Source: Perkinsus olseni (lineage: Eukaryota). From it: a stretch of 64,000 nucleotides of DNA. Positions 1 through 64,000 of the stretch are shown one piece after another. The notes beneath the pieces were generated by a model, which made no database searches, was not told the origin of the DNA, and was given only the letters and a program-made list of their open reading frames with translations. Position numbers and translations under genes: made by a program. How positions within the stretch are numbered: position 1 is the first letter of the stretch; every line of letters begins with the position of its first letter. The stretch is from positions 1 through 64,000 of the forward strand of contig JABANN010000057.1 in the NCBI GenBank assembly GCA_013115125.1. The letters are read 5' to 3'.

Positions 1-205
1 GCCTTGTGTACCCGGTGCCTGATCGAGCTACTAGACCATCAGCCCTTCCAGATCTCCGGCTGGTCACAGGCCTGCTGCTGTGCACAGCTTACCGTCCCAG
101 TCACAGTCCTCGTGGGAGGCACAGGAGCCGTTGGCATGTTGTATACAGGTAGGCCTTGTGTACCCGGTGCCTGATCGAACTACTAGACCATCAGCCCTTC
201 CAGAT
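1..205 (+). repeat. Direct repeat (1-53 vs 153-205) matching two near-identical GT-AG intron-like segments
   Basis: gccttgtgtacccggtgcctgatcga(g/a)ctactagaccatcagcccttccag occurs twice with one mismatch. The second copy is preceded by GTAG at 149 and ends in CCAG at 203. Confidence 0.85.
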
Positions 206-463
206 AACTCATCGCTCCAGTTCTGTGCCCTTCAATTTCCCCCTCGAGTCTGACGCTGTGGGCAGGTTACCGCGTTGGTCGTAAGGAAAGGGCCAGCAGG
301 AGTAGTGGAAGTGCGGTGTACAGGTGGGTTCCGTCCGGTGGAGCTCTGAGAGGATGACTTGTGATTCAGCCCTGGTACATTCGGGATGCCGGGGCGACTC
401 CGGCGTCATATACGCCGCCTACCTGCTTGGTCACGGGGAAAGGAGCCGAACTCGAGGTCACGC

Positions 464-1935
464 CGAGAATAAAAGGTGATCCAGGAGTCAACATACGCAG
501 TAGCAGGGCAATTCGCTCGGCCAAGGCACGGTTAACGAGTTGAGCACGGTCAGTGTGACCCGTAGCACGGCGCGCTGAGTATTTTGTTAACGGGCGGATG
601 AGCAAGGTTATCAAAAAGCTCGGAAATATAAGTTATAAAGCTTATCGGTCTTTTGGAGCGAGTTCTGAGAAACGCAAGCTTGAGGGAGGGTTAAAGTACA
701 CAATAGCGTGGCCAGGTCTGTCCCCACCTGAGCATTTGCCATGCGATAGCTAGGCGACGGACTGAGATTTGTGTTGCTTGATTCTGATACACCTGGTTTG
801 TTGTAGCCATGGAAATACTTCATTCGATACTGATTCGCTTACTCGCTTGATTCGTGGCATGTCGAAATACAGTCGAAGTGGGTGAGCAGTGCAGCGGACC
901 GAGGACGGCGGCCAAACTGAGCATGCACTGCGCCATGTGTAGGGCGAGTCCGGGTGTAATCGCTTCACTGTACGCTTGAAAATCTTCTCTTCCAGTTCGG
1001 AAATACCTTTTGTGAGACTAGACTACTCGATACGAGAGGTTGCGAGAATAAAAGGTGATCCAGGAGTCAACATACGCAGTAGCAGGGCAATTCGCTCGGC
1101 CAAGGCACGGTTAACGAGTTGAGCACGGTCAGTGTGACCGGTAGCACGGCGCGCTGAGTATTTTGTTGACGCACGGATGAGCAAGGTTATCAAAAAGCTC
1201 GGAAATATAATTTATAAAGATTATCGGTCTTTTGGAGCGAGTTCTGAGAAACGCAAGCTTGAGGGAGGGTTAAAGTACACAATAGCGTGGCCAGGTCTGT
1301 CCCCACCTGAGCATTTGCCATACGATAGCTAGTCAACGGACTGAGATTTGGGCACAACTGATTTGTTGTAGCCATGGAAATACTTCATTCGATACTGATT
1401 CGCTTACTGGATTGATTCGTGGCATGTCGAAATACAGTCGAAGTGGGTGAGCAGTGCAGCGGACCGAGGACGGCGGCCAAACTGAGCATGTACTGCACCA
1501 TGTGTAGGGCGAGTCCGGGTGTAATCGCTTCACTGTATGATTGCAATTCTTCTTTTCCAGTTCGGAAACACCTCTTGTGAGACTAGACTACTCGATACGA
1601 GAGGTTGCGAGAATAAAAGGTGATCCAGGAGTCAACATACGCAGTAGCAGGGCAATTCGCTCGGCCAAGGCACGGTTAACGAGTTGAGCACGGTCAGTGT
1701 GACCCGTAGCATGGCGCGCTGAGTATTTTGTTAACGGACGGATGAGCAAGGTTATCAAAAAGCTCGGAAATATAATTTATAAAGCTTATCGGTCTTTTGG
1801 AGCGAGTTCCGGCTATCAGGAAGCTCGGAAATATGCTGCTTAGAGCTCATCAGTCTTGTGGAACGAGTTTGTGAAGACCCCAGCCCGATTGGGCGTCGAA
1901 GTACAAGGTAGCGTGGCGAGGTCTGTTCTTCACCT
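464..1935. repeat. Tandem array of ~565-579-bp units (two full copies, one partial, then a diverged fragment)
   Basis: cgagaataaaaggtgatccagg starts at 464, 1043 and 1608. The third copy breaks at ~1809 and is followed by a diverged copy of the ggttatcaaaaagctcggaaat...gtctg segment (1811-1935). Confidence 0.9.
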
Positions 1936-2319
1936 ACACTTCATAGGTCCAATAGGTCATAGGTCTTCATAGGTTCACTTCACCTACATACTATCGGAGG
2001 CCCCGATACTATCAGTAATCATCACCCCGATTCGGGGCAGTGTGACAGTCGAAGCGGCATGCTTACTTGATTGAACGCAACAGATTCAGCACTTTATATC
2101 GAATCAATAAGATTGATGAATTGAAGAATGATAATTCCGTTGAAACAGAGGGCAATCATCCATGTCAGCACACTTGGCTGAGCACTCAGCGGGCGACAAA
2201 GTGCCACGAGCCGCGCTGAAGACGTCGGTAGTCAGGACGATGCATCGGCCGAAGACGATTCTTGCGCGGCGGCGTATCACTTGTCCCTTTGGAAGCTCCA
2301 GCACTGCTCGGGGTGCTCA

Positions 2320-3312
2320 TCAAGGCGGGAGGACCTGCGAGAAGAATGTATCAATGAAAGGGGCCAAGTGCGAACAGTCCTTACCTTCGGTGGAGGAATC
2401 TTCTGAGGGCGTTGTAAGGGGTGGTGGTGGATAGTGCGATCTCAGCGGTATGGGGAAGGGCCCATTGCTTTCGAGCCACCCAGCGCACTTCATCATAGGA
2501 GCCGGCATGTCGGCATGCCGGGCCAGATTCTCCTCGGATAGCGGACACCCCTGACCACCTCCCTCAGCTGATGACCGCTCAGGGACGTCGTGGTCCCCAT
2601 CACTCCTCTCGGCTGGTGACCGCTCAGGAAAGTCGCTGTCCCCAGCACTTTCCTCGGCTGATGACCGCTCAGGAACTCCGCGGTCCCCATCACTTTCCTC
2701 GGCTGATGACCGCTCAGGAACGTCACCGTCCCCATCACTTTCCTCGGCTGATGACCGCTCAGGAACGTCGCCGTCCCCATCACCTTCCTCGGCTGATGAC
2801 CGCTCAGGAACGTCGCCCTCCCCATTACCTTCGTCGGCTGACGACCGCTCAGGAACGTCGCGATCCCCTTCACTTTCCTCGGCTGATGACCGCTCAGGAA
2901 CGTCGCCGTCCCCATCACCTTCCTCGGGAGATGACCGGTCAGGTGAGACATCACCAGGAGGGGCGCACATACGGAGATTATCGGTGGCCCATTGCACGAT
3001 CTGCGGTCCTAGGCGATGGGCAAGAGCCATAACGCTCGGTTCGTCACTTCTCCTCACGAAGAGGCCGAGTGGCGAATGTGTGCGACGGTTCGCAGAGTGG
3101 TTAGCATAGATTCGCGCCCGCCAGCTCCCAGCCACCTCGATCACATTGTATGGAGGACGGCTCTTCAACAGACACCACTCTTCGTCGGCAATTTGCGCAC
3201 CTGTCGCTTGGATAAGGTGCTTCAGAGAACGAAGCTTGTTGCGCTTCGTCGCGCCCAATTTGCCGGGCTTCCGACCCGGCTTCTTACCGCGGCGTCCCAT
3301 GAAAGTGAACAA
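2320..3312 (-). CDS. Hypothetical protein with a basic N-terminus and acidic 15-aa tandem repeats
   Basis: 330-aa ORF; K/R-rich start (GRRGKKPGRKPGK); about 9 copies of DVPERSSAEESDGDG. Confidence 0.55.
   Translation of the reverse strand: MFTFMGRRGKKPGRKPGKLGATKRNKLRSLKHLIQATGAQIADEEWCLLKSRPPYNVIEVAGSWRARIYANHSANRRTHSPLGLFVRRSDEPSVMALAHRLGPQIVQWATDNLRMCAPPGDVSPDRSSPEEGDGDGDVPERSSAEESEGDRDVPERSSADEGNGEGDVPERSSAEEGDGDGDVPERSSAEESDGDGDVPERSSAEESDGDRGVPERSSAEESAGDSDFPERSPAERSDGDHDVPERSSAEGGGQGCPLSEENLARHADMPAPMMKCAGWLESNGPFPIPLRSHYPPPPLTTPSEDSSTEGKDCSHLAPFIDTFFSQVLPP
2560..2950. repeat. 45-bp minisatellite, about 9 units
   Basis: Unit ctgatgaccgctcaggaacgtcgccgtccccatcaccttcctcgg repeats with a 45-bp period. 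Confidence 0.95.
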
Positions 3313-4449
3313 AGAAGCTACATGAAGCTTTACAAGTCAACTGACGTGCAGTGTAGTCTAAGTTCGATGCAGCGGCCTCCCAAATTGGGAAGCCGCTGCA
3401 TCGAACTTATTGCGAGTCTCAATAGGGAGATCATGACAAGTTTTCATAGAAAAACCATTATTCCGCTTAGGCCGTTGAGCAAGCATCCGAAGCCAATCGA
3501 CTGATAACGCAACAACATTTAACGAGAGAAACAAACTACCACTTATTAACATGATAACGGTCAAGCCGGGGCCCCCGGCCCGGGGGAGTCACCTGCTCGG
3601 TGATACAATCGGCCGAAAGCGATCGGCGTGTCACTGGTTCCCGTTGGAAGTTGCAGCACTGCTCGGGGTGCTCATAATGAGCAGCTCAGCTGCTGCAGCA
3701 GAGCGATTGGAGCGTGGAGACCTACGTGGCCACCTTGCTCGGACGAGGCGCTTCAAAGAGAGACACTTGCTGTACTTCTCCTGCGCCTACCTCTCGTGGG
3801 TTGGCGGGCACTGTCTGTCCTCTCGTGGAGTCAGTGCACCGAGGAGTCCTCGGCGAAAACCCACATACCATGGCAGAGCCATACTGGAGTCTCCACAGTG
3901 CTGTTGGAATGTCCAAGTTGGACAAACCACAGTACAACGACAGGCCCCGAATACCACGGTTAACCCAACGGAACGAAGAAAAAAGTTAGTTAGAAGAAGA
4001 AAGTTCTTGAAACACAAAAAAGTAGCTAGTGGTTTGGGAGCAGAAACTCGCCTTGAAGCGACCCGAAGCTGATGTGTGTCGAGGCTGCGTTGTGTTGTGC
4101 GTGCGTTGTAATCTGACCACTCCAGGAACTCTCCTGAAGTAACCCTGTGGGCACCACTACCTGTACAATGGTCTTCTGGCATATCGCTACCACTCCATTA
4201 TAGCCTCCTGGCCCTCCCTGAGGGGCTGGCGTCAACTAGAAACGGCTGACAAGTTAAAGGCCTGAACGCAAGTTCACTCCACCAGCCCAAGTGCCTCTCA
4301 GCCACGTCGACGTGGTCGACGGTCGACCTCCTTTAGTGTGAGCACAGGTGGAGTGAACCGCGGACCCAGTGAAAACTCAGGAATCACGGACCGTGATTCA
4401 CGTCATAAGCAAAGCAATGGTAGCCATCACAGTGGCATAATATACATCT

Positions 4450-6009
4450 AAATGGCGGCTACGACAGTGAAAACAACGAAGCGGCACCGCCTTCACTGAA
4501 ATAGACCATAGTCGACATCGGGCTCCGCGCCACTTGGTCGTTGCAGTCGACCGGCCTCCCCGGGTGGACGAAGCCTGCAGGAAGGACCGCATTGCCGCAA
4601 ACCGTCCCGGTCCCACTGGACTCACTCGATCCCCACATTCCGCCATGTCAGCTCCTGCCAACCCAAACCAAGGCTATCGAAGTTAGCGAAGCCATGGGTG
4701 TGAGGGGCTGCGCTACTGCAAACACGCCACCGCTGACCTCCAGTAGAGTAGCGACGCAAGAATAGCACAAGAACGGTATATAGGACGCCTCACTTAGTAG
4801 CACAGAAAGAGAGGCAGCTGCGGCCCACCATGGCCCACGTGAACATAGCCTGACACAGTGTGAACCGGGTGCGCAGCGAGTCCTGCCATCTCTGTCCCCC
4901 TAGAGGAATCCCGCCGTATCTGGAACACTCTTGAGATCTATGCGGACTAGGGGTCTCGGCTAGGACTTACTTGGCGAGTTGGTTGTAAGCGTGAAAACAG
5001 AAGCAGAGGAGGAACCATCTGCCGCTAGAGACCTCCCACCAATACTTCCTTCGTCGGTCAAATATATAGCGAAGCACTGGAAAACATAGTAACACAATGA
5101 ACAGTTGAATCTGCGATGAACGAGAGCTACTAGCACACTAAAAGACGGCGGAGGTATAACTCACCAAGGAGAGTGTCAGATAAGTGGAGAAGGAACGCAG
5201 GGGTGTGTGCTGCCCTCTTTGAGCGAGCACCTAACCAGCTCCACTGCTATCTGCAGGACTTGTACTGAACCCTGAAGCACCGCCTGTTCGGGAGAGAGTG
5301 AAACCGCACACTATAAGCCATTGATGACACTACCGAGTCTGACGGAGGGGGACCGTATCTTCCAATGAACAGGTCCGACCTTAGAGTGTTGATTTTCCCG
5401 TTACGGGTACATGATGGCAAGCAAGCTGAAGGGTAACAGAAGAAAATCGTTACTCCTACGGGTAGCAGCAGCGAGCCCTACCCTTGAACTTCTCCTGTAA
5501 TAGAGGGCATCATCCACGGAGACACTAGACAGCCGGTACAGTTATTAACAAGGCCTCGAAGTGACACCGCCTGTAAGCCACAAATCCACCCCTGAAGGGT
5601 ACCTATTTTCTCCACCGGTGAGCCCAGCACTTCGTAGTACCTTGCCATACAGCAAATAATGACGAAGGCAAAGTTATCCGTAGGAGATTACGTATGGTCC
5701 AGGAACAAGGCACTGGTCATGCTGGTAACTGCTGATGAGGAACAGAATACGATGACCGCCACGGTCGCCTGAGACCATGTGAAAGGGCGCTGACCGTAGA
5801 TCGCGTTATACTACCAGCTGCTTGCCAAGACCAGTACTGGCTTTATAGAGTAGGACCATCTCCACTCCAACGGAGGGGAACCCTGTGCATCCCCAAATAA
5901 GTCGTGGAAGCAACCGGCAGCGCTCGAGGGACATACCCAACCGCATTCGAACAATCGATACCATCGCTGAGCTTCCAGCATCAAGATACTGTTGGGGTGG
6001 TGCGCTCAT
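4450..6009 (-). CDS. Putative multi-exon membrane protein (boundaries uncertain)
   Basis: Minus-strand hydrophobic segments between short GT..AG intervals: ATVAVIVFCSSSAV, IQLFIVLLCFPVLRYIF, WFLLCFCFHAY. Confidence 0.35.
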
Positions 6010-6015
6010 CTGGTC

Positions 6016-6255
6016 GGGTGAAGTACAAAATCCAAGGGAAAGGTACAAAATCCAAGGAAGCGCGTGCGACAGGGAAGCAGAAGCGACAGAAGAAAACCCT
6101 GAATTGCGGGTGAAGGCGGGAACGGGAAACCAGAAACCCCTCCCGAAACTGTTACCCAGGACAACCAGAAACCCGAACTGTTGCCCAGAAAATGCAGATC
6201 CCTGGAAACGGTTCCTTGGATTTTGTACTTCTACCTTGGATTTTGGGAATTACCC
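6016..6255. mobile_element. Mutator-like MITE, 240 bp, with 44-bp TIRs and a 10-bp TSD
   Basis: TIRs 6016-6059 and 6212-6255 match at 36/44 positions; each contains two caaaatccaagg units and the element ends are GGG...CCC. Flanked by tcatctggtc (6006-6015) and tcacctggtc (6256-6265). Confidence 0.75.
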
Positions 6256-6561
6256 TCACCTGGTCACAACGACAGCGAACTCAAGGAAGTAAAGGAGGAG
6301 CATCATGACAGAAATGATCACAGAAGAACTACATGAACGAGAGGCCCATCCTTGTCTTCAAGGGCAAGTACGGCCTCTTGGTGGAACATTGCCGCCGGAG
6401 GGAGCAGTGGGGACCAGGCGAAGCTAACGTTGTCACTCTTATCAACCCTAAGGTGCCAAGGGATGCCTTTGTGCTGAACTTTTTGGTGAAGCTCCACTGC
6501 ACTTGTTCGACGTAGCCAGTCCACGGTAATGCTGTACGTCTGACGTAGTATCTTGTCAGAA

Positions 6562-8291
6562 ATGCGCAGAATAGGGACAGAAGATTTTGTGCAGAGTGCA
6601 AGAATAGTGACGGGCCCCGAAATAAATAGTGATGCAATCTGTTTGCCCCAATTGGTTCGAGAACCTTTTTGGTTTTAAAGAAGCCACGTAAGCCTCCCTC
6701 GCCGTAACAGCGCCCCTCCCGTTGAGCTTGGTAGTCCTCACCATGGCAGGCACTGCGTTACGCAAAGCCGCTTTCTTGAGCGCCGATTGCATGATGGCGC
6801 GGTCCTGTTGGAATCTAAGGTTAATGGCCGGTAATAACGCGTGTCACCACCCGGTGAAAGGACTGTCATCAGGGAATTTTATGTCGGCCGATTTACTACA
6901 CCTACACTCGAGGCCCTCCGGGCTGAGTATGCGGCTAAGCTCCGGGCCAACATGAAGAACAGTAGGGCGGGTGGCTTTGCTTGCGAGTTTGTGAGTTGTC
7001 ACTGTAGGCGAACTCTTAAGATCTGGTGGCTTCTCCCTTACCAATGTAGTAGCGGACGTCAGAGACCTCCACAGGGACCCGGCCAATCGGGGAGCGGTGT
7101 TCCAAGTAGCGAGCCAATTCAACTGCCTGGAGATGCCGGACATGAACTTAACGCCAGAGGTCGGTGGAGCGGGTCACAAGCTTGAGAGAATTTCACCGTG
7201 ACCATTCAGGACGGCATTACCAACTACATAACAGACCCTACTCAAGGTCCAGCCTGTGCCATGGAGTGTGCCCCGGGAACGCTTTACAGGAACTATTTTG
7301 TAGGCATCCTCTTCTCCGCGAGGCACATTAAGGGAGTATTGGTTATCAGGTTGATGCCAATGCCGATGGAACTTTGAATGAGGGCGGTGGGGATGAGGGT
7401 TTAGAGTGAGTTTCGGCTTGTCTTGTCACCCCTATGATATGTCGGCAGGCCTGGGCAGCGTGCTGATCGCCAAATCGACTGTCTGGCGTACGTCGGCAAG
7501 GCCCTTCACAATGACAAGGAGAACTATTGGCATCTAAAGAACGGGTAAATCAGGAAAATAATTGCCCTTTGTAGTGGGAAGCATCAGTTACGTTTTACCG
7601 AGCGGGCCTACTTCCCTAAGTCGATTATCACAGCGCCTCCAGTCTCTCTCCGACGAGAGTATGGATAGCCTCAGAGGGCAACTGGCTGTGGGGGTTCAGT
7701 GGGACACCGAGGTGAAAACGTCTGTGCTCTTTTATACATGATCGGCAGGCTCCCTCTGGATCTCCTTGATGGTCAGGTATCTTCGGTTGATTCAGGCGAG
7801 CAGCGGGTCTGCCAGGTTTACTGTGCAGCAGTCCCTGTAGCCTATGCTCCTGGCACCACCACAGACCAGTGGGAACCGCTCGCTAGACTGGTATGCTACA
7901 GGGGGATTACTTGCTACAGTTATTAACGTGTGTCGACAGGTCCTGAGAGGGTGTTATGAGAGCACTCTGCTGGTTGCTGCCTTGAAGGCCGTGGAGCGGG
8001 GCGCGCGGGAGAAGGTGTATCTCACGCTTGTCGGGGGCGGCGTCTTCGGGAACGATGAGCAGTAAGTCTGAGTAAACTCATCCGCTTTGAGTTGCGGTAC
8101 TTTCGGCGTCTCGGGAATTTTCTTTTTCATTCAGGTGGATAGTCGACGCTATTAAGGACTCCATCACAAGCCTAGAGTCAAAGTTCGACCGTCGCCTTCC
8201 CATTGACATCATCATTGTACATCACAGTAGAGTTAGGCGAGCCTTCGAAGGTCTTGCTCACTGGGCAGCTGATCGTCCTGCTGCCGACTAA
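6562..8291 (+). CDS. Uncharacterised FQVASQFNCLEM-family protein, macrodomain/PARG-like by motif, paralog 1 (may have extra 5' exons back to ~5980)
   Basis: Spliced exons give WFENLFGFKE, ADVRDLHRDPANRGAVFQVASQFNCLEMP, DPTQGPACA, VGVQWDTEV, VYLTLVGGGVFGND; stop TAA at 8289-8291. Confidence 0.75.
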
Positions 8292-8556
8292 CTGTGCGGC
8301 TCACTGTCTAGCAATTATCATCTTTTCCCGTCGTTAGAGAGCACTTAGCGTTAGTCTCTCAATTCTCGGGAACTCTTGACAAAATGGGAACGTCGCGAGT
8401 TTGGTGAAGTTGGAGTTGCTTCTCACTTCCCCGGTTTGGTAGTGATTACAGATCTTCTCGATGGGAGGAGGGAAAATGCGTTCTGATGTTGCACGAGAAA
8501 ATTCTATGCGCTCAGCTCACTCCTTGTGTGATTCAGGTAGAGTATTTTTACCGTAG

Positions 8557-10263
8557 ATGGCGGCTCCTCGCCTTCTAGCTATGCTGTTCGCTTCCAGTGC
8601 TTCCTGCAGTGACGACCTGGTCGATGGCCGGCATCTTGGGGCCGGCTCAAAATGGTTCGAGGACACGTTCGGCTTCTCGGAGAGGGCCGGGTACGTAAGA
8701 CCTGTCGCCTTCGTCGTGGCATCGGCCTCTCCCTCAGGGGATCCAACATGCATGCGACGGTCCATCGCAACGTAGAGCTGCACAAACGTACAGACGGCGT
8801 TCTCGAGTTGAGGTCGAAGCCTCTCGGGAAGTGGGCTGTTGCGCTGTCCTTGCTGTTAGCGACCATCGGTGCCTCGTGTTTCTTCAGGCGCTACGAGGTG
8901 GGGAGGTTCGACACACCTTCACTGGCTGAGTTGCGATCGGCCACCAGTAAGAATCGGCCTCCGGAAATTCCTGGTAGTCTGCTGCTGTCCAGCGACTATG
9001 AAGGCAGAGGGCGTGGTTGTTCAGGAGTGAGGCCCCCACACAAGGAGATTACCATTCAGAACATCGTGGCTGATGTGAGAGACCTCCACAGGGACCCCGC
9101 TAATGACGGTGCGGTGTTCCAAGTAGCGAGCCAGTTCAACTGCCTGGAGATGCCGGGCATGAACACAACGCCTGAGGTAGGACCTGAAAGCAGACGTCGA
9201 TGAGTCGATGGATCCGGTGGCAGGAGGGTATCACTAACTACATCCACGACCATACACAGGGACCAGCCTGTGCTTTAGAGTGCGCCCCCGGCACCCTATT
9301 TAGGAACTACTTCGTAAGGGCATACTTCAGCGGGCCGTTAGCTAGTATCACCTCGTGAACAGGTTAAAGTGATGAATAATGGGACAGCTGGGGTGATCGA
9401 CGTCTGTGATGTTAAATCGGGAGCGGGGTAATTTGGTTCAAAATAATAGGTTTTCAATGTGTCTGTTGGTAGATTGGGACAGTACGATAAGAAACAGCTG
9501 GACGGCCTTCAGGGGCTTGGTGAAGCGCTTGATAATCGCAGGAATCGCTACTGGACGATGAAGAACGGGTGAGTGCCCTCGGAGGCATCTACCTGGGCAT
9601 TCATTTCTCTTCGAGGTACGCAACTCCGTCTCGCAGGGGTTCGGTGGCGGACTTGAAAAAGAGGCTGGAGGGTCTGTCGAAGTCGACGATTGATGAGCTT
9701 ACTACCAAGATCACCGTGGGGGTCCAGAAGGACACACAGGTAATGGCGTCCTTCTTTCTCATCCCGAGTGGTTGGCTAGGTATCCTCGGTGTCTGACAGA
9801 GTGCAGAAGGTGACTCAAGTCTACTGTTCAGCCTTGCCTGTGGGATACTTCCCCAATACCAGCTCGGCCGACTGGGAGCCTTTTGCCAGACTGGTGAGGA
9901 CACTGTCGGTTGTACTGTGCGCACTTATCTGATGGCAGGTATTAAATAGTCTCTACGAGTCGACTCTACTAGTGGCTGAGAGGGAGGCGCAGAGGAGAGG
10001 TCGTACGAAGGTGTTTCTGACTCATGTCGGTGGAGGAGTGTTCGGCAATGATCAGAAGTAAGGGGGCATCACCGGCGACCGTGCAGGTAACTTTCATGAT
10101 CAGATGGATCGTGGATGCGATCGAGAAGGCCGTCTGGTCGGTGTTCCTCCGGGGCAACTCGGGCAAGCTGGACGTCTACATCGTCAACTACAATTCCGTG
10201 CCGCGGATCTATGAGGAGCTCGTTGACAGGCTGATACTGTCACTTCAACCCCGTTTTAGGTGA
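8557..10263 (+). CDS. Paralog 2 of the same family, with a putative signal peptide
   Basis: MAAPRLLAMLFASSASCS, then WFEDTFGFSE, FQVASQFNCLEMP, DHTQGPACA, VFLTHVGGGVFGND. Intron positions largely shared with paralog 1. Confidence 0.8.
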
Positions 10264-10542
10264 AGCAGAGGCGGAGCAGATTTTTTGTTATCTCGCGAGC
10301 GGCTACCGTCTCGGTTTTTCGAAATCGTTGAGACCTACGTCACTCGCTCTTTTCGGCCTCGGATCACCGTTCGACGCTCAATTGGTCCGCTAGTTTTTCT
10401 CAGTCTTAAAGACGAATTTATTTTTAGCCGGTAACTTTTACAGCGGCTTTTCATCGATTCTTCCAGAGTGTTGCGACGACAGTTCTTGTCAATAGATCGG
10501 AGCTCTCCTCACTCGGAGTGACGCTTCCCTATTCCTCTCATC

Positions 10543-11509
10543 ATGCTATCGCCACCCTCTGCCCGAGGGCTGCTAACTTTGGCTCGGCCGTCTCTCTGCA
10601 AGAGTACGGCTGAGAAATTTCTTCTTTACACCCCACCGCCCTCCTTAGCGTCCGACGCGAGTAGCAGCTCGTCGGAACGGGTGAGAGACGCAGAGGTCGA
10701 GTTAGCGCCAATTCTTCATCCGTCCATGTATCGTTAACTGCATCGCTTCATAGTGCGCTAAACTCAGCGCGTCATCAGGTAACCTCTCGACCGTGGCCCT
10801 CAACTTCATCGCCGTCGACTGTTCCTTCGGGGGCTACTGGAAGGATACCATCGGTCGGGGACAGTCTCAACTTATGGAGCAATACGCGAGGGAAGGCCTT
10901 GCAGGAGAGCTACGATCATGTTGGACGAGCGCTGCTTAGTGAAGAACGGAAATGAATACTATTTCAGTTCATACAGCGGCCTGAAGCTTTCCCTCAGCAC
11001 GTAGCAGCTCTCCATCCCCTGAGTAAGCGGCATCAGGGGGCTCAGCGTGGCAATGGTGGTGGTAGTAGTTACGAGTGTACGAGAGGAGAGGGAGAGGTTA
11101 GGCTATCCACAGGAGGGGTTGAAGGCCGACCGAGAGTGCCTCACTCTGCAGTTTAGAGTGGTCTTTGCTGTCGCGTCCAACCGTACTGGCAAGGGTAGGT
11201 GCTGCATAGGGGTGATTTACGGATTTTATGGTATCAGATTGCAGTCACGTTAGAGTGGCGTCCACCAAACAGACCTGCTTGCAGGAGTTCTATCAGCTCA
11301 TTACTACCGCTGCCAAAATGAAGTGAGCAAGAATCGTCATGAGAATGCGATAGCGGTTGGGTAGGTTGAAGCATCGGCAGATGGTCGAGGATCCTATAAT
11401 AAGATGGGTACTACGAGAAAGAGAGGAGAACCTCGTCATCATACCCTTAGAGGCCTTAGCGCCAGGGGAGGCCCTCCTCAGTAATACTCAGTTGCGCGCA
11501 ACCCTGTAG
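10543..11509 (+). CDS. Hypothetical multi-exon protein
   Basis: ATG at 10543 with an R/S/L-rich leader; short GT-AG introns; last exon WVLREREENLVIIPLEAL...RATL*. Confidence 0.35.
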
Positions 11510-11710
11510 TATTGCATTCCATCAGGGGCACCACCGTTCAAGGTCTTGGCGCCACAAAGGGCGAAGCATTGGACTAATCTAATTAGAGAGGTCATGTCCT
11601 CTGGCCGCCCGCCTTCGTTATGACCAGCCACTGCTGTTTCCGATGGTCGTGGCTCTGTTGTATTGTCGGTCGGGGATTGCTTTGCAGTGTGTGATCTTCC
11701 TACTGCTCTA

Positions 11711-14170
11711 ATGACTGGCATCTCGGACTCCTTTGAATCGAGGATAGCTGCGCGCCGTAGGAACTTTAAGAAGGCCTCTGGTGACGCTAGTGACATGCGC
11801 CGTCGCAGGGAGGTGGGCTGAGGGGGACTGGACTGAATCAGAGTTGCACGTCTGCTGATTCAGGACGCCACCGTGCAGATCCGGAAGAAGGAGAAAGAGG
11901 ACCAACTAGTCCGTCGCCGTAGACTGGAAGGCATCGAGGCTGGGGAGGCGGCTGAGTCAACTTTTAAGACGCCTAGCAAGCCGACGACTCAACCCTGCTT
12001 TAAGGAGGAAGGTAGCAGCAGCCTCAGTCGGCTTTCGTTGAGCTGACAAGGGGTGGAGCCTAGATCCTGCGTACTTGTTCAGACATCCCGGCCCTGACCA
12101 AGGCTCTCAGTTCGTCCGATGAGGCGGCGGTGATGGAGGCCTTGGTGTCCTTCAGGAAGCTCTTGAGCAAGGAGGACCGTCCTCCGATTCAGAATGTTAT
12201 TGACGCTGGAGTGGGTGATTTACAACCTACGCTTGGCCTGTACCCCCGCCCAGGTGCTGCCACGCTTCAAGGAGCTCCTAGACCACCCCATGTCGTCCAA
12301 GATGCAGTTCGAGGCAGCTTGGGCTCTGACCAATATTGCTAGTGGCAACCACGACCAGACCCGCACTGTCGTCGAACTCGGTGCGGCCTTCGGGGCGGTC
12401 GCCCGGGTCGCCGGTAGGAAGTACCTCAGGTGCCGTCGAGTCGTTCCGGAAGCTGCTGTCGTCGGACAGCGCCGATCTGCAGGAGCAGTCCATATGGGCT
12501 GTTGCCAACATCGCTGGTGATGGACCAGGTGAAACCTCTGCATTAGCTTGCCCGTCGGCTAGGAGTGTTGGAGTAGGTATCAGAGACCAATGCCTGAGAC
12601 TGGGCATTCTACAGCCGTTGTTGGACGTTATACGCGCTGGTCAGACTATCGGCTTGGTAAGGCTCGGCACTTGGGCGCTGAGCAACTTCTGCAGAGGGAA
12701 GCCGGTGAGGCGAGGGGCGTATAGCGTACGCATTGGTGAGCGGTTTCGGTGTGTAGGCGCCTCCTCTAGAGACGATATCGCCAGCACTTGCCACGTTGGC
12801 CATGGTGAGTGCGGAATCCCCCGTCAGGGTTCACGAAGTCTTAACGTCTTTGCAGGTCCTTGGGCTCGATGACAGGGAGGCTCTGACTGACGCGCTGTGG
12901 GCGGTATCGTATCTGTGTGATGGGCCTAGTGAGAGGATAGAGGCTGTTCTGATAAGCGGAGCGATACCTCGTATCGTGCAGCTGTTGGGACACGAAAACC
13001 CCTCGGTGAGGGATGTGCATGCGTGCAAGGCGTGTCATACCATAACTCTCGGTACTCGTAGGTGCACACACCAGCATTACGCGCTATAGGAAACGTAGTG
13101 ACCGGAGAGGCTCATCAGACAGCTGCGGCGGTAGAGTCCAACGCGAGCAGAGTGGGAGCCATTGCCCCTATAATCAGGTTGATGCGGGTCTCATACCCGC
13201 GCTCAAGCCACTCCTACGCAGTACCAGGAAAATGGTGAGCTAGCACTGATGGCAGCCGCTATCCGACGGTTGGCTGTGCAGGTGCGAAAGGAGGCTGTTT
13301 GGACGCTCAGCAACATCTGCGCCGATCGAGACGTACAGATTCAAAAGGTCGGCACCTTCGACAAATGGACATTCTCAGGGGTTGGGCTGTTTTGGGTAGG
13401 TGATTGAAAGCGGCCTTCTCCCTGATGTATTCGAGATGATACTCGGTGCGAAGGAGCATGAGGTTCGCCGAGAGGCTGTCTGGGTTGTGTGCAATCTTTG
13501 TACGGGCGGCACACCGGCGCAGGTCCGCCATGTTGTCGACCACTGCAACGCCATCTCGGCCATCTGTAAGGCTGGTGACGAGCGTATGGTCTGCGGTAGC
13601 TGAAGCATGGGTAGGTACGGTTTTGAACGTGAAGGACTCTAAGATGGTACAAGTCGCATTAGAGGCTATCGAGGGTATCCTGAAAGTAGGGTGTGAAGTA
13701 CAGGAGAAGACGGGGGAGAGTATGAATCGTTACTTGGAGTAAGGACGGGCTCAGGCTCAATGCACCTCTGTGCGATGCCCCTTGTGAAGGTCCGTGCGGC
13801 TCTCCTATCACATCCGCTCGCCATGTCTTGCTTTTTTGCCAAGCATCTGACCCCTCTTTTCGTTTTTCGACCTGTACCCCCGACGACACCATCATTATCA
13901 TGGTCAGGCTGCTGGAGGAGTGTGGCGGCCTGACTAAGATAGAGGAGTTGCAGCAGGACAGCAGTAAAGACGTCTACGAACGGGCTGTCAGGATCCTCGA
14001 GGGGTACGATAGCAAGCCGACGTTACGTCAGAGGATGTTCGCCTTCTGTTATACTTAGTTATTGTGAGCTGGAGGACGAGAACGAGGGGGGCCTTGGGGG
14101 CAACACCATGCCCACTGATGGCCTGGATACGATCCACCAGCAGCAGCCACCTCGCTTCGCCTTTGCATGA
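11711..14170 (+). CDS. KPNA: Importin alpha (karyopherin alpha)
   Basis: IBB domain (RRRNFKK, MRRRRED..VQIRKKEKEDQLVRRRR) and ARM repeats (QFEAAWALTNIASG, QEQSIWAVANIAGD, TWALSNFCRGKP, VRKEAVWTLSNI) joined across short GT-AG introns. Confidence 0.95.
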
Positions 14171-14560
14171 ACCATCATTCATTAATTCATCGACTACTCG
14201 CTGGACGTCTCGATACCTTTTCACCTGAGCTACTCCAGGTTGGCATTGCGTTGTTGTTGCCGTACCGTCAGAGTGATGTGTGAGGTTGGGTTCTTCATGG
14301 CCACGGATTGCAGATTGAAGGGCATCCTAGCGGACCGGCAAAATGCATGGTGGATACTTGTCGGCACAGCGGTCTACGCCGTCCTATCGGTAATAGAGGG
14401 TGATTCACGAAGGTGTAGGTGCTGTCGACAGCCCACTTCTGATTGTGGGATGAAACTGTGGAAGCAGATGCGCCTTATCATGAGGAATTTTCTCTCAAAT
14501 TTCCGTCAATTTTAGTAGGATGTAGCGACAAGCTTTTCGGAGGGCTTGTGTGGTGTTCAG

Positions 14561-16388
14561 ATGGAGGTGATTCCCGCTCCACTGGCGGTGACTTTGGCGG
14601 TTCCGATGATCATTGGAGCGGTGTAAGGTCGTGTTCGAGTTGCCGGTGGCCTGGATGGCGTGGTCACAGGTACGGATGCAGCTATCTGGGAGTAGAGCCC
14701 CTCGTTCCTGCTCACACTCTGCTGTTCCCTGGTCTTCAACCGACGCCCGGGGAAGCTTCTGCTCCGCGCGGAGAGGACCATGAGCCTTCTGAGCTCGACA
14801 CGGGACTGCAGCCGGAAGGTTCGTAGTGGATACTGGGACCTGGGACTTGCAGTGCGCATTCGCAGTCACTCCAAGGAACCCCTCGGAGTCGGGTTCGGGA
14901 GCGAAGATAGAGATGGGGTCGTCAGGGACGACGAAGGCTAGCTCGAAGGAAGAGGCTCCTCTGGAGACGCCTGACGCTACTCCTATGAAGTGTGTGACTA
15001 CTATAGGGGCCAAGCTTGGATCCTTCTGTGCAGGCTGGCGCTGCCCGCACCGCTCACTATGACCCCTCAGCGTTTGGCCGTTGATGGCTGTCGGCCTAGC
15101 GATGAGGTAGAGCATGAACAGGAGCAGGCTGGCGAGGCGATGAAGAGGGATAGCTCGCCAGGACCACAGTAGTTGCTCTCGGGAGTGCAAGATTTGTAGG
15201 GTCGCGACAGGTCGATTCCGATGGCTTTGCGGGATGCCCTGTCCTTTAAGGGAGATGAAGCCATGCGGTTCAGAGTGAAGGGTGATGAGGATTACTGAGT
15301 GATTATCGGCGAGTCAGGTTTCAGGCACCTTCTTGCATGTGGAATATCCTCAGGCGGAGGACGGCATGTCGGATGACCTTGGGGAACATGTCGCGGCTTC
15401 TCGTGAAGGAAGCGTTGAGGCCTCGGTGAGAGGCTCTCGGTTCGACACTGGAAATTCTCTTATAAGCATTTACATGCGTTTTTTCAATTACAAGATTTAT
15501 ACCTGGCAATATCTTGAAAGAAAATATTATATTTTTACTTAATCATGAAGGTCGGTAGAGTAGGTGCTGAGTGGTTCTGAGGAGGGGTCAATTACTGGGG
15601 CTGCGGACAGCAGCGACTCTCGAGAGGCGGCAGCGGCGGGAAGGAGGCGATTCCGGAGACGGCGGAGTATAAGTGATGCTGATCTTACGTGAGCGTGCTG
15701 TGGTGTTGGTGATGCTTCCACGTTGGTCTGTTGGAGGTACACTGCTTACCTGGCTGAGCTCGCCATGGAGCAAGAGGGAGCGTCGGTCGACTCTGGTATG
15801 TCACCAGGGGTTGATGCAGCGGAGGATGCGTAGGAGGGCGGTGCCTCTCTCTTCACCTTGAGTATCGTGGCGGTCGTCTTCGGCGCATATCTTCTTGTGG
15901 AGGGCCCCTTTTTTTAGGTTGTCTCCGAAGAGCGATTCAGCTGCCGTCGATGCTGTTCAGTCACTTTCAAGTGAGCAGGAAACTAAACGGCATTCTGATT
16001 CGGGGACTCTGAGGACTCATTTCGTTCGCTCGCTGGGTGATGTGATCAGGAGCAGTTCAGGTGAAGAGAGTCCGCGGGACGGGCAGCCTGTTGAGCTAGC
16101 CACTGTAACTGCACCAGATCGGAAGCTGAACCCAAACGCTCCTGAGTTCATACCGCAGTACATGAATCGCCCATGGCTGTCAATGGCGATGCCTCCGCCA
16201 CCGGGAATCGGCCATCGGAGGACAGGTTGGGCTCGGTCGGGCTGCTTCGGGATCTTCACGGGGCTTCCCGCCTGGTGGGGTCTGTTATACATCGGCGGTC
16301 AAGTATTCACCATTCTGTGCTGACATCCTTGCTCCGCGCAATCGTACCGGTCTTAGGTGGAGGTTGGGGTCCTCGAGAATACCGATGA
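14561..16388 (+). CDS. Low-complexity protein with a PAM2 (PABP-binding) motif; boundaries approximate
   Basis: KLNPNAPEFIP at ~16123-16156 matches the PAM2 consensus; upstream exons are S/E-rich. Confidence 0.5.
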
Positions 16389-16789
16389 TTGTAGCGGGAG
16401 TCAGTTCTGTGGTAGGAGGCGGAGGAGCTATCAGGGCGAATCGCTGTCTTACAGCCCCCTCCAGGTACCATACGATAGGGGTCCGTCGGTGACACTATTA
16501 GTTGTCGTTGTTCAATTGCTATCCATAGCATCATCATCGTCTTCCTGCATACCATTCACAGTCGCTGAAGTACAATTATGCCTTCGTTATTACAGTCATC
16601 ATATCCTCGTACGAGCTGTCCCGTAGCCAGCCGATTCCTGTGCTGGCGTTGGCGGGAGTGATATCAATTCACTTGCATGCACCATAGAGAAGGCAGTCTT
16701 GCGTTATCCGGGAGGTACGGGGACTGGCAGCCCAATTCCCCTCAATGGCGGTAGCCCGCTGATGTGCGCTCTTCGGTAGTTTTTGGTGA

Positions 16790-17749
16790 ATGTCTGTCGA
16801 CGGGGAGAGCGAGCCTAGTGTCACGCGTCCGTTGACGGGCGGCACTGAACAGGTGAGTTTCCCGAGGGGGATCTCAGCACCGCTGGTGGTTGGGGGCGTA
16901 TAGGTATGCGTGTAAACATAATTGCCGTTCGTCGTAACTCCCTGTTGTAACAGCGGCCGTGTCCTCAGGGTCATCGGAGCAGCTCGTACCCTCTGCTCTG
17001 TGGTTCGGTTCCAGGACGACGGACAGTGTATGAGAACATGCCGTTTGCCCTGCGAATGGTTGTAGGCATTGCAGCTGGCGCTATGGGGATGAATGGGTGA
17101 GGCCTTCTTGTCTGTGGCTGTACTGGCATCTGCTGCCCTCAGGATAACTCTCCTCTTCTCGGTGGGGCATGGCTATACGACTCACGTTTTAGGAGTCTAC
17201 ATGACCGCTATGTCGGTCATCATCACCACCGCTGAGTTCCTGCCTTTTGCAGTGGACACGCTGGTCCCGGTGAGCTTTGACAGCCGTAGTGCCGCCTTTT
17301 GTTGGAAGATAGCCCGCCGCTGCTCGTTGCTCTCCAGTGACGGTTCAGATTAACGAGGTCTTTCGTGTCTCGATGGCGGTTTTCCGCTCAGTGGATGCCG
17401 TTCCTCAAGCACTACGGTTCGCGTGCGGTGGTCTACTTGCTGGCAGCATTCCTGTGCATGGGGGAGGAGATGGGCCTAGCAGGTACCCCTTCCCGCACTC
17501 GCTCGTTTCGGTGAAACACTTTTACTTGAGGGGGGGGGCTTGAACGTGATCCGCGAGTTGGTCATTCATGAGTTGTCCGTAGGTAGATGTGCCGGAGTCC
17601 TGATGTTCATCGGCTCAGCGGCTTCATTTGCCTTCCATCGGTTCTATCCTGGGGCCCTGGACCACGTCCTTCGGCCAGGCAACAGGGTTGCAGTAGTAGA
17701 GGATGATGGTATGGCTATGGGCTTGATAGGAGAGAATCCATGCGCCTGA
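16790..17749 (+). CDS. COPI-associated (Tvp15-like) small multi-pass membrane protein
   Basis: About four hydrophobic segments plus WMPFLKHYGSRAVVYLLAAFL, which resembles the family motif FL..Y.GRG..Y. Confidence 0.6.
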
Positions 17750-17961
17750 GGGGGCAATGTATTTATCTATTTCTTGTAACGATTCACTCTGATCGGATTC
17801 GTTGTCGAGTTGAGCGTGCCGCCCTGGTCTGACCAGCCTGCGCGACTGTCCTACGTAGCGGCTATCGGGGTACATAAGTTCCGCACGATCGTCTATCTAG
17901 TAACAGCGAGTAGACTACTTTGTGGTAGTGTCGTCTTAGTGGTAGTGAGGGCTTCGCCGGC

Positions 17962-18045
17962 CCAAGTGTGATGATGCCGTGCCCCTCGCATACTTGTCAC
18001 GCTTGGTGCTTCACGGTGGTGTTGTGGCAGTGTAGCTGAGCTAGG
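17962..18045 (+). ncRNA. Possible box C/D snoRNA
   Basis: GTGATGA at 17968-17974 and CTGA at 18036-18039 with a weak terminal stem; target not established. Confidence 0.25.
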
Positions 18046-18097
18046 TAGTAGTGATTTCAATTCGGCGCGGCTCTTGTCCGTGAATCGAGAGCTTCCT

Positions 18098-19069
18098 ATG
18101 TGGTGGTGTGATCATGGCTTCTCCCTAGAGTATCGTATACCCTCCTTATAAATGACAGGCTCCCCCAGCAGGAAATCGAGGGCTGTGGCTGGCCGCTATC
18201 CAAGGTGAGACGAAGAAGTGTCGGCTTGCGTTACTCGTGTCTTAAAGGTTTGAGCTTCGCGATGACCACAAGGCGGAGCTGAAGGAGGCCTTCGATGTCT
18301 TTGATAACGATGGTACTGGCACTATTGATGTCAGGGACCTGCGCGTGGGAGAGGGCTCCCTGTGTCAGCTGCGTTGGCAGTGATGTTGTCCAGGTTGCTT
18401 TGCGGGCCTTGGGGTTCGAACCTGAGAAGGACGAGCTGAAGCGTCTGGTTGGTGGGGCTTGGGGAGTCGCTGAGGGGCTGAGGCAGAAGCTCACTGTGCT
18501 TCAGGGAAGCACACGAGGCATCCGGTGCCGAGGCCCGCTACTGTAGGGGAAGAGTCGACGACTGGTGATAAGGAGCCTGAGAAGCCTCGATCCCGGCAGC
18601 AACAGCAAAGGGATCCCTCGACGCAGCCGACCCCGCAAGATGCTGAAGAGAGTAAGCCTCAGGAGGGGGAAGGGGAGGAGGCGACCGTGCCGGAGCCTAC
18701 CAGTGAGTCCAGCTCTGATTTGGTGGACGAGTGGTATGTGTACTGCCGAGGCACACTGGACTTCCATGAGTTCCTCGAGATCATGTTGGAGAAAATGACC
18801 GAGAAGGATTCGAAAGATGAGGTTGAGAAGGCTTATGAGATGTTCCGAGGAGAATCTGGGAAGGTGTCCTATGATGACCTCAAGGCGGTGGCGGAGGAGC
18901 TTGGTAGGATCTGCCGCGGGTGGGCGAGGGATCGGGCGGCTTAGGTGACCGCATAGCGGAGGAGGAGCTGCGGGAGATGATTACCGAGGCCGATCTGGAT
19001 GGAGATGGGCTGATCAGCCAGGAGGAGTTCATCAGAATCATTCTCAAACCCGGTAGTGGACCATTATGA
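18098..19069 (+). CDS. Centrin-like EF-hand protein with a long low-complexity insertion
   Basis: [33 protein letters not shown] ... TLDFHEFLEIMLEKMTEKDSKDEV ... ELREMITEADLDGDGLISQEEF; start codon uncertain. Confidence 0.85.
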
Positions 19070-19230
19070 GCATGGGAGGGACTGAAGTGTTGGCAGCGAC
19101 CCTTTGGTTGCGTTAGTAATGTTATACCAATCGGCAAGGGGAGGACCTAGTCGAAGCTTCGTGGTTTTCGCTAGTTCGCGGGTCTCGGAAGACGAGAGGG
19201 AAGGCGGGGTCAGCCTTTTCGGAATTTCCA

Positions 19231-22200
19231 ATGACAAATGCGGCAGTTAGGCAGTGGTTGGCGTCCGATGGGGACGAGGAGGAGGAGGAGGAGGAGCAGG
19301 ATATCGAATTGGTGACTATTGAGAAGATCATCAACCGGGCCGCCAGAGGGTAGCTTCGGGAAGACAGCAGGCCCATGGATATCCCTCATGCACAGATTGC
19401 GGCGTTGGTGCGTGGAGGATGAGGGCGAGAAGAAGGTTAGGAGCTTACTCGAAGTTATCTGGACGACTTCCATGAATTACATAAAGCGTCAAGTTGTACT
19501 CGGCAAGATGATTGCCCTGCCAACATTAGGTGCTGTGGGGGAGGGGTCAGGCGTTCGGGCCAGGGGAGATGTCAGGCACCCTCTTCACGAGGGAGGGAGT
19601 TCCCTGCATCGCCTTCGCTGAGCGGCTTATTCTCGACTATGGTCTCACTTACCTGCCGGGAGAGAGCTACTGTCTCGGACTGGTAGTAAGAGGGGTTGTC
19701 AGGGTCGTACGGGAGGAATGGGGAAAGCCCGGTGATGACAAAAGGCATTCCAAAAGACCCAGTATTGTACCGGTTGCCCGGGCAGCTGTGGTATGATGAA
19801 GCATAAAATCTTTAGTAATCTGATGAGGGTTGAGCATACCGGTCTGTGATGATATAAGGCGAATCTGTACCCGATCTGCTGTCCAGAGTCGAGGTATGAT
19901 TAATGGAATTCTTTAGTAATCTGAGACGAACGCCGTACGGAAGGCCATCGAGCGGCCTGTGTTCAACAGATTACTTTCCGTATCAGGTTGGCCCAGCGAC
20001 CCGTATAGCGTTCGGTGTTGTGGCGGAGCTCAGCGGTCGAAAGGGTGGGGATACCGTGACAGCGGCCATGGCGGAGGAGGGGTTGAAGCGTGAGCTCTTG
20101 CGGCCAATGGGAGTCAACTGCCTTTTTGCAGCGCGGTTGGACAGGTATATTTCGCGAAGCAGCTGAAGCGATGTCGATGTACCGTACTGATGTGACTATG
20201 GTATTGGAGAGCATTGGCAGAGTAGTCAGCCGGAATAAGGTCGTTGGGTGGGACATGCGGGGGAGGGCTGCTCTGGATGAGCAGGCCAGCTGGTAGGTTC
20301 CAACCTTTCGTTGAGTATGGCGCGGAGAGTGCTCGGGGAGGTAGGGGGCCCGTCGGGTTTTATTGGCGATGTGGTGGCTCCCTAGGTTCTGCGTTGAGGT
20401 CTCCGATTACACTAAAGGGCCTGGAACGTTATCACCGGGCTAGACAGAGGTCTGCACGGGGTCTGGAATTGGAAGATGGAAAGGTGGGGAGTCTGCGGTT
20501 TGATGGAGCCGCTCGTCACTTCCACGTCATTGTAGGGAATTGCCTCCCATGGTGGAGCTGGTGGATTGTATTCCGGTTTGGTATCACCAAGTAGTGGGAA
20601 GGGTACGAAAGGTATGGTATGAGCATGCGTACGGTCGTAGGTAAAGCACTGGTTCCAGCGCTTGACCTGCGTAGGAGCTTCCGGGCTCGAAGATATACCA
20701 ACCCGCAAGGCGCGTCGACTCAGAGGAGTCATCGCACAGAGTAGGGTGGGATGCTGTCAGCGGGAGGATCGTTTGAGTTGGTATAAGGTTCTCGGACATA
20801 GTTGACTTGTCGTCTCGAACACCGGGTGCTCCATCGACGCAAGTTGAAGGCCACAGCATGGACTCCTCTATTGTCGCTAGAATTGGCAGCAACTACACCC
20901 CTCTATCGAGGCGAATGTAGGACGGCAGGGCGAGACTTGTAGTACTTCACAGCATAGGGTCGCGAGGCCGGCCCGATCCGGTGAGGGCCTGGCTTGGATC
21001 CCTGTGGAGGCATCTATGCTGGGGCAACGGTTCATGCCGCTGGACGCGCCGTCTACGGAGTCCGGTGGAGAGGGGCGGCTGGCTCGTCAGAGACGACCGT
21101 TGGTGAGTGTCTGGGGGTATCCAGGTCAGGTGATACTCAGGCAGGTATTCGGCAGCCGAAAGCTGCGGAGGGCAATGAAGGACCTTGGGCACAGTCAGGA
21201 GAGTCTGCTGGAAAACTTCAATAGGTAGTATGGTTCCTGGGCTTCTAGTAGGAGCCTTCTGCTCAGGTATGATAGCTATCTTCACTCTGCTGCCCTCGAG
21301 GCCTGTATCTCGCCTGTGGATGCCGGGTCGCTCGGTCGTATTGAATCGAAGATTTGCAACGGCTCCTGGTACGGGTCGATGGGCGTGCATGAGCGAGAGA
21401 GCATCAAGAGCGCCCTCGAGGAGGTGACGAGAGGGCATGAGAGTGTTGGTATCTATGCTTGTGTGCAGCTGCGGGCCGAGATCATGGCGCAGTACGAAGA
21501 AGCTGTCCGTCGGGCGGTTGTGGATTACCTCCTTATGGACCTGCGTATGAGGGAGAGGTGTAGAGTCAGCTTCGTTCCTGTGGTGAGTGGAGATACTGTC
21601 GATGGCGAGTTCGATGATTATGGACTCCTCAGGTACGCCCTGCTTGGGGAACGAAGGCATACTACGGGATTGGGGGCAGGGTTGGAGGACCGCCTGCTGA
21701 GTGGGAAGTGTCGGTTGCCGGGGCGTAGGGCTGGCCTGTTGTGATGGTGGGGAACGAGGTCATTGGCTCAGGTTGGACTCGATGCAAAGTCCCTTGCGCA
21801 GTCTTCACGTTCCCTTCGCCGCTCTGCTGAGCCTGCAAAGGCTGTGGGCCGAGTCTTATGCTGCGGTGACTCTCAATGATCTAGCAGGTGATGGTGAGAC
21901 CAGGCGATTGTAGCGTATCGTTTTTGATCGCAGGAAAGGAGCCGGTCCGTGTGGAGACGTTCTTGGATTATCAAAGCTCGAGGCGGGACGAGAGTCGCCG
22001 GGTACTTAAGGACGTATGGATGAGCGCGGTGATTGACATCATATCACACGACCGGACGCTGATGACATTACTAGAGGACGAAGGCTCGGATGACGAAACG
22101 AAGAGGAGGAAACTGGGGGTGATCACGGCCGTCCTGTCGTCTCATCTTAGACGGTAGGCTCCCTTAGTGCATGGGGTAGGATGGCTCCACTTAGGTTGGT

Positions 22201-25200
22201 GGAGGTATCAGCTGGGGAGTTTATCAAATACGTGTTGCAACACACTTCACCCTTGTGCGGCGGAGTGGCGGTGGTGACGCCCGAACGCGCGGCCTGGGAG
22301 CTGCATGCGTGTCAAAGGGACCTCTGTGGCACCGTGGGGTAATAGGGCGCCATTGTCCTCAATCGCAGAGGGTCTCTCGTGCAGAGGGCCGCTGCCGATT
22401 CCACGGGCATTCCTGGAGTTGAGGCTGATCGCGGAGGGCAGCGCCATCGCTTTCACAACGGAGCTCGATAAAGTGCCGAGAAGGCTGGCGAAGATACTCC
22501 CTAGTATGGTCTCCGCTGTGAGGGGCTTGCCGAGGCCTGAGAGGAAGCTGCCAATGAAACCGAAGGAGTCCTCAGAGGCGGACTCGGAGGGGGAGAGTAC
22601 CAATGACCAGAGCGAAGGTGGGGTCGAGGCACCATGCAGTGCGTCACGGCCGAGAGAATGAGTAGATGCGCCGATGGTCGAGGAAGTCGGCGAGTTGTGG
22701 TATGTTGACGAGGAGGAGCCACTGATTCTTGCGGGCATGAGAGCGATCGAAGAGTCCGTGACAGTGTGCGCTGAGAATGCCGAGGGTATCGCGAGGCTTT
22801 ATGAAGGGTGAGTGTGCGTCAGGCGGCATTGGTAACGCGCTTCAACCTAAGATACGTTGATCTTCTGACAGAAGAGGACCGGGCTCCTCAGTTCATGGTG
22901 AGGGTTTTGGACACCAGTGATCGCGGAGCTTTCGCGAGGAAGGTGGGGTCTGGGGTGAAAGTCTGTCCCTGCTAAGCTTTGCGTTAGATACGGGACCTGA
23001 CCAGTGTCGAGGCATCCCTGCTTGACCACTGCCCATCCGTCCTGGACCTTCAGCTCTTCCGTATAGACTCGGGGAGGTTGCATGATTCCTTGGTAGCCGC
23101 GGCACGAGCCGGGAAGGAGGCTATGAGGGAGGCAGTAGTAGAGAGGAACAAGGAGCGGTGCATTCATGTACTTAAGAGGCTGGAGGAGTTGGCGGTGAAG
23201 TTGAGGAAGCCGGCCAGTACCGAGGCCCAGCTTGCTGCATTAGAACGTACGTTGGGAGGGCTGAAGAAGGAGGGGTTTTTGGCTATGTTTGAGGAATTCC
23301 AAGAGTGTCTGAGATGGCAAGATGTACTATCCGACCTGGACCTAATTGTGGGCCCCGAGGAGCTGTCGTTGGTGTATGAGACTGCAGTCTGGCTCCGCAA
23401 GATTGAGCGGCTTTGCAGCGAGCGAGAGGATGGGCTTCTGAAAGAGCGCGAGGTCTTGGAGGAGAAGTTCAGCGCAACGAGGAGGAAATTCGAGGCTCAG
23501 TTGGAGGGAGTGTGTAATGCCGTCGACCGAGTTGAGGAGCTTGGTACTCTGCGATTGGCGGAGGAGAATCTCGGGCGTGTTGCCGCGGCTAGAGAGAAAG
23601 TAGATGGGGCTGTGCGTGAGGCTGCTAGAGTGAATGAGAAGGAGGTGGACCTGGGATATCCTGTGAGCCCTTTTGAACAGTTGAAACAAGTAAGACTCCA
23701 GTACAGCGACATTTTTCCTCTCCATGTGGATAATTTGGCAGGCGGTGGCTGGGCTGGAGGCTTGCGAGAAGTTGTGGGGGTTAGCATTTGAGTTCAACAG
23801 GGACCATCAACAGTGGACTCGAGGGCCGCTGTTTTACCAAGAGCCGAAGCTCATCGACGAAGCTTCATCGCGGATGCTCAACTTGGCCAGCCAACTAGAA
23901 GAGCTCTTCGCTGAGGATACCCCTCCCCGTGGGGTCGTTGCAGCGATGAAGTCGCAGCTGGAGGAGTTCAGAGAGAGCTTGCCTTTGATTCGGGTTGGAG
24001 TCCATTTCCGGGTGGTCCCTATGCAGCTCAGTGGCCTCAGGTCCTCTGCTGGAAAGGACTTGCCGCGAGACACTGGGAGGAGATATCGGACGTCGTGGGC
24101 TTCCACATGGAGCCAGACCCGACCTTCACTTTGTCTAGGATACTCGATATGGATGTGGGGAAGCATGTGAGAGGATAAGGCTAGCCGCTAGCCTTCATAG
24201 ATCGCTATTTGTGGATTCTTGGTTCAGGTGTCTGCTCTCATGGCCATCGGTGAACGTGCTGCTGTAGAGTCGAGAATAGCAGAAACGCTCAAGGAGTTGA
24301 AAAGACAAGCTGCTGAGCCCACTCTGAAGGCGACCAGATTCGGCTGGACTTCTTCTTTTGTGAGCTCTGATGTCGTCTATCCGGGCGGAGTATGTCCTGA
24401 GTCGTTCCAAGGTCCTGTCTCCGGACTCCGTCCGAGCTGTGAGAGGTGCCTTAGCGGACCACCTACTGCGGCTGGACGGCGAAATAATGAAGGTGGCTGG
24501 GGCTACTGAGGTCCCCGGGCTTTCGGAACTGAGAGGTCGTCGTGAGCGGACCCTGGCAGTGGGCGGGATCATTGATATGTGGGTGGAGACCGAGAGGGAG
24601 TGGAAAGCGCTGCGCTATGTCTTGGATGGCAAAGGAGCTGATGCTGGGCTTCCTGGGTTCGAGGATGAGCACTTCCAGTGTTTCGGTGAGGTAAGAAGCT
24701 AATGAGGTGGACCATTGTGCGGACCCTCTTGGGGGTGTGTCCGCGTCCAAATTCGGCGGCCGAATCTAGTGATCTGTGAAGTTCACAGATCGCTGGATTC
24801 GGGTTTGAGTGAACTTCATCGTCTTCAGTATGGGTCTTTCAGGAGTTGAGCACTCGCGTAGAAATTGTTCTCTGATTCGCTGTTGCACACTACGCCAAAT
24901 ATGAGGATACTCGCGGTAGTGTGGGCTATGGGTAGGTAGATGAGCGTTGGAGAGAGCTGATGATGAGAGTCCACGACTCACCTCTGACGGTAGAGGATCT
25001 ACTGAAGAGCGGCAACACTGTTGCCGATAAGCTCAGGTTTGTATCTAGGAAGCTCGAGTTGGTAGGGCTCGGAGTTTCTCCGTGTGTGGATGTGTGTTTG
25101 GCAGTTGTCTCCAGCATTAGGGAAGTACATGGAGGCCAAGCGTCATCAGTGCCCACGCCTGTTCTTCCTATATGGGGACTCCGAAATGCTCAACTGGCTG

Positions 25201-28200
25201 GGTAGTCGATCGGAGGACCCCACTATGGGTCAGCATGCTTGGAAGCTCTTCGGTGGAGCTGAGCGCCTCTGGGTTGACGAGGGTCGGGTTCTTGGCATGG
25301 AAGCGGCAGGAGGATCTAAGTTGGAGTTCGAGGAGCGTGTGGAAGATAATGGGGATGTGGCCGATTTCGTACGATGCTTGCAGAACGCTATGCAGTCTGC
25401 GATACGCTCGGTGGTACTGCGGGTTTACCGAGGGAAGGCTGTCGCCCAACTCGGGGAGGATATCCCGGGAGAACCTCTTCAAGTCGTGGAGTGCTCGAGC
25501 GAGGTCAGCTGGGCAGCACACATCGAAGGGCTATTGCGGGCTGAGGAGCTGGAGCCTTTGAGGGATTACTGTGGACGGCTTGCTGAGGCCCTCGGCGCTG
25601 TAGTGGCTTCAATCCGGAACGGTACTGCATCACCGGCGGGGCAGCAAAGGCGCCTGGAGTCGCTTGCTGTGATGACCGTGCAACATCATGATGTTGTTGA
25701 GAGACTGTGTGGTGCAGGAGAGGGGCGGGTCTTCTTCTGGCAGTCGCAATTGAAGTACAGCATTGACGAGGAAGGCAGGGCGTGGGTGGAGACACTGGGG
25801 TTCAGGCAGCCGTACTGTTATGAGTACATCGGAGAACGCGGGAGGATGGTCATGACGCCGACAACACTTAGAGGGTATCACACCATGTTTCTCTCGCTGC
25901 GATCTTTCCATGGGACCATGATTGATGACAGGCCGGGGTCAGGGAAGGGCGCTTTGGTTAGGGACCTCTCCCGAGCATTAGGGCGGCCATTATTGGAGCT
26001 TGTCTGTAGTGAGCGGATGAGCTTCAGCCTCATCGAAAGGGTCCTCAAGGGTATGGCGGGTGGTGGCGCCCTTTGCCTGGTGAAAGATGCTGATAAACTT
26101 ACTGGGGAGGTAGGCGGGATGTAGGCTCTGGGAAAATGAGAGGATTTTCTTCAGGTACTGCCAGGGCTGTTTGACACGCTGCATAGGATATGCTCGACGG
26201 TGAGCTGCGGCGAGTCCGAGCTGGTCTGCAGTGGAAGGAGCCTCCCCCTGATGACAACTTTCGGCTACTTTCTGACTGTGCGTGATCAGCGCAGCTTCGC
26301 TCAGTGGCGGAGGAAGACGTGTCACCTTCTACGACCGTTGTCGAGGGTAGAGCCTGATATACAGACCGTGGCGGGCATAGGGTTGAGGATGGCTGGTTAC
26401 TCGCGGCCATGGGAACTCAGCAGAGGGCTATCGATAGTACTGCGCGCCAGTGAGCACTTGATGGGCTCAGGCGAGAGTCGGAGCTGCTGTGTAGCTCTAT
26501 TGAAGAGGATATTGGAGAGGCTCCCATCGCAGGAAAAAGCTTCCATGGGATTGCAGGGAGAGGTAGTCCGCGCTCTGGAGGATGTCCTGTTGCCGAGGCT
26601 GCGTAATGCTGGTGACGCTGAGCTTGTGAAGAGTCTCGCCAGGGAGCTGCTCGCTGGCAGCCCGGTCGAGTGCTCCGCAGTAGTGGCCGAACCGGACGTC
26701 TCACAACATAGCTTTGATTCTAAGGCGGTGAAGCTCTCGGATATGTTGGCGAACAGGAGGGGGGTTTTCGTAACGGGTCCGCCATGTAGCGGGAAGAGTA
26801 CGATGATCGCTGCAGCTGCTGCTTTGAGTGGCCTATCCTCCAGTGCTGTTTTCACGGTCTGTGCCGGGGCCTACTGTGCTCAGGAGATTCTTGGTAGCTC
26901 CGTCTGGGGCAGTGGTTTGGTCACCTCCTTACTGCGAGATCATGATGAGGGCCCCGTGTGGATCGTGCTGGACGGCTGCCCGGTGTCTGCGGTTGAGGGC
27001 CTCGCGCTCTTGCTAGAGAACGGGAGCCATGCCCTCCAGTCGGGCGATCGAATCAGAGTCAACCCTGGTGCACGGGTCCTGTTCGAAGTGCCGGACCTAG
27101 GGCTTCTCTCGCCCGCGCTGGTGGGGAGGTGTGCTGTGGTAGCTCTAGGCGATGAGCTCACCTGGGCTATGGTCTTGGATGGCTGGTGTCCTGAAGGAGG
27201 GGACACTGACGTTGTGGCCGAGGTTCGGGAGGGTGTGAGACGCTTCGTGCTGGGGTTGGAGGCAGCGCAATCAGCAGAGAATGGAGGCATGCTGGATGAA
27301 ATTCCTTTGGGGCTCGTTGCCAAGAACAGCTGCAAGCTGGCTTGGGCTCTTCTGCCGGAGGCGAGAAAGTAAATCAATAGGATCCACAGGGTGGTCGACA
27401 GACTCGGTTCTCTGTCTCAGTTCGGCATCGGCCGTCGCAGCAGGTCAGCAGAGGAGCGCGGCCCCTTTCGACGGTTTTGTACAGCGAACTGTTATGTGAG
27501 TGGGGGGGGCTACTGGGGGCGTTGGAAAGACTGTGACCTTCCTCTCGCGTGGCTTGTCAGGTACGCTGCAGTGTGGAGTGTGTGCAGCTTTTTGGGCAGG
27601 GCTCTCGAGGACTGGCATCGTGTGGAACGGGTGAGCGGCTGCTGGTCGGACAGCCGGTAGGTCATCTCAGGTTATTCGAAATATTGCTGCAAGGGACTGT
27701 CTGGGTGCTGAGCGGTCCGACTGCCACTTGGCAATGCCTTCTGAGGGGTAGGTGCGCTTAGGCTGGCTCCCTAGGGGGAGAATCGGCTCAGGTCCCTCTT
27801 TGATTACATCCCCGTGATGGATGCTTCCGGGTGGTTGGCTTGCCGCTCGCAACTGAATGGTGGATGCAGGCTGCTGCTGCTCCCAACGGCTCCACAGGCT
27901 GGAGCCTTGGCGCTGTTGCCTCGCCTTGCTGCCTCGAGCGAGCGAATGTGCGTAGTACTGCGAGGCCCTCGAGGGTGTGGCAAATCTACCATCATCAGTA
28001 GCCTCGCGGAGAGGCCATTTGAGAGCCGCTACCGAGACAGGTAAATCACCGCAGTCGGCCGGAGTATCATCTGAGGGAGGGATCCTAGGTTGATGATAAT
28101 GACCACAGCTGCGACAGGCTCGAATGATATACAGAAATGCCTTGAGGAGGGAGTGGTGAAGCGCACCCGAGGTGGCGCCGCGCCTTCCCAAAGGGAACAT

Positions 28201-31200
28201 GGGCCGCGAGCAGATACTTTCGGCTCGGCTGGTGGGGAGGGCACAATGGTGGTGATAGAGGATTTGCATTTGGCCAAGCAGGTGGAGGGAGTGCAGCCTG
28301 CGGTGGAGTTCCTCAGGGGGGTGGGTGATGGAAATCGCCCTTGAGCGACTGGCTAATGATGCAGGTTGTGATGACGCGAGGATGGTTGGATCGATCAGCG
28401 TGGCGCAGGGTCAAGGTTGAGGGTAATGTTCACTGGGTCGTTAGTATGACCTCGCCACTGAACGGGGGGAGTGCTGGCCAGTCCCAGGGCTTCGGGCCTC
28501 ATAGTAGGCTCTTGAAGGACGCTATCACGGTAATGATGCTGAGAACACGAGCGTTCTGCCGCTGCTTCGTTTCTGAGTAGTCCTATTCAGATCGGCCTCC
28601 CAAGCGTATCCAATGCAAGCATGGAAGCCATCTACAGTGAAGTGATATCTCGCGTTTTCTTGAGGGGTAGTGTCGTCTCTTGGCCGCTGGCTTGACCACC
28701 CATTCCTCAAGGTTCCGGTGAGTCAACCGCCACCCTAAGAGGTTCCACTGGGCTGGAAAGTATCTCTAACGTCATCAGAGTGTACGGCTGGATAGGAGAG
28801 AAGGACTGACTTTCGCTTTTGCAGGTATCGTGAACAGACCGGCCCTCTCAGCACGAGTATGTGGCGATATGAACTTGGCCGCACCCTTGAGGCCTGCTCG
28901 CTTGGGGAGGGTCAGGCTTTGATCCGTGAGATACGAGATGATATCCTTTGCGGTGCGGACGGAACGACTGACGTCCTCGAGGGCATGTTGCCGGAGCAAG
29001 AAGATATCACGGCTGTGGTGGAGGGAAAGTTGGAAACATTCCGCTCTGTCACTGATCTCTTGGAGTATCTAAGAAGGAAGCTGGCTGGCACAGCGATGAG
29101 CTCTTTTGCCTTGTGGCCAGACATGGTGCGGCATAAGTCCCGACTCGCTGCCCACCTCCCCTTTCCAGGTCAGGACGATCGCTGGCTTGAGCTGTGTGCT
29201 CACGAGAGCTAATGGCCACGTTACACTGCTGGGCGAGCAGCCTGGCATTGTTGGCAAGGCTGTTGTCGTCCGACTCACTTGCTTCCTTGCTGGAGTGCAG
29301 CTACAGGAGCTGGATGCCTCCGATCTCGCAGAGAATGTGTGCTTGGAGGAAACAGCTGCCGTGGTGGGCTCGAGGAGGGGTCATCGACTCAGAAAGTACA
29401 TCTCCCTCAGTGCTCGACCGAGGTGGTAGTGATGATCCGGAACTCGAACGCCCTCACCAACGGGGCGTTGCAGAGCATCTCGCGCCTGACGAGCATGGTG
29501 AGTTAAGTTGATCAGACACAGTGGCTCCGGGTTCTGTAGGGCCGAACGAGTCGGTCGACGGGCAGCGATCATGGTGGACAGGGCGAGGCTAGGTGAGGTA
29601 ACCCTCTAACAGGCAGAGGCGGATGGGAACCTGTGTAGAGCGGGTAACGTCCACGTCGTGCTGTGCGTGGAGACGGCCGAATCTGGCCTGTTGGAAGCGT
29701 GGGCGCGGAGGTTTCCGGAGATACTGAAGACCTGTGTGAGGCTGAGGTACTGAACTCTTGCGAGGCGAATAGAGTCGGAAATCGCCGCTGCTCCTAGGCA
29801 AAAGACGTGGACTCAGGACATCCGCCGTATCGTGTTGAGGGCAAAGCTTGAAGCGGTCGCTGGGCAGTTCGATGAGCTTCATGTAAACGACCTCGCCAGG
29901 CGTCACAGTCGCGCACTTGCCATTCGCTTGGCCATGTTTAGATTGGCAAGATGATTGACGCCTTCTTGGCCGTGGCTGAAGACGACCGGCATTTGATGAC
30001 GTTATTAGAATGCTTCAGTCGCCTCTTCCTGAGGAGGAAGAACACTCTCGAGGAGGTGAGGTTGGGCCTTCACCGTCCCCCTCCTCGAGCTCAGTGTGCA
30101 GATGCTCACCGGCGCCCAGGACTGTTGCGATCGGCTTGAATGTATCGTACAATGGATCGAAGGGACGAGGGAGCTTTTCGCCGGTGGGCTCCAGCCACAC
30201 GCACTCGGCCTACTGACGGACAGAATCCACGCTGTCGAGGGGGTGAGGCTCGCGCATGACGCCTCTCCGAGTAGACGTCTGACATGCCGACTTATCAGAG
30301 TGTTGATACCGCCGTGGCAGCTGATGCTGCGGAGAACGCTTGGCCCAGCTTGGAGGCGGCAGAGGCTGAGCGAGCCCCATCTGAGGATGCACTTGCTGGT
30401 CCGCGAGGAGGGTTGGACAGGGCCAATAGGCTGACCGAGGTGCTTACCGTTGGCCCATGGTCACAGTTCATTACGCTTCGGACCATGTTGGTCCTTGGAT
30501 GGTTGGCTGTCGCCCCAGGTTCTCGAGTCTGCCCGTACCGCTGTGTGGGAGCCTCAGCGCTCCTTCGCCGAGGCCAACCTGGTGTCTCTGGCTGGCGATG
30601 CGCTGCTCTCTGCATTGCTGCTGACCTCACTCGATGGGGATGGGGCTGCTAGTCGTGTCCATGGCATGGAATCTTGCAAGGTCTTGATGGAAAGGCTTGG
30701 TATACCATACGACCAGGACTACTCACTGGCGAGGTTCACGTCAAGGGAGGTAGGCCAGGCTGCCGCTCTGGATGCGACGAGGAGGCTGCCAGATCAACGG
30801 AGTGCGGAGGGAAAACCCGATGTATAGCGGGCTCCTCCGGGCTGCTGTAGTAGAATATATGGTGAAGACTGGAGCTGAACGGGTACTCATTGCGGAGCTA
30901 CACGGGCAAGCAAGGCCGCCCCGTTGTGGAGGAGACTCTGTTGTTGTGAGGGGCGAGAGCCTTCCTGAGATCAGCATGAGAAGGAGTCTGAATCAGGTTG
31001 TCTCCGCTACCTCTCGGGACCTTCAGGCGACTTTGAACCAAGGAGTGGCCTCTGGAGCCGACATACTGGTAACGAACATCGGTAGGCAAACCCGAGGCGT
31101 GAAGGTTGCCGCAGCCTGTCGATATAATCAGGGGAGAGAGTCGGATCTGTAGTACAGGAGCTACGATCCTTGTCCACACTTGCTGAGGAGGGCGGGGACG

Positions 31201-34200
31201 GTACAACTGCGTCGAGGTAGGACTAACATGAGCCCCCTACAGCACGGCCGGGTCGTGGCCAGCGAGGAGCCCTACTTCATAACGCTGGAGGGTATAGTCA
31301 TGCCGTGCCCTCTTTTCTCAGGGTCTACATCGTGATTGATCGAGCATCGCGTCCAGTCGATGTGGCTGGCTGTGTGGGCGATGGAATCTCCGCGGTCGAC
31401 TTCTCGCTCGACAATGCTGCCATCTGTAGTTGGCTTCTGCATGCGGTAATATCATGGCGGTGCTGCTTCACCACCACCGAATGCCGTATCCCTCACCGTA
31501 GCATGTCCAGTGCGTGTGAACAGTTCCCTGCATGGAAGAATTGGAGGGGCCATGACGCTCACGCAGGTTGTGGAGCAGAGTGCTCAGCCGCGAAGAGAGA
31601 AACCCGAGGCGAAGAAGGCTGCTAGCGCGTCCAGGCTGACTGAGCTGCGAGGAGCTTTGCCGCGCATGGTACTTGCCAGTGACGAGACTCTTTATGACGA
31701 GGAAGAAACTGTGACTCGCATGTGTAACGAATGGGTATTGCAAAGCCTTCGGTCATAAGGGGCTCCGATGCCCTCACGGAGCTCTCGCTGCAGGCGAGAT
31801 ATGCGAGGAGATAACGCAAGCTCACCAGCAGCTGGCGGAAGAATCGGTGGTAGAGGTGAGAGTATCTACTGAGTCGTATGGGAGGTACATCCAAAACGGC
31901 TCGCCGTGTTGTCCTTACCCGACCAGCTGTGTCAGCTGTCTATGCTTGGACTAGGTACGAGTGGCTGGTGCGAGGTCTGGCTGCAGTTTACGGAGTAGTT
32001 CGCTTGATGCCCAGGCTAAGCGCTGACTATTGGTAGTCTAGCTTTGGGTGGTCACTCTTCCCTGCGTTTCATAGCTCTCGGCGGCGTCAGGATTCCGCCC
32101 GGCACCTTCGTCACCTGGTGTAAGGAGGGATTAGGGGACCGAGCTGGAGGTCCGGATGGCGATGGCGCCAATGCCGAGCAGCTGAAGCTCTGCATTAGCC
32201 ACATCTTGCGGATGCTCCTCCTCGCATGCGACAAAGTGAGGTCCTCATTTTAGTGGGCTTAGATGATAGTGGTCTTGTGGCATCGGTATAGTAGCTGTGT
32301 TTCAGCGTGACCATCTCGTACTCGCTCTAGCGGTCACTCTGGCACTGGAGTCGCTGAGCGGGCCTCAGTCAGATGTCTACCATCAGTGTTTGAAGTTCTT
32401 ATGCGGCGAGAGTACAGAATCCTGCGGGGAATCAAGTGAGCTACGGCAAGCTGATCTCGGTTCCGCCGGCCGGTATTCCTGCCCGGGCTCCTCGTTTCGT
32501 TTAGCACTGTTGTGGCTCGGTTAGGAGAGAGCCTCCCTGAGGACCTGAAGGAGCCTAGCGAGTGGTTAACAGAAGCGATATGGCGCAATTTCAACCACCT
32601 GTGAGGCTGGCAGAGGTCCCGTCAAGTTTGACCGGATCTGTGCCGAATCTCTTCTCAGCGAACGGCTCGGGGGTCCCTTGCTGAACATCACGGCGAGCTT
32701 GTGTAAGGATCCGGCGCGATGGAACTGTGTGAGGTGCTCTGGCTGCGACTGGCCTTGCCAGCTCAGTGACGTCGAGAAAGCTGTGGTTTTGGTGGCATTG
32801 GACAGTGACTGCCTTGTGAGATTGGCTCCATCAGTGGCCGCCGGCTGATGAGATCCGCCCCTCAGAGTGCGCATTTGCAATCACTCGTCTCAAAGGAATG
32901 GGACCTGGCCCTGCCATTCACCAGAAGAGACCTGCTGCTGCAGCTGACTAGGTTACCTCCCAGGGTGTATCCGATAACTGTGCTCTATGGGATAGCAGCT
33001 CGACTGCAGTACAGCATGGATATAGTGCAGAGAATATTGGTAGGGCATACCAATACTACTGGCAGCCAGTGGAGGAATCGTATCAGGATATTCCACCTGA
33101 GAGAGTGATGGAGGTCATGTCGTTGGCCAGCATTGAGGAGTCGCGGCTCGAGGGTGTCGTCACCGAGGCCGCAAGGTGGGGATACGTGACAGACTTCGTT
33201 CGGTGTCTCGGTTCTACGGCGGCATCTTCCACACCTGAGCAGCTAATGTTCGACCTTCTTAGCTCCGGTCGTGTAGTCTTCCTGCGGGACGCGGATTACG
33301 GGGTGAAAGCCTTGCTGGCGATCTGTGAGGCTCTGCGAAAGCTCAGCAGCGGTGTAGAGTCGAAAATCGCGGAGGGCTTCCGCATCATCCTGACTGTTGA
33401 CGATGCATCAGTGCTTCCAAGCCAGGTGAGGGCCAAATCGACCGAACCACCGGGTCCCAAACAGGGAGGGGATGCTCAGGTACTGGAGCATAGCGTCAAA
33501 GTCTCGGTGGCAGATGGCTGGGTTACGGATGCAGTTGGAGAGTGCCTGTAGGGTATGGGTGAAACTTCTCTAAGAGAGACATAGCTAGAGTCCTGACCGC
33601 TGTATTGACTTGGTCCCACCGCAGGTCAACTCGAGAGGCCTCCAGAGGTTGTCGGCGACGGGAGCTCGACCGCCTCGTTGACTTCCATTTGGCTGTAACT
33701 GATCCTGGGATGAACGCCGTGGCTAGGTACGCCCTCGTCTCCCGTCATTGCCTAGTCGTTAGCGAGAAGCAGTCATGTCTGCGCCCCAGATATTGCCACC
33801 CGCTAACAGAAGCAGATCTACGAGTAGCCGGGGAATTGCTCCTATCGACTGGGCCGAGCACAGAGACTGAGATACGCCAGATGGACTATCTCATCAAGGA
33901 CATTGTCTACGGCAGCGGGGATCGGATGCCTGACGACGAGGATGGCTGTGAGTTTCGGTCGTATCTATTCCTCGTTGTACGCCCTCGAAGGCCTCAGCTC
34001 CTCATATAAGGCAGCTTCGGTCCCAGCGCGGGTCTCCATAACTGCTGGAGTGGAGCATGAGTGAGACTGGCAAGTACGTAGGAGGGAGGAGCGTCTTGGT
34101 TGTTATGTAGGTCACCCGGCGCTCGGAGCTCATTCCCGAACGTGAGGAGACGCTGGGGGGAGCGGGAGGGTACCAGGCTGTGGAGTCGAAGTGGTTGAGA

Positions 34201-35185
34201 CCAGTTCCGTTGATTCTCATTGTAGGAAAGAGGCTTGCAACCCTTCTGGGTATCGACAAGCGACGGATAGTCGACCCCGTACACAGCAGCTCACAGCTGG
34301 GACCCGACCTCCCTGCTTTGGCGGAGGGTCTGAGGCGCGGCTATCCTGATCGCCGGTGGGTGTCATATTAACGTGGGTGAGACTCGCGGCCGAGAGATAG
34401 TGCAGGTTGGATGGCAGTATCTTTGATCACATCCTGCACGCTGAATGCGAAGACTTCGATTGTGCCTTGGCGGAGATCTCAGTGGATAACCACGGCTGGA
34501 CAGAGGAACAGAGGTCTCTCCAAATCCGTCTTATGAGCGCACAGGAAAGATTCCTTCGACAGTGGTACCACTTGGTTCAGCCTAGCATCATGCTCATTCT
34601 GCCATCCAGGATCGAGTCGGGACCACCCAGGGAGTGGGCGCTGGGCCTCCTCTCGCGACCGGGTCGGCTCCTGATTGCTGTGCTTGCAGCGGCCAGGTGT
34701 GACGTAGGCCAAGGGGAGTTGGTGTGGAGGTTGAGCGCGGCATCTGCGGACACTTCCCCTACTTCGGCGGAAGGTCAGACTAGCGGACTCATCGTGAGTG
34801 CCCTCCAGCGATGGCTGATGAGTGTTTTTCACGGTTCCTCTCACTATTAGATAAGTGCCTTGCATGTGGTGGAAGGCCGTCGGGGTTACCACAGTAGAGC
34901 GACGGGGAGCATGGAATCGCTAGAGGAACCCGCATACCGGCTGCCTGCCATGCTACTGCGCCCAACAACGCCGCCACCTAGAAGCACCTCTCAGAGCACA
35001 GAGGAAGGCATTTACTGCACTGCGATCGTCTCGAGGAATCGCGGGTCGATTGGAGTGGCCAGGCGCCGCTGGTGGCAACTGGTTTTCTCAGGCACCTCAT
35101 AGACGTCGAGCTAGCAGTTGAGGACGGCGAAACGAGGATCCTGCTCCCCCCGATGGGTGCCTTCATCCTCCTCGTCACCCCATGA
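19231..35185 (+). CDS. Highly divergent axonemal (inner-arm-type) dynein heavy chain-like protein; exons at 19231-20900 may be a separate gene
   Basis: Tail motif YEEAVRRAVVDYLLMD; linker YMEAKRHQCPRLFFL; FFWQSQLKY; YCYEYIG..RMVMTP; P-loops GPPCSGKST and GPRGCGKST; SLAGDALLSA; C-terminal LIDVELAV...GAFILLVTP*. Confidence 0.9.
19728..19829 (+). ncRNA. Intronic box C/D guide RNA predicted to target U5 snRNA Cm45 (U85-like), copy 1
   Basis: C box GTGATGA 19732-19738, C' ATGATGA 19793-19799, D box CTGA 19820-19823. Guide aaatctttagtaa is complementary to U5 UUACUAAAGAUUU. Terminal ccc/ggg. Confidence 0.8.
19842..19927 (+). ncRNA. Intronic box C/D guide RNA predicted to target U5 snRNA Cm45 (U85-like), copy 2
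   Basis: Terminal stem gtct/agac; C box 19846-19852 followed by tataaggcgaa; C'-like ATGATTA; guide tctttagtaa; D box 19921-19924. Confidence 0.8.
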
Positions 35186-35212
35186 TCTCCTAATTCCTAT
35201 GTGACATGTGCC

Positions 35213-37356
35213 ATGTCGTCTCCTGATTGCCATCTTTCGTTGCGGTTGAGTTCTCCTAGTGTTATGACTCGAAGGGATGGGACAGGTGGTACATTTTTGG
35301 TCATCACTATGAGACCGCAACGGCCGCCGCCGCCACCACCGCCGAACCATCGAACAGAGATCGCTTTGCTGGTCGACAAGGCAATTTCTGTATTGCAAAG
35401 TAGGCCGGACTGGGGTCGTTCTGCATGGATCATCATCGCTCGGCTGGGGATGGATGTGGTCGTTTCAGTGACGATATCGGCCTTGGCTCGGGAGAGGGAC
35501 ATCCTGGATGATGAGTGGCGGAGATTAGGGGAGACTCAGGAGCACGAGGGACTCTCTGCCGTCCACGCTCACACCATACCAACAGAACCCTCCGCTGAGA
35601 CTGACCACGTACCCTCTATTGAAGATGGGGCTGTAGGGTTTCGATGCTCGAGACTGCGAGGTGTATGGCTATGGCCCAGGTTAGCGTGTCGGACCTCCTG
35701 CCACCTGCACCCCAGGGGAATGACCCTGTGTCAGCAGCAGCCGCTGTCGCTGCTATAGACTTCGACTCGCACGCTGCAATCTCCCCTATGAGAGCAGTAG
35801 CGGCAGCGGCGGCAGCTCAACAGCTTTCTTCTCGCGGGCGTGGGGGCCGCAGGTCTAGTGGAATACCTGGCGTTAGCTGGCATTCTCAGACAGGTAAGGG
35901 CATCGGTGTCACTGTCTTACTCAGGGTCCCGCGCTGTAGGTCGCTGGGTTGCGCGCTGGACCGGTGACGACAAGAAGGAGCACTCGAAGGGGTTCTCAGC
36001 CAAGCGACACGGTGATGCCAAGGCCCTTCAGATGGCAGTCGGTAAGTGATGAGTGGGAAGCTACTACTGCCCCTCAGAAGTGCTTGCTTAGCCACTAGAA
36101 GAGCAATGCACGTTCGAGCCTCGGACCATTCTTCACCAATCGGTGAGGATGCCGCCATGACCCCGCCCTCTGAGGGGTCGGAAGCGAACGAGGAGCCTGC
36201 TGCTAAGAGGAGTCGTGACGAAGGGCAGCTATGTACTTACTCTGTGGTCCCTTGGTGGTCACGCCTCCTCCTCAGACGAGACAATATCGGCCCTAGCTCA
36301 ACTGGCAAGTGACCCCGTTCTCGGGCATCCAGGCCCGCCAGAACGGTTAACGACGGTGGAGGATTGCCTCGCCTTGTGTGACCTTGGCACTGTAATACAC
36401 CACTCGGTTCCTTGTCGCCGGAATGACGATCTTATGCTGTTAACAGTTGGGGTCGCATCCTCTCACGCCAGAAGCCGAACGAGAGGTCGCCGAGGCCGTG
36501 CTACCTCCCCTCCCTTCTGGGGCTCATGCCAGTACGGACCGACCCAGCGGAGTGAGTCTCTCGTTGACGGTGTAGTATTGCCCAACGGGCCTGCGCTGCT
36601 CAGGTACAAGGCGTGACCTGGCATCCACTCAACCGCACATGGGCTACACGGTGGCGGGAGTCCGAGGGTCAGCAGCGGAGCAAGAGCTTTGCGGTGTCCA
36701 AGTATGGAGACGATGGAGCCTTCAGACTCGCTATCAGACTACGGAAGGTAAGCCGCTGTTGACGCATGCATTCAGAGGTGACTTGAGGAACTCCTTTCCG
36801 CGCCAGTATTGAAGGAGTGACAAATCGATGCTGCTGGTTTGTCCTAAGCTACGATGTCTTCCTTCAGCTCCTAGAAGATTTGGGCTTCGTCTCGCCGCAC
36901 CTCGGTCGACCGTCAGAGCGAGGCACTCCTCCACCGGTGGCGTCTCTCCCGAGCACCGAGGCATGGATACCTAGTGCCATGCCAGTGGTGGCCGAGGAGC
37001 AGGCCTCGGACCATGCGGCGGCGATGCCACATCGTGGACCTGGTGCTAAGATGAGAAGTGGCGTCCCCGGCGTGACTTGGAACGAGACCTATCAAATGTG
37101 GGTTGCGAGGTGGCGTGAGGAGCCTAAGGGTAGGCTGATGTCTGTTCTTCCGAGGAGCCCGTGAGTTTTAGCCTCAGGTCGAGAGAACAGTCGGACATTC
37201 TCGGTGAAGCAGTATGGAGCGCATGAGGCCTTGCAAATGGCAATTGATTATAGACGAATGATGGAGGACGTCGGAAGGGTGTGTCTCCCGAGAGGAGCAA
37301 CATCTTCGGCGGCTGCCACGATGGCACATCACGCCGAAACTGCAGAAGACGATTAA
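35213..37356 (+). CDS. ApiAP2-type transcription factor with three AP2 domains
   Basis: SGIPGVSWHSQTGRWVARW...KGFSAKRHG; YKGVTWHPLNRTWATRW...KSFAVSKYG; SGVPGVTWNETYQMWVARW...RTFSVKQYG. Start could be 35213, 35264 or 35309. Confidence 0.9.
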
Positions 37357-37463
37357 TGAACAATATCATTATCTTGCCTGAGCCGTACGAGCTCCGTCAC
37401 TCTTGCGTTTGAAAGGTTGGAGACAGAGTAGGGTGTAGCATCAGCCTACTGTTGTGCCTTGTT

Positions 37464-38332
37464 ATGTCACGACTGAAAGCCAACCCACGGATAAAGAGTA
37501 GGCCGGCGGATGATAGAACTCAGCACCACTACGGCTTCGCGTCACAGATGATCCGGTCGTGAATCACTTGGTCAACGCGGCACCATTCTACGACGATACG
37601 CTAGTCCCAGATTTTGCAGTAGAGAACAACACAGCGATACTCTACACAACGTAGGCTTTTGTGTTTCCCATCTCATCGCTAAGGACTATCATTCTAGGTT
37701 GGGCACCTACCGGCGAAAGCGAGACGAGCTGCCGAAGCGCGTTCGCGATCTGGGCCGAGTGAAGCCGCCGTACCGTGTGAATGTCTTATTGTGTTTGGTA
37801 GCAGCATCGGGCGCCACGCCTGCGTTGTTGTCATCCCTCCTCCTTCAGGTTGATATCCCTGCTGCAGAGGCCGGGGAGTGCTTAGAGGCTCTGAATCTCA
37901 TTGCCGCCAACACTGGCCTCTCCCTGCTTCTTGCCTGGTCTAGCGTGGAGGCCTCGCGTTATGTTCAAACCTTGTATAAATATCAAGGTGCTCTCCTCGA
38001 CATCGAGCGCTGCAGCGTTACGATCAATTCAATGGTATTTAGGCAAAGAAGCATCCATCATCCGAGGGGTGCATCGCGTGGCTGCCGACGACTTCATGGG
38101 TCGAGCAAGAGAGGCTCTGACCGCCGTTCGTGGATCTGCAACCAGGACTGATGTTGAGAATCTTTACAAACGCTTCGGGTACTGTGACTGCGAAGAAATC
38201 AGCAGTGTTGGATGCTCTCTCAGGACTTTCGCTGGTATCGTATCAGCAACCAAAGGAGAAGTGATGCAGATACACGGAATAGGAGAGTCCAAGGCCCAAG
38301 TATTAGACCGCTGTTTCAATGAGAAATTTTGA
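37464..38332 (+). CDS. ERCC1: DNA excision repair protein ERCC1/Rad10
   Basis: LVPDFAV, RVNVLLCLVD, LLLAWSSVEASRYV, and C-terminal HhH motif IHGIGESKA. Confidence 0.85.
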
Positions 38333-38487
38333 TAACCATTTGACCATATTCTGAGGCCATGAGTTCTTCGTCGTGTTGTGACGGTGCGGTCGCTTGCTCG
38401 GTTCGAATCGATTACCCGGGCGAGCGCGTATGCGATTGCTGATGATGTCAAGCGTATTGCTGTTTTGATCTTTGCGGTTTGCTTACT

Positions 38488-40209
38488 ATGGCTTCTTCTC
38501 CGCATTTGTCATCTTCGCGAAGGTCGTCGTTTATCAGTCACCAGTTGACACCTAGTGACCTGTCCGTAAAGGCAACGCAGGCTTCAGGCGAGAGCTCGGA
38601 TTTACCTACCGAGGATGGTTTGAAATGCAGCAACGCGGCGAGAGCGGCGGAGGCAGAGGCTACATTTGGCATGCCTACAGCATCTCACAACGGCTTTGGT
38701 CTAGACGATTCTGATTCGGCGTTTGGTGGATACCATGATAGCGTATTTAGCGATCTGAACATGCGGGTGTCAATGAAGAACTCTTTCTTGAACATTGATG
38801 AGCCCAGCGCTGGTGGTCTTGACGATTTGGCAATGCCAGAGCTTATCCGAGGGCAAACAGCACCTGGTATATTTCCCTCGGGCAGGCGCGCCATCGACTC
38901 GCAGTTACCTACTAATAGCTCAGAAGTGCCTTTGATTGGTTTATCGTGGGCTCCGGTGATGCATTCCGTCCCGGAAGAGCCTAGTAGTTGTGACAATATT
39001 CTGGCGTCACACGGTGGTTCTCTCACAGATGCTCACTCTAACTCTGACAGTTGTGAGTCTCACGAGTTAGCTGCCACGATATCAGCAGCCTTGGGATTGG
39101 AGAACAGCAGAGACTCTGACGTTGCTTCTATCTTGGGCGCTGCTGCTGCAGCAAGAGGTGACCAGCCAGGTGAAGACATGGACTCTTTGAGGTTGCAGAA
39201 CCAAATCCTGACTAATGCTCTCTTCTCTATCGCTGCGGCTAGTGAAAGGCAACAGCAACAACAACATGGTGGTGGTTTTCATGCTACTGACGGTACTGGA
39301 GTAGCGGATGGTAGCTCTCTAGCGCCGACTCATTCTCTGTGCCCGAGTAATAATCCTCCGAGGATTATCTCTGTGCCGGCCAGTGGCGGTAAAGACCATG
39401 CTCGGACGAGCGGCTCTGTATCATTACTTCCGCAGATGGGAGTGTCGGTTGGTCCGCCCCCTCCGCCAGAAGAGGGTGACGATGATCCCAACAATACGAC
39501 TGTTATGTTGAGGAATATACCCAACAAGTTCGACACGCGCTCATTAATCGAGCAGGTGCATCTCATGGGGTTTGAGAGTACCTTCGATTTCTTCTATCTA
39601 CCGATCGACTTCAGAAACAAGTGCAACGTTGGCTATGCCTTCTTGAACTTTCGCCAACACTCAAAAGCTCTTGAATTTAAGAGGGCTTTCACGAATTACA
39701 GATTGCCAGCCCAGAACTCTCATAAGATCTGTCAAGTGTGCTGGGCACGCGTGCAGGGTTTTGACAAGAACGTTGAGCATTACAGGAATTCTCCTATTGC
39801 TGAAGAGTATAGGCCGTTGATTGCCGATGCTCAGGGCCGATGGATACCTTTCCCTAAGCCCGACCCCCATGTAGAAGAGATCATCCGTTCCCGTTTAGAA
39901 CAGGAGGAGACGGCAAGAGCATCGGGTGGTAATAAGAAGGGCCATGGTTCAGCATCATCTAAGGGTAAGGAGAGCCATAAGATATTTATCGGCGGCTTGG
40001 GGCGTAGTACTACCAGTAGCGTTCTCCGAGATCACTTCTCAAAGTTCGGTGTGGTCAAGGATGCGTCAGTGGTAATGGATCGGACCTCTGGTAAGAGCAG
40101 AGGCTTTGGTTTTTGCCTCTTCGACCATGACGTCCCCAAGTCTGTTTTTGAGACGTCCCATGAGATTGATGGTGTGCCTGTGGCGGTGAAATATTACTCG
40201 TCTAATTGA
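38488..40209 (+). CDS. Mei2-like RNA-binding protein (Mei2 RRM plus an extra canonical RRM), intronless
   Basis: TTVMLRNIPNKF...FDFFYLPIDFRNKCNVGYAFLNF...ARVQG, then KIFIGGL...KSRGFGFCLF. Confidence 0.92.
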   Translation: MASSPHLSSSRRSSFISHQLTPSDLSVKATQASGESSDLPTEDGLKCSNAARAAEAEATFGMPTASHNGFGLDDSDSAFGGYHDSVFSDLNMRVSMKNSFLNIDEPSAGGLDDLAMPELIRGQTAPGIFPSGRRAIDSQLPTNSSEVPLIGLSWAPVMHSVPEEPSSCDNILASHGGSLTDAHSNSDSCESHELAATISAALGLENSRDSDVASILGAAAAARGDQPGEDMDSLRLQNQILTNALFSIAAASERQQQQQHGGGFHATDGTGVADGSSLAPTHSLCPSNNPPRIISVPASGGKDHARTSGSVSLLPQMGVSVGPPPPPEEGDDDPNNTTVMLRNIPNKFDTRSLIEQVHLMGFESTFDFFYLPIDFRNKCNVGYAFLNFRQHSKALEFKRAFTNYRLPAQNSHKICQVCWARVQGFDKNVEHYRNSPIAEEYRPLIADAQGRWIPFPKPDPHVEEIIRSRLEQEETARASGGNKKGHGSASSKGKESHKIFIGGLGRSTTSSVLRDHFSKFGVVKDASVVMDRTSGKSRGFGFCLFDHDVPKSVFETSHEIDGVPVAVKYYSSN

Positions 40210-40973
40210 AGGCGATTATACTTTTACTGGCGATACTTCCTTTGTCTTGGTCGCCTGACCCTTTCACCATTATGTCCGCTATTATGATGCTCAGAGTCTC
40301 TCTTCTCAACAGACTCTGATGCCCCGTAAGCTGTTGTCTTGGAGTTTGTTATGGTGCTGACCATATGTCGTCATCGCCATCATCAACAGCAATCTTACCG
40401 GTGCTACCCTGCACTCTGTTAATCGTGTACATTTTGATGAAGCAGATTCGGTTCTCTGGCCTACTATTCTGCTTCTATGTCCTTGTCGTTGTCTTCGTCG
40501 TCGTGATGGGGATAGTCGTGGTATCCTGCGTACTGCATTTGTTGTCCGCTATGGCACTTAGGTCTTCGTCGCGGTCCTCCTATATTGTTACTATTGTTGT
40601 TACCGTATACGGCCTCGTCCTTCCCACTCGACTTTCTCGGCTCAGTCGTCACCATCGCCATTATTAGCATCATCACCCAACAATCCTTGGCGAGTTTTCT
40701 GTACAGAGACTGTCAGTAGACATGGGTGCCCGACCGGGGCGTCGATGTCACTGCTGTCACTTCCGCGCAACTGTCCCAGTATTGTGGCTGTACTCTGTGG
40801 GAGTAATGATACCCGATCACTGCCATTGATTCGTATCATCATCATCATAACCATCATCACTATAACACTACCTAACCTTCGAGTCTTGCGTTGTCACCTG
40901 GCTTCACAGGGACCGAGCGGAGCGGCGCGGTGCGCATTGGCTCTTCATCTCTCGTGCAGCCTCTATAATTACC

Positions 40974-43900
40974 ATGTCCATAGCAGCAGGGCTTCGAGAG
41001 ATCGTCGATCGGCTCAACGCCCCTCCTCTACAGATGGGATTCTCATCACTAGTACAGTTCGATGAGCTGCCGCCGTAATAGTGATACCGTTATTGCCTCG
41101 TCTCACTGCGATAAGCCTCGTGAGTAGGTTCAGCCTCCTATCAATAGTCAACAGGATCCTCACGATACTCGATCCTAAGCATAATGTACTATCAGGCGTT
41201 ACTGGCGATGGTAACACTGAGTGGCTCGGTGGTTCCGTTCTCTGCTGGTTTTAGAGTAGTTGTTCCTCGCGTGTGGTTGCGCGGTTCGTGGTTGCAGCTT
41301 TGGCAGCCTGATCAAGTGACGGCTGCGTCCTGATTCAGGTCGACATGGAGAATGAGCGCGTGGAGGCTACCTACCAGCGTATGGTTGAATTCGTCACCAT
41401 CCTTGGTTACCCCAGTGATCACAGCCAGTAGTAGACTCTCGTGGTTGTCGCTTGATGGTGATAGTGTGTCAGGGCCTTCAAAGAGTGCTTTGTTAATGGT
41501 GACAAGAGAGTGCTGCATCCTTTACTATATTGGCTGCTAGTCAACCTACCTGCTCTGAAGGAAAGAGCATACTTAGCGAGGTAACCGTCGTGATAGTGTC
41601 AGTAGTCGTGCCATGGGTTCGCCCTCATCGAATCTGCTGTGGCACAGATTCCTTGTCAATCTTGAAGTTCCTCAAGACTTCATGCAGGACGACAATGTCG
41701 CGGAGATGTACGGAAAGTACAACGAGCTCCAATCAACGTTCAAGGTGAGCACGACTCGCGTCGAAAATACGCCAGAGCATCCCTGAACGGCCTCAGGCCA
41801 CACACTCGGCGCTGCAGCAGCAACGGGAAACGGCTACGATGCCCAACGAGCTGAAGCGGGACATACAGCAGTTGAGTGTGGAGAAGGATCAGTTGATGAT
41901 GAAGATAAGAGGTCTCCGCTCTGTCACTCGAAGAGGTGCGTCATTGCCTTTGCTTCCAGCGTTCAAACAACGGACAGCCGGTGACGCTGATTTTGGCACA
42001 ATTCTTGACGTCACCTCTAAGCTGCGTCATGAGCAAGAGGAAGAGGTGATAGTCTGATAGGTGCACTCCTTCGACTCGCGTGTGTTCCCACCTCAGGCAC
42101 AACTGGCTGATGCGTATAAGCAACAGCGGCGACAGCTGGAGCGAGTAGAGCATCTGCATCAAGCAGCTAGTCAGAGGCTCCAAGCGATGTGCCAGGCGAG
42201 AGCGGACGCTGAGGAGAATCCAGAGAGGATGCTCGAGGCACTAACAGCAGCAGTCTAGCTCTGCGAAGATGTAGAATAGGTCATACGCGCTGAGGTGGAA
42301 AATAATGGTGCCCGACTGGAACAAATGACAGCGGCTCATGACGTGCTATGTCGAGAGCTTGACGCTGCCGAGAAGCAACTGAACGTGCCTAATGTGATAG
42401 TACAATGGCCCCTGCGTGATGCAACTTAGCTTGACCAGATCGATGAGGCAACACTGCTGGATGCGGAAGAGAAGCTGGCTGACCTCCATGAGGAGGTTGA
42501 GTCAATGGAGAGCAACCTCAAGAGCCAGCTGCAAGTACAAATGCCTTCGTAGGGAGAGGTCATCGGGCCGTCTCCTTGCCAGGCGCAGGCTGCACTGGAT
42601 AGTAAAGGGGGAGGACTGCAGGTGGGGTGCTCATGATATGGGGAACTCTGGGGCCTCGCACGCCCTATATAGGTGTACCGGCATCAAGCACAGCTACTAG
42701 CCAAGAAACACGAGGCGTTGTCGAAGAAGGTTGAGGCAATCGAGACAGAGAGAAACTCTGCTGCGTTCGAGTTGGAGCAGCTCGAGGCGGATTACGAGCA
42801 GCGGATGGGGCATCGGTGAGGCGAGGCCCAGTAGGAGGTTGAACGCTAGAGCGGTTGAGGTACCTCCGTCGGGAGGACTTCAAGGATTATGCTGCTACAC
42901 TGAGAGAGAAAACGAAGAAGTTCAAGCTGGCTAAGAGTGAAGTGCAGAGCTTGAGGTCAGAGGGGTCTATCCTCAAGAGGACCGAACAGCTACTGAAGGA
43001 AAGGTGAATCTCGTTGGCAGGGTTATGGTCCGTCATTACTTGGCCGTTGCAGACTGGCGGAAGCTCAGCAGGGTCTGCGGGAAGTCGAGGAGAAGTTCGG
43101 GGTTGTTGGTCATGACGATCTCGAATCACGTCTGATTGAGGTAACCAACGCCGACTCCTCGACGTTGATGATCGAGCAGGCCTCGGAGGCGAAGTCAGCC
43201 GCAGATGCCAAAAAAGGCTCTCAAATGGAGGAGCTGTCCGAGGTGGTGACGAAGATCAACTTTATGCTGCGAGAGAAGAAAAACGAGCTGGCGCCCAGGA
43301 TCAAGGCAGGCACGTTAGCGGCGAGAACGAGGGTAGGCTCACGTGCAGGTACTGAGGGCGAAGAGGGAAGAACTAGTAGAAGCGGAGGGAGTGTATCTCA
43401 CGAAGAGGACAGAGTACTCTGCATGAGCCTTGGCCCGTCCTTTGTGCGACTAATCAGATATGAGGCGGTGGAGGCAGATTTGAACAGGGAAGTGAGGCAA
43501 CGTCGGAGCCTGACGGACAAGTTGCTCAAGGAGACAGAATCCTTGCAGAGCCGAGCAGATGAGATTGAACTCAAGATCATAGCGTAAGTCGTTGCTCAGT
43601 GAGTCTCAGTTCTTTCTCGGCTTGTCTCGGACGCAGGACGGAATCGTTGGTCGAGCGAGGAGAGCGAGAGCGCCAGTGCCTCGACGGTCGAAGTAGATTC
43701 TCCGATGAACACCCGACCCTTAGCGCAGCTTATACGGCCAAAATCCGGGAGCTTGAGAAAGTAGAACCCTCACTACGTCAGGCATCAGCTCGTCAGTGTA
43801 CTCTGTGGCTCTCAGACCTGCCAAACCCTGAAGCTGCAGCACAAGGATGTGTCCAACTCCTTAGATTGGAGAATGCATCAGAAGCAATTATTCGAGCGTT

Positions 43901-44073
43901 TGAATCGTCTCCTCGAGGTCCACCCAGGCACACAAATGTGGGTTGAATGTTGATGGCGAATTCAGGTAAAACTGCGATCGTTGACATCGGTAAGCGCTGA
44001 CGGCGAGGCGAGCCTGGGGCGAGTTGAGCACTTAGCGAAAGGTGTCAACCGACTCGTAATAGAAAGCAACTAG
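40974..44073 (+). CDS. IFT81: Intraflagellar transport protein 81
   Basis: LREIVDRLNAPP...FDEL; GDKRVLHPLLYWLL...LKERAYLARFLVNLEVP; KKNELAPRIKVLR; terminal VNRLVI. Confidence 0.9.
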
Positions 44074-44524
44074 TGCCAACATGCTTGAAAACCATGCCAA
44101 ATTTTCTGACGCCTCCAATCTTTTCTCATGTAACAGCCGATGTGTTGTATTAAGGTAGTATTAAGGCTACACGGCAAGAACACGTTAATGCGGTGCTAAG
44201 GAGTTTTTGGAATTGGTAGAGTTACTGACATATTCTCGGATAGATGACGAAACAATGCAACAGTTGAGGGAGCAAACAGATCACGATAGCGACGGCTGTG
44301 CTACCTTTGATATTACATCAGTTATAACACGAACGAGAGACACGACGACCGTGAGGTAACGAGTATGGCTCGAAGGGTATTGAGAACGCAGCAGCTTGTT
44401 TCACTTGTTTGGCCATGGGGGCGACTGACCGGCGCTCCGAATCACAGGCAAACTCGACAGGGCCCTTGATGAAAGCAACGCTGAATTCAGAACACGGAAT
44501 GGTATAAATGATGAAGTCGGCTCT

Positions 44525-47500
44525 TCAAGTGATGGGATGGGACGGACGTAACCAACACCGATCGCAGCAGCGCGCGGTCTCAGGAGACATGAGCATGCTG
44601 ACTCTGTTCTTGCTACAGCCGTCACACACAGCCTGAATAACGAACGGAGAAATCCCCGCGTTGATGCCACCGATATTATTGGAGCGTCAGACAGCAGGCC
44701 TTCTTACGTTGCCACAGCTGTAGCAATTGTGCCGTGAGAGCAGCCGATGAGCCTCAGATTTCAGCACGGAATTCCACAGGAAGTCCGACCCGCAACACGA
44801 GCAGGATGCACTGGCGGACTGGGGCTTCCACGAGGGTGTTCGAACTCGGTGTTTAGGATCCGTAGTCGCAAGGGCAGCGACTTGCTTTACAGCCTGAAAG
44901 TGCGAACCCTCCGAACGGGTCGCTCGGGCAGGCCACTGCGTATAAGCTCATAGTCCTACGCTGGCAGACACTAAGCGATGTGCTCACTCCTTGAAGGCTT
45001 CACGCACACGTCGATGTACAGTTATTGTCAAAAAGACTACCATGTAATATGACCGGCCGAAATGGTCATGCAGCATCCCTGGCTGCAGTTGAACTTCTTG
45101 CAGGCCCGACCAATCTCTCGGAACATAGGAGCATTGATTGCATCCATCACGACGGTAAATATGAATGACCTTGCCGGGGACTCGGAGCTCACTGGCATGA
45201 TGGAAGGGCTCGACTTGGCTGACGTCGGGAGGGACATCGTGTATGCTCGAGAGACCCTCAACGGCGTCGTCTAACATCAGGGAGGCGAAAGCATTCCATC
45301 GGGTGCCCCATGGTCCTCACCTAAGACTTGCGCTTCAGCACGTGCAGCGGCCCATCTCCATGGCCGACCCACCGCTGCTGTGACCCCCGAGAAGAACGAG
45401 GACACGGTTTCCGACCATGCCCGACTAGTGTTCGACTGCGGACTTAGATCGGGATAATCGACCTCGGCCTGCTGCGCCCCAGCACTGTCCATGCCATCGC
45501 CCTATACCAACACTCGGACCAGCGGGCACGGCGAAACTGACTCACGGTCCTTGTCTCATCACCATCGGCTGTGTGAGCATGGTCGCGGCGTCTCTTCAGC
45601 TGCGCGAGTCTTTTGATGTCCCGCAAGGCCGCGGCATCTTCGGAGAGGTACTGCCTTGTCCGCATGATGCTGGTGGGTTCAGCGAGCCTCTCAATCAGCT
45701 TCCTCGCGTTATGTACTGATGCCCTCGGGACCATGTCGTCCCGATTGACGACGGAGGTCACTCCGAGACGCTCTGCCGCAGCGGCAAGTGTATCATCCAT
45801 ACACGCCGGGGACCCAAATCCAACACATCTGAGACCGAGCCTCGAAGACCAGCAGTGGTGACACCACAGACTCACGTGAGCGTTTCACAGTCAGCCATGA
45901 TGTCCTGGCGTAGTATGACACAGGCAAGCGAGGCTATGCCGGCGCCAAGGGAGTGGCCGGTGAGGGATATCCGAAAACCTTCAGCGTGCAAGCGAGCCAG
46001 GCAGCTGCCAACCTCCTTCACGAGGTGCTGCGCTGCTGCCAGCATCCCTGAACAAGGCGCAATGATGATGTACTGAAGCTGCTGCTCTCGGGATATCACC
46101 CATATGACAGTGCCCCATGGTGCCATCAGATAAGTATAGGGTCCCTTGAAAGGCGTTGAGGTCTGTTATCGAGTCCCCGATGGTCGTCGTTCCGGGAAGG
46201 ATAAGCACAGCCCTCTTCGCAGCACCGGGAGTATCTCTACAAGCCAGATAAAAAGTGTGGCCGAACTCCCTATACCGAGCATAATGGGGTTCCGCCAGGA
46301 CCAGAGTCCATCCCTGAAGAAGAAACCCTGGCGTTGTGAATCGAAGCCATCACGGTGACGACCTGAAGTCTCAGAAGCCTCTGAGCGTCGACTGGGGTGG
46401 ACTCAGCGGGGATGTGAACAGCCAGACTGCACATGAGCTCCACCTCCGCCAGGCTCGCCTTGGAAGGCATCGGCAGGCCTACCACGAGGACATCTATCAA
46501 AGGGGTCACCCCTCCCTCACCCTGATGGCGCGTGGCCTCCAGGCTCGGATCGTTCCCTCGAGCACCGTAGTCCTCTCCCATGAGGTAGTATCTGCCGCCA
46601 ATTCACCTGGACGCAAGGACGCGTTGGGAGATGCCCCACATGGCAGCGGCAACATCAGCTGTGTTGGCTGTCCATCTCGAGCGGATGCCAGCACTGCTGG
46701 TGAGCTTGGAGAGCATACCGATCGCCTCCAGGATGTCGCTGCCGTAGATGCACAGAGGGCCGTAGCGGAAGAGGTAGTACGCTCCCGAAATGTACCTAGA
46801 GGGGCGACGCTGCGACCAGTGCATGGAAAGACAGTCCCCACTTGGCGAAGGCACCCATAGGGAGGACTGACGAGGCAGTCCTAAGGGCTTGGAGGAAATT
46901 ACCACCGATCCTGTACACCATGGCTACACTGCTCTCGGGGGAGGATTTGTAGGCCGATAGCCGGCCGGCAAGGTACCTGACAGCGCCATTCAGCGGCCGA
47001 CCGGAAGCCTGGCGGATGCGTACAGTTGTATTCTCTCTTGTCGAGCCTTGACGCGGTCCAGGAGCAGGTCCTTGGCAGCTTCACTGAGGCAGGCGTAGCA
47101 CAACGTCCCATCGAGCTTATGCAGGCCCTTCCGGACCTCCTCTCTCGTGCCCGGGTCGATGGTCTGAAGGCGACGGAAACAGAGAGCAGCAGCGTCTGAT
47201 ATCTGCTTACATCTCGTCCTAGCTCAGCCTGATGATAGTCATCATCAGCAGCCTCACGCGCCTCCGAACCATCTTCCTGTTGCTGCTGCAGTCGTTGTAC
47301 GTCCTCGAGAGTAGTCCACTCAGCGTCAATCGACAGACCTGACGATGACCACCTGTGGACCGCGACGGCTGCCTTGACTGGTCAACTCACGGTTAGCGCG
47401 CATGACGCTATCTTGGAGATCAGCTGGGGTGAGCGGCACCTCGGTAGCGGCTTCTGCCAAACATGCCTTGCAGAACTGATGACCGCACATGGGGCACACC

Positions 47501-48014
47501 CTTGGCCTAAAAGAACCCTGCAATCATCGTATCGCTTCACCCGCGGGTTGACCTGTTAGTGAAGCTGAACTCGATGGTGCATTTCCAGCAGCTCGGTGGT
47601 GCCTGCGGCCCCTCTCCCGCCACTTTGTCACCCGTGTGGCCTCTCCCGGAGCCCTCTGTTGTGGGAGGTGCAGCTTCAGTCTTCGACCGTCGTAATGATA
47701 GGACACTAGCCAAGGTGGCCACCCATCCGCGGCGCTGCGGTTCAATACCACTCGGCGATTCCACCGCCATCTCCTCGTCCTCCTGCTCTAGGTCAATGAC
47801 GGGAACGCTGTCAGCAGCCCTCTCCATCCTTCCCTCCTGTGGCGGGCCAAAAGCTGAGGGGCTCTCCGATACAGTAGAGTTCCCGATGGGCAATCTGCAT
47901 GGAACGCCGCTGAGGGAACCACTGCAAGCTTCCGTCTCACCTCAGCGCGGACGGCGGTGGCGTGCTTCCTCCCGTATCGGAAGGGTCTCTGGTAGCAGTA
48001 GTGCTCCCCAACAT
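44525..48014 (-). CDS. Class 3 lipase flanked by N- and C-terminal FYVE-like zinc fingers
   Basis: CWKC...CPMCGHQFCKAC; ILPGTTTIGDSITDL, LTGHSLGAG, VVNRDDMVPR, HDHF; C-terminal CSCC...RHNCYSCGNAVCDGCS...CCDRC. Confidence 0.85.
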
Positions 48015-48199
48015 TCCTATCAACCCCCTTGTACTATCGCCTGCTATGAGCCTTAATACCGAGCAGCGGACACTGGCGGGTCCTCGAGAGACAAGGCGCG
48101 CCAAAACGTCTCAACTGCCACAGAGAATGCCTCGACCTTGCTGCGATGGCATCCCTCCCATCATCCTTCATAACTAGAGTTCAACGCGAGTCAACGAGT

Positions 48200-49258
48200 G
48201 TACGACTGTGAAGAATTATGGCATGGCTGCACAAGTGGCATGCAAGCAGCAATGGTACATGGCAGCGTTCAGCTCATCGAGACAGTCAAGAGGGCTCCTC
48301 CCGGCTGGACGGGGGAACTTCCCTTGTCCCTTGTTTCCCACTACGTCGTGCCGCCCAAGCCGCGATGTGCTCCCACGGGTCATCAGGCATTCTCGCCAAG
48401 AGATCCGTAACCATGGACTAAAAAAGGTCATTCGCAGCACGCTCTCTCTCCGTAGAAGGACGTACTTCCATCTCTTGCTGTAAGCGATGCTCCTGTATGT
48501 AGTTGCCTGTCGCTGCCACCACCTGATGTGTCCCAACAGCGCTTCGGGCATCGAAAGATTCGTCGAAAGTGTTCTCATACTCGACCTCCATATCATCGCC
48601 TTCACTTCCGCTTCGCATAGTCACCTACAGGGAGCACTGTCCTCTTGCACGGGGACACCAAGCGCCGTGACAGGTGCTGCTTCCAACCATTGCCTCGCGA
48701 AATATATCGGGGTACGAGCAAAGTCGCAGAACGTAAAAAGAGAAATATCTGACCGGCCATTCGGAAGATCGACGTGACTAACTCCAATCCGATTACGTTG
48801 CTCGCGGCGTGTCACAGCCAATGGCTTCAGGAGACCCTTCCCACTCGGCCACTAACACCTTCACCCAGAATGTGCGTTCTACCTTGGCAACGCCCTTAGC
48901 TGTCGGAGGTATGACCAACATCCCCTCCATCACTGGGGCGAAGATCTCCAGCTTCACGCGTGAAGGGGCATCTTCTATCAAGGCAGTACTAGTAGAACAG
49001 CACGGAACGTATCTTGCGCACAGCGAAGATTACTCCCGGACTCGCGATTTTCTACTACCTGCTCCTCCGTACGGGGACATCTACGTCCGTGATACGTATG
49101 AAAGATCCCTCAGGGGCCGAGACTAGGTCCGAGAATTTCAGACGGGTCTTGACACTTATCGACGATCCGAGAGCTGCCTGTTGCTGCTCAACAGCGGTTG
49201 CGGCCGGCTCCTCGTCTTTCGGCCGCGTTGTTTCGGAGGATTTGCTATCTTTGGTCAT
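48200..49258 (-). CDS. Hypothetical multi-exon protein (3' end uncertain)
   Basis: ATG at 49258; consecutive minus-strand exon-like ORFs separated by short introns. Confidence 0.45.
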
Positions 49259-49484
49259 TGCGGGAAGCAAGTGACGGACTGACGCTAAGTCGAGAACACT
49301 ATTACCGTACGGGGAAGGCAACCAGGGAGTGCGGATCCAAACTGAGCTGAAGTGCCTCCATCCCCTCGTTCTTAGAGGGGGGCCTTCCCTGACAGAATCG
49401 AAGCCTGGAACTGGACTTCCGAGTGACCAACGCGACTGCGCTCATGGACAAGAGACGTTATTTTTACGAATAGTGGGTTAAATG

Positions 49485-52114
49485 TCATCCCTGGCCTTGA
49501 TCGTCCGAGTCACCCCCTTCCAGTGCCGCCAATAGGTCGTCCTCGTCGACAGTAAGGCCCCCTACGAATCCCTCCTCACTGCTGCTGTCCACAGTTGCCT
49601 CCGCAGCTGACACGGCGTCTGCGGCGCTTAGGAGATCGTTGGGCTTGTGCCGAGGGCTCATATCTCCGTCACTATCATGGGGGTCCTTAGCGTACAGTTG
49701 TGGTGCTTGCCAGTGGACTCGCATGGGGGTCGACTCCATCACGCTCAGCTTGAACGGCCCGAACTGAGGAAGAGTCCAAGCTCATCCCATCGCCCTCCGC
49801 CGATTCACCGTCACTTTGGGTCGTTGCCAAGTAGCCAAGGCATGTAAAAGATACCACACATGAACGACTGGGGCACCCATGGCCATCGCCTGCTGGGCCT
49901 TCCTGGTCTCCAGATTGCTCGCTATAAGAACGTCTATCGGCGGGCCTGAGGCACCAGGTCATCGTCCGTCCACAGTAAGGCAGGGGCCTACTAGACGAGC
50001 CAAGGTCTGCCCCTTTGACTGCGATAGAGCCTATATCCGACACGACAGTGGCCCCCAGTCTATGCAACAGCCGTATGACTGGATGCTGGGAAGGATCCCA
50101 ATAGTTGCTAGGCACTAGTCCGGAAAGCGCCACTCGGAGGCCCTAAAGAAGATTCCGTTACGCCTTGAAGGGTTGCACCCTCACCTCCAGCGTCTGCTCC
50201 TGAATGGCCGGTATAATTGGACGAACATCCAACTTATCCGCATTCAGATCGTCGCCAACACTGAGGACAATACTCACAGGAAGGAGCGTATCTTAGGTTG
50301 AAGCTTGTACCTGGTAGCGAGCTGCGCCGCTGCATAGGTCCGGGCATGGATATTCCTGAGCATCTCCGTCACATAATGCAGCTGCTTATCCGACTCCGCC
50401 ATCTCGAGCCACTTCCGATCCCTAAAAACCCCAATGACCTCCCTAAGGGCAAGAACCGTGTATACCGTGGCGGTGCTCCTTCCTCAGGAGGTGTAGGAGC
50501 TGCCGAACTACTGGCGTCAGCTGGATGATGATACTCAGCCAATGGGGCCATCGCCCGCTTGCCAGAGCCCGCCGCGATGATAGCATTCAACTGGCCTGGT
50601 CGACAAGGGATAGGGACGGGATAAACGCGAGAGCCATCGTCACCTTCGAGAGATACCCGGAGCCTCTCCGAGTCCGGGAAGAAAACATACGGCGTCACTT
50701 TGATGAGGCTGTGTTCGTTGTCCTTGGGTTCCCATACATCATCACGGTCATCGACTATTACCGCTAGGCGATGGTTCGACGGGAATATCTTCGACAGGGT
50801 CTGGGAAATCAGCAACGTCACACGAAGAAGAGGAGGAGATTATCACCTTGCATGTGAGAGTAGATTGTGTAACACGGGCGATTAACCGAGGGGGCGCTGA
50901 AAAGAGCAGCACGCTCACTTCTTGTAGCCACCACTACTCGTCTACAGCCAAAATATCGGCAGGTGGGATCCAGCGCCTTCAGTAGTCGTACGGCATACTC
51001 CCGAGTGCCGTGGGTGTATAGGTAAAGCTCATAGAGAGGGAGGATGTCCTCGAGGAAGGTGTAACTGCACAGCAGCAGCCTGGGGCTGGGATGACGAACC
51101 CCACCCTATTACAATCCAGGCCTCAGCTTGAGGTAGCAGCAAGTCGCTGTTTTGGAGCCGCTTCCGATGAAGAACTGGTAGACCTGCCGAGACCCGAGAG
51201 ACTCACCACGGACGCCCGGACGTGCAGCTCCTCACCTTGCCCTCATCGAGCCGTCCGGTGTCCTTATTCGGGGCTAGGTTATAGCAAGTCACATCTGACG
51301 AAGCACCGTGCGAGGAGGCACTAGGCGGCAGCACACCACCGACCAGGGAACAAGAGATCCACCCTCTTATTGGTAACGTGAAGGATGGTATGGTCGATGT
51401 CAAGAACAGCTACGAGCCTTCTGGAGGCCGCTAATGTACGTATAGTAGAAGATTCTAGGGAGGCAGCGAGAGCCTGATGAGAGTGGCACAGGAGATAGGA
51501 ACGAGACAGAGCAGCACTTGTAATCCTACAGCAGACACTCTGATACCGTCATCGGCGCTGAGGAACTCCGTCGCATAGTAGCCGCCCCTCTGGAGAGCCC
51601 CACGGCGCTCTGACAGCAGGAGCAGTCTACGAGGATTCGACGCCTGGAGTTACTACCCTCATCACTCTCAACAGAGTCCTCACCGACGTCCAGGCAATCG
51701 CCTTCGTCGGAGAGGTCATCCTCGTCCATCGACAGGGGGTCATCCTTCCACGCGTTGACCCCTGACCCTGCGCTGTGGGCTGGCACTGATGAGCCTCCCT
51801 CTCCTAGCTTGGCTCTGTCGACGATAGCACAGCAATTGGCACACATCCCTTGCCAGACGAGATCGTGAGGGCACTGAAGAGTGACAGCTGCTGCCCACAA
51901 ACGCTCTCAATATGACCATCACTACCTCCTCCGGCTCCACCCTTATCGCCTGCCGCTTCGAAGGCGAACTTCCTTCCAGTTTGTCCATCACGCCCATACC
52001 AACTTTCCGCTTACTCCCCCCGTCTTTCGATGGCAATGGCGGCGGCATAATGCCTTCCCCACCATCGTCCTTAGCTGGCATACTACTGGATGATAAAGAT
52101 GAGGAGGAGGACAT
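49485..52114 (-). CDS. FCP1: RNA polymerase II CTD phosphatase, FCP1-like
   Basis: CPH...GMCANC; LVAVLDIDHTILH (DxDxT motif); YLKLRPG; YTHGTREYA; VIVDDRDDVW; BRCT-like ALSGLVP...LGATV. Confidence 0.9.
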
Positions 52115-52371
52115 CAACGGAAGGTCACTCTGGTGATGGTGGCATCAACGCTGCCAACAGAGAACACGCTACCACCCACCAGCCAAGCCGGCTCACGCCA
52201 TTCGGACTACACCAGGCATCCACTCGATAATGAAACGATATGAATTGAAGCTGAAACTGTAGTCTGGCCATGCCCAGGTCGAATCAAGGGGCGGTGACGT
52301 CAGACTTCACATGAAATTAATAGTTCACAAAAGCAATGGTGTCCTATGCAAAATTGAACACCCCTGTCCAG

Positions 52372-53686
52372 CTACCGCGGGCTGATCTCCACCCCCAACA
52401 CTTCCTGCCGTACCAGCTCGTAAACGTAGAAGTTGATACCAACCGCCGGTATCACTTTAATTAGCTCGGGGATCTTGAAAAGAGAATTTACAGAAAGGAA
52501 GCTCACCACACTCTCCCCTTTACTACCAGTCCCCGATACAGGCCTCGGATCGACTCCGATTTGACGATCTCCCTGGCCACTGCCAAAAAACTGGGCGCCG
52601 CGACCCCCACGCACATCTGCTGCCGCCGACGTATAAGGTCCAGAGGGAATATGATCATTGATGCCGTAGAACCTAGAAAAGTAGCTCCTCACAGCACAGC
52701 GGATGAAAAGATACTACCCGCCATCGCACCGCACAGAAGGCTCGACAGCCAAGTGCCCCTCTGCTTGTCCGACGAGTTGAAGGAGCTCATGCCCAGCACT
52801 TGCCGGAATATCCATTTCTCTATCTCAATCGCCTTAACCTATACGACCATAAATCAGCACCGTCGGCCCATGGCGGTACTACCTGTAGCGTCTCGTATAT
52901 GGCAAAGTTGAGCGCTATGTTAAGGCCTTGGCACCATATGGTCACTCCTAGTCCTTTGAATAGAGAGCTCAGGCCTTCTGTCCGTGCGATTTCGCGAAGA
53001 GTTGGTATGATACCCCAATTCCGTATAGTGTCATTCGTAGCCAATCGGGTTCGGACCAAATCCAGCGGATACGTGACAACCTAGAGAGAAGTACGGCGCT
53101 CTCAATTGCCAACTAATCTCTCGAGATTTGGTGAAAAGTTGGTATGAGGATGCGTGGTAGCCCATCTCACGTTGGCAGCACATCCCCCCATAAACCCGGC
53201 AAGGAATCTGCAGGATATCCCCGGATCCGTGGGAGTAGACCAGTACGGCCGCATCAAGATTTTGGCTTTTTCGTAGACGTAATAGTTTATTGCACCATAG
53301 GGAAACTTGTGTATCACCGACACCAAGTTGCCTGAGGATTGAAGGTATCAAGGTCGATCCGTGCTAGATACAAATCAGGTCGTTGCGCGGCACCTTCCAC
53401 CGGTACTACCTCGCCACATACTAGCAACTCCCTCTTTCTCTAATATATTCTTCATCGTTCTATATATCGAGTCGTGTGAGTGTACAGTCTTGGAGGCCCC
53501 CATTGAACTCACCTAAGGCTTCAATCACAAGGTTCTTCTAACAAAGTCCCCTACCTGGTAGAGGATAGTCAGCCTGGACAGTGGAGCTGTGGCCGTCTTG
53601 GCCGTGGCACTACCACAGGACCCCCCTAGGAGGCTCGCCCATACCTTGTAGTCTGGCTGCGCGCTGCTGGTGCCACTGTTCGACAT
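52372..53686 (-). CDS. Mitochondrial carrier (SLC25) family protein
   Basis: TATAPLSRLTILYQ, GNLVSVIHKFPYGAINY, YPLDLVRTRLA, ELIKVIPAVGINFYVYE. Confidence 0.92.
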
Positions 53687-53822
53687 TGATAGCCTAGGGA
53701 CAGTCGCGAGAAGAATATCGCTTATCAACAAAAATCTTGCGTTCTTACATTTCCTCAACGCACGACAGCGCACATTGAATTGAGCGGACAGACATCTTCC
53801 ACAAGCGAATCTTTCTCCGCGA

Positions 53823-54636
53823 ATGACGTCGGCCCCGTCTTCACGTATTGAGGAGTCTCTTCCTTTCACGGACACTCGGTCTCGGGTGCTGGGGGTAGGA
53901 CTTCCCCTGTAGGAAGTGTGGAGGTGGTGTATCTTAGGTTGAAGATAGGACTTTAGGGACATTCAACGCTGGGGGACGACGATCCAGTAGTACCTTCAAA
54001 GGCCGCAACCCACAGGGCGAGTAAGGTCAGCAGCGTGCCGCATAGGGACCCACAGGAGCAGCAGATACGAAAGCAGCGAGCAGGCCCTTCCCAAGCACCA
54101 TGAGTGCTTCCCCTACACGGTGAAGGGTCAGCATATTCTACACTCCAGCTGCCAGGAAACCAGGGGGCCCGCCGAGGACCATCGCAAGGCCGGTGCCTTG
54201 CCCCGGAACATCAACGGTAGGTGCGGGTGCCCTAGGGACGAGCTGATTACGACGACGGCATCGAGCATCAATGTCGTTCGGCACCCTTTTGGAAAAGGGA
54301 GTCCTAGGCACCGGTTTGGGGTTAACCCGATTTCCCATGCTCTCGCTCGGTGTCTGGCATCTGGGCCGCTCTTAACTGTTACCTTGCAAGTCACACTGAG
54401 TTACTGACGACAGCGCTTCCTACGAATTGTTCATTGCTCACTATTCGCTGTCCATCGCGAAATCACCACAGGCACTCGAATCACTAAGCCTTGGCCATAT
54501 TGGTTTCTCTCCAGGTGACTGCACCATCAAGGATGATTTGAATATGTGGTACTACGGACACAATAGGAATTTCTATGGTGGCCATGTTGGCTCTTTCAAT
54601 ACAAAACTGTACCACCCAGAGGACATGCGACAGTAG
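53823..54636 (+). CDS. Small hypothetical multi-exon protein
   Basis: MTSAPSSRIEE start; plausible GT-AG exon chain to the last exon ...MWYYGHNRNFYGGHVGSFNTKLYHPEDMRQ*. Confidence 0.4.
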
Positions 54637-54732
54637 ACGTTAGCCGTTGTTCGAGATGGCTCTGTCTTTTTTGTTTTTAACCCAACCGACATCCCCTGTT
54701 CACCAAGCAGTTGTTAATCGAATTCTGTATCA

Positions 54733-56115
54733 ATGCATTCCTCATCTCTCCCGGTAGTGGACAGTTCAAAAGGCGCGCAGCCGAGCCGTCTGGCGGCCGG
54801 GGCGATGAAGGCTAGTGCATCGGTAGCTGATATTGGTAAGGATTATAGTGGAGGAGCACAGCAACGTTGTCTGGGAAAGAGTAGGACAGCTGTGCCACCA
54901 GCTTCCGTATGGAGCCAGTGAAAAACCAGGTGTATCTGCTCGGGAACTGGGTCTAGACTTCCTGCGGGCTCTCACTGAACAAAGCGGCCCTACGAGAGGC
55001 TTGGGGAGAACGAGGTGAGATGGGCGGTTCTGTCTCCTCCAGTTCATCACTCCGGGCCGAAGCGGCGTACTTTTAGCGAATGCCGCGGAATGATCGAGCT
55101 CACTCACTGTAGAGATGGAGAATACGCTCTGGGCGTTCAGATTCACTCCGTGGGGTCCTGGTCCGCCGAAAGCGGGCAGTACTCGCTGGCGACGGGATCT
55201 CAGATTGGAGAAGAAGTCCAGAATTTTCGAGTCGAGCGGGCATCCTGCAACGCAGTTCAAGAAGATGTACGAGCGAGGGGATCTCCCCGTTATGATCAAG
55301 CATGGTGAGCCGAAAAGACATTAGTGGTTGTGTGAAATTTTCTTACGATGAGCCTTCTGCCGGAGTCGAACCGACGACCTCCCGCTTACTAAGCGGGTGC
55401 TCTACCAACTAAGCTAAGAAAGCTTGTTGTTTGCGTATTCGAATCGTATCAGGTGCCAGGAGCTATCTAGAATGGAAAGTGCCAATATCTAAGCTCGACT
55501 ATCAGCATTTCCTGCCCGTGTTCGTCGATGGTATGAGAGAGAAGAGTGAACCGTAAGCGGCAAGACCAGCTCACAGCAAATAGCAGTTCATTTCAGATAC
55601 CGCTTCGTAGCTCGGGAGGGTTCCCTCACGCTCCTCCGAGAAGGAAACGAGGCCAAGATATTATCGGCAGTCCCACAGCTAGTAGCCCCACTCAAGCAGG
55701 CCTTGAACACGAGGGACCCGGATACTGTGGTGAGCCTTTGAGCGTATGGGTTCGATCACGGTTCTCCCACGTTTGAAGTAGGTAAACACCCTGCACGTGT
55801 TACAGCTGCTGGCTAAAACCTCCCCACTGGTCGGCGAGTCGTTAGTGCCCTATTATCGGCATCTCTTGCCGATTCTGAATATATTCAAGGCCAAGAAGCG
55901 GAATACGCGAGACTTGATGGACTATGCTCAGCGGAAACAGGATTGGAGAAATCTAGGTCCGACCGACCTTGTCTTGTCTCAAGCTCTGCGCTAAGACTCT
56001 GCCGACAGGTACTCTCATCGAAGAGACATTGAACGTGCTGGAGTCCACTGGGGGCGAAGATGCGTTCGTGAATATCAAGTACATGGTGCCCACATACGAG
56101 AGCTGTGTCTATTGA
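54733..56115 (+). CDS. PACRG: Parkin co-regulated gene protein family (axonemal inner junction)
   Basis: [58 protein letters not shown]. Confidence 0.92.
55351..55423 (-). tRNA. tRNA-Thr (anticodon AGT)
   Basis: GCTTTCT acceptor stem, TAGCTTAGTTGGTAGAGC D arm, CCCGC-TTAGTAA-GCGGG anticodon arm, GGTTCGACTCC T arm; 73 nt. Confidence 0.96.
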
Positions 56116-56406
56116 ATTCGAATGAGAACCATGAAACGTCCGACAAAACTTGTTGTTCTTTTGATGTGCAACTTTGAGAAGGCTTGTGTGAGTCTTCTTT
56201 GGCGGAGTGGGGTTCGACCGTTTTCCTAATATATCGTTTTTGCCGCATCAAACCAATTATCGATGACGTACTCACTCGTAACAGTGGAATTGTACAGCCC
56301 TGTACAAGTGAACGCATGAGCTCTCCCGTGGACTTCACAACACAACATGACTAGGTTCTCGATAGCTATGAAACTCACTCGGTATCTTGACACTACCGCT
56401 GGAATC

Positions 56407-58468
<2,062 letters not shown>

Positions 58469-58848
58469 GCTTAGAACTACTCAAATAAAGGATGGGAAAG
58501 TAAAGGGTGAAAAAACCTACGCCGAGCAGGATATCGCTCCGCGCAAGCTCCCGAGCACAAGCCCTCGATCCTGGAGAAACACCGTCTAGACCGGCAAATT
58601 GATCGTGTCCACCACCGCACGTCAGTCGGAGAAAAAGGAGGTTCAAGCAGCGAAGCAGTCCTCTTGGGAGAATAAAAATGATACTGACCTCGTGGGGTCG
58701 CCACAAACATAGCGACGGGTCGGCCCCTATTGCTCGGCTATGTTACAACACTCTCTGTGATCGAAAATAACAGGACAGATACGACAGGGGGGCCACATTA
58801 AATAAAGGGCTTGGACACTTACGTAGTGAGGATGAAAAGGGGCCTTGA

Positions 58849-60255
58849 CTATACTATCTCCATAACAGGGTCATATCTGTCGACAAGCCCTCCAGCAGCG
58901 GTGCTCTGACTCGACCCTCCCGAGCTCTCGCGTCTACTCCCATTGCTATCCGGAAACCTATCCGCCTCATCTACGTAACTGCGAAGCAGACCACAGTCAG
59001 CCAGACGTTGCCACAGTAAGAAGAGGCTCACCTATTGAAGGTCATGGTGCCCATACTCACACTGGCCATGCTTCGGCTCGTTTTGAATCTAGCCTGAGAG
59101 TGAATGAGCTCTCGGCTCCGGACCTGAAATCATGCACCAAGCGAATTGAAGAAGACTTGTCCAACAGCCTACCTCCGAGAGCATCTCCTCCTGATGAGCG
59201 CGAAGCATCTTCGGCCACCACCTCCAGATATAGGTCTGAGAAAGCGGACTACCGATGGTCTCAGCAAACGCCCATTCTCACCTGGAAAAATAACACCAAC
59301 ACGAAGAGCACGAGGGCGATTATCGAATGCTTTAAACCGTATAAAAGGGCCCTGAAGGGAAAACAACGGTAGCCAAGTGAATGGCAGTGGAAACTCAGCA
59401 CAAGCTTACGCGCCGCAACCCAAGCCGCAAATGAGGCTCGTGGCGCTCGTGACGAACCAAAAGGCCGGCTCGCGGAAGAACATCCAGTAGCGACCCGACT
59501 TCAGATCCGCAACGAACCGGGGAAGCATAGGATAAGGAATCTAAGGCAATGACTGAGCCGGAGGCGGTGGCGGACGGGTAAGGACTACCTTATTGAATGC
59601 TAGACTACGAGCGTAGGATGCCGTAACACTACAGAGGGCAGACAGCCCCGAGAGGCTCATAAAAGTGACGTACATGGGAGCAACAACCATAGCATAACCT
59701 TCTGAACGCTCAAGCCAATCGACTGACGGAACCTGAGCAGCAACATGAACTTCACCTTCGACCACCGTCACATTACCATAAGCCCCGCGAAGGCGACTCC
59801 CATGAAGAGAGCGCTAGCTATTGCCAGCTGCTCAGAGTCATGAAGGAGCCTTTCTGACACCCACAATTGGGCCGGGCGCTGCGGAATACAGTCGTTGGCG
59901 AGCTCTATAACTTGCATCCAGCTCCTATAGAGTCACATCGTGAGGACACGCTGTAGTACCATCTGCCTTACCCAAAGCTGAAATCATCAAGGTTGGGACT
60001 GACCCTCGTTATAGCCGATTGAGTTGCTAATAGAACCGACCTTCGCCTGAGAGAGAGGCCCTGAATTCACTTGCGGGCAGGGCAGCAGTACCGTCCTAAA
60101 GCCTTGTCCTGCTCAGAGTCGGCTGCTATCGAGTCCCCCGACCCGCCGCTCTCGAGGCCCCTATTGCCCGCTTCTCCCGTGTTCTCGATCGGGGGAGTAG
60201 GTGGGGTACCGGTCCGTCGGGGAGGCGCCAGTCGTGGCTTCGACGGCAGGGACAT
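58849..60255 (-). CDS. Hypothetical multi-exon membrane protein (may begin at an upstream exon near 60643)
   Basis: P-rich N-terminus and hydrophobic exons (LALFMGVAFAGLM, YAMVVAPMYVTFMSLSGLSAL). Confidence 0.5.
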
Positions 60256-60314
60256 TAAAAACTCTACCGCAACCGGCTGATCCTGAGCGGGGCCGTTCGA
60301 TAGTGGAAGTAAAG

Positions 60315-60587
60315 TAGCGCATCCAGTTCCTTCTCACAAGACCTCAGTACTAGGCCCACTATGGGCGATACCCGAGCTTATCCCAGGACCGTACTCCTAG
60401 GCACGGCCCTCACGACGCTGCTGGTAAGCCGGGTCAAATCACGCTTCACCCCCCAATCAGTAAGCGCCAAGTCTCACTATTAACTCTTCGCTCGGCCCCG
60501 GCGGGAACAAGAGTTACAGTCACCGGGGATAGATCCGGGGACCTTCAGATTACCCATGTCATAATAATCTCGCTCTGGCGCGCGCTA
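60315..60587 (-). ncRNA. Candidate structured RNA with a pseudoknot, class unknown
   Basis: At least eight stems, including end-to-end pairing; several stems are completed by G-U pairs only on the minus strand. Confidence 0.55.
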
Positions 60588-60680
60588 AACCAAATCAATA
60601 GCTTAGGTGCATGACTGCCACACAGAGCAGCGACCTCCAGCATCTCCCGCAGTTGATTAAAAGCTTTCTATCTTACTAAA

Positions 60681-61385
60681 ATGGTTCGCATGGCAGCTGA
60701 TGTGTCCCAGGACTGGAACCCCGTGGTTCTCAGCAAGGGCCGGCCGAAGAACCCCGCCAGCAGAACTGCTGTGAACGACGCCAGGAGGTACCACAAACTA
60801 CCCTGCTCGTGCGTCGGATAGTAACCGTCATTCGCCTCAGGACCGGTCAAGGCGTTGAAGTGACGGCCAAGTGGCGCGGTGGACAGAACATGAGCACCAA
60901 GGAGGGACTTCCTGCCAACGCCGCCAAGCTTGATCAGGACAATGCTGTAAGATGGTTAGGTGGTGTACAGTATACCTGAGTGATTCTCAGGAGCGCTCCC
61001 AGGATTGAATTTGACCCGTACAAGACGATCCTGGCAGTGCTCCTGAAACCAATGGGAGGTCTATTGAATACCCGGTTAGATTCCGTTGGAATGATCTTAT
61101 CACTGGGCTTGTAGGTGTACAAGCATGCCCACATCAGCACGGAGTTCCGACACGCCCTGCAGCAAGCCAGGCTCGCCAAGAAGATGAGCCAGGCTGACCT
61201 TGCCAAGGCCATCAACGAGAAGCCTAGCGTCATTAATGAGTATGACTTCGGTCCCATCTGCCGCTGGGTTACGACTTCCTTTCTCTAGGTACGAGTCCGG
61301 TAAGGCAATCCCCAACGGTGCCATCGTGAGCAAGCTCAACAGGATTCTCGGCAGCCGTCTCCCCAGGGCTAAGGCCTCCAACTAA
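60681..61385 (+). CDS. MBF1: Multiprotein bridging factor 1
   Basis: QDWNPVVL...AAKLD...[38 protein letters not shown]. Confidence 0.95.
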
Positions 61386-61791
61386 CTCGGTTCTAAGAGG
61401 TCTGTTAAGCGGAGGTGACCTCCTTGTGGGTCCCGGCTCCAAACTGTACAGTTTCTATCATTATTGAGAAGCGATAAATGACGCTTACGAAGGCTCCCAA
61501 CATTCACCTCTGAAGGCACCTTAGTACGCTCTTCTCTGATACCCCCGCTCTTGCGTTGCTGCACAGTACTACCGTTAATAGCCACGGCAGTTGCATGAGG
61601 TTTGATGGCGAGTAAAGAGTCAGCGGGTCCTTACCTGCCCGTTTTTATCGAACCTCCTAGCCCCGAGGGCACCATCGCGAGCGAAGCTCCCAGGCCCAAG
61701 GGCATCACCGTTCGAGAGCTCCTGGTCATCCACCATACTGCCAGGTGAGCACTGAGGCCCCCTCTAACTGCTGTGATGGTAGTAGTAGGTT

Positions 61792-62524
61792 CATGAGGAT
61801 CCACGGCGATCAAACGGAGATAGCCTGTCGGCTGAACCCCGCGATGGAAGCCTACGTCCCCTTCCTCTCGCCCGAGCATCCCTATTATGCATACTATTCG
61901 TACTGCTGTAATTCGATACCAGCGTTGAAACCACAGGCGTAGGTACGTTAAGAGGTACAACTTGACGCTCAGCAAGGCCCTCGACGCCACGCCCGCGTAC
62001 GAGTGTCTGCTGCCACCTGGATGGAAGGAACGAGATGCCCAGCTGTGAGTCCTCCAGCCCAGCCGCGTCTGAGTAATCCCTCTCCCAAGAAGGAGTACCT
62101 TTCCGCTGTGCCTGGCGCGTCGACCCTCAACCAGCCATCGAAAGCGGCGAGGTAACGCTGGGCAGCGATAAGCGCATTAGGATGGTCTTCTGGCAGGTCA
62201 GAACAGAGTCCGTCCGAACCTGGCTCAGTGAGCATGAGCCTCACCTCGAGGAGCGCCGGGGATACGACTAGACTGCAGTTGCCTCACGATTCCTCGCTCG
62301 CTGTAGCATTTAGCAGCCAGGACTCGGACGATGAGGGAAAGATGAGCAACGGCGGGATGGTATCTTAGGTCGAACCCCGGCCGAAATGGAACGACTAGTC
62401 CATTTGGTATCAATTAGCAGCTTCCTGTCTCACTACCACTGTTGAGCTAACCGGGTGAGGGGTCGTCTAATCGCAACCCATTGGCGTACAGATTGACTCC
62501 AACCAACTCTAACAAATCTTCCAT
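61792..62524 (-). CDS. Hypothetical multi-exon protein
   Basis: MEDLLELVGVNLYANGLRLDD start; exons FDLRYHPAVAHL.. and DLPEDHPNALIAAQRY..; 3' end approximate. Confidence 0.45.
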
Positions 62525-62529
62525 CGAAA

Positions 62530-64000
62530 TCATGAAACGTCAACAGCCTCAGAAACGTCAATTCGCAAGTCTATGAGGAAGAGGCCGGCGGCCACCGTCT
62601 CGCTCACGACCGGCATGCCCATCTGCAGCTGCAAGACCATGCCGACTTCCGAGTGGCTTCGACCGATCCCTGCCCGCGGCGTCCCCACCTCTGCCTTCCT
62701 CAGCTCTCGCAGCGTCTCGAGAGGGAGTGCTTCCAGATTTTTGACACCAGAGCTGAGGAGCGCCCCGAGAACTTGTCGACAGCCGGCCTTATCGAGATGA
62801 CCTAAACCTCCCAACAGCGTCCTAGGCAGCACGCCCGTCGCCATAGCAACAGCATGAGCCGCAATTGCGAGTGTTTCGCCGCGTGCACGGGTCGACCTAT
62901 GATTCCTCGCGACCTCCATTACGCTGCTCACCAGCCCTCTCCAAAGCGGGACAGCACGGTGAGCCAAATCCAGCCGCACGAAAGCATTGAGGCAAGTGTC
63001 CAGTTGCTGTACCGAATTACCCCAGCTGACGCGCTCCCAATTAGCCTGACCGAGTAGGTCCATCAGCGCTTTCTGCGGTATGAAGTCCAGAAGCGCCAAA
63101 GCGTTGAGCAGCGCCGTCATTGGCCTCGCGTCGCCGTTCACCGGGGCCATCTTCGACACTAGCAACGGCACGGCAGCACTGGCGAAGTCGATTGCCTTGC
63201 CGTGGTTGCATCTTGCCAGGCCCAGAAGGAACATAGCCAGCTGACCACTCGACAACCCTTGCTTCATCAGTCTGGGCTCGCCTTGCAGCATCTCCACCAC
63301 CGTCGAAAGGAACTCCTCGGCTCTGCCTCTCTGGCTGTCTGTGGGCCGACCTTCCGTCAGGTAAGACGCGATATCCGGTGAGAGCATAGCGATGAGCTGA
63401 GTGTGCTTGGCAAGAGCTCCCATGCGACTCGAGAGCGTACCAATCACCACTGACTCAAGGAACTCCCAGTCATAGTACCCAACCTTGGCCATGGCATGGA
63501 GCCCGTACACAGCATCTTTAGCAGACTTACTTCGGCACTCGGCCAAGCGTTTCGACCCACTCTCGAACACAGCACGCGCCATCGAGAGAGGCATCTCGAG
63601 GTCGGCAAAGGCGCCCCACACCAGACAGATGGCCTGACCGTCGAACTCGGCAGTTCGAGCCGAAACCACCGCGGCCAGGCGAGCCATGAACTCCACCGAC
63701 GGCCGACCGCCAGCCTTGACAATACCGTGACAGAAAAGAGAAACGTCCTGCGGTGTCCAGCTGGCGATATCGGTAGACTGTCCCTCAGCCCAGAGGAGGA
63801 CGGCCTGTACAAAATCTGCATCGGTGAAGCTCAATTTCACCATGGCATTGAGTGATTGTGTCGCCACTCGACTCAGACTGGAACCATCTTTCCGACGAAG
63901 AAGTTCCGTAACCCGCTTGCTGAGCCTCTTAAGGACTGCTCTGTCATTAATTTTGAGGCGCGCGAAGGCATTCAAGACTATCGCGCAATCAACTCCGGTA
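62530..64000 (-). CDS. Helical-repeat (HPR/OPR/FAST-like) protein with a partial RAP-like end; 5' end lies outside the window
   Basis: Uninterrupted ORF of more than 480 aa with repeats such as WTPQDVSLFCHGIVK, FDGQAICLVWGAFADL, LSSGQLAMFLLGLARC; ends HSEVGMVL...E...FLIDL. Confidence 0.7.
   Translation of the reverse strand, partial: TGVDCAIVLNAFARLKINDRAVLKRLSKRVTELLRRKDGSSLSRVATQSLNAMVKLSFTDADFVQAVLLWAEGQSTDIASWTPQDVSLFCHGIVKAGGRPSVEFMARLAAVVSARTAEFDGQAICLVWGAFADLEMPLSMARAVFESGSKRLAECRSKSAKDAVYGLHAMAKVGYYDWEFLESVVIGTLSSRMGALAKHTQLIAMLSPDIASYLTEGRPTDSQRGRAEEFLSTVVEMLQGEPRLMKQGLSSGQLAMFLLGLARCNHGKAIDFASAAVPLLVSKMAPVNGDARPMTALLNALALLDFIPQKALMDLLGQANWERVSWGNSVQQLDTCLNAFVRLDLAHRAVPLWRGLVSSVMEVARNHRSTRARGETLAIAAHAVAMATGVLPRTLLGGLGHLDKAGCRQVLGALLSSGVKNLEALPLETLRELRKAEVGTPRAGIGRSHSEVGMVLQLQMGMPVVSETVAAGLFLIDLRIDVSEAVDVS

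Follow-up and report, generated by a model that had tools for sequence, protein, structure and literature searches.

A tandem pair of compact box C/D units with U5 C45 guide complementarity in an intron of Perkinsus olseni

Box C/D guide RNAs assemble with the core proteins fibrillarin, Nop56, Nop58 and Snu13, and their intronic forms are freed from the debranched host intron and then trimmed. In the exon-aligning loop I of the U5 snRNA, C45 is methylated in human (PMC7960923), fly (PMC13228274) and Arabidopsis (PMC8053127), and Cm45 has been described as occurring in many eukaryotes (PMC5733568). The animal guide for this position is U85 (SCARNA10; RF01296), an intronic RNA in which a C45 guide at box D is combined with an H/ACA domain holding a Ψ46 pocket. 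In its Rfam consensus and in the human probe (PMC4041459), AAGGC stands a few nucleotides after box C, followed by four bases and GUGA. Xenopus U85 was reported to methylate an extra, unnamed position through a weak element (PMC5733568), and Table 1 of a 2021 review gives no guide for the neighbouring human Gm37 (PMC7960923). In Arabidopsis, the two positions fall to separate RNAs: snoR130, a 120-nt, intronic, C/D-only RNA, is assigned to the measured U5 Cm48, equivalent to C45, and snoR102-2, with AAAAGGCGAAT followed by CTGA, to the measured Gm40 (PMC8053127, PMC2685112); snoR102 and Drosophila mgU5-38 are both guides for the G37 equivalent. Intronic snoRNA clusters are known from algae and plants (PMC7671301), and a tandem arrangement directed to snRNA exists in mgU2-19/30 (SCARNA9), where two C/D domains share one intron (PMC4041459). 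In the literature covered, which included few subscription papers, we found no U5 guide for Perkinsus or other alveolates, and the accessible parts of the fungal, nucleomorph, Cryptosporidium and Ostreococcus snoRNA literature yielded no U5 C45 guide.

The window analysed here is a 64,000-nt stretch of the Perkinsus olseni genome (assembly GCA_013115125.1, contig JABANN010000057.1). A previous reading of its letters without database searches (the sequence-only reading) had placed two U85-like guides in an intron of an alveolate; the host is indeed Perkinsus, and proteins of Perkinsus olseni share 86-92% identity with a dynein exon close by (3 matches among 8000 candidates scored). The intron, GT..AG and 304 nt long, occupies 19683-19986 on the plus strand, where all the features below also lie, and it is spliced, with a joint 19682->19987 in run X1. 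This is a single run available as contigs only, and its RNA status is a tool's guess, though splice joints are present. The intron is the third of its gene, in phase 0, and it is long for its surroundings, the remaining 14 of the 15 splice joints listed in 17500-25000 (at least 18 joints in total) skipping 41-61 nt. The spliced host mRNA encodes a 205-aa protein with a weak, sub-threshold match to the CCDC81 HU domain (Pfam E 0.049 and 0.16). Beyond the stop codon, the host contig runs on for about 680 nt (20296-21075) with two more spliced introns, 20484-20535 and 20741-20787, which represents either a long spliced 3′ UTR or an overlap with the next gene. An EF-hand (centrin-like) gene, at about 18700-19069, lies directly upstream of the host gene and a dynein heavy chain gene downstream.

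Within the intron, the boxes C, the AAGGC elements, the internal stem and the outer stem were all found where they had been read from the letters. Unit 1 opens with a box C GTGATGA at 19732-19738, followed by AAAAGGC (19740-19746), a degenerate D′ box TTGT with an internal hairpin and the C′ box ATGATGA (19765-19799, C′ at 19793-99), and a D guide that runs into box D CTGA (19807-19823, box D at 19820-23). After a spacer of 22 nt lacking GU repeats (19824-19845), unit 2 repeats this order with GTGATGA at 19846-19852, AAGGCGAA plus T and a D′-like CTGT (19856-19868, CTGT at 19865-68), an internal hairpin with a C′-like ATGATTA (19869-19902, C′ at 19896-902), and a D guide with CTGA (19910-19924, box D at 19921-24). 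Boxes C and D are perfect in both units and the C′ boxes are good, the D′ boxes lacking the GA pair; D′ and C′ of each unit are joined by a 3-4-bp stem. AAGGC is placed 3 nt after box C in both cases (starts at 19742 and 19856), and the TACC/GGTA internal stem lies at 19768/19790 in unit 1 and 19868/19893 in unit 2. The kink-turn terminal stem is a 3-bp helix in place in unit 2 (19842-44/19925-27), and in unit 1 a 5-bp helix (19726-19730 with 19827-19831) displaced by 3 nt from box D, which suits the overlapping alternative box ATGA (19823-26) better than CTGA; with ATGA as box D, the +5 position lands at the duplex edge. The whole arrangement is flanked by a 7-bp outer stem, CGTACGG (19706-19712) with CCGTACG (19933-19939), with a duplex energy of -12.9 kcal/mol.

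From box to box, the units measure 92 and 79 nt and align with 79% column identity, retaining box C, AAGGC, the internal motif TGTACC/GGTATGAT, the guide and box D. This selective retention between diverged copies favours the guide reading; the units are paralogues that probably arose by tandem duplication. Both contain TCTTTAGTAAT followed by CTGA (19809-23 and 19910-24), a 15-mer that occurs twice in the 39.9-Mb genome, both times in this intron (reversed control, 0). A DNA search for more paralogues with 19700-19945 returned only itself.

The target proposed by the sequence-only reading, C45 in loop I by the D+5 rule, had been deduced from human U5, with the organism's own U5 put forward as the check. 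This genome has three U5 genes that pass the Rfam cut-off, with an identical stem-loop I in all of them, and against this native sequence, its loop G being numbered 37 as in PMC7960923, the prediction holds. The D guide pairs over 12 nt in unit 1 (U5 U42-U53) and 10 nt in unit 2 (U42-A51), entirely by Watson-Crick pairs, and the fifth base before CTGA is in both units a G opposite C45 (G19815 and G19916). No wobble-free run matching the U5 pairing was found in U2, U4, U6 or rRNA; since the assembly contains rRNA only in part (positions 24-1444 of the LSU model plus a short piece, and 889-1823 of the SSU), rRNA targets are excluded only in part. U5 antisense stretches of at least 10 nt ending 0-1 nt before CTGA occur twice on the plus strand of the window, in these two units, and nowhere on the minus strand, and a first-order Markov null gave 14 such guide-plus-CTGA sites per 12 million nt, or 3.5e-4 per 304 nt. 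Each U5 gene has another snRNA gene or snRNA-like sequence nearby: U4 on contig C3068 (at some 180 nt), U2 on C1858 (some 3.4 kb) and a U1-like sequence on C1015 (some 240 nt). The U1 matches (L056 and L057) scored 48.3 and 31.2 bits against a cut-off of 69.5, and in the second of them the 5′ splice-site pairing end is absent from the stretch read.

Altogether, we consider it quite likely that the intron encodes a paralogous C/D pair directing 2′-O-methylation of U5 C45, with AAGGC most likely as an extra grip on the target. By analogy with the established C/D pathway, we infer that the units would be released from the spliced host intron, the debranched intron liberating an RNA whose ends are trimmed to the limits protected by protein, and that with fibrillarin, Nop56, Nop58 and Snu13 they would 2′-O-methylate C45 by the D+5 rule. 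The AAGGC element would pair with the 5′ side of loop I (G37-U41), helping to open the U5 hairpin. That AAGGC could reach this other side of the loop had also been anticipated, and it does so in both copies, with 7 bp in unit 1 (G37-U43) and 8 bp in unit 2 (U34-U41). Together, guide and element cover up to 18-20 contiguous U5 nucleotides over U34-U53, and in unit 2 the duplex of AAGGCGAA with U5 adjoins that of the D guide, as do over half of the extra pairs reported in plants, which abut the primary duplex (PMC8053127).

Two alternative roles can then be considered for AAGGC, that of an extra grip and, for unit 2, that of a second guide. A feature missed by the sequence-only reading is that unit 2 holds AAGGCGAA-U-CUGU in D′+5 register with G37, C19860 standing opposite this nucleotide when counted from CTGT. 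Since the element of unit 2 is 8 bp long and followed by a D′-like CUGU, this unit may methylate G37 as well, a predicted second activity to which we give slightly less than even weight. Against it, CTGT lacks the GA pair, and the G37 and C45 sites are 8 nt apart, a distance of 7 nt in plant U15 having been judged too near for joint binding (PMC8053127); if both sites are used, it is probably one at a time. In unit 1, AAAAGGC has no D′-like box in register because a 9-nt insertion parts AAGGC from the D′ position. Here, CAAAAGGC (19739-19746) also matches U2 12-19 perfectly over 8 bp, again with no D′-like box in register, because GCCUUUU is common to U2 and U5. The G37 guide pattern gave 31 matches in the genome against 25 for the control, and in 4 of the 30 fetched a box C lies at most 170 nt upstream: this locus and those labelled L030, L028 and L033. 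The last two were dropped, the rest of the C/D anatomy being absent by eye. The remaining one is a separate 88-nt C/D candidate at 47202-47289 of contig C442 (minus strand; L030:1500-1587), with a box C, an internal hairpin, a C′-like box and a 9-bp guide at a perfect box D whose +5 falls on U5 G37, as in the snoR102 and mgU5-38 type; it has no Rfam match. As this candidate could guide G37, the D′ guide of unit 2 is not needed for that position. An exact pattern for U41 guides gave 0 matches (control, 8), and no single short RNA with both G37 and C45 guides was found in the literature covered, few subscription papers among it.

Folded in full, the intron does no better than shuffled sequences (z 0.25), and in this fold the outer stem is displaced by pairing of 19967-75 with the guide and box D of unit 2; it appears only in a fold restricted to 19700-19945. 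A tail element close to the 3′ splice site (19963-19975) is complementary to both guides with their boxes D, matching 12 of 13 positions of 19814-26 in unit 1 and all 9 of 19915-23 in unit 2, with duplexes of -14.3 and -12.1 kcal/mol, a complementarity equalled in 1 of 400 shuffles in a test picked post hoc. This element also belongs to a hairpin, 19936-49/19969-82, in competition with the outer stem. In SNORD2, a duplex between the snoRNA and its host intron hides the branch point (PMC10324135), and we may speculate that the tail element similarly couples RNP assembly to splicing.

The RNA evidence bears on whether the locus is expressed and in which form. Over the intron, two depth bins of 80.8 and 414.7, against about 10 nearby, resolve to a single contig with a depth of 935, some 76-fold the 12.3 of the spliced contig. 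This contig, placed at 19739-19869 with no strand given and adapter at both ends, is inferred, since it is known from the bin depths and loose adapter ends and is not printed; 19870-19985 is covered by none of the contigs listed, an absence that proves nothing. Contigs show neither RNA ends nor levels, and the depth may stem from one amplified (jackpot) insert, so these data suggest that a stable intron-derived RNA accumulates. Because the contig spans the spacer, a single doublet RNA becomes a live rival to the two monomers of some 90-100 nt, made polycistronically, that the sequence-only reading had proposed, and we regard the two forms of the stable product as about equally likely. The specific proposal that the units are domains of a single stable C/D RNA, some 200-235 nt long, with the outer stem as its limit and incomplete cleavage into monomers, falls in our estimate just short of an even chance; it leaves the target unchanged and is compatible with C45 guiding, differing in biogenesis. 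The contig extends 46 nt beyond box D of unit 1, into unit 2, though its insert may come from the excised intron or a precursor. One outer stem surrounds both units and the own stem of unit 1 is displaced, but each unit keeps full C and D boxes plus a stem, and box C of unit 1 with box D of unit 2 would have 1 stem pair only. Stable multi-snoRNA forms exist in Ostreococcus (PMC7671301), and doublets in human (PMC4041459) and Arabidopsis (the long snoR102, PMC2875012); the 22-nt spacer, on the other hand, has none of the GU repeats of the 175-nt spacer of mgU2-19/30 (PMC4041459), and there is no (GT)3 run anywhere in the intron.

Another reading, in which only unit 2 works as a guide and unit 1 is a decaying duplicate, appears unlikely. 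The 9-nt insertion breaks the D′ register of unit 1, and the geometry of its terminal stem is shifted. Moreover, a convincing target for the 15 nt before its D′ box was sought and rejected, as the best snRNA duplex (-11.0, with U2 8-20) was matched by 324 of 500 shuffles; a genome search with the D′ guide 14-mer found one-mismatch sites at 4 other places, the control having 10. However, the U5 duplex of unit 1, at 12 bp, is the longer of the two; unit 1 also has perfect C, C′ and D boxes and is the part that lies under the high-depth contig. We find it improbable that the RNAs act as chaperones or inhibitors of U5 loop I, or as regulators of host splicing through the tail element, in place of methylation guides. 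Such roles would fit the long U5 coverage, the D′ boxes without GA, the energies of the tail duplexes and the snoRNA-host intron duplexes described over a branch point (PMC10324135), but the +5 of both copies falls exactly on the nucleotide methylated in animals and plants, and this intron has no alternative splicing in the one run. That the motifs arose by chance inside a long intron is the least credible explanation, to which we give almost no weight. In its favour, there is no Rfam match at gathering score and the folding is not unusual; against it stand two copies with ordered boxes, each with a null expectation of 3.5e-4, and this reading is already largely refuted by the uniqueness of the 15-mer to this locus in the genome, the RNA cover on the intron and the Markov null. 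We conclude that the pair of predicted U5 C45 methylation guides is real and probably expressed.

The label U85-like, given to the units by the sequence-only reading, stands for the target and the AAGGC element, and falls for family membership. Infernal searches against Rfam, which had been proposed as a check, found only tRNA at gathering score in the whole window (a tRNA-Thr(AGT) gene lies at 55350-55423 on the minus strand). The U85 model gave the locus 14.3 bits where 41 are required (E 0.18 in 901 nt), and genome-wide nothing significant (E 1.92 for the top match among the 26 candidates scored out of 633); with this model, 10 of 14 control genomes also give matches at E 10. The C/D-only nature of the units was borne out: no H/ACA domain was found in either, the D′-C′ loops being of 24 and 27 nt with no fitting H/ACA pair, and in a search for a Ψ46 pocket no half reached 5 nt of complementarity to the 5′ flank. 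CAB-type UGAG is found only at 19824, 19831 and 19922, and none lies in H/ACA hairpin loops. When JGI metagenomes were scanned for a pattern of box C, AAGGC, C45 guide and box D, two loci emerged, one within an apparent bacterial gene and the other in an AT-rich stretch lacking both stems and Rfam support; as both were judged chance, no homologues were gained, and with an exact-layout pattern and a eukaryote-poor collection the result is no evidence of absence.

Compared with U85, the Perkinsus units are functional equivalents of its C/D half but not members of the family. They share the intronic location, the position of AAGGC shortly after box C (with a D′-like tetramer 4 nt further on in unit 2, as in U85), and a C45 D guide with nearly the same 15 nt up to and including box D. 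They differ in their size, 79-92 nt against a model of 329 positions, in their two tandem copies and in lacking the H/ACA domain and Ψ46 pocket, and AAGGC pairs with U5 over 5 contiguous bp in the U85 consensus against 8 bp in unit 2. A frame such as unit 2 (about 88 nt, with a G37 guide at D′ and a C45 guide at D) could be ancestral to the C/D part of U85, animals having gained the H/ACA domain in the D′-C′ interval while keeping AAGGC and the tetramer in unchanged register, and the Perkinsus pair accumulating as one doublet RNA with box D masked by the tail until assembly. We hold this scenario to be doubtful; if true, U85/SCARNA10 would become a candidate for the guideless human Gm37, for which the presence of AAGGC by box C in both U85 and the Perkinsus units offers a cheap test.

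The core finding is expected biology. The sequence-only reading had inferred a minimal C/D-only guide and a deep conservation of the modification, and both points were largely in print already: the former with snoR130 and the latter as the wide conservation of Cm45 (PMC5733568). The guide of snoR130 ends in TTTAGTAAT, the same 9-nt guide end as here (PMC2685112), but it is placed at a degenerate D′ box CTGG, whereas the Perkinsus guide is at box D, and snoR130 is a single unit with no AAGGC in its listed sequence. Regarding G37, snoR102-2 has the guide register of the unit 2 AAGGCGAAT plus CTGT and of the C442 candidate, AAGGCGAAT being common to snoR102-2 and unit 2; in snoR102 and probably in mgU5-38 this guide precedes box D in an RNA of its own, and in unit 2 at a degenerate D′ box of an RNA that also bears the C45 guide. 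As in mgU2-19/30, two tandem C/D domains directed to an snRNA share one intron, but the latter has a 175-nt GU-rich spacer and two targets (PMC4041459), and the Perkinsus units 22 nt and the same main target. What is new is a tandem of compact and possibly dual G37/C45 guides in a new lineage, which would extend guided methylation of U5 loop I to the alveolates, a third supergroup after animals and plants within the literature reached. The work on C45 and G37 appears to be packaged differently in each of them: with a nested H/ACA domain in animals, in snoR130 plus snoR102 in plants, and in tandem compact C/D units, one of them possibly carrying both guides, in Perkinsus.

Follow-up and report, generated by a model that had tools for sequence, protein, structure and literature searches.

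A dynein heavy chain of apparent class-7 descent with a disabled AAA1 site and a shortened stalk in Perkinsus olseni

Gene organization and transcription

The window, a stretch of 64,000 nucleotides from contig JABANN010000057.1 of the clam parasite Perkinsus olseni, contained a dynein heavy-chain gene on the forward (+) strand at 19231-35185 (ATG at 19231, TGA at 35183-35185), with about 72 exons encoding about 3,880 residues; the gene start and the exons of the C-terminus are taken from the model. Centrin lies upstream of the gene, and genes for AP2 and an ERCC1-like protein lie downstream. All dynein features described below are on the same strand. The tail, the linker and six AAA modules were found in order, with AAA5 seen weakly, and the Pfam matches followed as DHC_N2, AAA_6, AAA_5, lid, AAA_7 and Dynein_heavy. 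The dynein family profile scored 898 bits over residues 531-2644 and 46 bits over residues 3174-3800. The linker, formed by DHC_N2 and the following helices, occupied 23742-25812 (Pfam DHC_N2, residues 1289-1698, E 1.3e-52). From AAA4 to the C-terminus the protein was hardly recognizable (best 18-20 bits), and the AAA6 remnant at 33108-33503 matched Pfam Dynein_heavy (residues 3616-3700) at E 6.4e-6, below the cut-off.

In the public P. olseni model P0005, 4095 of 4097 residues mapped exactly onto the window, and the 72 exact-match segments read through with 0 stops. The sequence-only reading had allowed for frameshifts and for a corrected model with canonical AAA1 motifs; neither appeared, and the public model retained the unusual motifs. 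The fusion of centrin to dynein in P0005 was rejected, as centrin had its own stop near 19070 and RNA run X7 showed depth at 19144, within the joining intron of the model. Spliced RNA of the dynein gene came from this one run of one study, with contigs in 30/30 bins of 18000-37500 and no single contig spanning the gene, so that the absence of a transcript, also foreseen as a sign of decay, did not apply. The unusual AAA1 motifs were present in the RNA, and 38 of the 39 contigs matched at a level of at least 99%, with one base change. In runs X10 and X11 the gene was covered only by short pieces without splicing, and these runs were excluded from the count; contig depth was not taken as a measure of expression. 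No second copy of the gene was found in the genome among 19 matches of 24 candidates, a count that is a lower bound.

The AAA1 catalytic site

AAA1 is the main hydrolysis site of dynein, and its mutation abolishes motility (PMC2533788). In the P. olseni protein, the AAA1 domain (25813-26724) kept its fold and lost its catalytic residues, as judged from Pfam, a profile alignment and the predicted structure. The Pfam AAA_6 match (25813-26799) covered all 327 positions with E 1.5e-27 and a score of 100 bits; the best paralog reached 498 bits. Both in-frame stops of this match fell in a 45-nt GT..AG intron at 26110-26154, where the X7 depth dropped from 5.32 at 26100 to 0 at 26122 and returned to 5.32 over 26153-26863.

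AAA1 was colinear with that of other dyneins, and its four altered segments, which had been picked out from the letters alone, fell on the canonical motif columns in a profile of 37 dyneins. Walker A read DRPGSGKG (25927-25950), with the lysine kept and the Mg-binding T/S replaced by G. Walker B read VKDADK (26080-26097), in which the aspartate was changed to lysine and the catalytic glutamate to aspartate; the former site was K, R or T across variants. Sensor I read LTVRDQ (26272-26289) with its asparagine changed to arginine, and this site was R, S or G across variants, while sensor II read RSCCVAL (26479-26499) with its arginine changed to alanine in the window and in 3/3 variants. In the structure that AlphaFold predicts for a close variant, the segments of Walker B and sensor I sit where the expected strands end. 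Among the residues of an active site (Walker A K-T/S, Walker B D-E, sensor-I N and sensor-II R), the lysine alone remained. The site had been described as dismantled, a word too strong for Walker A, where the G-x-G-K core and the lysine were kept in the window and in 3/3 variants covering the site; the AAA2 arginine finger facing AAA1 (LVGRC, 27118-27132) was also kept.

Walker A and Walker B lay in one exon of 1,005 nt and sensor I and sensor II in the next exon; with each motif pair within a single exon and the RNA in agreement, mis-splicing was ruled out as the source of the unusual motifs. Chance and a genome-wide trait were likewise ruled out, because all of the other dynein loci found in the genome (13/13) carried GPAGTGKT, [FL]DEFNR, TxNP and YDxx[LM]R.

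AAA2 to AAA4 and the stalk

The P-loops of AAA2 (GPPCSGKST, 26776-26802) and AAA3 (GPRGCGKST, 27964-27990; Pfam AAA_7, residues 2458-2588) were kept, as the sequence-only reading had stated, and were near-invariant across variants. The AAA3 Walker B read VIEDLH. The AAA4 P-loop was degenerate (GEQPGIVGKA, 29232-29261), and its lysine was replaced by E in variant P0222. The predicted fold from the linker to AAA3 had a pLDDT of 79.3 and TM scores of 0.58-0.83 to solved dyneins, and the AAA4 fold was present in the predicted model. AlphaFold, which also supplied the models in the DNAHX study (10.1101/2025.01.18.633724), tends toward the closed state for any dynein, and the higher TM scores to ATP and phi states are therefore no evidence that the ring is locked.

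The stalk was reduced to a stub at 29993-30585, a segment of 593 nt with three introns, from which some 200 residues were missing, the microtubule-binding domain among them. The interval between the stalk anchors was 137 residues, compared with 324-352 in 18 other dyneins (alignment A5), and no match to PF12777 (MT-stalk) was found on the contig of the gene, while 10 other contigs matched; the stalk and microtubule-binding domain of an active motor were thus missing. The stub of variant P0222 had the same length, and its predicted model, which was weak (pLDDT 55.8), placed the stalk helices at 408-458 and 513-561. From what is known of dynein biochemistry, the losses in AAA1 and the stalk would together leave no AAA1 hydrolysis, powerstroke, grip on the next doublet or motor activity, and the protein is very probably motor-dead.

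The tail, the N-terminal domains and phylogenetic placement

The tail (21001-23689) was of the single-headed, class-7-like type. Its four introns at 21581-21632, 21724-21772, 21883-21930 and 22152-22194 were spliced in RNA with GT..AG joints. In a phmmer search of 251 targets, the tail scored 195, 190 and 159 bits to P0236, P0235 and P0154, respectively, and the next row without HU domains scored 31 bits. No DHC_N1 was found in the tail among the 25 of 33 Pfam matches listed, and a search of the ESM Atlas with a tail fragment returned only generic dynein-tail clusters. The best PDB matches of the protein were chains of the DNAH3/DNAH7 type.

Two tandem HU-CCDC81-like domains (19297-20309, model residues about 240-410) were joined to the dynein by the gene model. 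When compared with a profile built from the N-terminal parts of P0154, P0235, P0236 and P0055, all of which carry Pfam HU-CCDC81 matches, this region reached 20.4 bits; the best of 500 shuffles scored 3.2. In the gene itself the domains were below Pfam detection, and two single HU exons also gave no Pfam match. HU and dynein were joined in P0005 and in the relatives, with no piece across 19700-21700 among the RNA pieces listed, and the model that ties the HU exons to the gene is the one that wrongly fuses centrin.

In the tail and linker tree, the protein grouped with P0154, P0235 and P0236 (support 98) within a class-7 set that included DNAH3 and DNAH7 rows (support 100), in trees that held no labelled class-9 row. 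The Achlya protein P0055 stood apart in the free tree, and a tree holding the five HU-bearing members together was not rejected (AU p 0.136). Scores fell from 1562 bits for the P. olseni cluster to 209 bits for generic dyneins, and no orthologue turned up in between. By these alignments and trees, the protein appears to group with the HU-CCDC81-fused class-7 dyneins and not with DNHD1, and it is probably an extreme case within that protist lineage, which has received little study.

The four HU-bearing relatives examined (4/4) each lacked at least one AAA1 catalytic residue and kept full stalks of 331-342 residues. Sensor I was lost in P0235, and both sensor I and the Walker B glutamate were lost in P0154, P0236 and P0055. 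The sister rows P0174 and P0109 kept all AAA1 residues; HU domains in these two looked alike by eye but were not significant (-0.4 bits, rank 11, and 4.3 bits, rank 1 of 301, with no Pfam match).

Constraint on the gene

The gene appears to be constrained, though loosely. Among variants, residues conserved in dyneins were spared (7/136 substituted, compared with 229/1150 of the others; Fisher p 3.6e-6), and within amino-acid type, 7 changes were observed where 21 were expected, with 0 of 10,000 permutations as low. Of the conserved columns that the gene had already lost, 33/135 varied. The six variant models held 426 substitutions, among which about 20 nonsense changes would be expected under neutrality; one skip possibly hiding a stop was seen. 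P0004 (likely mosaic), P0218 (near-identical) and P0223 (same type as P0002) were left out of these counts. Proteins of the variants differed by 5-14%, compared with 15/693 in the next genes. Neutral change, which the sequence-only reading had set against its own proposal, did not fit this pattern, although pN/pS was 0.48 (12 non-synonymous and 10 synonymous among the 22 exonic sites listed; p 0.07) and not significant alone.

That value would also suit a relic in decay, in which the role of the lineage had lapsed in Perkinsus and the gene stayed transcribed and open through recently relaxed selection, or through weak selection against a misfolded product. In all trees the protein sat on the longest branch (6.54 for the motor tree), and the searches brought up no orthologue from another Perkinsus species. 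Possible damage was seen in a few variants. The model P0002/P0223 skipped 40 residues at the start of AAA1 via a predicted 120-nt intron that may conceal a stop; one contig from the DNA run X8 lacked 31845-31946, where an exon is overlapped; and P0004 showed an apparent frameshift truncation in the stalk stub and skipped two segments. P0004, however, looked mosaic, as if composed of the P0001 and P0003 types, neither of which is damaged where P0004 makes its first skip; this suggests an error of assembly. The P0002 skip and the X8 deletion were left as the possible damaged variants. Among 12 X8 indels listed (109 more exist), eight lay in the gene, seven of them intronic and one a 6-nt in-frame change. 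Moreover, about 11.6 kb of coding sequence was open even though identity to canonical dyneins was down to about 25%, and a neutral gene would carry stops well before that level. With the conserved residues spared as well, decay seems unlikely.

A putative scaffold or place-holder

On balance, we slightly favor a transcribed and selectively kept pseudo-dynein that would act as a non-motor scaffold or place-holder. The earlier proposal of a non-motor pseudo-dynein gained from the missing stalk and microtubule-binding domain, which had not formed part of it; of its "scaffold or regulator", the non-motor half is what the AAA1 and stalk losses support, and we infer the role itself. The protein would descend from a single-headed class-7 inner-arm dynein with two N-terminal HU-CCDC81 domains. 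Its AAA1 has been stripped of the Mg ligand, the Walker B acids and both sensors, and its stalk of about 200 residues together with the microtubule-binding domain. The class-7 tail may still anchor the protein in the zoospore axoneme, at a position for single-headed dyneins, or close to the basal body. The ring would still fold, shut by nucleotide held without turnover at AAA2 and AAA3, and perhaps at AAA1, where the lysine and arginine finger persist. The HU pair may bind partner proteins, and the whole would serve as a scaffold or place-holder instead of a force generator.

A ring fixed in the pre-powerstroke state could instead pair with active single-headed dyneins and silence them during assembly and transport, as a carrier or inhibitor like DNAHX, with the HU pair as cargo adaptor. 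DNAHX is reported to retain ATP in a non-hydrolysing AAA1, with the Walker A threonine lost and sensors I and II changed, and to form a heterodimer (10.1101/2025.01.18.633724); in the P. olseni protein the AAA1 lysine and arginine finger are kept, and HU-CCDC81 has been proposed as a cargo-binding clasp (PMC5499826). Phi pairing as described for DNAHX involves crossing of the stalks, however, and here the stalk is a stub; single-headed tails also lack the dimerization region, in line with the absence of DHC_N1 from the Pfam matches listed. Such a role is improbable. A nucleotide sensor or slow ATPase working on AAA2 and AAA3 in place of AAA1, and signalling or remodelling through movement of the linker or ring, would explain the intact P-loops of both modules but is very unlikely: AAA2 generally lacks a catalytic glutamate in dyneins (PMC2533788), the AAA3 Walker B has ED with no E at the catalytic place, and the same P-loops are kept in DNHD1 rows, where a structural role suffices.

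Comparison with known dyneins

Non-motile dyneins (DNAHX, DNHD1) and the HU-CCDC81 fusion have already been published, and no article dealing with this gene, or with the loss of AAA1 in HU-CCDC81 dyneins, was found in the open-licence literature. Non-motile heavy chains are a recent idea, shown so far in animals for DNAHX and suggested for DNHD1. DNAHX has lost the Walker A threonine, with altered sensors I and II and an impaired stalk and microtubule-binding domain (Chai et al. 2025, 10.1101/2025.01.18.633724), as in the protein described here; it differs in being animal-only, derived from the outer-arm alpha chain, enlarged by insertions to more than 5,000 residues, and in keeping Walker B. 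The P. olseni protein is from a protist, has a class-7 tail, was shortened by deletion to about 3,880 residues and lost Walker B, and so does not share the origin or size of DNAHX. The gene points to a non-motile heavy chain that arose separately in protists, out of an inner-arm dynein of the single-headed kind, and that is disabled twice over; its practical import is small.

DNHD1 (Kollmar class 11) also has a poorly conserved AAA1 without the Walker B residues (10.1101/2025.01.18.633724), as the aligned DNHD1 rows show as well, and keeps the AAA2 and AAA3 P-loops. A protist orthologue of DNHD1 is nearly ruled out: the protein joined DNHD1 in the linker-AAA3 FastTree (0.93, 77 rows) and also, within an open cluster of long branches, in the AAA1-AAA3 tree (87), but these motor-only joins were flagged as long-branch meetings, dropping 12 long rows moved it to P0154, P0235 and P0236 (0.93), the tail and linker data rejected the pairing (AU p 0.018), and DNHD1 rows were not among the top tail matches. 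DNHD1 also has no HU pair, and its row P0064 has an MT-stalk match. The likeness to DNHD1-type proteins drawn by the sequence-only reading therefore stands as analogy and fails as orthology, and the AAA1 without catalytic Walker B reflects a shared state, not a shared origin. Kollmar class 12 similarly has a stalk without the typical microtubule-binding site, and the divergent classes retain tails of ancient classes; class 12 is a holozoan class whose tail is of the outer-arm type (PMC5100056). By its own statement that study did not analyse ATP sites in detail, and the word "Perkinsus" had 0 occurrences in its main text and searched supplement. The class-7 single-headed inner-arm chains DNAH3, DNAH7 and DNAH12, the best matches among solved structures and likewise without DHC_N1 in the tail, are active motors with a canonical AAA1 and a stalk interval of 340 residues.

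Fusions of HU-CCDC81 with Dynein-VII are known from alveolates and oomycetes (Burroughs et al. 2017, PMC5499826) and share the N-terminal HU-CCDC81-like pair on a class-7-type heavy chain. They were published as six-AAA dyneins with a proposed role in cargo binding during transport, in an account of the fusions that makes no mention of AAA1 (PMC5499826); the AAA1 losses in 4/4 HU-bearing relatives call this cargo-carrying idea into question. In a more tentative proposal, which we hold to be somewhat less than probable, the HU-CCDC81-fused class-7 dyneins of SAR protists may form a third independent non-motile lineage in graded disarming, with Perkinsus as the most reduced outcome, in which a ring without a stalk sits on a docking tail and occupies an inner-arm site. 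If so, the protein would reveal what dynein does apart from making force. The stepwise losses make the order of motor dismantling, and the job that remains, open to study: the P. olseni protein has lost Walker B in full, both sensors and the microtubule-binding domain, whereas its HU-bearing relatives keep the stalk and part of AAA1.

Loss of the AAA1 catalytic site

The gene under study (19231..35185) is a real, transcribed, and doubly disabled dynein. All six motifs named in the sequence-only reading were present on the plus strand, at 25927, 26080, 26272, 26479, 26776, and 27964, and the AAA2 and AAA3 P-loops were kept as claimed (GPPCSGKST at 26776, GPRGCGKST at 27964). The Pfam AAA_6 match ran end to end (25813-26799, E 1.5e-27), and its two stops lay inside a 45-nt GT..AG intron (26110-26154). 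The proposed colinearity also held: in a profile of 37 dyneins, the four AAA1 segments fell on the canonical columns, with GPAGTGKT paired with DRPGSGKG, FDEFNR with VKDADK, ITMNPG with LTVRDQ, and YDYGMRA with RSCCVAL. Because of this alignment, the threonine that binds Mg, the D and E of Walker B (now K and D), the asparagine of sensor I, and the arginine of sensor II were scored as lost; the P-loop lysine and the arginine finger lent by AAA2 were retained. A profile search of the genome's contigs gave at least 46 AAA_6 matches on 14 contigs, and AAA1 was canonical at all 13 other dynein loci.

The closest proteins to this dynein carry the source name Perkinsus olseni. Across 78 exact segments, the public model P0005 matched 18152-35182 at 4095 of its 4097 residues. 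Its first 222 residues, centrin, were rejected as part of the dynein since they belong to a separate gene with its own stop, and the dynein start was therefore set at ATG 19231. The gene is modelled as extending to TGA 35185, with about 72 exons and about 3,880 residues, the start and last third being model-based; a few long introns may hide exons.

Four of the 11 listed sequencing runs were compared with the window. Run X7 is spliced RNA, with at least four GT..AG joints in the tail among the joints listed. Its 39 contigs covered 30/30 bins of the gene region (38 contigs at least 99% alike, one base change overall), all from one study and with the gene spanned by several contigs, never by one. 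One contig matched 26153-26863 without difference, and depth was present at 26100 and absent at 26122; the AAA1 intron is thus spliced out, and the transcript carries the unusual sensor motifs. Absence of a transcript, one of the refuting outcomes named beforehand, did not occur. A depth spike of 193.6 at 19302-19952, in the HU region, had adapter-like loose ends and may come from a short repeat, or from a small RNA, within a 304-nt model intron.

Loss of the microtubule-binding stalk

Pfam recognized the linker, AAA1, AAA2, AAA3, and, weakly, AAA6; MT stalk, AAA4, AAA5, and C-terminal matches were absent among the 25 of 33 rows listed. Measured from where AAA4 ends through the second stalk helix, P0005 and the variant model P0222 had 137 residues versus 324-352 in 18 other aligned dyneins (variant P0004, which ends early, was outside the comparison). 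The corresponding DNA is 593 nt with three introns, so the stalk does not fit. PF12777 (MT stalk) had no match on this contig and matched 10 other contigs of the genome. The predicted structure of P0222 contained an AAA4 fold and two helices flanking a short uncertain loop (pLDDT 55.8, low confidence). The AAA4 P-loop was degenerate, its lysine being gone in P0222. The linker-AAA3 part of variant P0001 was predicted to fold well (pLDDT 79.3; TM 0.58-0.83 to solved dyneins).

Hydrolysis takes place mainly at AAA1, and mutating that site abolishes motility (PMC2533788). Since the AAA1 site and the microtubule-binding domain are both missing, this dynein is, judged by its sequence, very probably not a motor, in agreement with the earlier claim.

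Variation and selection

Six variant models differed from P0005 by 5-14%, with 426 distinct substitutions, versus 15/693 in neighbouring genes, so constraint is loose. Variable columns were 7/136 where the gene keeps the dynein consensus versus 229/1150 elsewhere (p 3.6e-6); with amino-acid type controlled, 7 were observed versus 21 expected, and 0/10,000 permutations were as low. Among conserved dynein columns already lost, 33/135 were variable, the Walker B D site being K, R, or T and the sensor-I site R, S, or G. About 20 nonsense changes are expected with 426 neutral substitutions; in these models, which are stop-free by construction, one possible stop-hiding skip was seen, in P0002, which leaves out 40 residues where AAA1 begins. 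In the DNA run X8, 37 of 40 listed base differences (1,935 more exist) were scored as 12 non-synonymous, 10 synonymous, and 15 non-coding (pN/pS 0.48, p 0.07). One X8 contig omits 31845-31946, across an exon end, P0004 is broken though it resembles a mosaic assembly, and damaged variants of the gene may exist. Constraint is present though loose, and we consider a decaying relic unlikely.

Over 18000-37500, X8 gave 402 contigs, 233 of them less than 95% alike; contig depths were about 16, 32, and 49, and pieces differed by 2-13% in the dynein and 2-3% in the AP2 gene. Several DNA types at one locus suggest polyploidy or deep haplotypes.

Possible function

Non-motile heavy chains are already known: cryo-EM has established DNAHX, said to be absent from protists, as one, and sequence points to DNHD1 (10.1101/2025.01.18.633724). 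A typical microtubule-binding site is also absent from Kollmar's class 12 (PMC5100056), similar to the missing domain here; the main text of that survey and the supplement searched do not name Perkinsus or analyse ATP sites in detail. In the openly licensed literature (subscription papers were outside the scope), no paper was found that treats this gene or describes loss of AAA1 in HU-dyneins. The docking tail, the folded ring with its AAA2 and AAA3 P-loops, and the protein-binding HU pair would be the parts still under selection, and the simplest role would be that of a scaffold in the zoospore, placed either at the basal body or at a site for a single-headed dynein. Kollmar argues that tails direct where divergent dyneins sit (PMC5100056), and in parasitic perkinsids the zoospore is the stage with a flagellar apparatus (PMC5029502). 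We infer, leaning slightly towards it, a scaffold role of this kind. A carrier resembling DNAHX is improbable, and a sensor run by AAA2 and AAA3 is more improbable still.

Family placement and a possible series of graded losses

Among 1.84 billion representatives, a profile search gave 1562 bits for the P. olseni cluster and at most 209 for everything else; given this gap, no close orthologue was found among them. The tail is a better guide to kinship. Against 251 proteins, tail residues 560-1290 scored 195 bits with P0236, 190 with P0235, 159 with P0154, 46.5 with P0055 (Achlya), and 31 with the next. These four relatives had N-terminal Pfam HU-CCDC81 matches, one above the cut-off. Pfam alone detected no HU-CCDC81 in the P0005 N-terminus; against a profile of the relatives' N-termini, residues 223-415 scored 20.4 bits (best of 500 shuffles, 3.2). 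HU-CCDC81 fused to Dynein-VII has been described in ciliates and oomycetes, with cargo binding proposed (Burroughs et al. 2017, PMC5499826; its supplement may list Perkinsus). The HU-like N-terminus resembles these fusions, as does the grouping of the tail with the DNAH3/DNAH7 set. The best PDB matches of P0005 and P0235 were class-7 chains.

In the tail+linker tree (IQ-TREE mixture, 31 rows, quick search), the dynein joined P0154, P0235, and P0236 (98), nested in a set with DNAH3/DNAH7 rows (100) and apart from DNHD1; the trees held no labelled class-9 row. P0055 was placed elsewhere in the free tree, and a single HU clade was not rejected (p 0.136). A protist orthologue of DNHD1 is scarcely credible: a linker-AAA3 FastTree (77 rows) joined the two (0.93) and an AAA1-AAA3 mixture tree put the dynein in an open long-branch group (87, flagged), but the grouping was rejected on tail+linker data (AU p 0.018), and removal of 12 long rows returned the dynein to the three HU rows (0.93).

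Six relatives were compared. The sister rows P0174 and P0109, whose HU domains are unproven, retained K-S/T, DE, N, and R. P0235 lacked the sensor-I N; P0154 (LANFDS), P0236 (LDDVSS), and P0055 (LDAHNL) lacked the Walker B glutamate as well, and P0236 also sensor II. All retained K-S and had stalks of 331-342 residues. The Perkinsus dynein has lost more than any of them, and a graded series of stepwise disarming among HU-dyneins is conceivable, if less likely than not, on these few relatives. At least one AAA1 test failed in 21 non-Perkinsus rows out of 217 heavy-chain rows, some owing to gaps, so the dead-AAA1 state is not rare and may be widespread. Chains missing AAA1 catalytic residues were P0230/P0142, P0137, P0089, P0135, P0023, P0038, P0108, P0121, P0175, P0181, and P0213, with sources including Gefionella, Mesostigma, insects, and a bird.

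Neighbouring genes and other loci

All neighbours but the last were on the plus strand. The centrin-like EF-hand gene directly upstream (18152-19070) has a long low-complexity insert between its EF-hand pairs and is fused to the dynein in public models. Some single-headed dyneins have centrin as a subunit (PMC5100056); the adjacency may be chance. A multi-AP2-domain gene (35284-37352), spliced in three runs, follows the dynein stop, and the model P0218 joins it and the following gene to the dynein. Further on are an ERCC1/Rad10-like gene (37552-38430, PF03834) and a long open frame that matches RRM_2 and RRM_1 in Pfam (38446-40206), presumably Mei2-like. An armadillo-repeat gene (about 11700-13100, Arm match) we take to be importin-alpha-like. 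A tandem-repeat open frame on the minus strand (2323-3336), with units like GHQPRKVKGIATFLS, had no Pfam match. Elsewhere in the genome, the IAD-1alpha-like paralog L038 (G000:C1914) showed a sensor II of YDFKLRA and an odd AAA3 P-loop in merged pieces, both of which may be exon-merging artefacts, and locus L031 (G000:C3013:26491-26715) held a separate HU-CCDC81 gene (PF14908, E 1.7e-6).

Follow-up and report, generated by a model that had tools for sequence, protein, structure and literature searches.

We found that a dynein heavy chain gene on the + strand of Perkinsus olseni contig JABANN010000057.1, at about 19.1-35.2 kb of the 64,000-nucleotide stretch analyzed here (the window), encodes a protein with a stump in place of the stalk and a degenerate AAA1 nucleotide site, an architecture in which we have high confidence. 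On balance we lean slightly towards reading the locus as an intact, fast-evolving gene of a P. olseni-like Perkinsus genome, derived from the single-headed inner-arm type, whose stump-stalked product would be a non-motile “pseudo-motor”. We consider this pseudo-motor role the most likely function, with our confidence in it evenly poised.

Gene model and domain order

The homology-guided model of this divergent gene (19120..35185, approximate; all features below lie on the same strand) is backed by Pfam matches in open reading frame (ORF) pieces and in P. olseni protein models and by RNA-type GT..AG joints. It comprises 58 exons, which make up 73% of the span and encode 3,898 amino acids with 0 internal stops; upstream of about 22 kb it cannot be relied on, and it probably still includes some in-frame introns. 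Partial P. olseni proteins are 83-91% identical to the window gene. By Pfam and phmmer, the order of domains from the tail through the C-terminal region matches that of single-headed inner-arm chains. The tail persists, with inner-arm-like tail matches and a DHC_N2 linker region at 23694..25440 (ORF pieces 23694-24167 and 25066-26121). P. olseni model P0002 carries DHC_N2 (E=9e-50) followed by AAA_6 (3e-19) and model P0004 carries AAA_6 (5e-26); the window ORF pieces match these same families, with the linker and AAA1 following one another as in the dynein superfamily.

The chain has six AAA modules, AAA1 included, in canonical order up to the C-terminal region, with AAA_7, AAA_5 and the lid domains recognized by Pfam and the remainder by colinearity. 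For AAA4, AAA5, AAA6 and the C-terminal region, placement comes only from colinear phmmer alignments (for example, query 224-732 versus canonical 2994-3502, E=8e-6) and one sub-threshold D6 match. Most C-terminal Pfam domains score below threshold: Pfam AAA_8 and AAA_9 gave no matches in the Perkinsus dynein, the window ORF pieces beyond 28.8 kb had no Pfam match, and AAA6 with the C-terminal region up to the stop codon (33273..35185) is marked by Dynein_heavy D6 at E=1.1e-3, under the family cut-off. The AAA5 helical hairpin at 31434..31964 (alignment A2, columns 640-760), which we take to be the strut, or buttress, is colinear with the canonical one and of about equal length; in alignments A1, A2 and A3 alike, the query's N-terminal AAA4 part is wrongly set under the canonical stalk.

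AAA1 is dynein's main hydrolytic site. Alignment with 16 canonical chains shows that its Walker A motif (25927..25953) reads DRPGSGKGA versus canonical GPAGTGKTE, with Gly after GK where a catalytic site has GK[ST], and that in its Walker B motif (26068..26097) Lys-Asp replaces the canonical Asp-Glu. The P-loops of AAA2 (GPPCSGKS, 26776..26799) and AAA3 (GPRGCGKS, 27964..27987, within a Pfam AAA_7 match) are intact, and the AAA4 Walker A (29232..29261) is degenerate, with a 2-residue insertion and Ala for Ser/Thr. A preliminary description of the window, made from its letters, had proposed that ATPase activity was lost while tail and ring were kept. The missing Walker A Thr and Walker B Asp-Glu, together with ring modules colinear to the C-terminus, would fit such a loss at AAA1.

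A stump in place of the stalk

The Lys at the CC1 start and the GD at the end of CC2 are 125 aa apart, compared to a median of 326.5 aa (range 312-338) in 28 canonical dynein heavy chains, and the equivalent of the CCDRLE(L)-to-LDRAN(R) interval is 76 aa compared to a median of 278.5 aa (range 264-290) in the same 28 chains. Spacing in the flanks is canonical (R to GD, 32 versus 31; GD to IP, 37 versus 37). About 200 residues are gone, and we are very confident that they comprise the distal part of the coiled coil and the entire microtubule-binding domain (MTBD).

Profile searches agree with the spacing. A 420-node stalk profile built from 90 canonical regions, in which the MTBD occupies roughly nodes 131-262, matched at 20-22 bits over nodes 300-407 (the CC2 base and the start of AAA5). 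The landmarks on both flanks stand above chance, with the scores of the CC1-base and CC2-base sub-profiles each reached by 1/500 segment shuffles. A custom MTBD sub-profile found no match in the segment, nor did sub-profiles for distal CC1 and for H6/CC2-start show a signal there. Pfam MT (PF12777) yielded nothing at E<=1 in P. olseni model P0005 and nothing in the window ORF pieces, with positive controls P0007 and P0120 scoring 5e-39 and 4e-35, respectively. By Pfam MT, the MTBD sub-profile and spacing alike, the protein lacks the coiled-coil stalk and MTBD of the superfamily. These measurements bear out the preliminary description, which had placed the CC1 start and CC2 end ~70 codons apart (we count ~71 between the motifs it quoted) where a normal stalk and MTBD take up ~300 aa, and had concluded from this that most of both is absent; it had named an HMM scan for the MT domain as a check, and that scan gave no confident MTBD match in the interval.

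The stump is spread over four exons. The first (29942..30055) encodes the last part of the AAA4 lid together with the start of CC1 (RKNTLEE at 30035-30055), the latter recognized by the CC1-base sub-profile. The second (30102..30242, 47 codons, from sequence and gene model) contains the CC1-start landmark CCDRLE at 30123-30140, runs through the CC1 base up to an LQP motif (30183-30197) and then begins a middle segment that is unassignable; it is 96-100% identical to the P. olseni copies. The third (30299..30439, 47 codons, from gene model and profile), also present in P0005, P0155 and P0156, encodes an acidic, Ala/Glu-rich tip segment followed by the start of the CC2-base motif (LDRANRL, 30413-30433). 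The fourth (30519..30749, 77 codons, likewise from gene model and profile) completes CC2 (AGDALL, 30591-30608) and begins AAA5, and the CC2 motif restored across the 30439/30519 junction matches the canonical profile. Because the intervening GT..AG introns within 30056..30518 (30056-30101, 30243-30298 and 30440-30518) measure only 46, 56 and 79 nt, or 181 nt in total, no hidden exon is possible in the stump, as the preliminary description had argued from an interval of ~600 bp.

As judged from these alignments and profiles, the ~37 residues that follow the AAA4 lid are very probably colinear with the base of CC1, the ~55 that precede AAA5 very probably form the CC2 base, and the ~50 acidic residues that would lie between the two bases appear, with similarly high confidence, to have no canonical likeness. 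The middle segment holds 10 Asp/Glu versus 3 Lys/Arg in 53 residues. The residues around the LQP motif may belong to the CC1 base or to the end of the MTBD; the H6/CC2-start sub-profile gave no signal, as 58/500 shuffles equalled or exceeded its score. A single-sequence AlphaFold2 model of P0005 residues 1-671 (mean pLDDT 42.6, pTM 0.27) is too poor to use and lends the hairpin no structural support; it predicts the middle segment to be helical, at low confidence.

The same interval is found in independent data. In each of two DNA runs from two studies, X1 and X3, an unbroken Logan contig spans 19800-36500 and is collinear with these 16.7 kb of the window (depths 130 and 182), with 1 differing letter and one 1-nt insertion in X1 and 0 differing letters in X3; both runs are possibly source data of the window assembly. 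The same short in-frame stump interval recurs in three models of other P. olseni assemblies, P0005, P0155 and P0156, and P. olseni model P0004 stops matching at a frameshift, specific to that copy, inside exon 30299-30439. Two further checks that the preliminary description had called for, an in-frame deletion shared by relatives and sequencing data spanning the site, speak against an assembly collapse. The stump exons are 92-96% identical to the P. olseni copies versus 85-87% for the whole gene (84.6% in the comparison with P0005), a comparison made, like all our conservation comparisons, at P. olseni-level divergence. Word-index and exhaustive protein searches found no relative from another Perkinsus species or genus and none of intermediate distance, and match scores fall from 992 to 141 bits after the P. 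olseni-level relatives.

Relatives among known dyneins

Over the tail, linker and AAA1-AAA3, the best solved relatives in the PDB are DNAH3, DNAH1, DNAH7, DNAH12 and Chlamydomonas inner-arm chains (E=2e-65 to 1e-49), compared to 1e-36 or weaker for outer-arm chains and 1e-27 to 1e-31 for cytoplasmic chains. These scores suggest descent from the single-headed inner-arm type, a placement by best match in which long-branch effects are likely. Compared to single-headed inner-arm chains, the Perkinsus dynein has ~30% identity, degenerate AAA1 Walker A and B motifs and ~200 fewer stalk and MTBD residues.

Several atypical dyneins resemble it in part. DNAHX of sea urchin sperm is described in a preprint as a non-motile dynein heavy chain with a proposed structural or regulatory role (PMC11785096), and on that account it shares with the Perkinsus dynein a non-conserved AAA1 site, lost or impaired microtubule binding and a retained ring and tail. 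The DNAHX family is reported there to descend from the outer-arm alpha chain, to occur only in animals and to carry insertions in the stalk-MTBD and AAA4 (PMC11785096). The Perkinsus dynein falls outside this family, being inner-arm-like with far lower outer-arm scores, hosted by a protist and marked by a deletion instead of an insertion. It also parallels DNHD1 and the new dynein classes of Kollmar, especially class 12, in a survey reporting that the tails of orphan dyneins can still be aligned with those of a known class (PMC5100056); the main text of that survey does not mention Perkinsus, and its 75 orphan dyneins are listed in supplements. Human and mouse DNAH12, of inner-arm type, is reported to lack a typical MTBD and to be needed for flagellar assembly via DNAH1 and DNALI1 (PMC11949491). 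Unlike for the Perkinsus dynein, loss of AAA1 motifs is not among the features described there for this animal gene; the human DNAH12 chain with a solved PDB structure has 3,960 aa, and its lack of an MTBD is taken from that description.

Within the representative library, P0128, a 4,261-aa dynein heavy chain, was the only match to cover both stalk flanks without the MTBD core, with Pfam MT matched only at profile positions 222-335 and AAA_8 and AAA_9 lying 275 aa apart. Unlike the Perkinsus dynein, P0128 has strong Pfam matches to all other dynein domains, and its similarity to the Perkinsus protein (E=4e-20) does not exceed that of ordinary dyneins. Titles and abstracts on Perkinsus dynein heavy chains and on stalkless or truncated-stalk dyneins held nothing on the window gene. 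Perkinsus is a parasite of oysters and clams.

Function and competing explanations

In the explanation we prefer, loss of the distal stalk and MTBD would have left a stump of CC1 base, acidic middle and CC2 base, while AAA1 would be dead, with AAA4 degenerate and the P-loops of AAA2 and AAA3 kept. We infer that such a protein would be unable to step along or cross-bridge microtubules. Its conserved tail would anchor it in the axoneme of the zoospore or in a dynein complex, where the nucleotide-binding ring and the stump formed by stalk base and strut would act as a structural or regulatory scaffold.

The strongest competitor, which we nonetheless consider unlikely, is decay, in which the locus would be the relic of an inner-arm paralogue that has lost its motor function and is drifting to a pseudogene, weakly transcribed and with no function of its own. 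Evidence on this point is mixed. Run X8, a divergent run, differs from the window at 1,610 positions, and its best-supported 40 of 1,610 differences comprise 15 non-exonic, 18 nonsynonymous and 7 synonymous sites (19, 15 and 6 when four sites in a probable intron at 33727-33789 are moved). The ~2.5:1 ratio among the exonic sites of these 40 (18:7, or 15:6 corrected) is close to neutral, meaning that residue constraint is weak or the sample too small, and as such it is compatible with decay. Likewise in keeping with a relic are the extreme divergence, at about 30% identity to every other dynein, the mostly sub-threshold C-terminal Pfam domains and the frameshift in P0004. Transcription is indicated by the RNA-type contigs of run X7, which show GT..AG joints in the gene's 5' portion (20089-22194, depth 12-15); these contigs are of low depth and partly unspliced (record 8 over 29191-29882; record 9 over 30532-31356), as a relic would allow.

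Against decay, the frame stays open through 3,898 codons in 58 exons. Among the 12 listed indel rows relative to X8, all 10 that break the frame fall in modelled introns despite exons making up 73% of the span, and the sole exonic indel is 6 nt. Outside exons, the density of the same best 40 of 1,610 differences is about double (15/40 in 27% of the span). Identity in the stump and in several ring segments exceeds the mean of the gene, and the haplotype frameshifted in P0004 is in frame in another strain, P0156. The preliminary description had favored a new function over random decay. Preference for function draws support from the open frame, the intronic frame-breaking indels and the conserved stump, tempered by the near-neutral 18:7 ratio, the P0004 frameshift, the unspliced RNA-type contig and the P. 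olseni-level range of the comparison, and “new” fares less well, as dynein heavy chains that are non-motile or lack an MTBD have been published before.

Less likely still, the ring and tail could serve as a non-axonemal AAA+ scaffold or remodeller acting away from microtubules in the non-flagellated trophozoite, with nucleotide bound at AAA2 and AAA3 and the stump offering a new interaction surface. If true, this would be an independent case, in a protist, in which a dynein ring was co-opted for a task other than motor activity. We give even less credence to a short-stalked motor or tether that binds microtubules or another filament via a new element in the ~50-85 residues between the stalk bases. 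In its favor, the middle segment is kept in all copies and predicted helical at low confidence, alongside intact P-loops at AAA2 and AAA3; however, the segment is far shorter than the canonical MTBD (nodes 131-262 of 420) and matches no MTBD profile, its acidity would make it a poor fit to the acidic microtubule surface, and AAA1 is without catalytic residues. An artefact, in which assembly collapse or a missed exon took out the stalk and MTBD, is extremely improbable, as nothing positive favors it beyond the absence of the three stump junctions from the best-supported 15 of 28 RNA joints listed, and it conflicts with the collinear X1 and X3 contigs, the same protein interval in three other P. 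olseni assemblies, introns of 181 nt in total and the CC2 motif re-formed across 30439/30519.

As a stump-stalked pseudo-motor, the Perkinsus gene probably adds to the known non-motile dyneins (DNAHX, DNHD1, class-12 dyneins and DNAH12), of which animal DNAHX, DNHD1 and DNAH12 have only recently been recognized as functional in flagellar assembly. It would be an independently evolved example from an alveolate parasite, with a clean excision of ~200 residues and a dead AAA1, so that pseudo-motors would be shown to arise repeatedly, and it would offer a natural “minimal” construct for asking what role is played by a dynein ring unable to walk. P. olseni models annotated as “Dynein heavy chain 2, axonemal” call for caution, being fragments of this atypical and probably non-motor gene.

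A dynein heavy chain with a shortened stalk

The window consists of eukaryotic DNA whose introns are short and of the GT..AG type, and four partial Perkinsus olseni proteins match its long open reading frame at 26140-27369 with 83-90% identity. Pieces of open reading frame match DHC_N2 and AAA_6 in Pfam, which makes the + strand gene a member of the dynein heavy chain family, and the partial P. olseni models P0002 and P0004 of the same gene carry DHC_N2 (9e-50), AAA_6, AAA_7, AAA_5 and lid domains. A splice model built with P. olseni proteins as hints gave 3,898 codons in 58 exons with zero internal stops (~19120-35185, +); it is approximate, its 5′ part conflicting with some joints of RNA-type contigs, and the model as a whole probably keeps a few in-frame introns. 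Going by locus-tag prefix, one P. olseni assembly contributes three distinct partial models of the gene, P0001, P0002 and P0003; they match the window at 87-90% identity and are not the same as one another, suggesting divergent haplotypes or recent paralogues.

Four exons of the splice model encode the reduced stalk, or stump (29942-30055, 30102-30242, 30299-30439 and 30519-30749, all +), and the three introns separating them measure just 46, 56 and 79 nt, leaving no room for the missing exon that the preliminary description had also discounted. All of its landmarks were found, the start of stalk helix CC1 as RKNTLEE and CCDRLE and the end of helix CC2 as LDRANRL and AGDALL. We aligned the P. 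olseni orthologue P0005 to 28 canonical dynein heavy chains from an exhaustive search and counted residues between equivalent columns, and found that P0005 and the window model each have 125 residues separating the CC1-start lysine and the GD at the CC2 end, compared to a canonical median of 326.5 (312-338, n=28). The flanks just outside this interval keep canonical spacing (32 versus 31 and 37 versus 37). The landmarks are fixed by these counts, which give a stalk loss of about 200 residues.

The short interval is not an artefact. DNA contigs from runs X1 and X3 (two studies, which may be source data) cross 19800-36500 unbroken at depths of 130 and 182, with 1 and 0 letters differing from the window, respectively, and one 1-nt insertion in X1. 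The short interval is also in frame in P0005, P0155 and P0156, which derive from other assemblies of P. olseni and cover two divergent copies, and P0004 carries it as far as a copy-specific frameshift in the exon at 30299-30439. P0004 loses frame against window 30395-30405 and stops a few codons on, through a genuine frameshift in that allele or through an error of assembly; P0156, from a different strain, has the P0004-type haplotype without loss of frame.

The microtubule-binding domain has no match

A 420-node profile of 90 canonical stalk regions matched the Perkinsus segment at nodes 300-407 only (CC2 base and AAA5 start, 20-22 bits). When sub-profiles were compared against 500 shuffles of the segment, the CC1-base and CC2-base scores were each reached in 1/500, whereas shuffles equalled or beat the segment in 260/500 for distal CC1 and 58/500 for the last helix of the microtubule-binding domain (MTBD) plus CC2 start. 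The MTBD sub-profile gave zero matches to the segment at any threshold, and Pfam MT (PF12777) was not found in P0005 even at E<=1, compared to 5e-39 and 4e-35 in the canonical chains P0007 and P0120. The claimed loss of most of the stalk and the MTBD is borne out.

In a sequence search of solved structures, P0005 238-337 aligned to human DNAH6 2955-3052, covering the CC2 end and AAA5 start, colinearly though not significantly alone. The part with the LQP motif is placed at the CC1 base by local alignment and at the MTBD end by global alignments. Between the LQP and CC2-base motifs, ~50 residues resemble nothing and are acidic (10 Asp/Glu versus 3 Lys/Arg in 53 residues).

The motor ring and a proposed role

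Alignment with 16 canonical chains gave DRPGSGKGA in place of GPAGTGKTE at the AAA1 Walker A motif and Lys-Asp in place of Asp-Glu at Walker B. AAA4 is degenerate as well; P-loops are kept in AAA2 (GPPCSGKS) and AAA3 (GPRGCGKS). C-terminal to the stump the chain is colinear with canonical dyneins through AAA5, its full-length helical hairpin, AAA6 and the C-terminal region, with a sub-threshold D6 match the only one in Pfam. The top solved relatives of tail-linker-AAA1-3 are the single-headed inner-arm chains DNAH3, DNAH1, DNAH7 and DNAH12 and Chlamydomonas inner-arm heavy chains (2e-65 to 1e-49), with outer-arm and cytoplasmic chains scoring far below.

Without an MTBD, and with an AAA1 predicted to be unable to hydrolyse nucleotide, the chain would not be a microtubule motor. 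Since it retains a complete inner-arm-like tail, predicted nucleotide-binding sites in AAA2 and AAA3, and the base of the stalk together with the AAA5 hairpin that partners it, it is, by analogy, most likely a non-motile structural or regulatory dynein subunit, acting in the zoospore flagellum or in dynein pre-assembly.

Maintenance or decay

The preliminary description favored a new function over random decay, and this is partly supported. For function, we counted the frame, open through the whole modelled gene, and the conserved stump, whose exons are 92-96% identical to P0005 compared to 84.6% overall. We also counted differences in X8, a run of a divergent strain: among the 12 of 84 indel rows listed, 10/10 of length not a multiple of three fall in modelled introns, although exons make up 73% of the span, and the sole indel within an exon measures 6 nt; listed substitutions occur at higher density outside exons than within. 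Against function stand the 25 listed exonic X8 differences, 18 nonsynonymous and 7 synonymous (15:6 once four sites are reassigned to a probable intron), and contigs of the RNA-type run X7, which are of low depth across the gene and unspliced at 29191-29882 and 30532-31356. These two stretches cross several predicted introns without joints and may stem from pre-mRNA, retained introns or carried-over DNA; X7 has seven GT..AG joints in the gene's 5′ part. We read the gene as probably maintained yet fast-evolving.

Relation to known non-motile dyneins

Beyond Perkinsus, the exhaustive search found no close relative: scores drop from 992 to 141 bits (~30% identity), and the next matches are ordinary dyneins of unrelated eukaryotes. 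The Perkinsus gene is an independent addition to known non-motile or MTBD-less dyneins rather than a new kind, because several precede it. DNAHX is described as a non-motile heavy chain whose AAA1 is not conserved and whose binding to microtubules is disrupted; it is outer-arm-derived, confined to animals and disabled through insertions, and DNHD1 is argued to be similar (PMC11785096). Class-12 dyneins have a stalk without the typical microtubule-binding site and coiled coil, and 75 orphan dyneins are listed with tails still alignable to known classes, in a paper whose main text does not mention Perkinsus (Kollmar 2016, PMC5100056). DNAH12 reportedly has no MTBD but is required for flagellar assembly (PMC11949491). 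P0128, a 4,261-aa heavy chain from a representative protein library, likewise lacks the MTBD core, with its Pfam MT match limited to profile positions 222-335 and a 275-aa gap from AAA_8 to AAA_9; its other dynein domains are all strong. Our literature search found no paper describing the Perkinsus gene.

Neighboring genes

Directly upstream, a crude gene-model translation read by eye resembles an EF-hand, centrin/caltractin-like protein (18246-19349, +), and open reading frame pieces at ~12000-14100 (+) resemble, also by eye, an armadillo-repeat, importin-alpha-like sequence. The gene just downstream (35399-36447, +) has six GT..AG joints in X7, at a depth of ~200-370, or 20-100 times that of the dynein gene.
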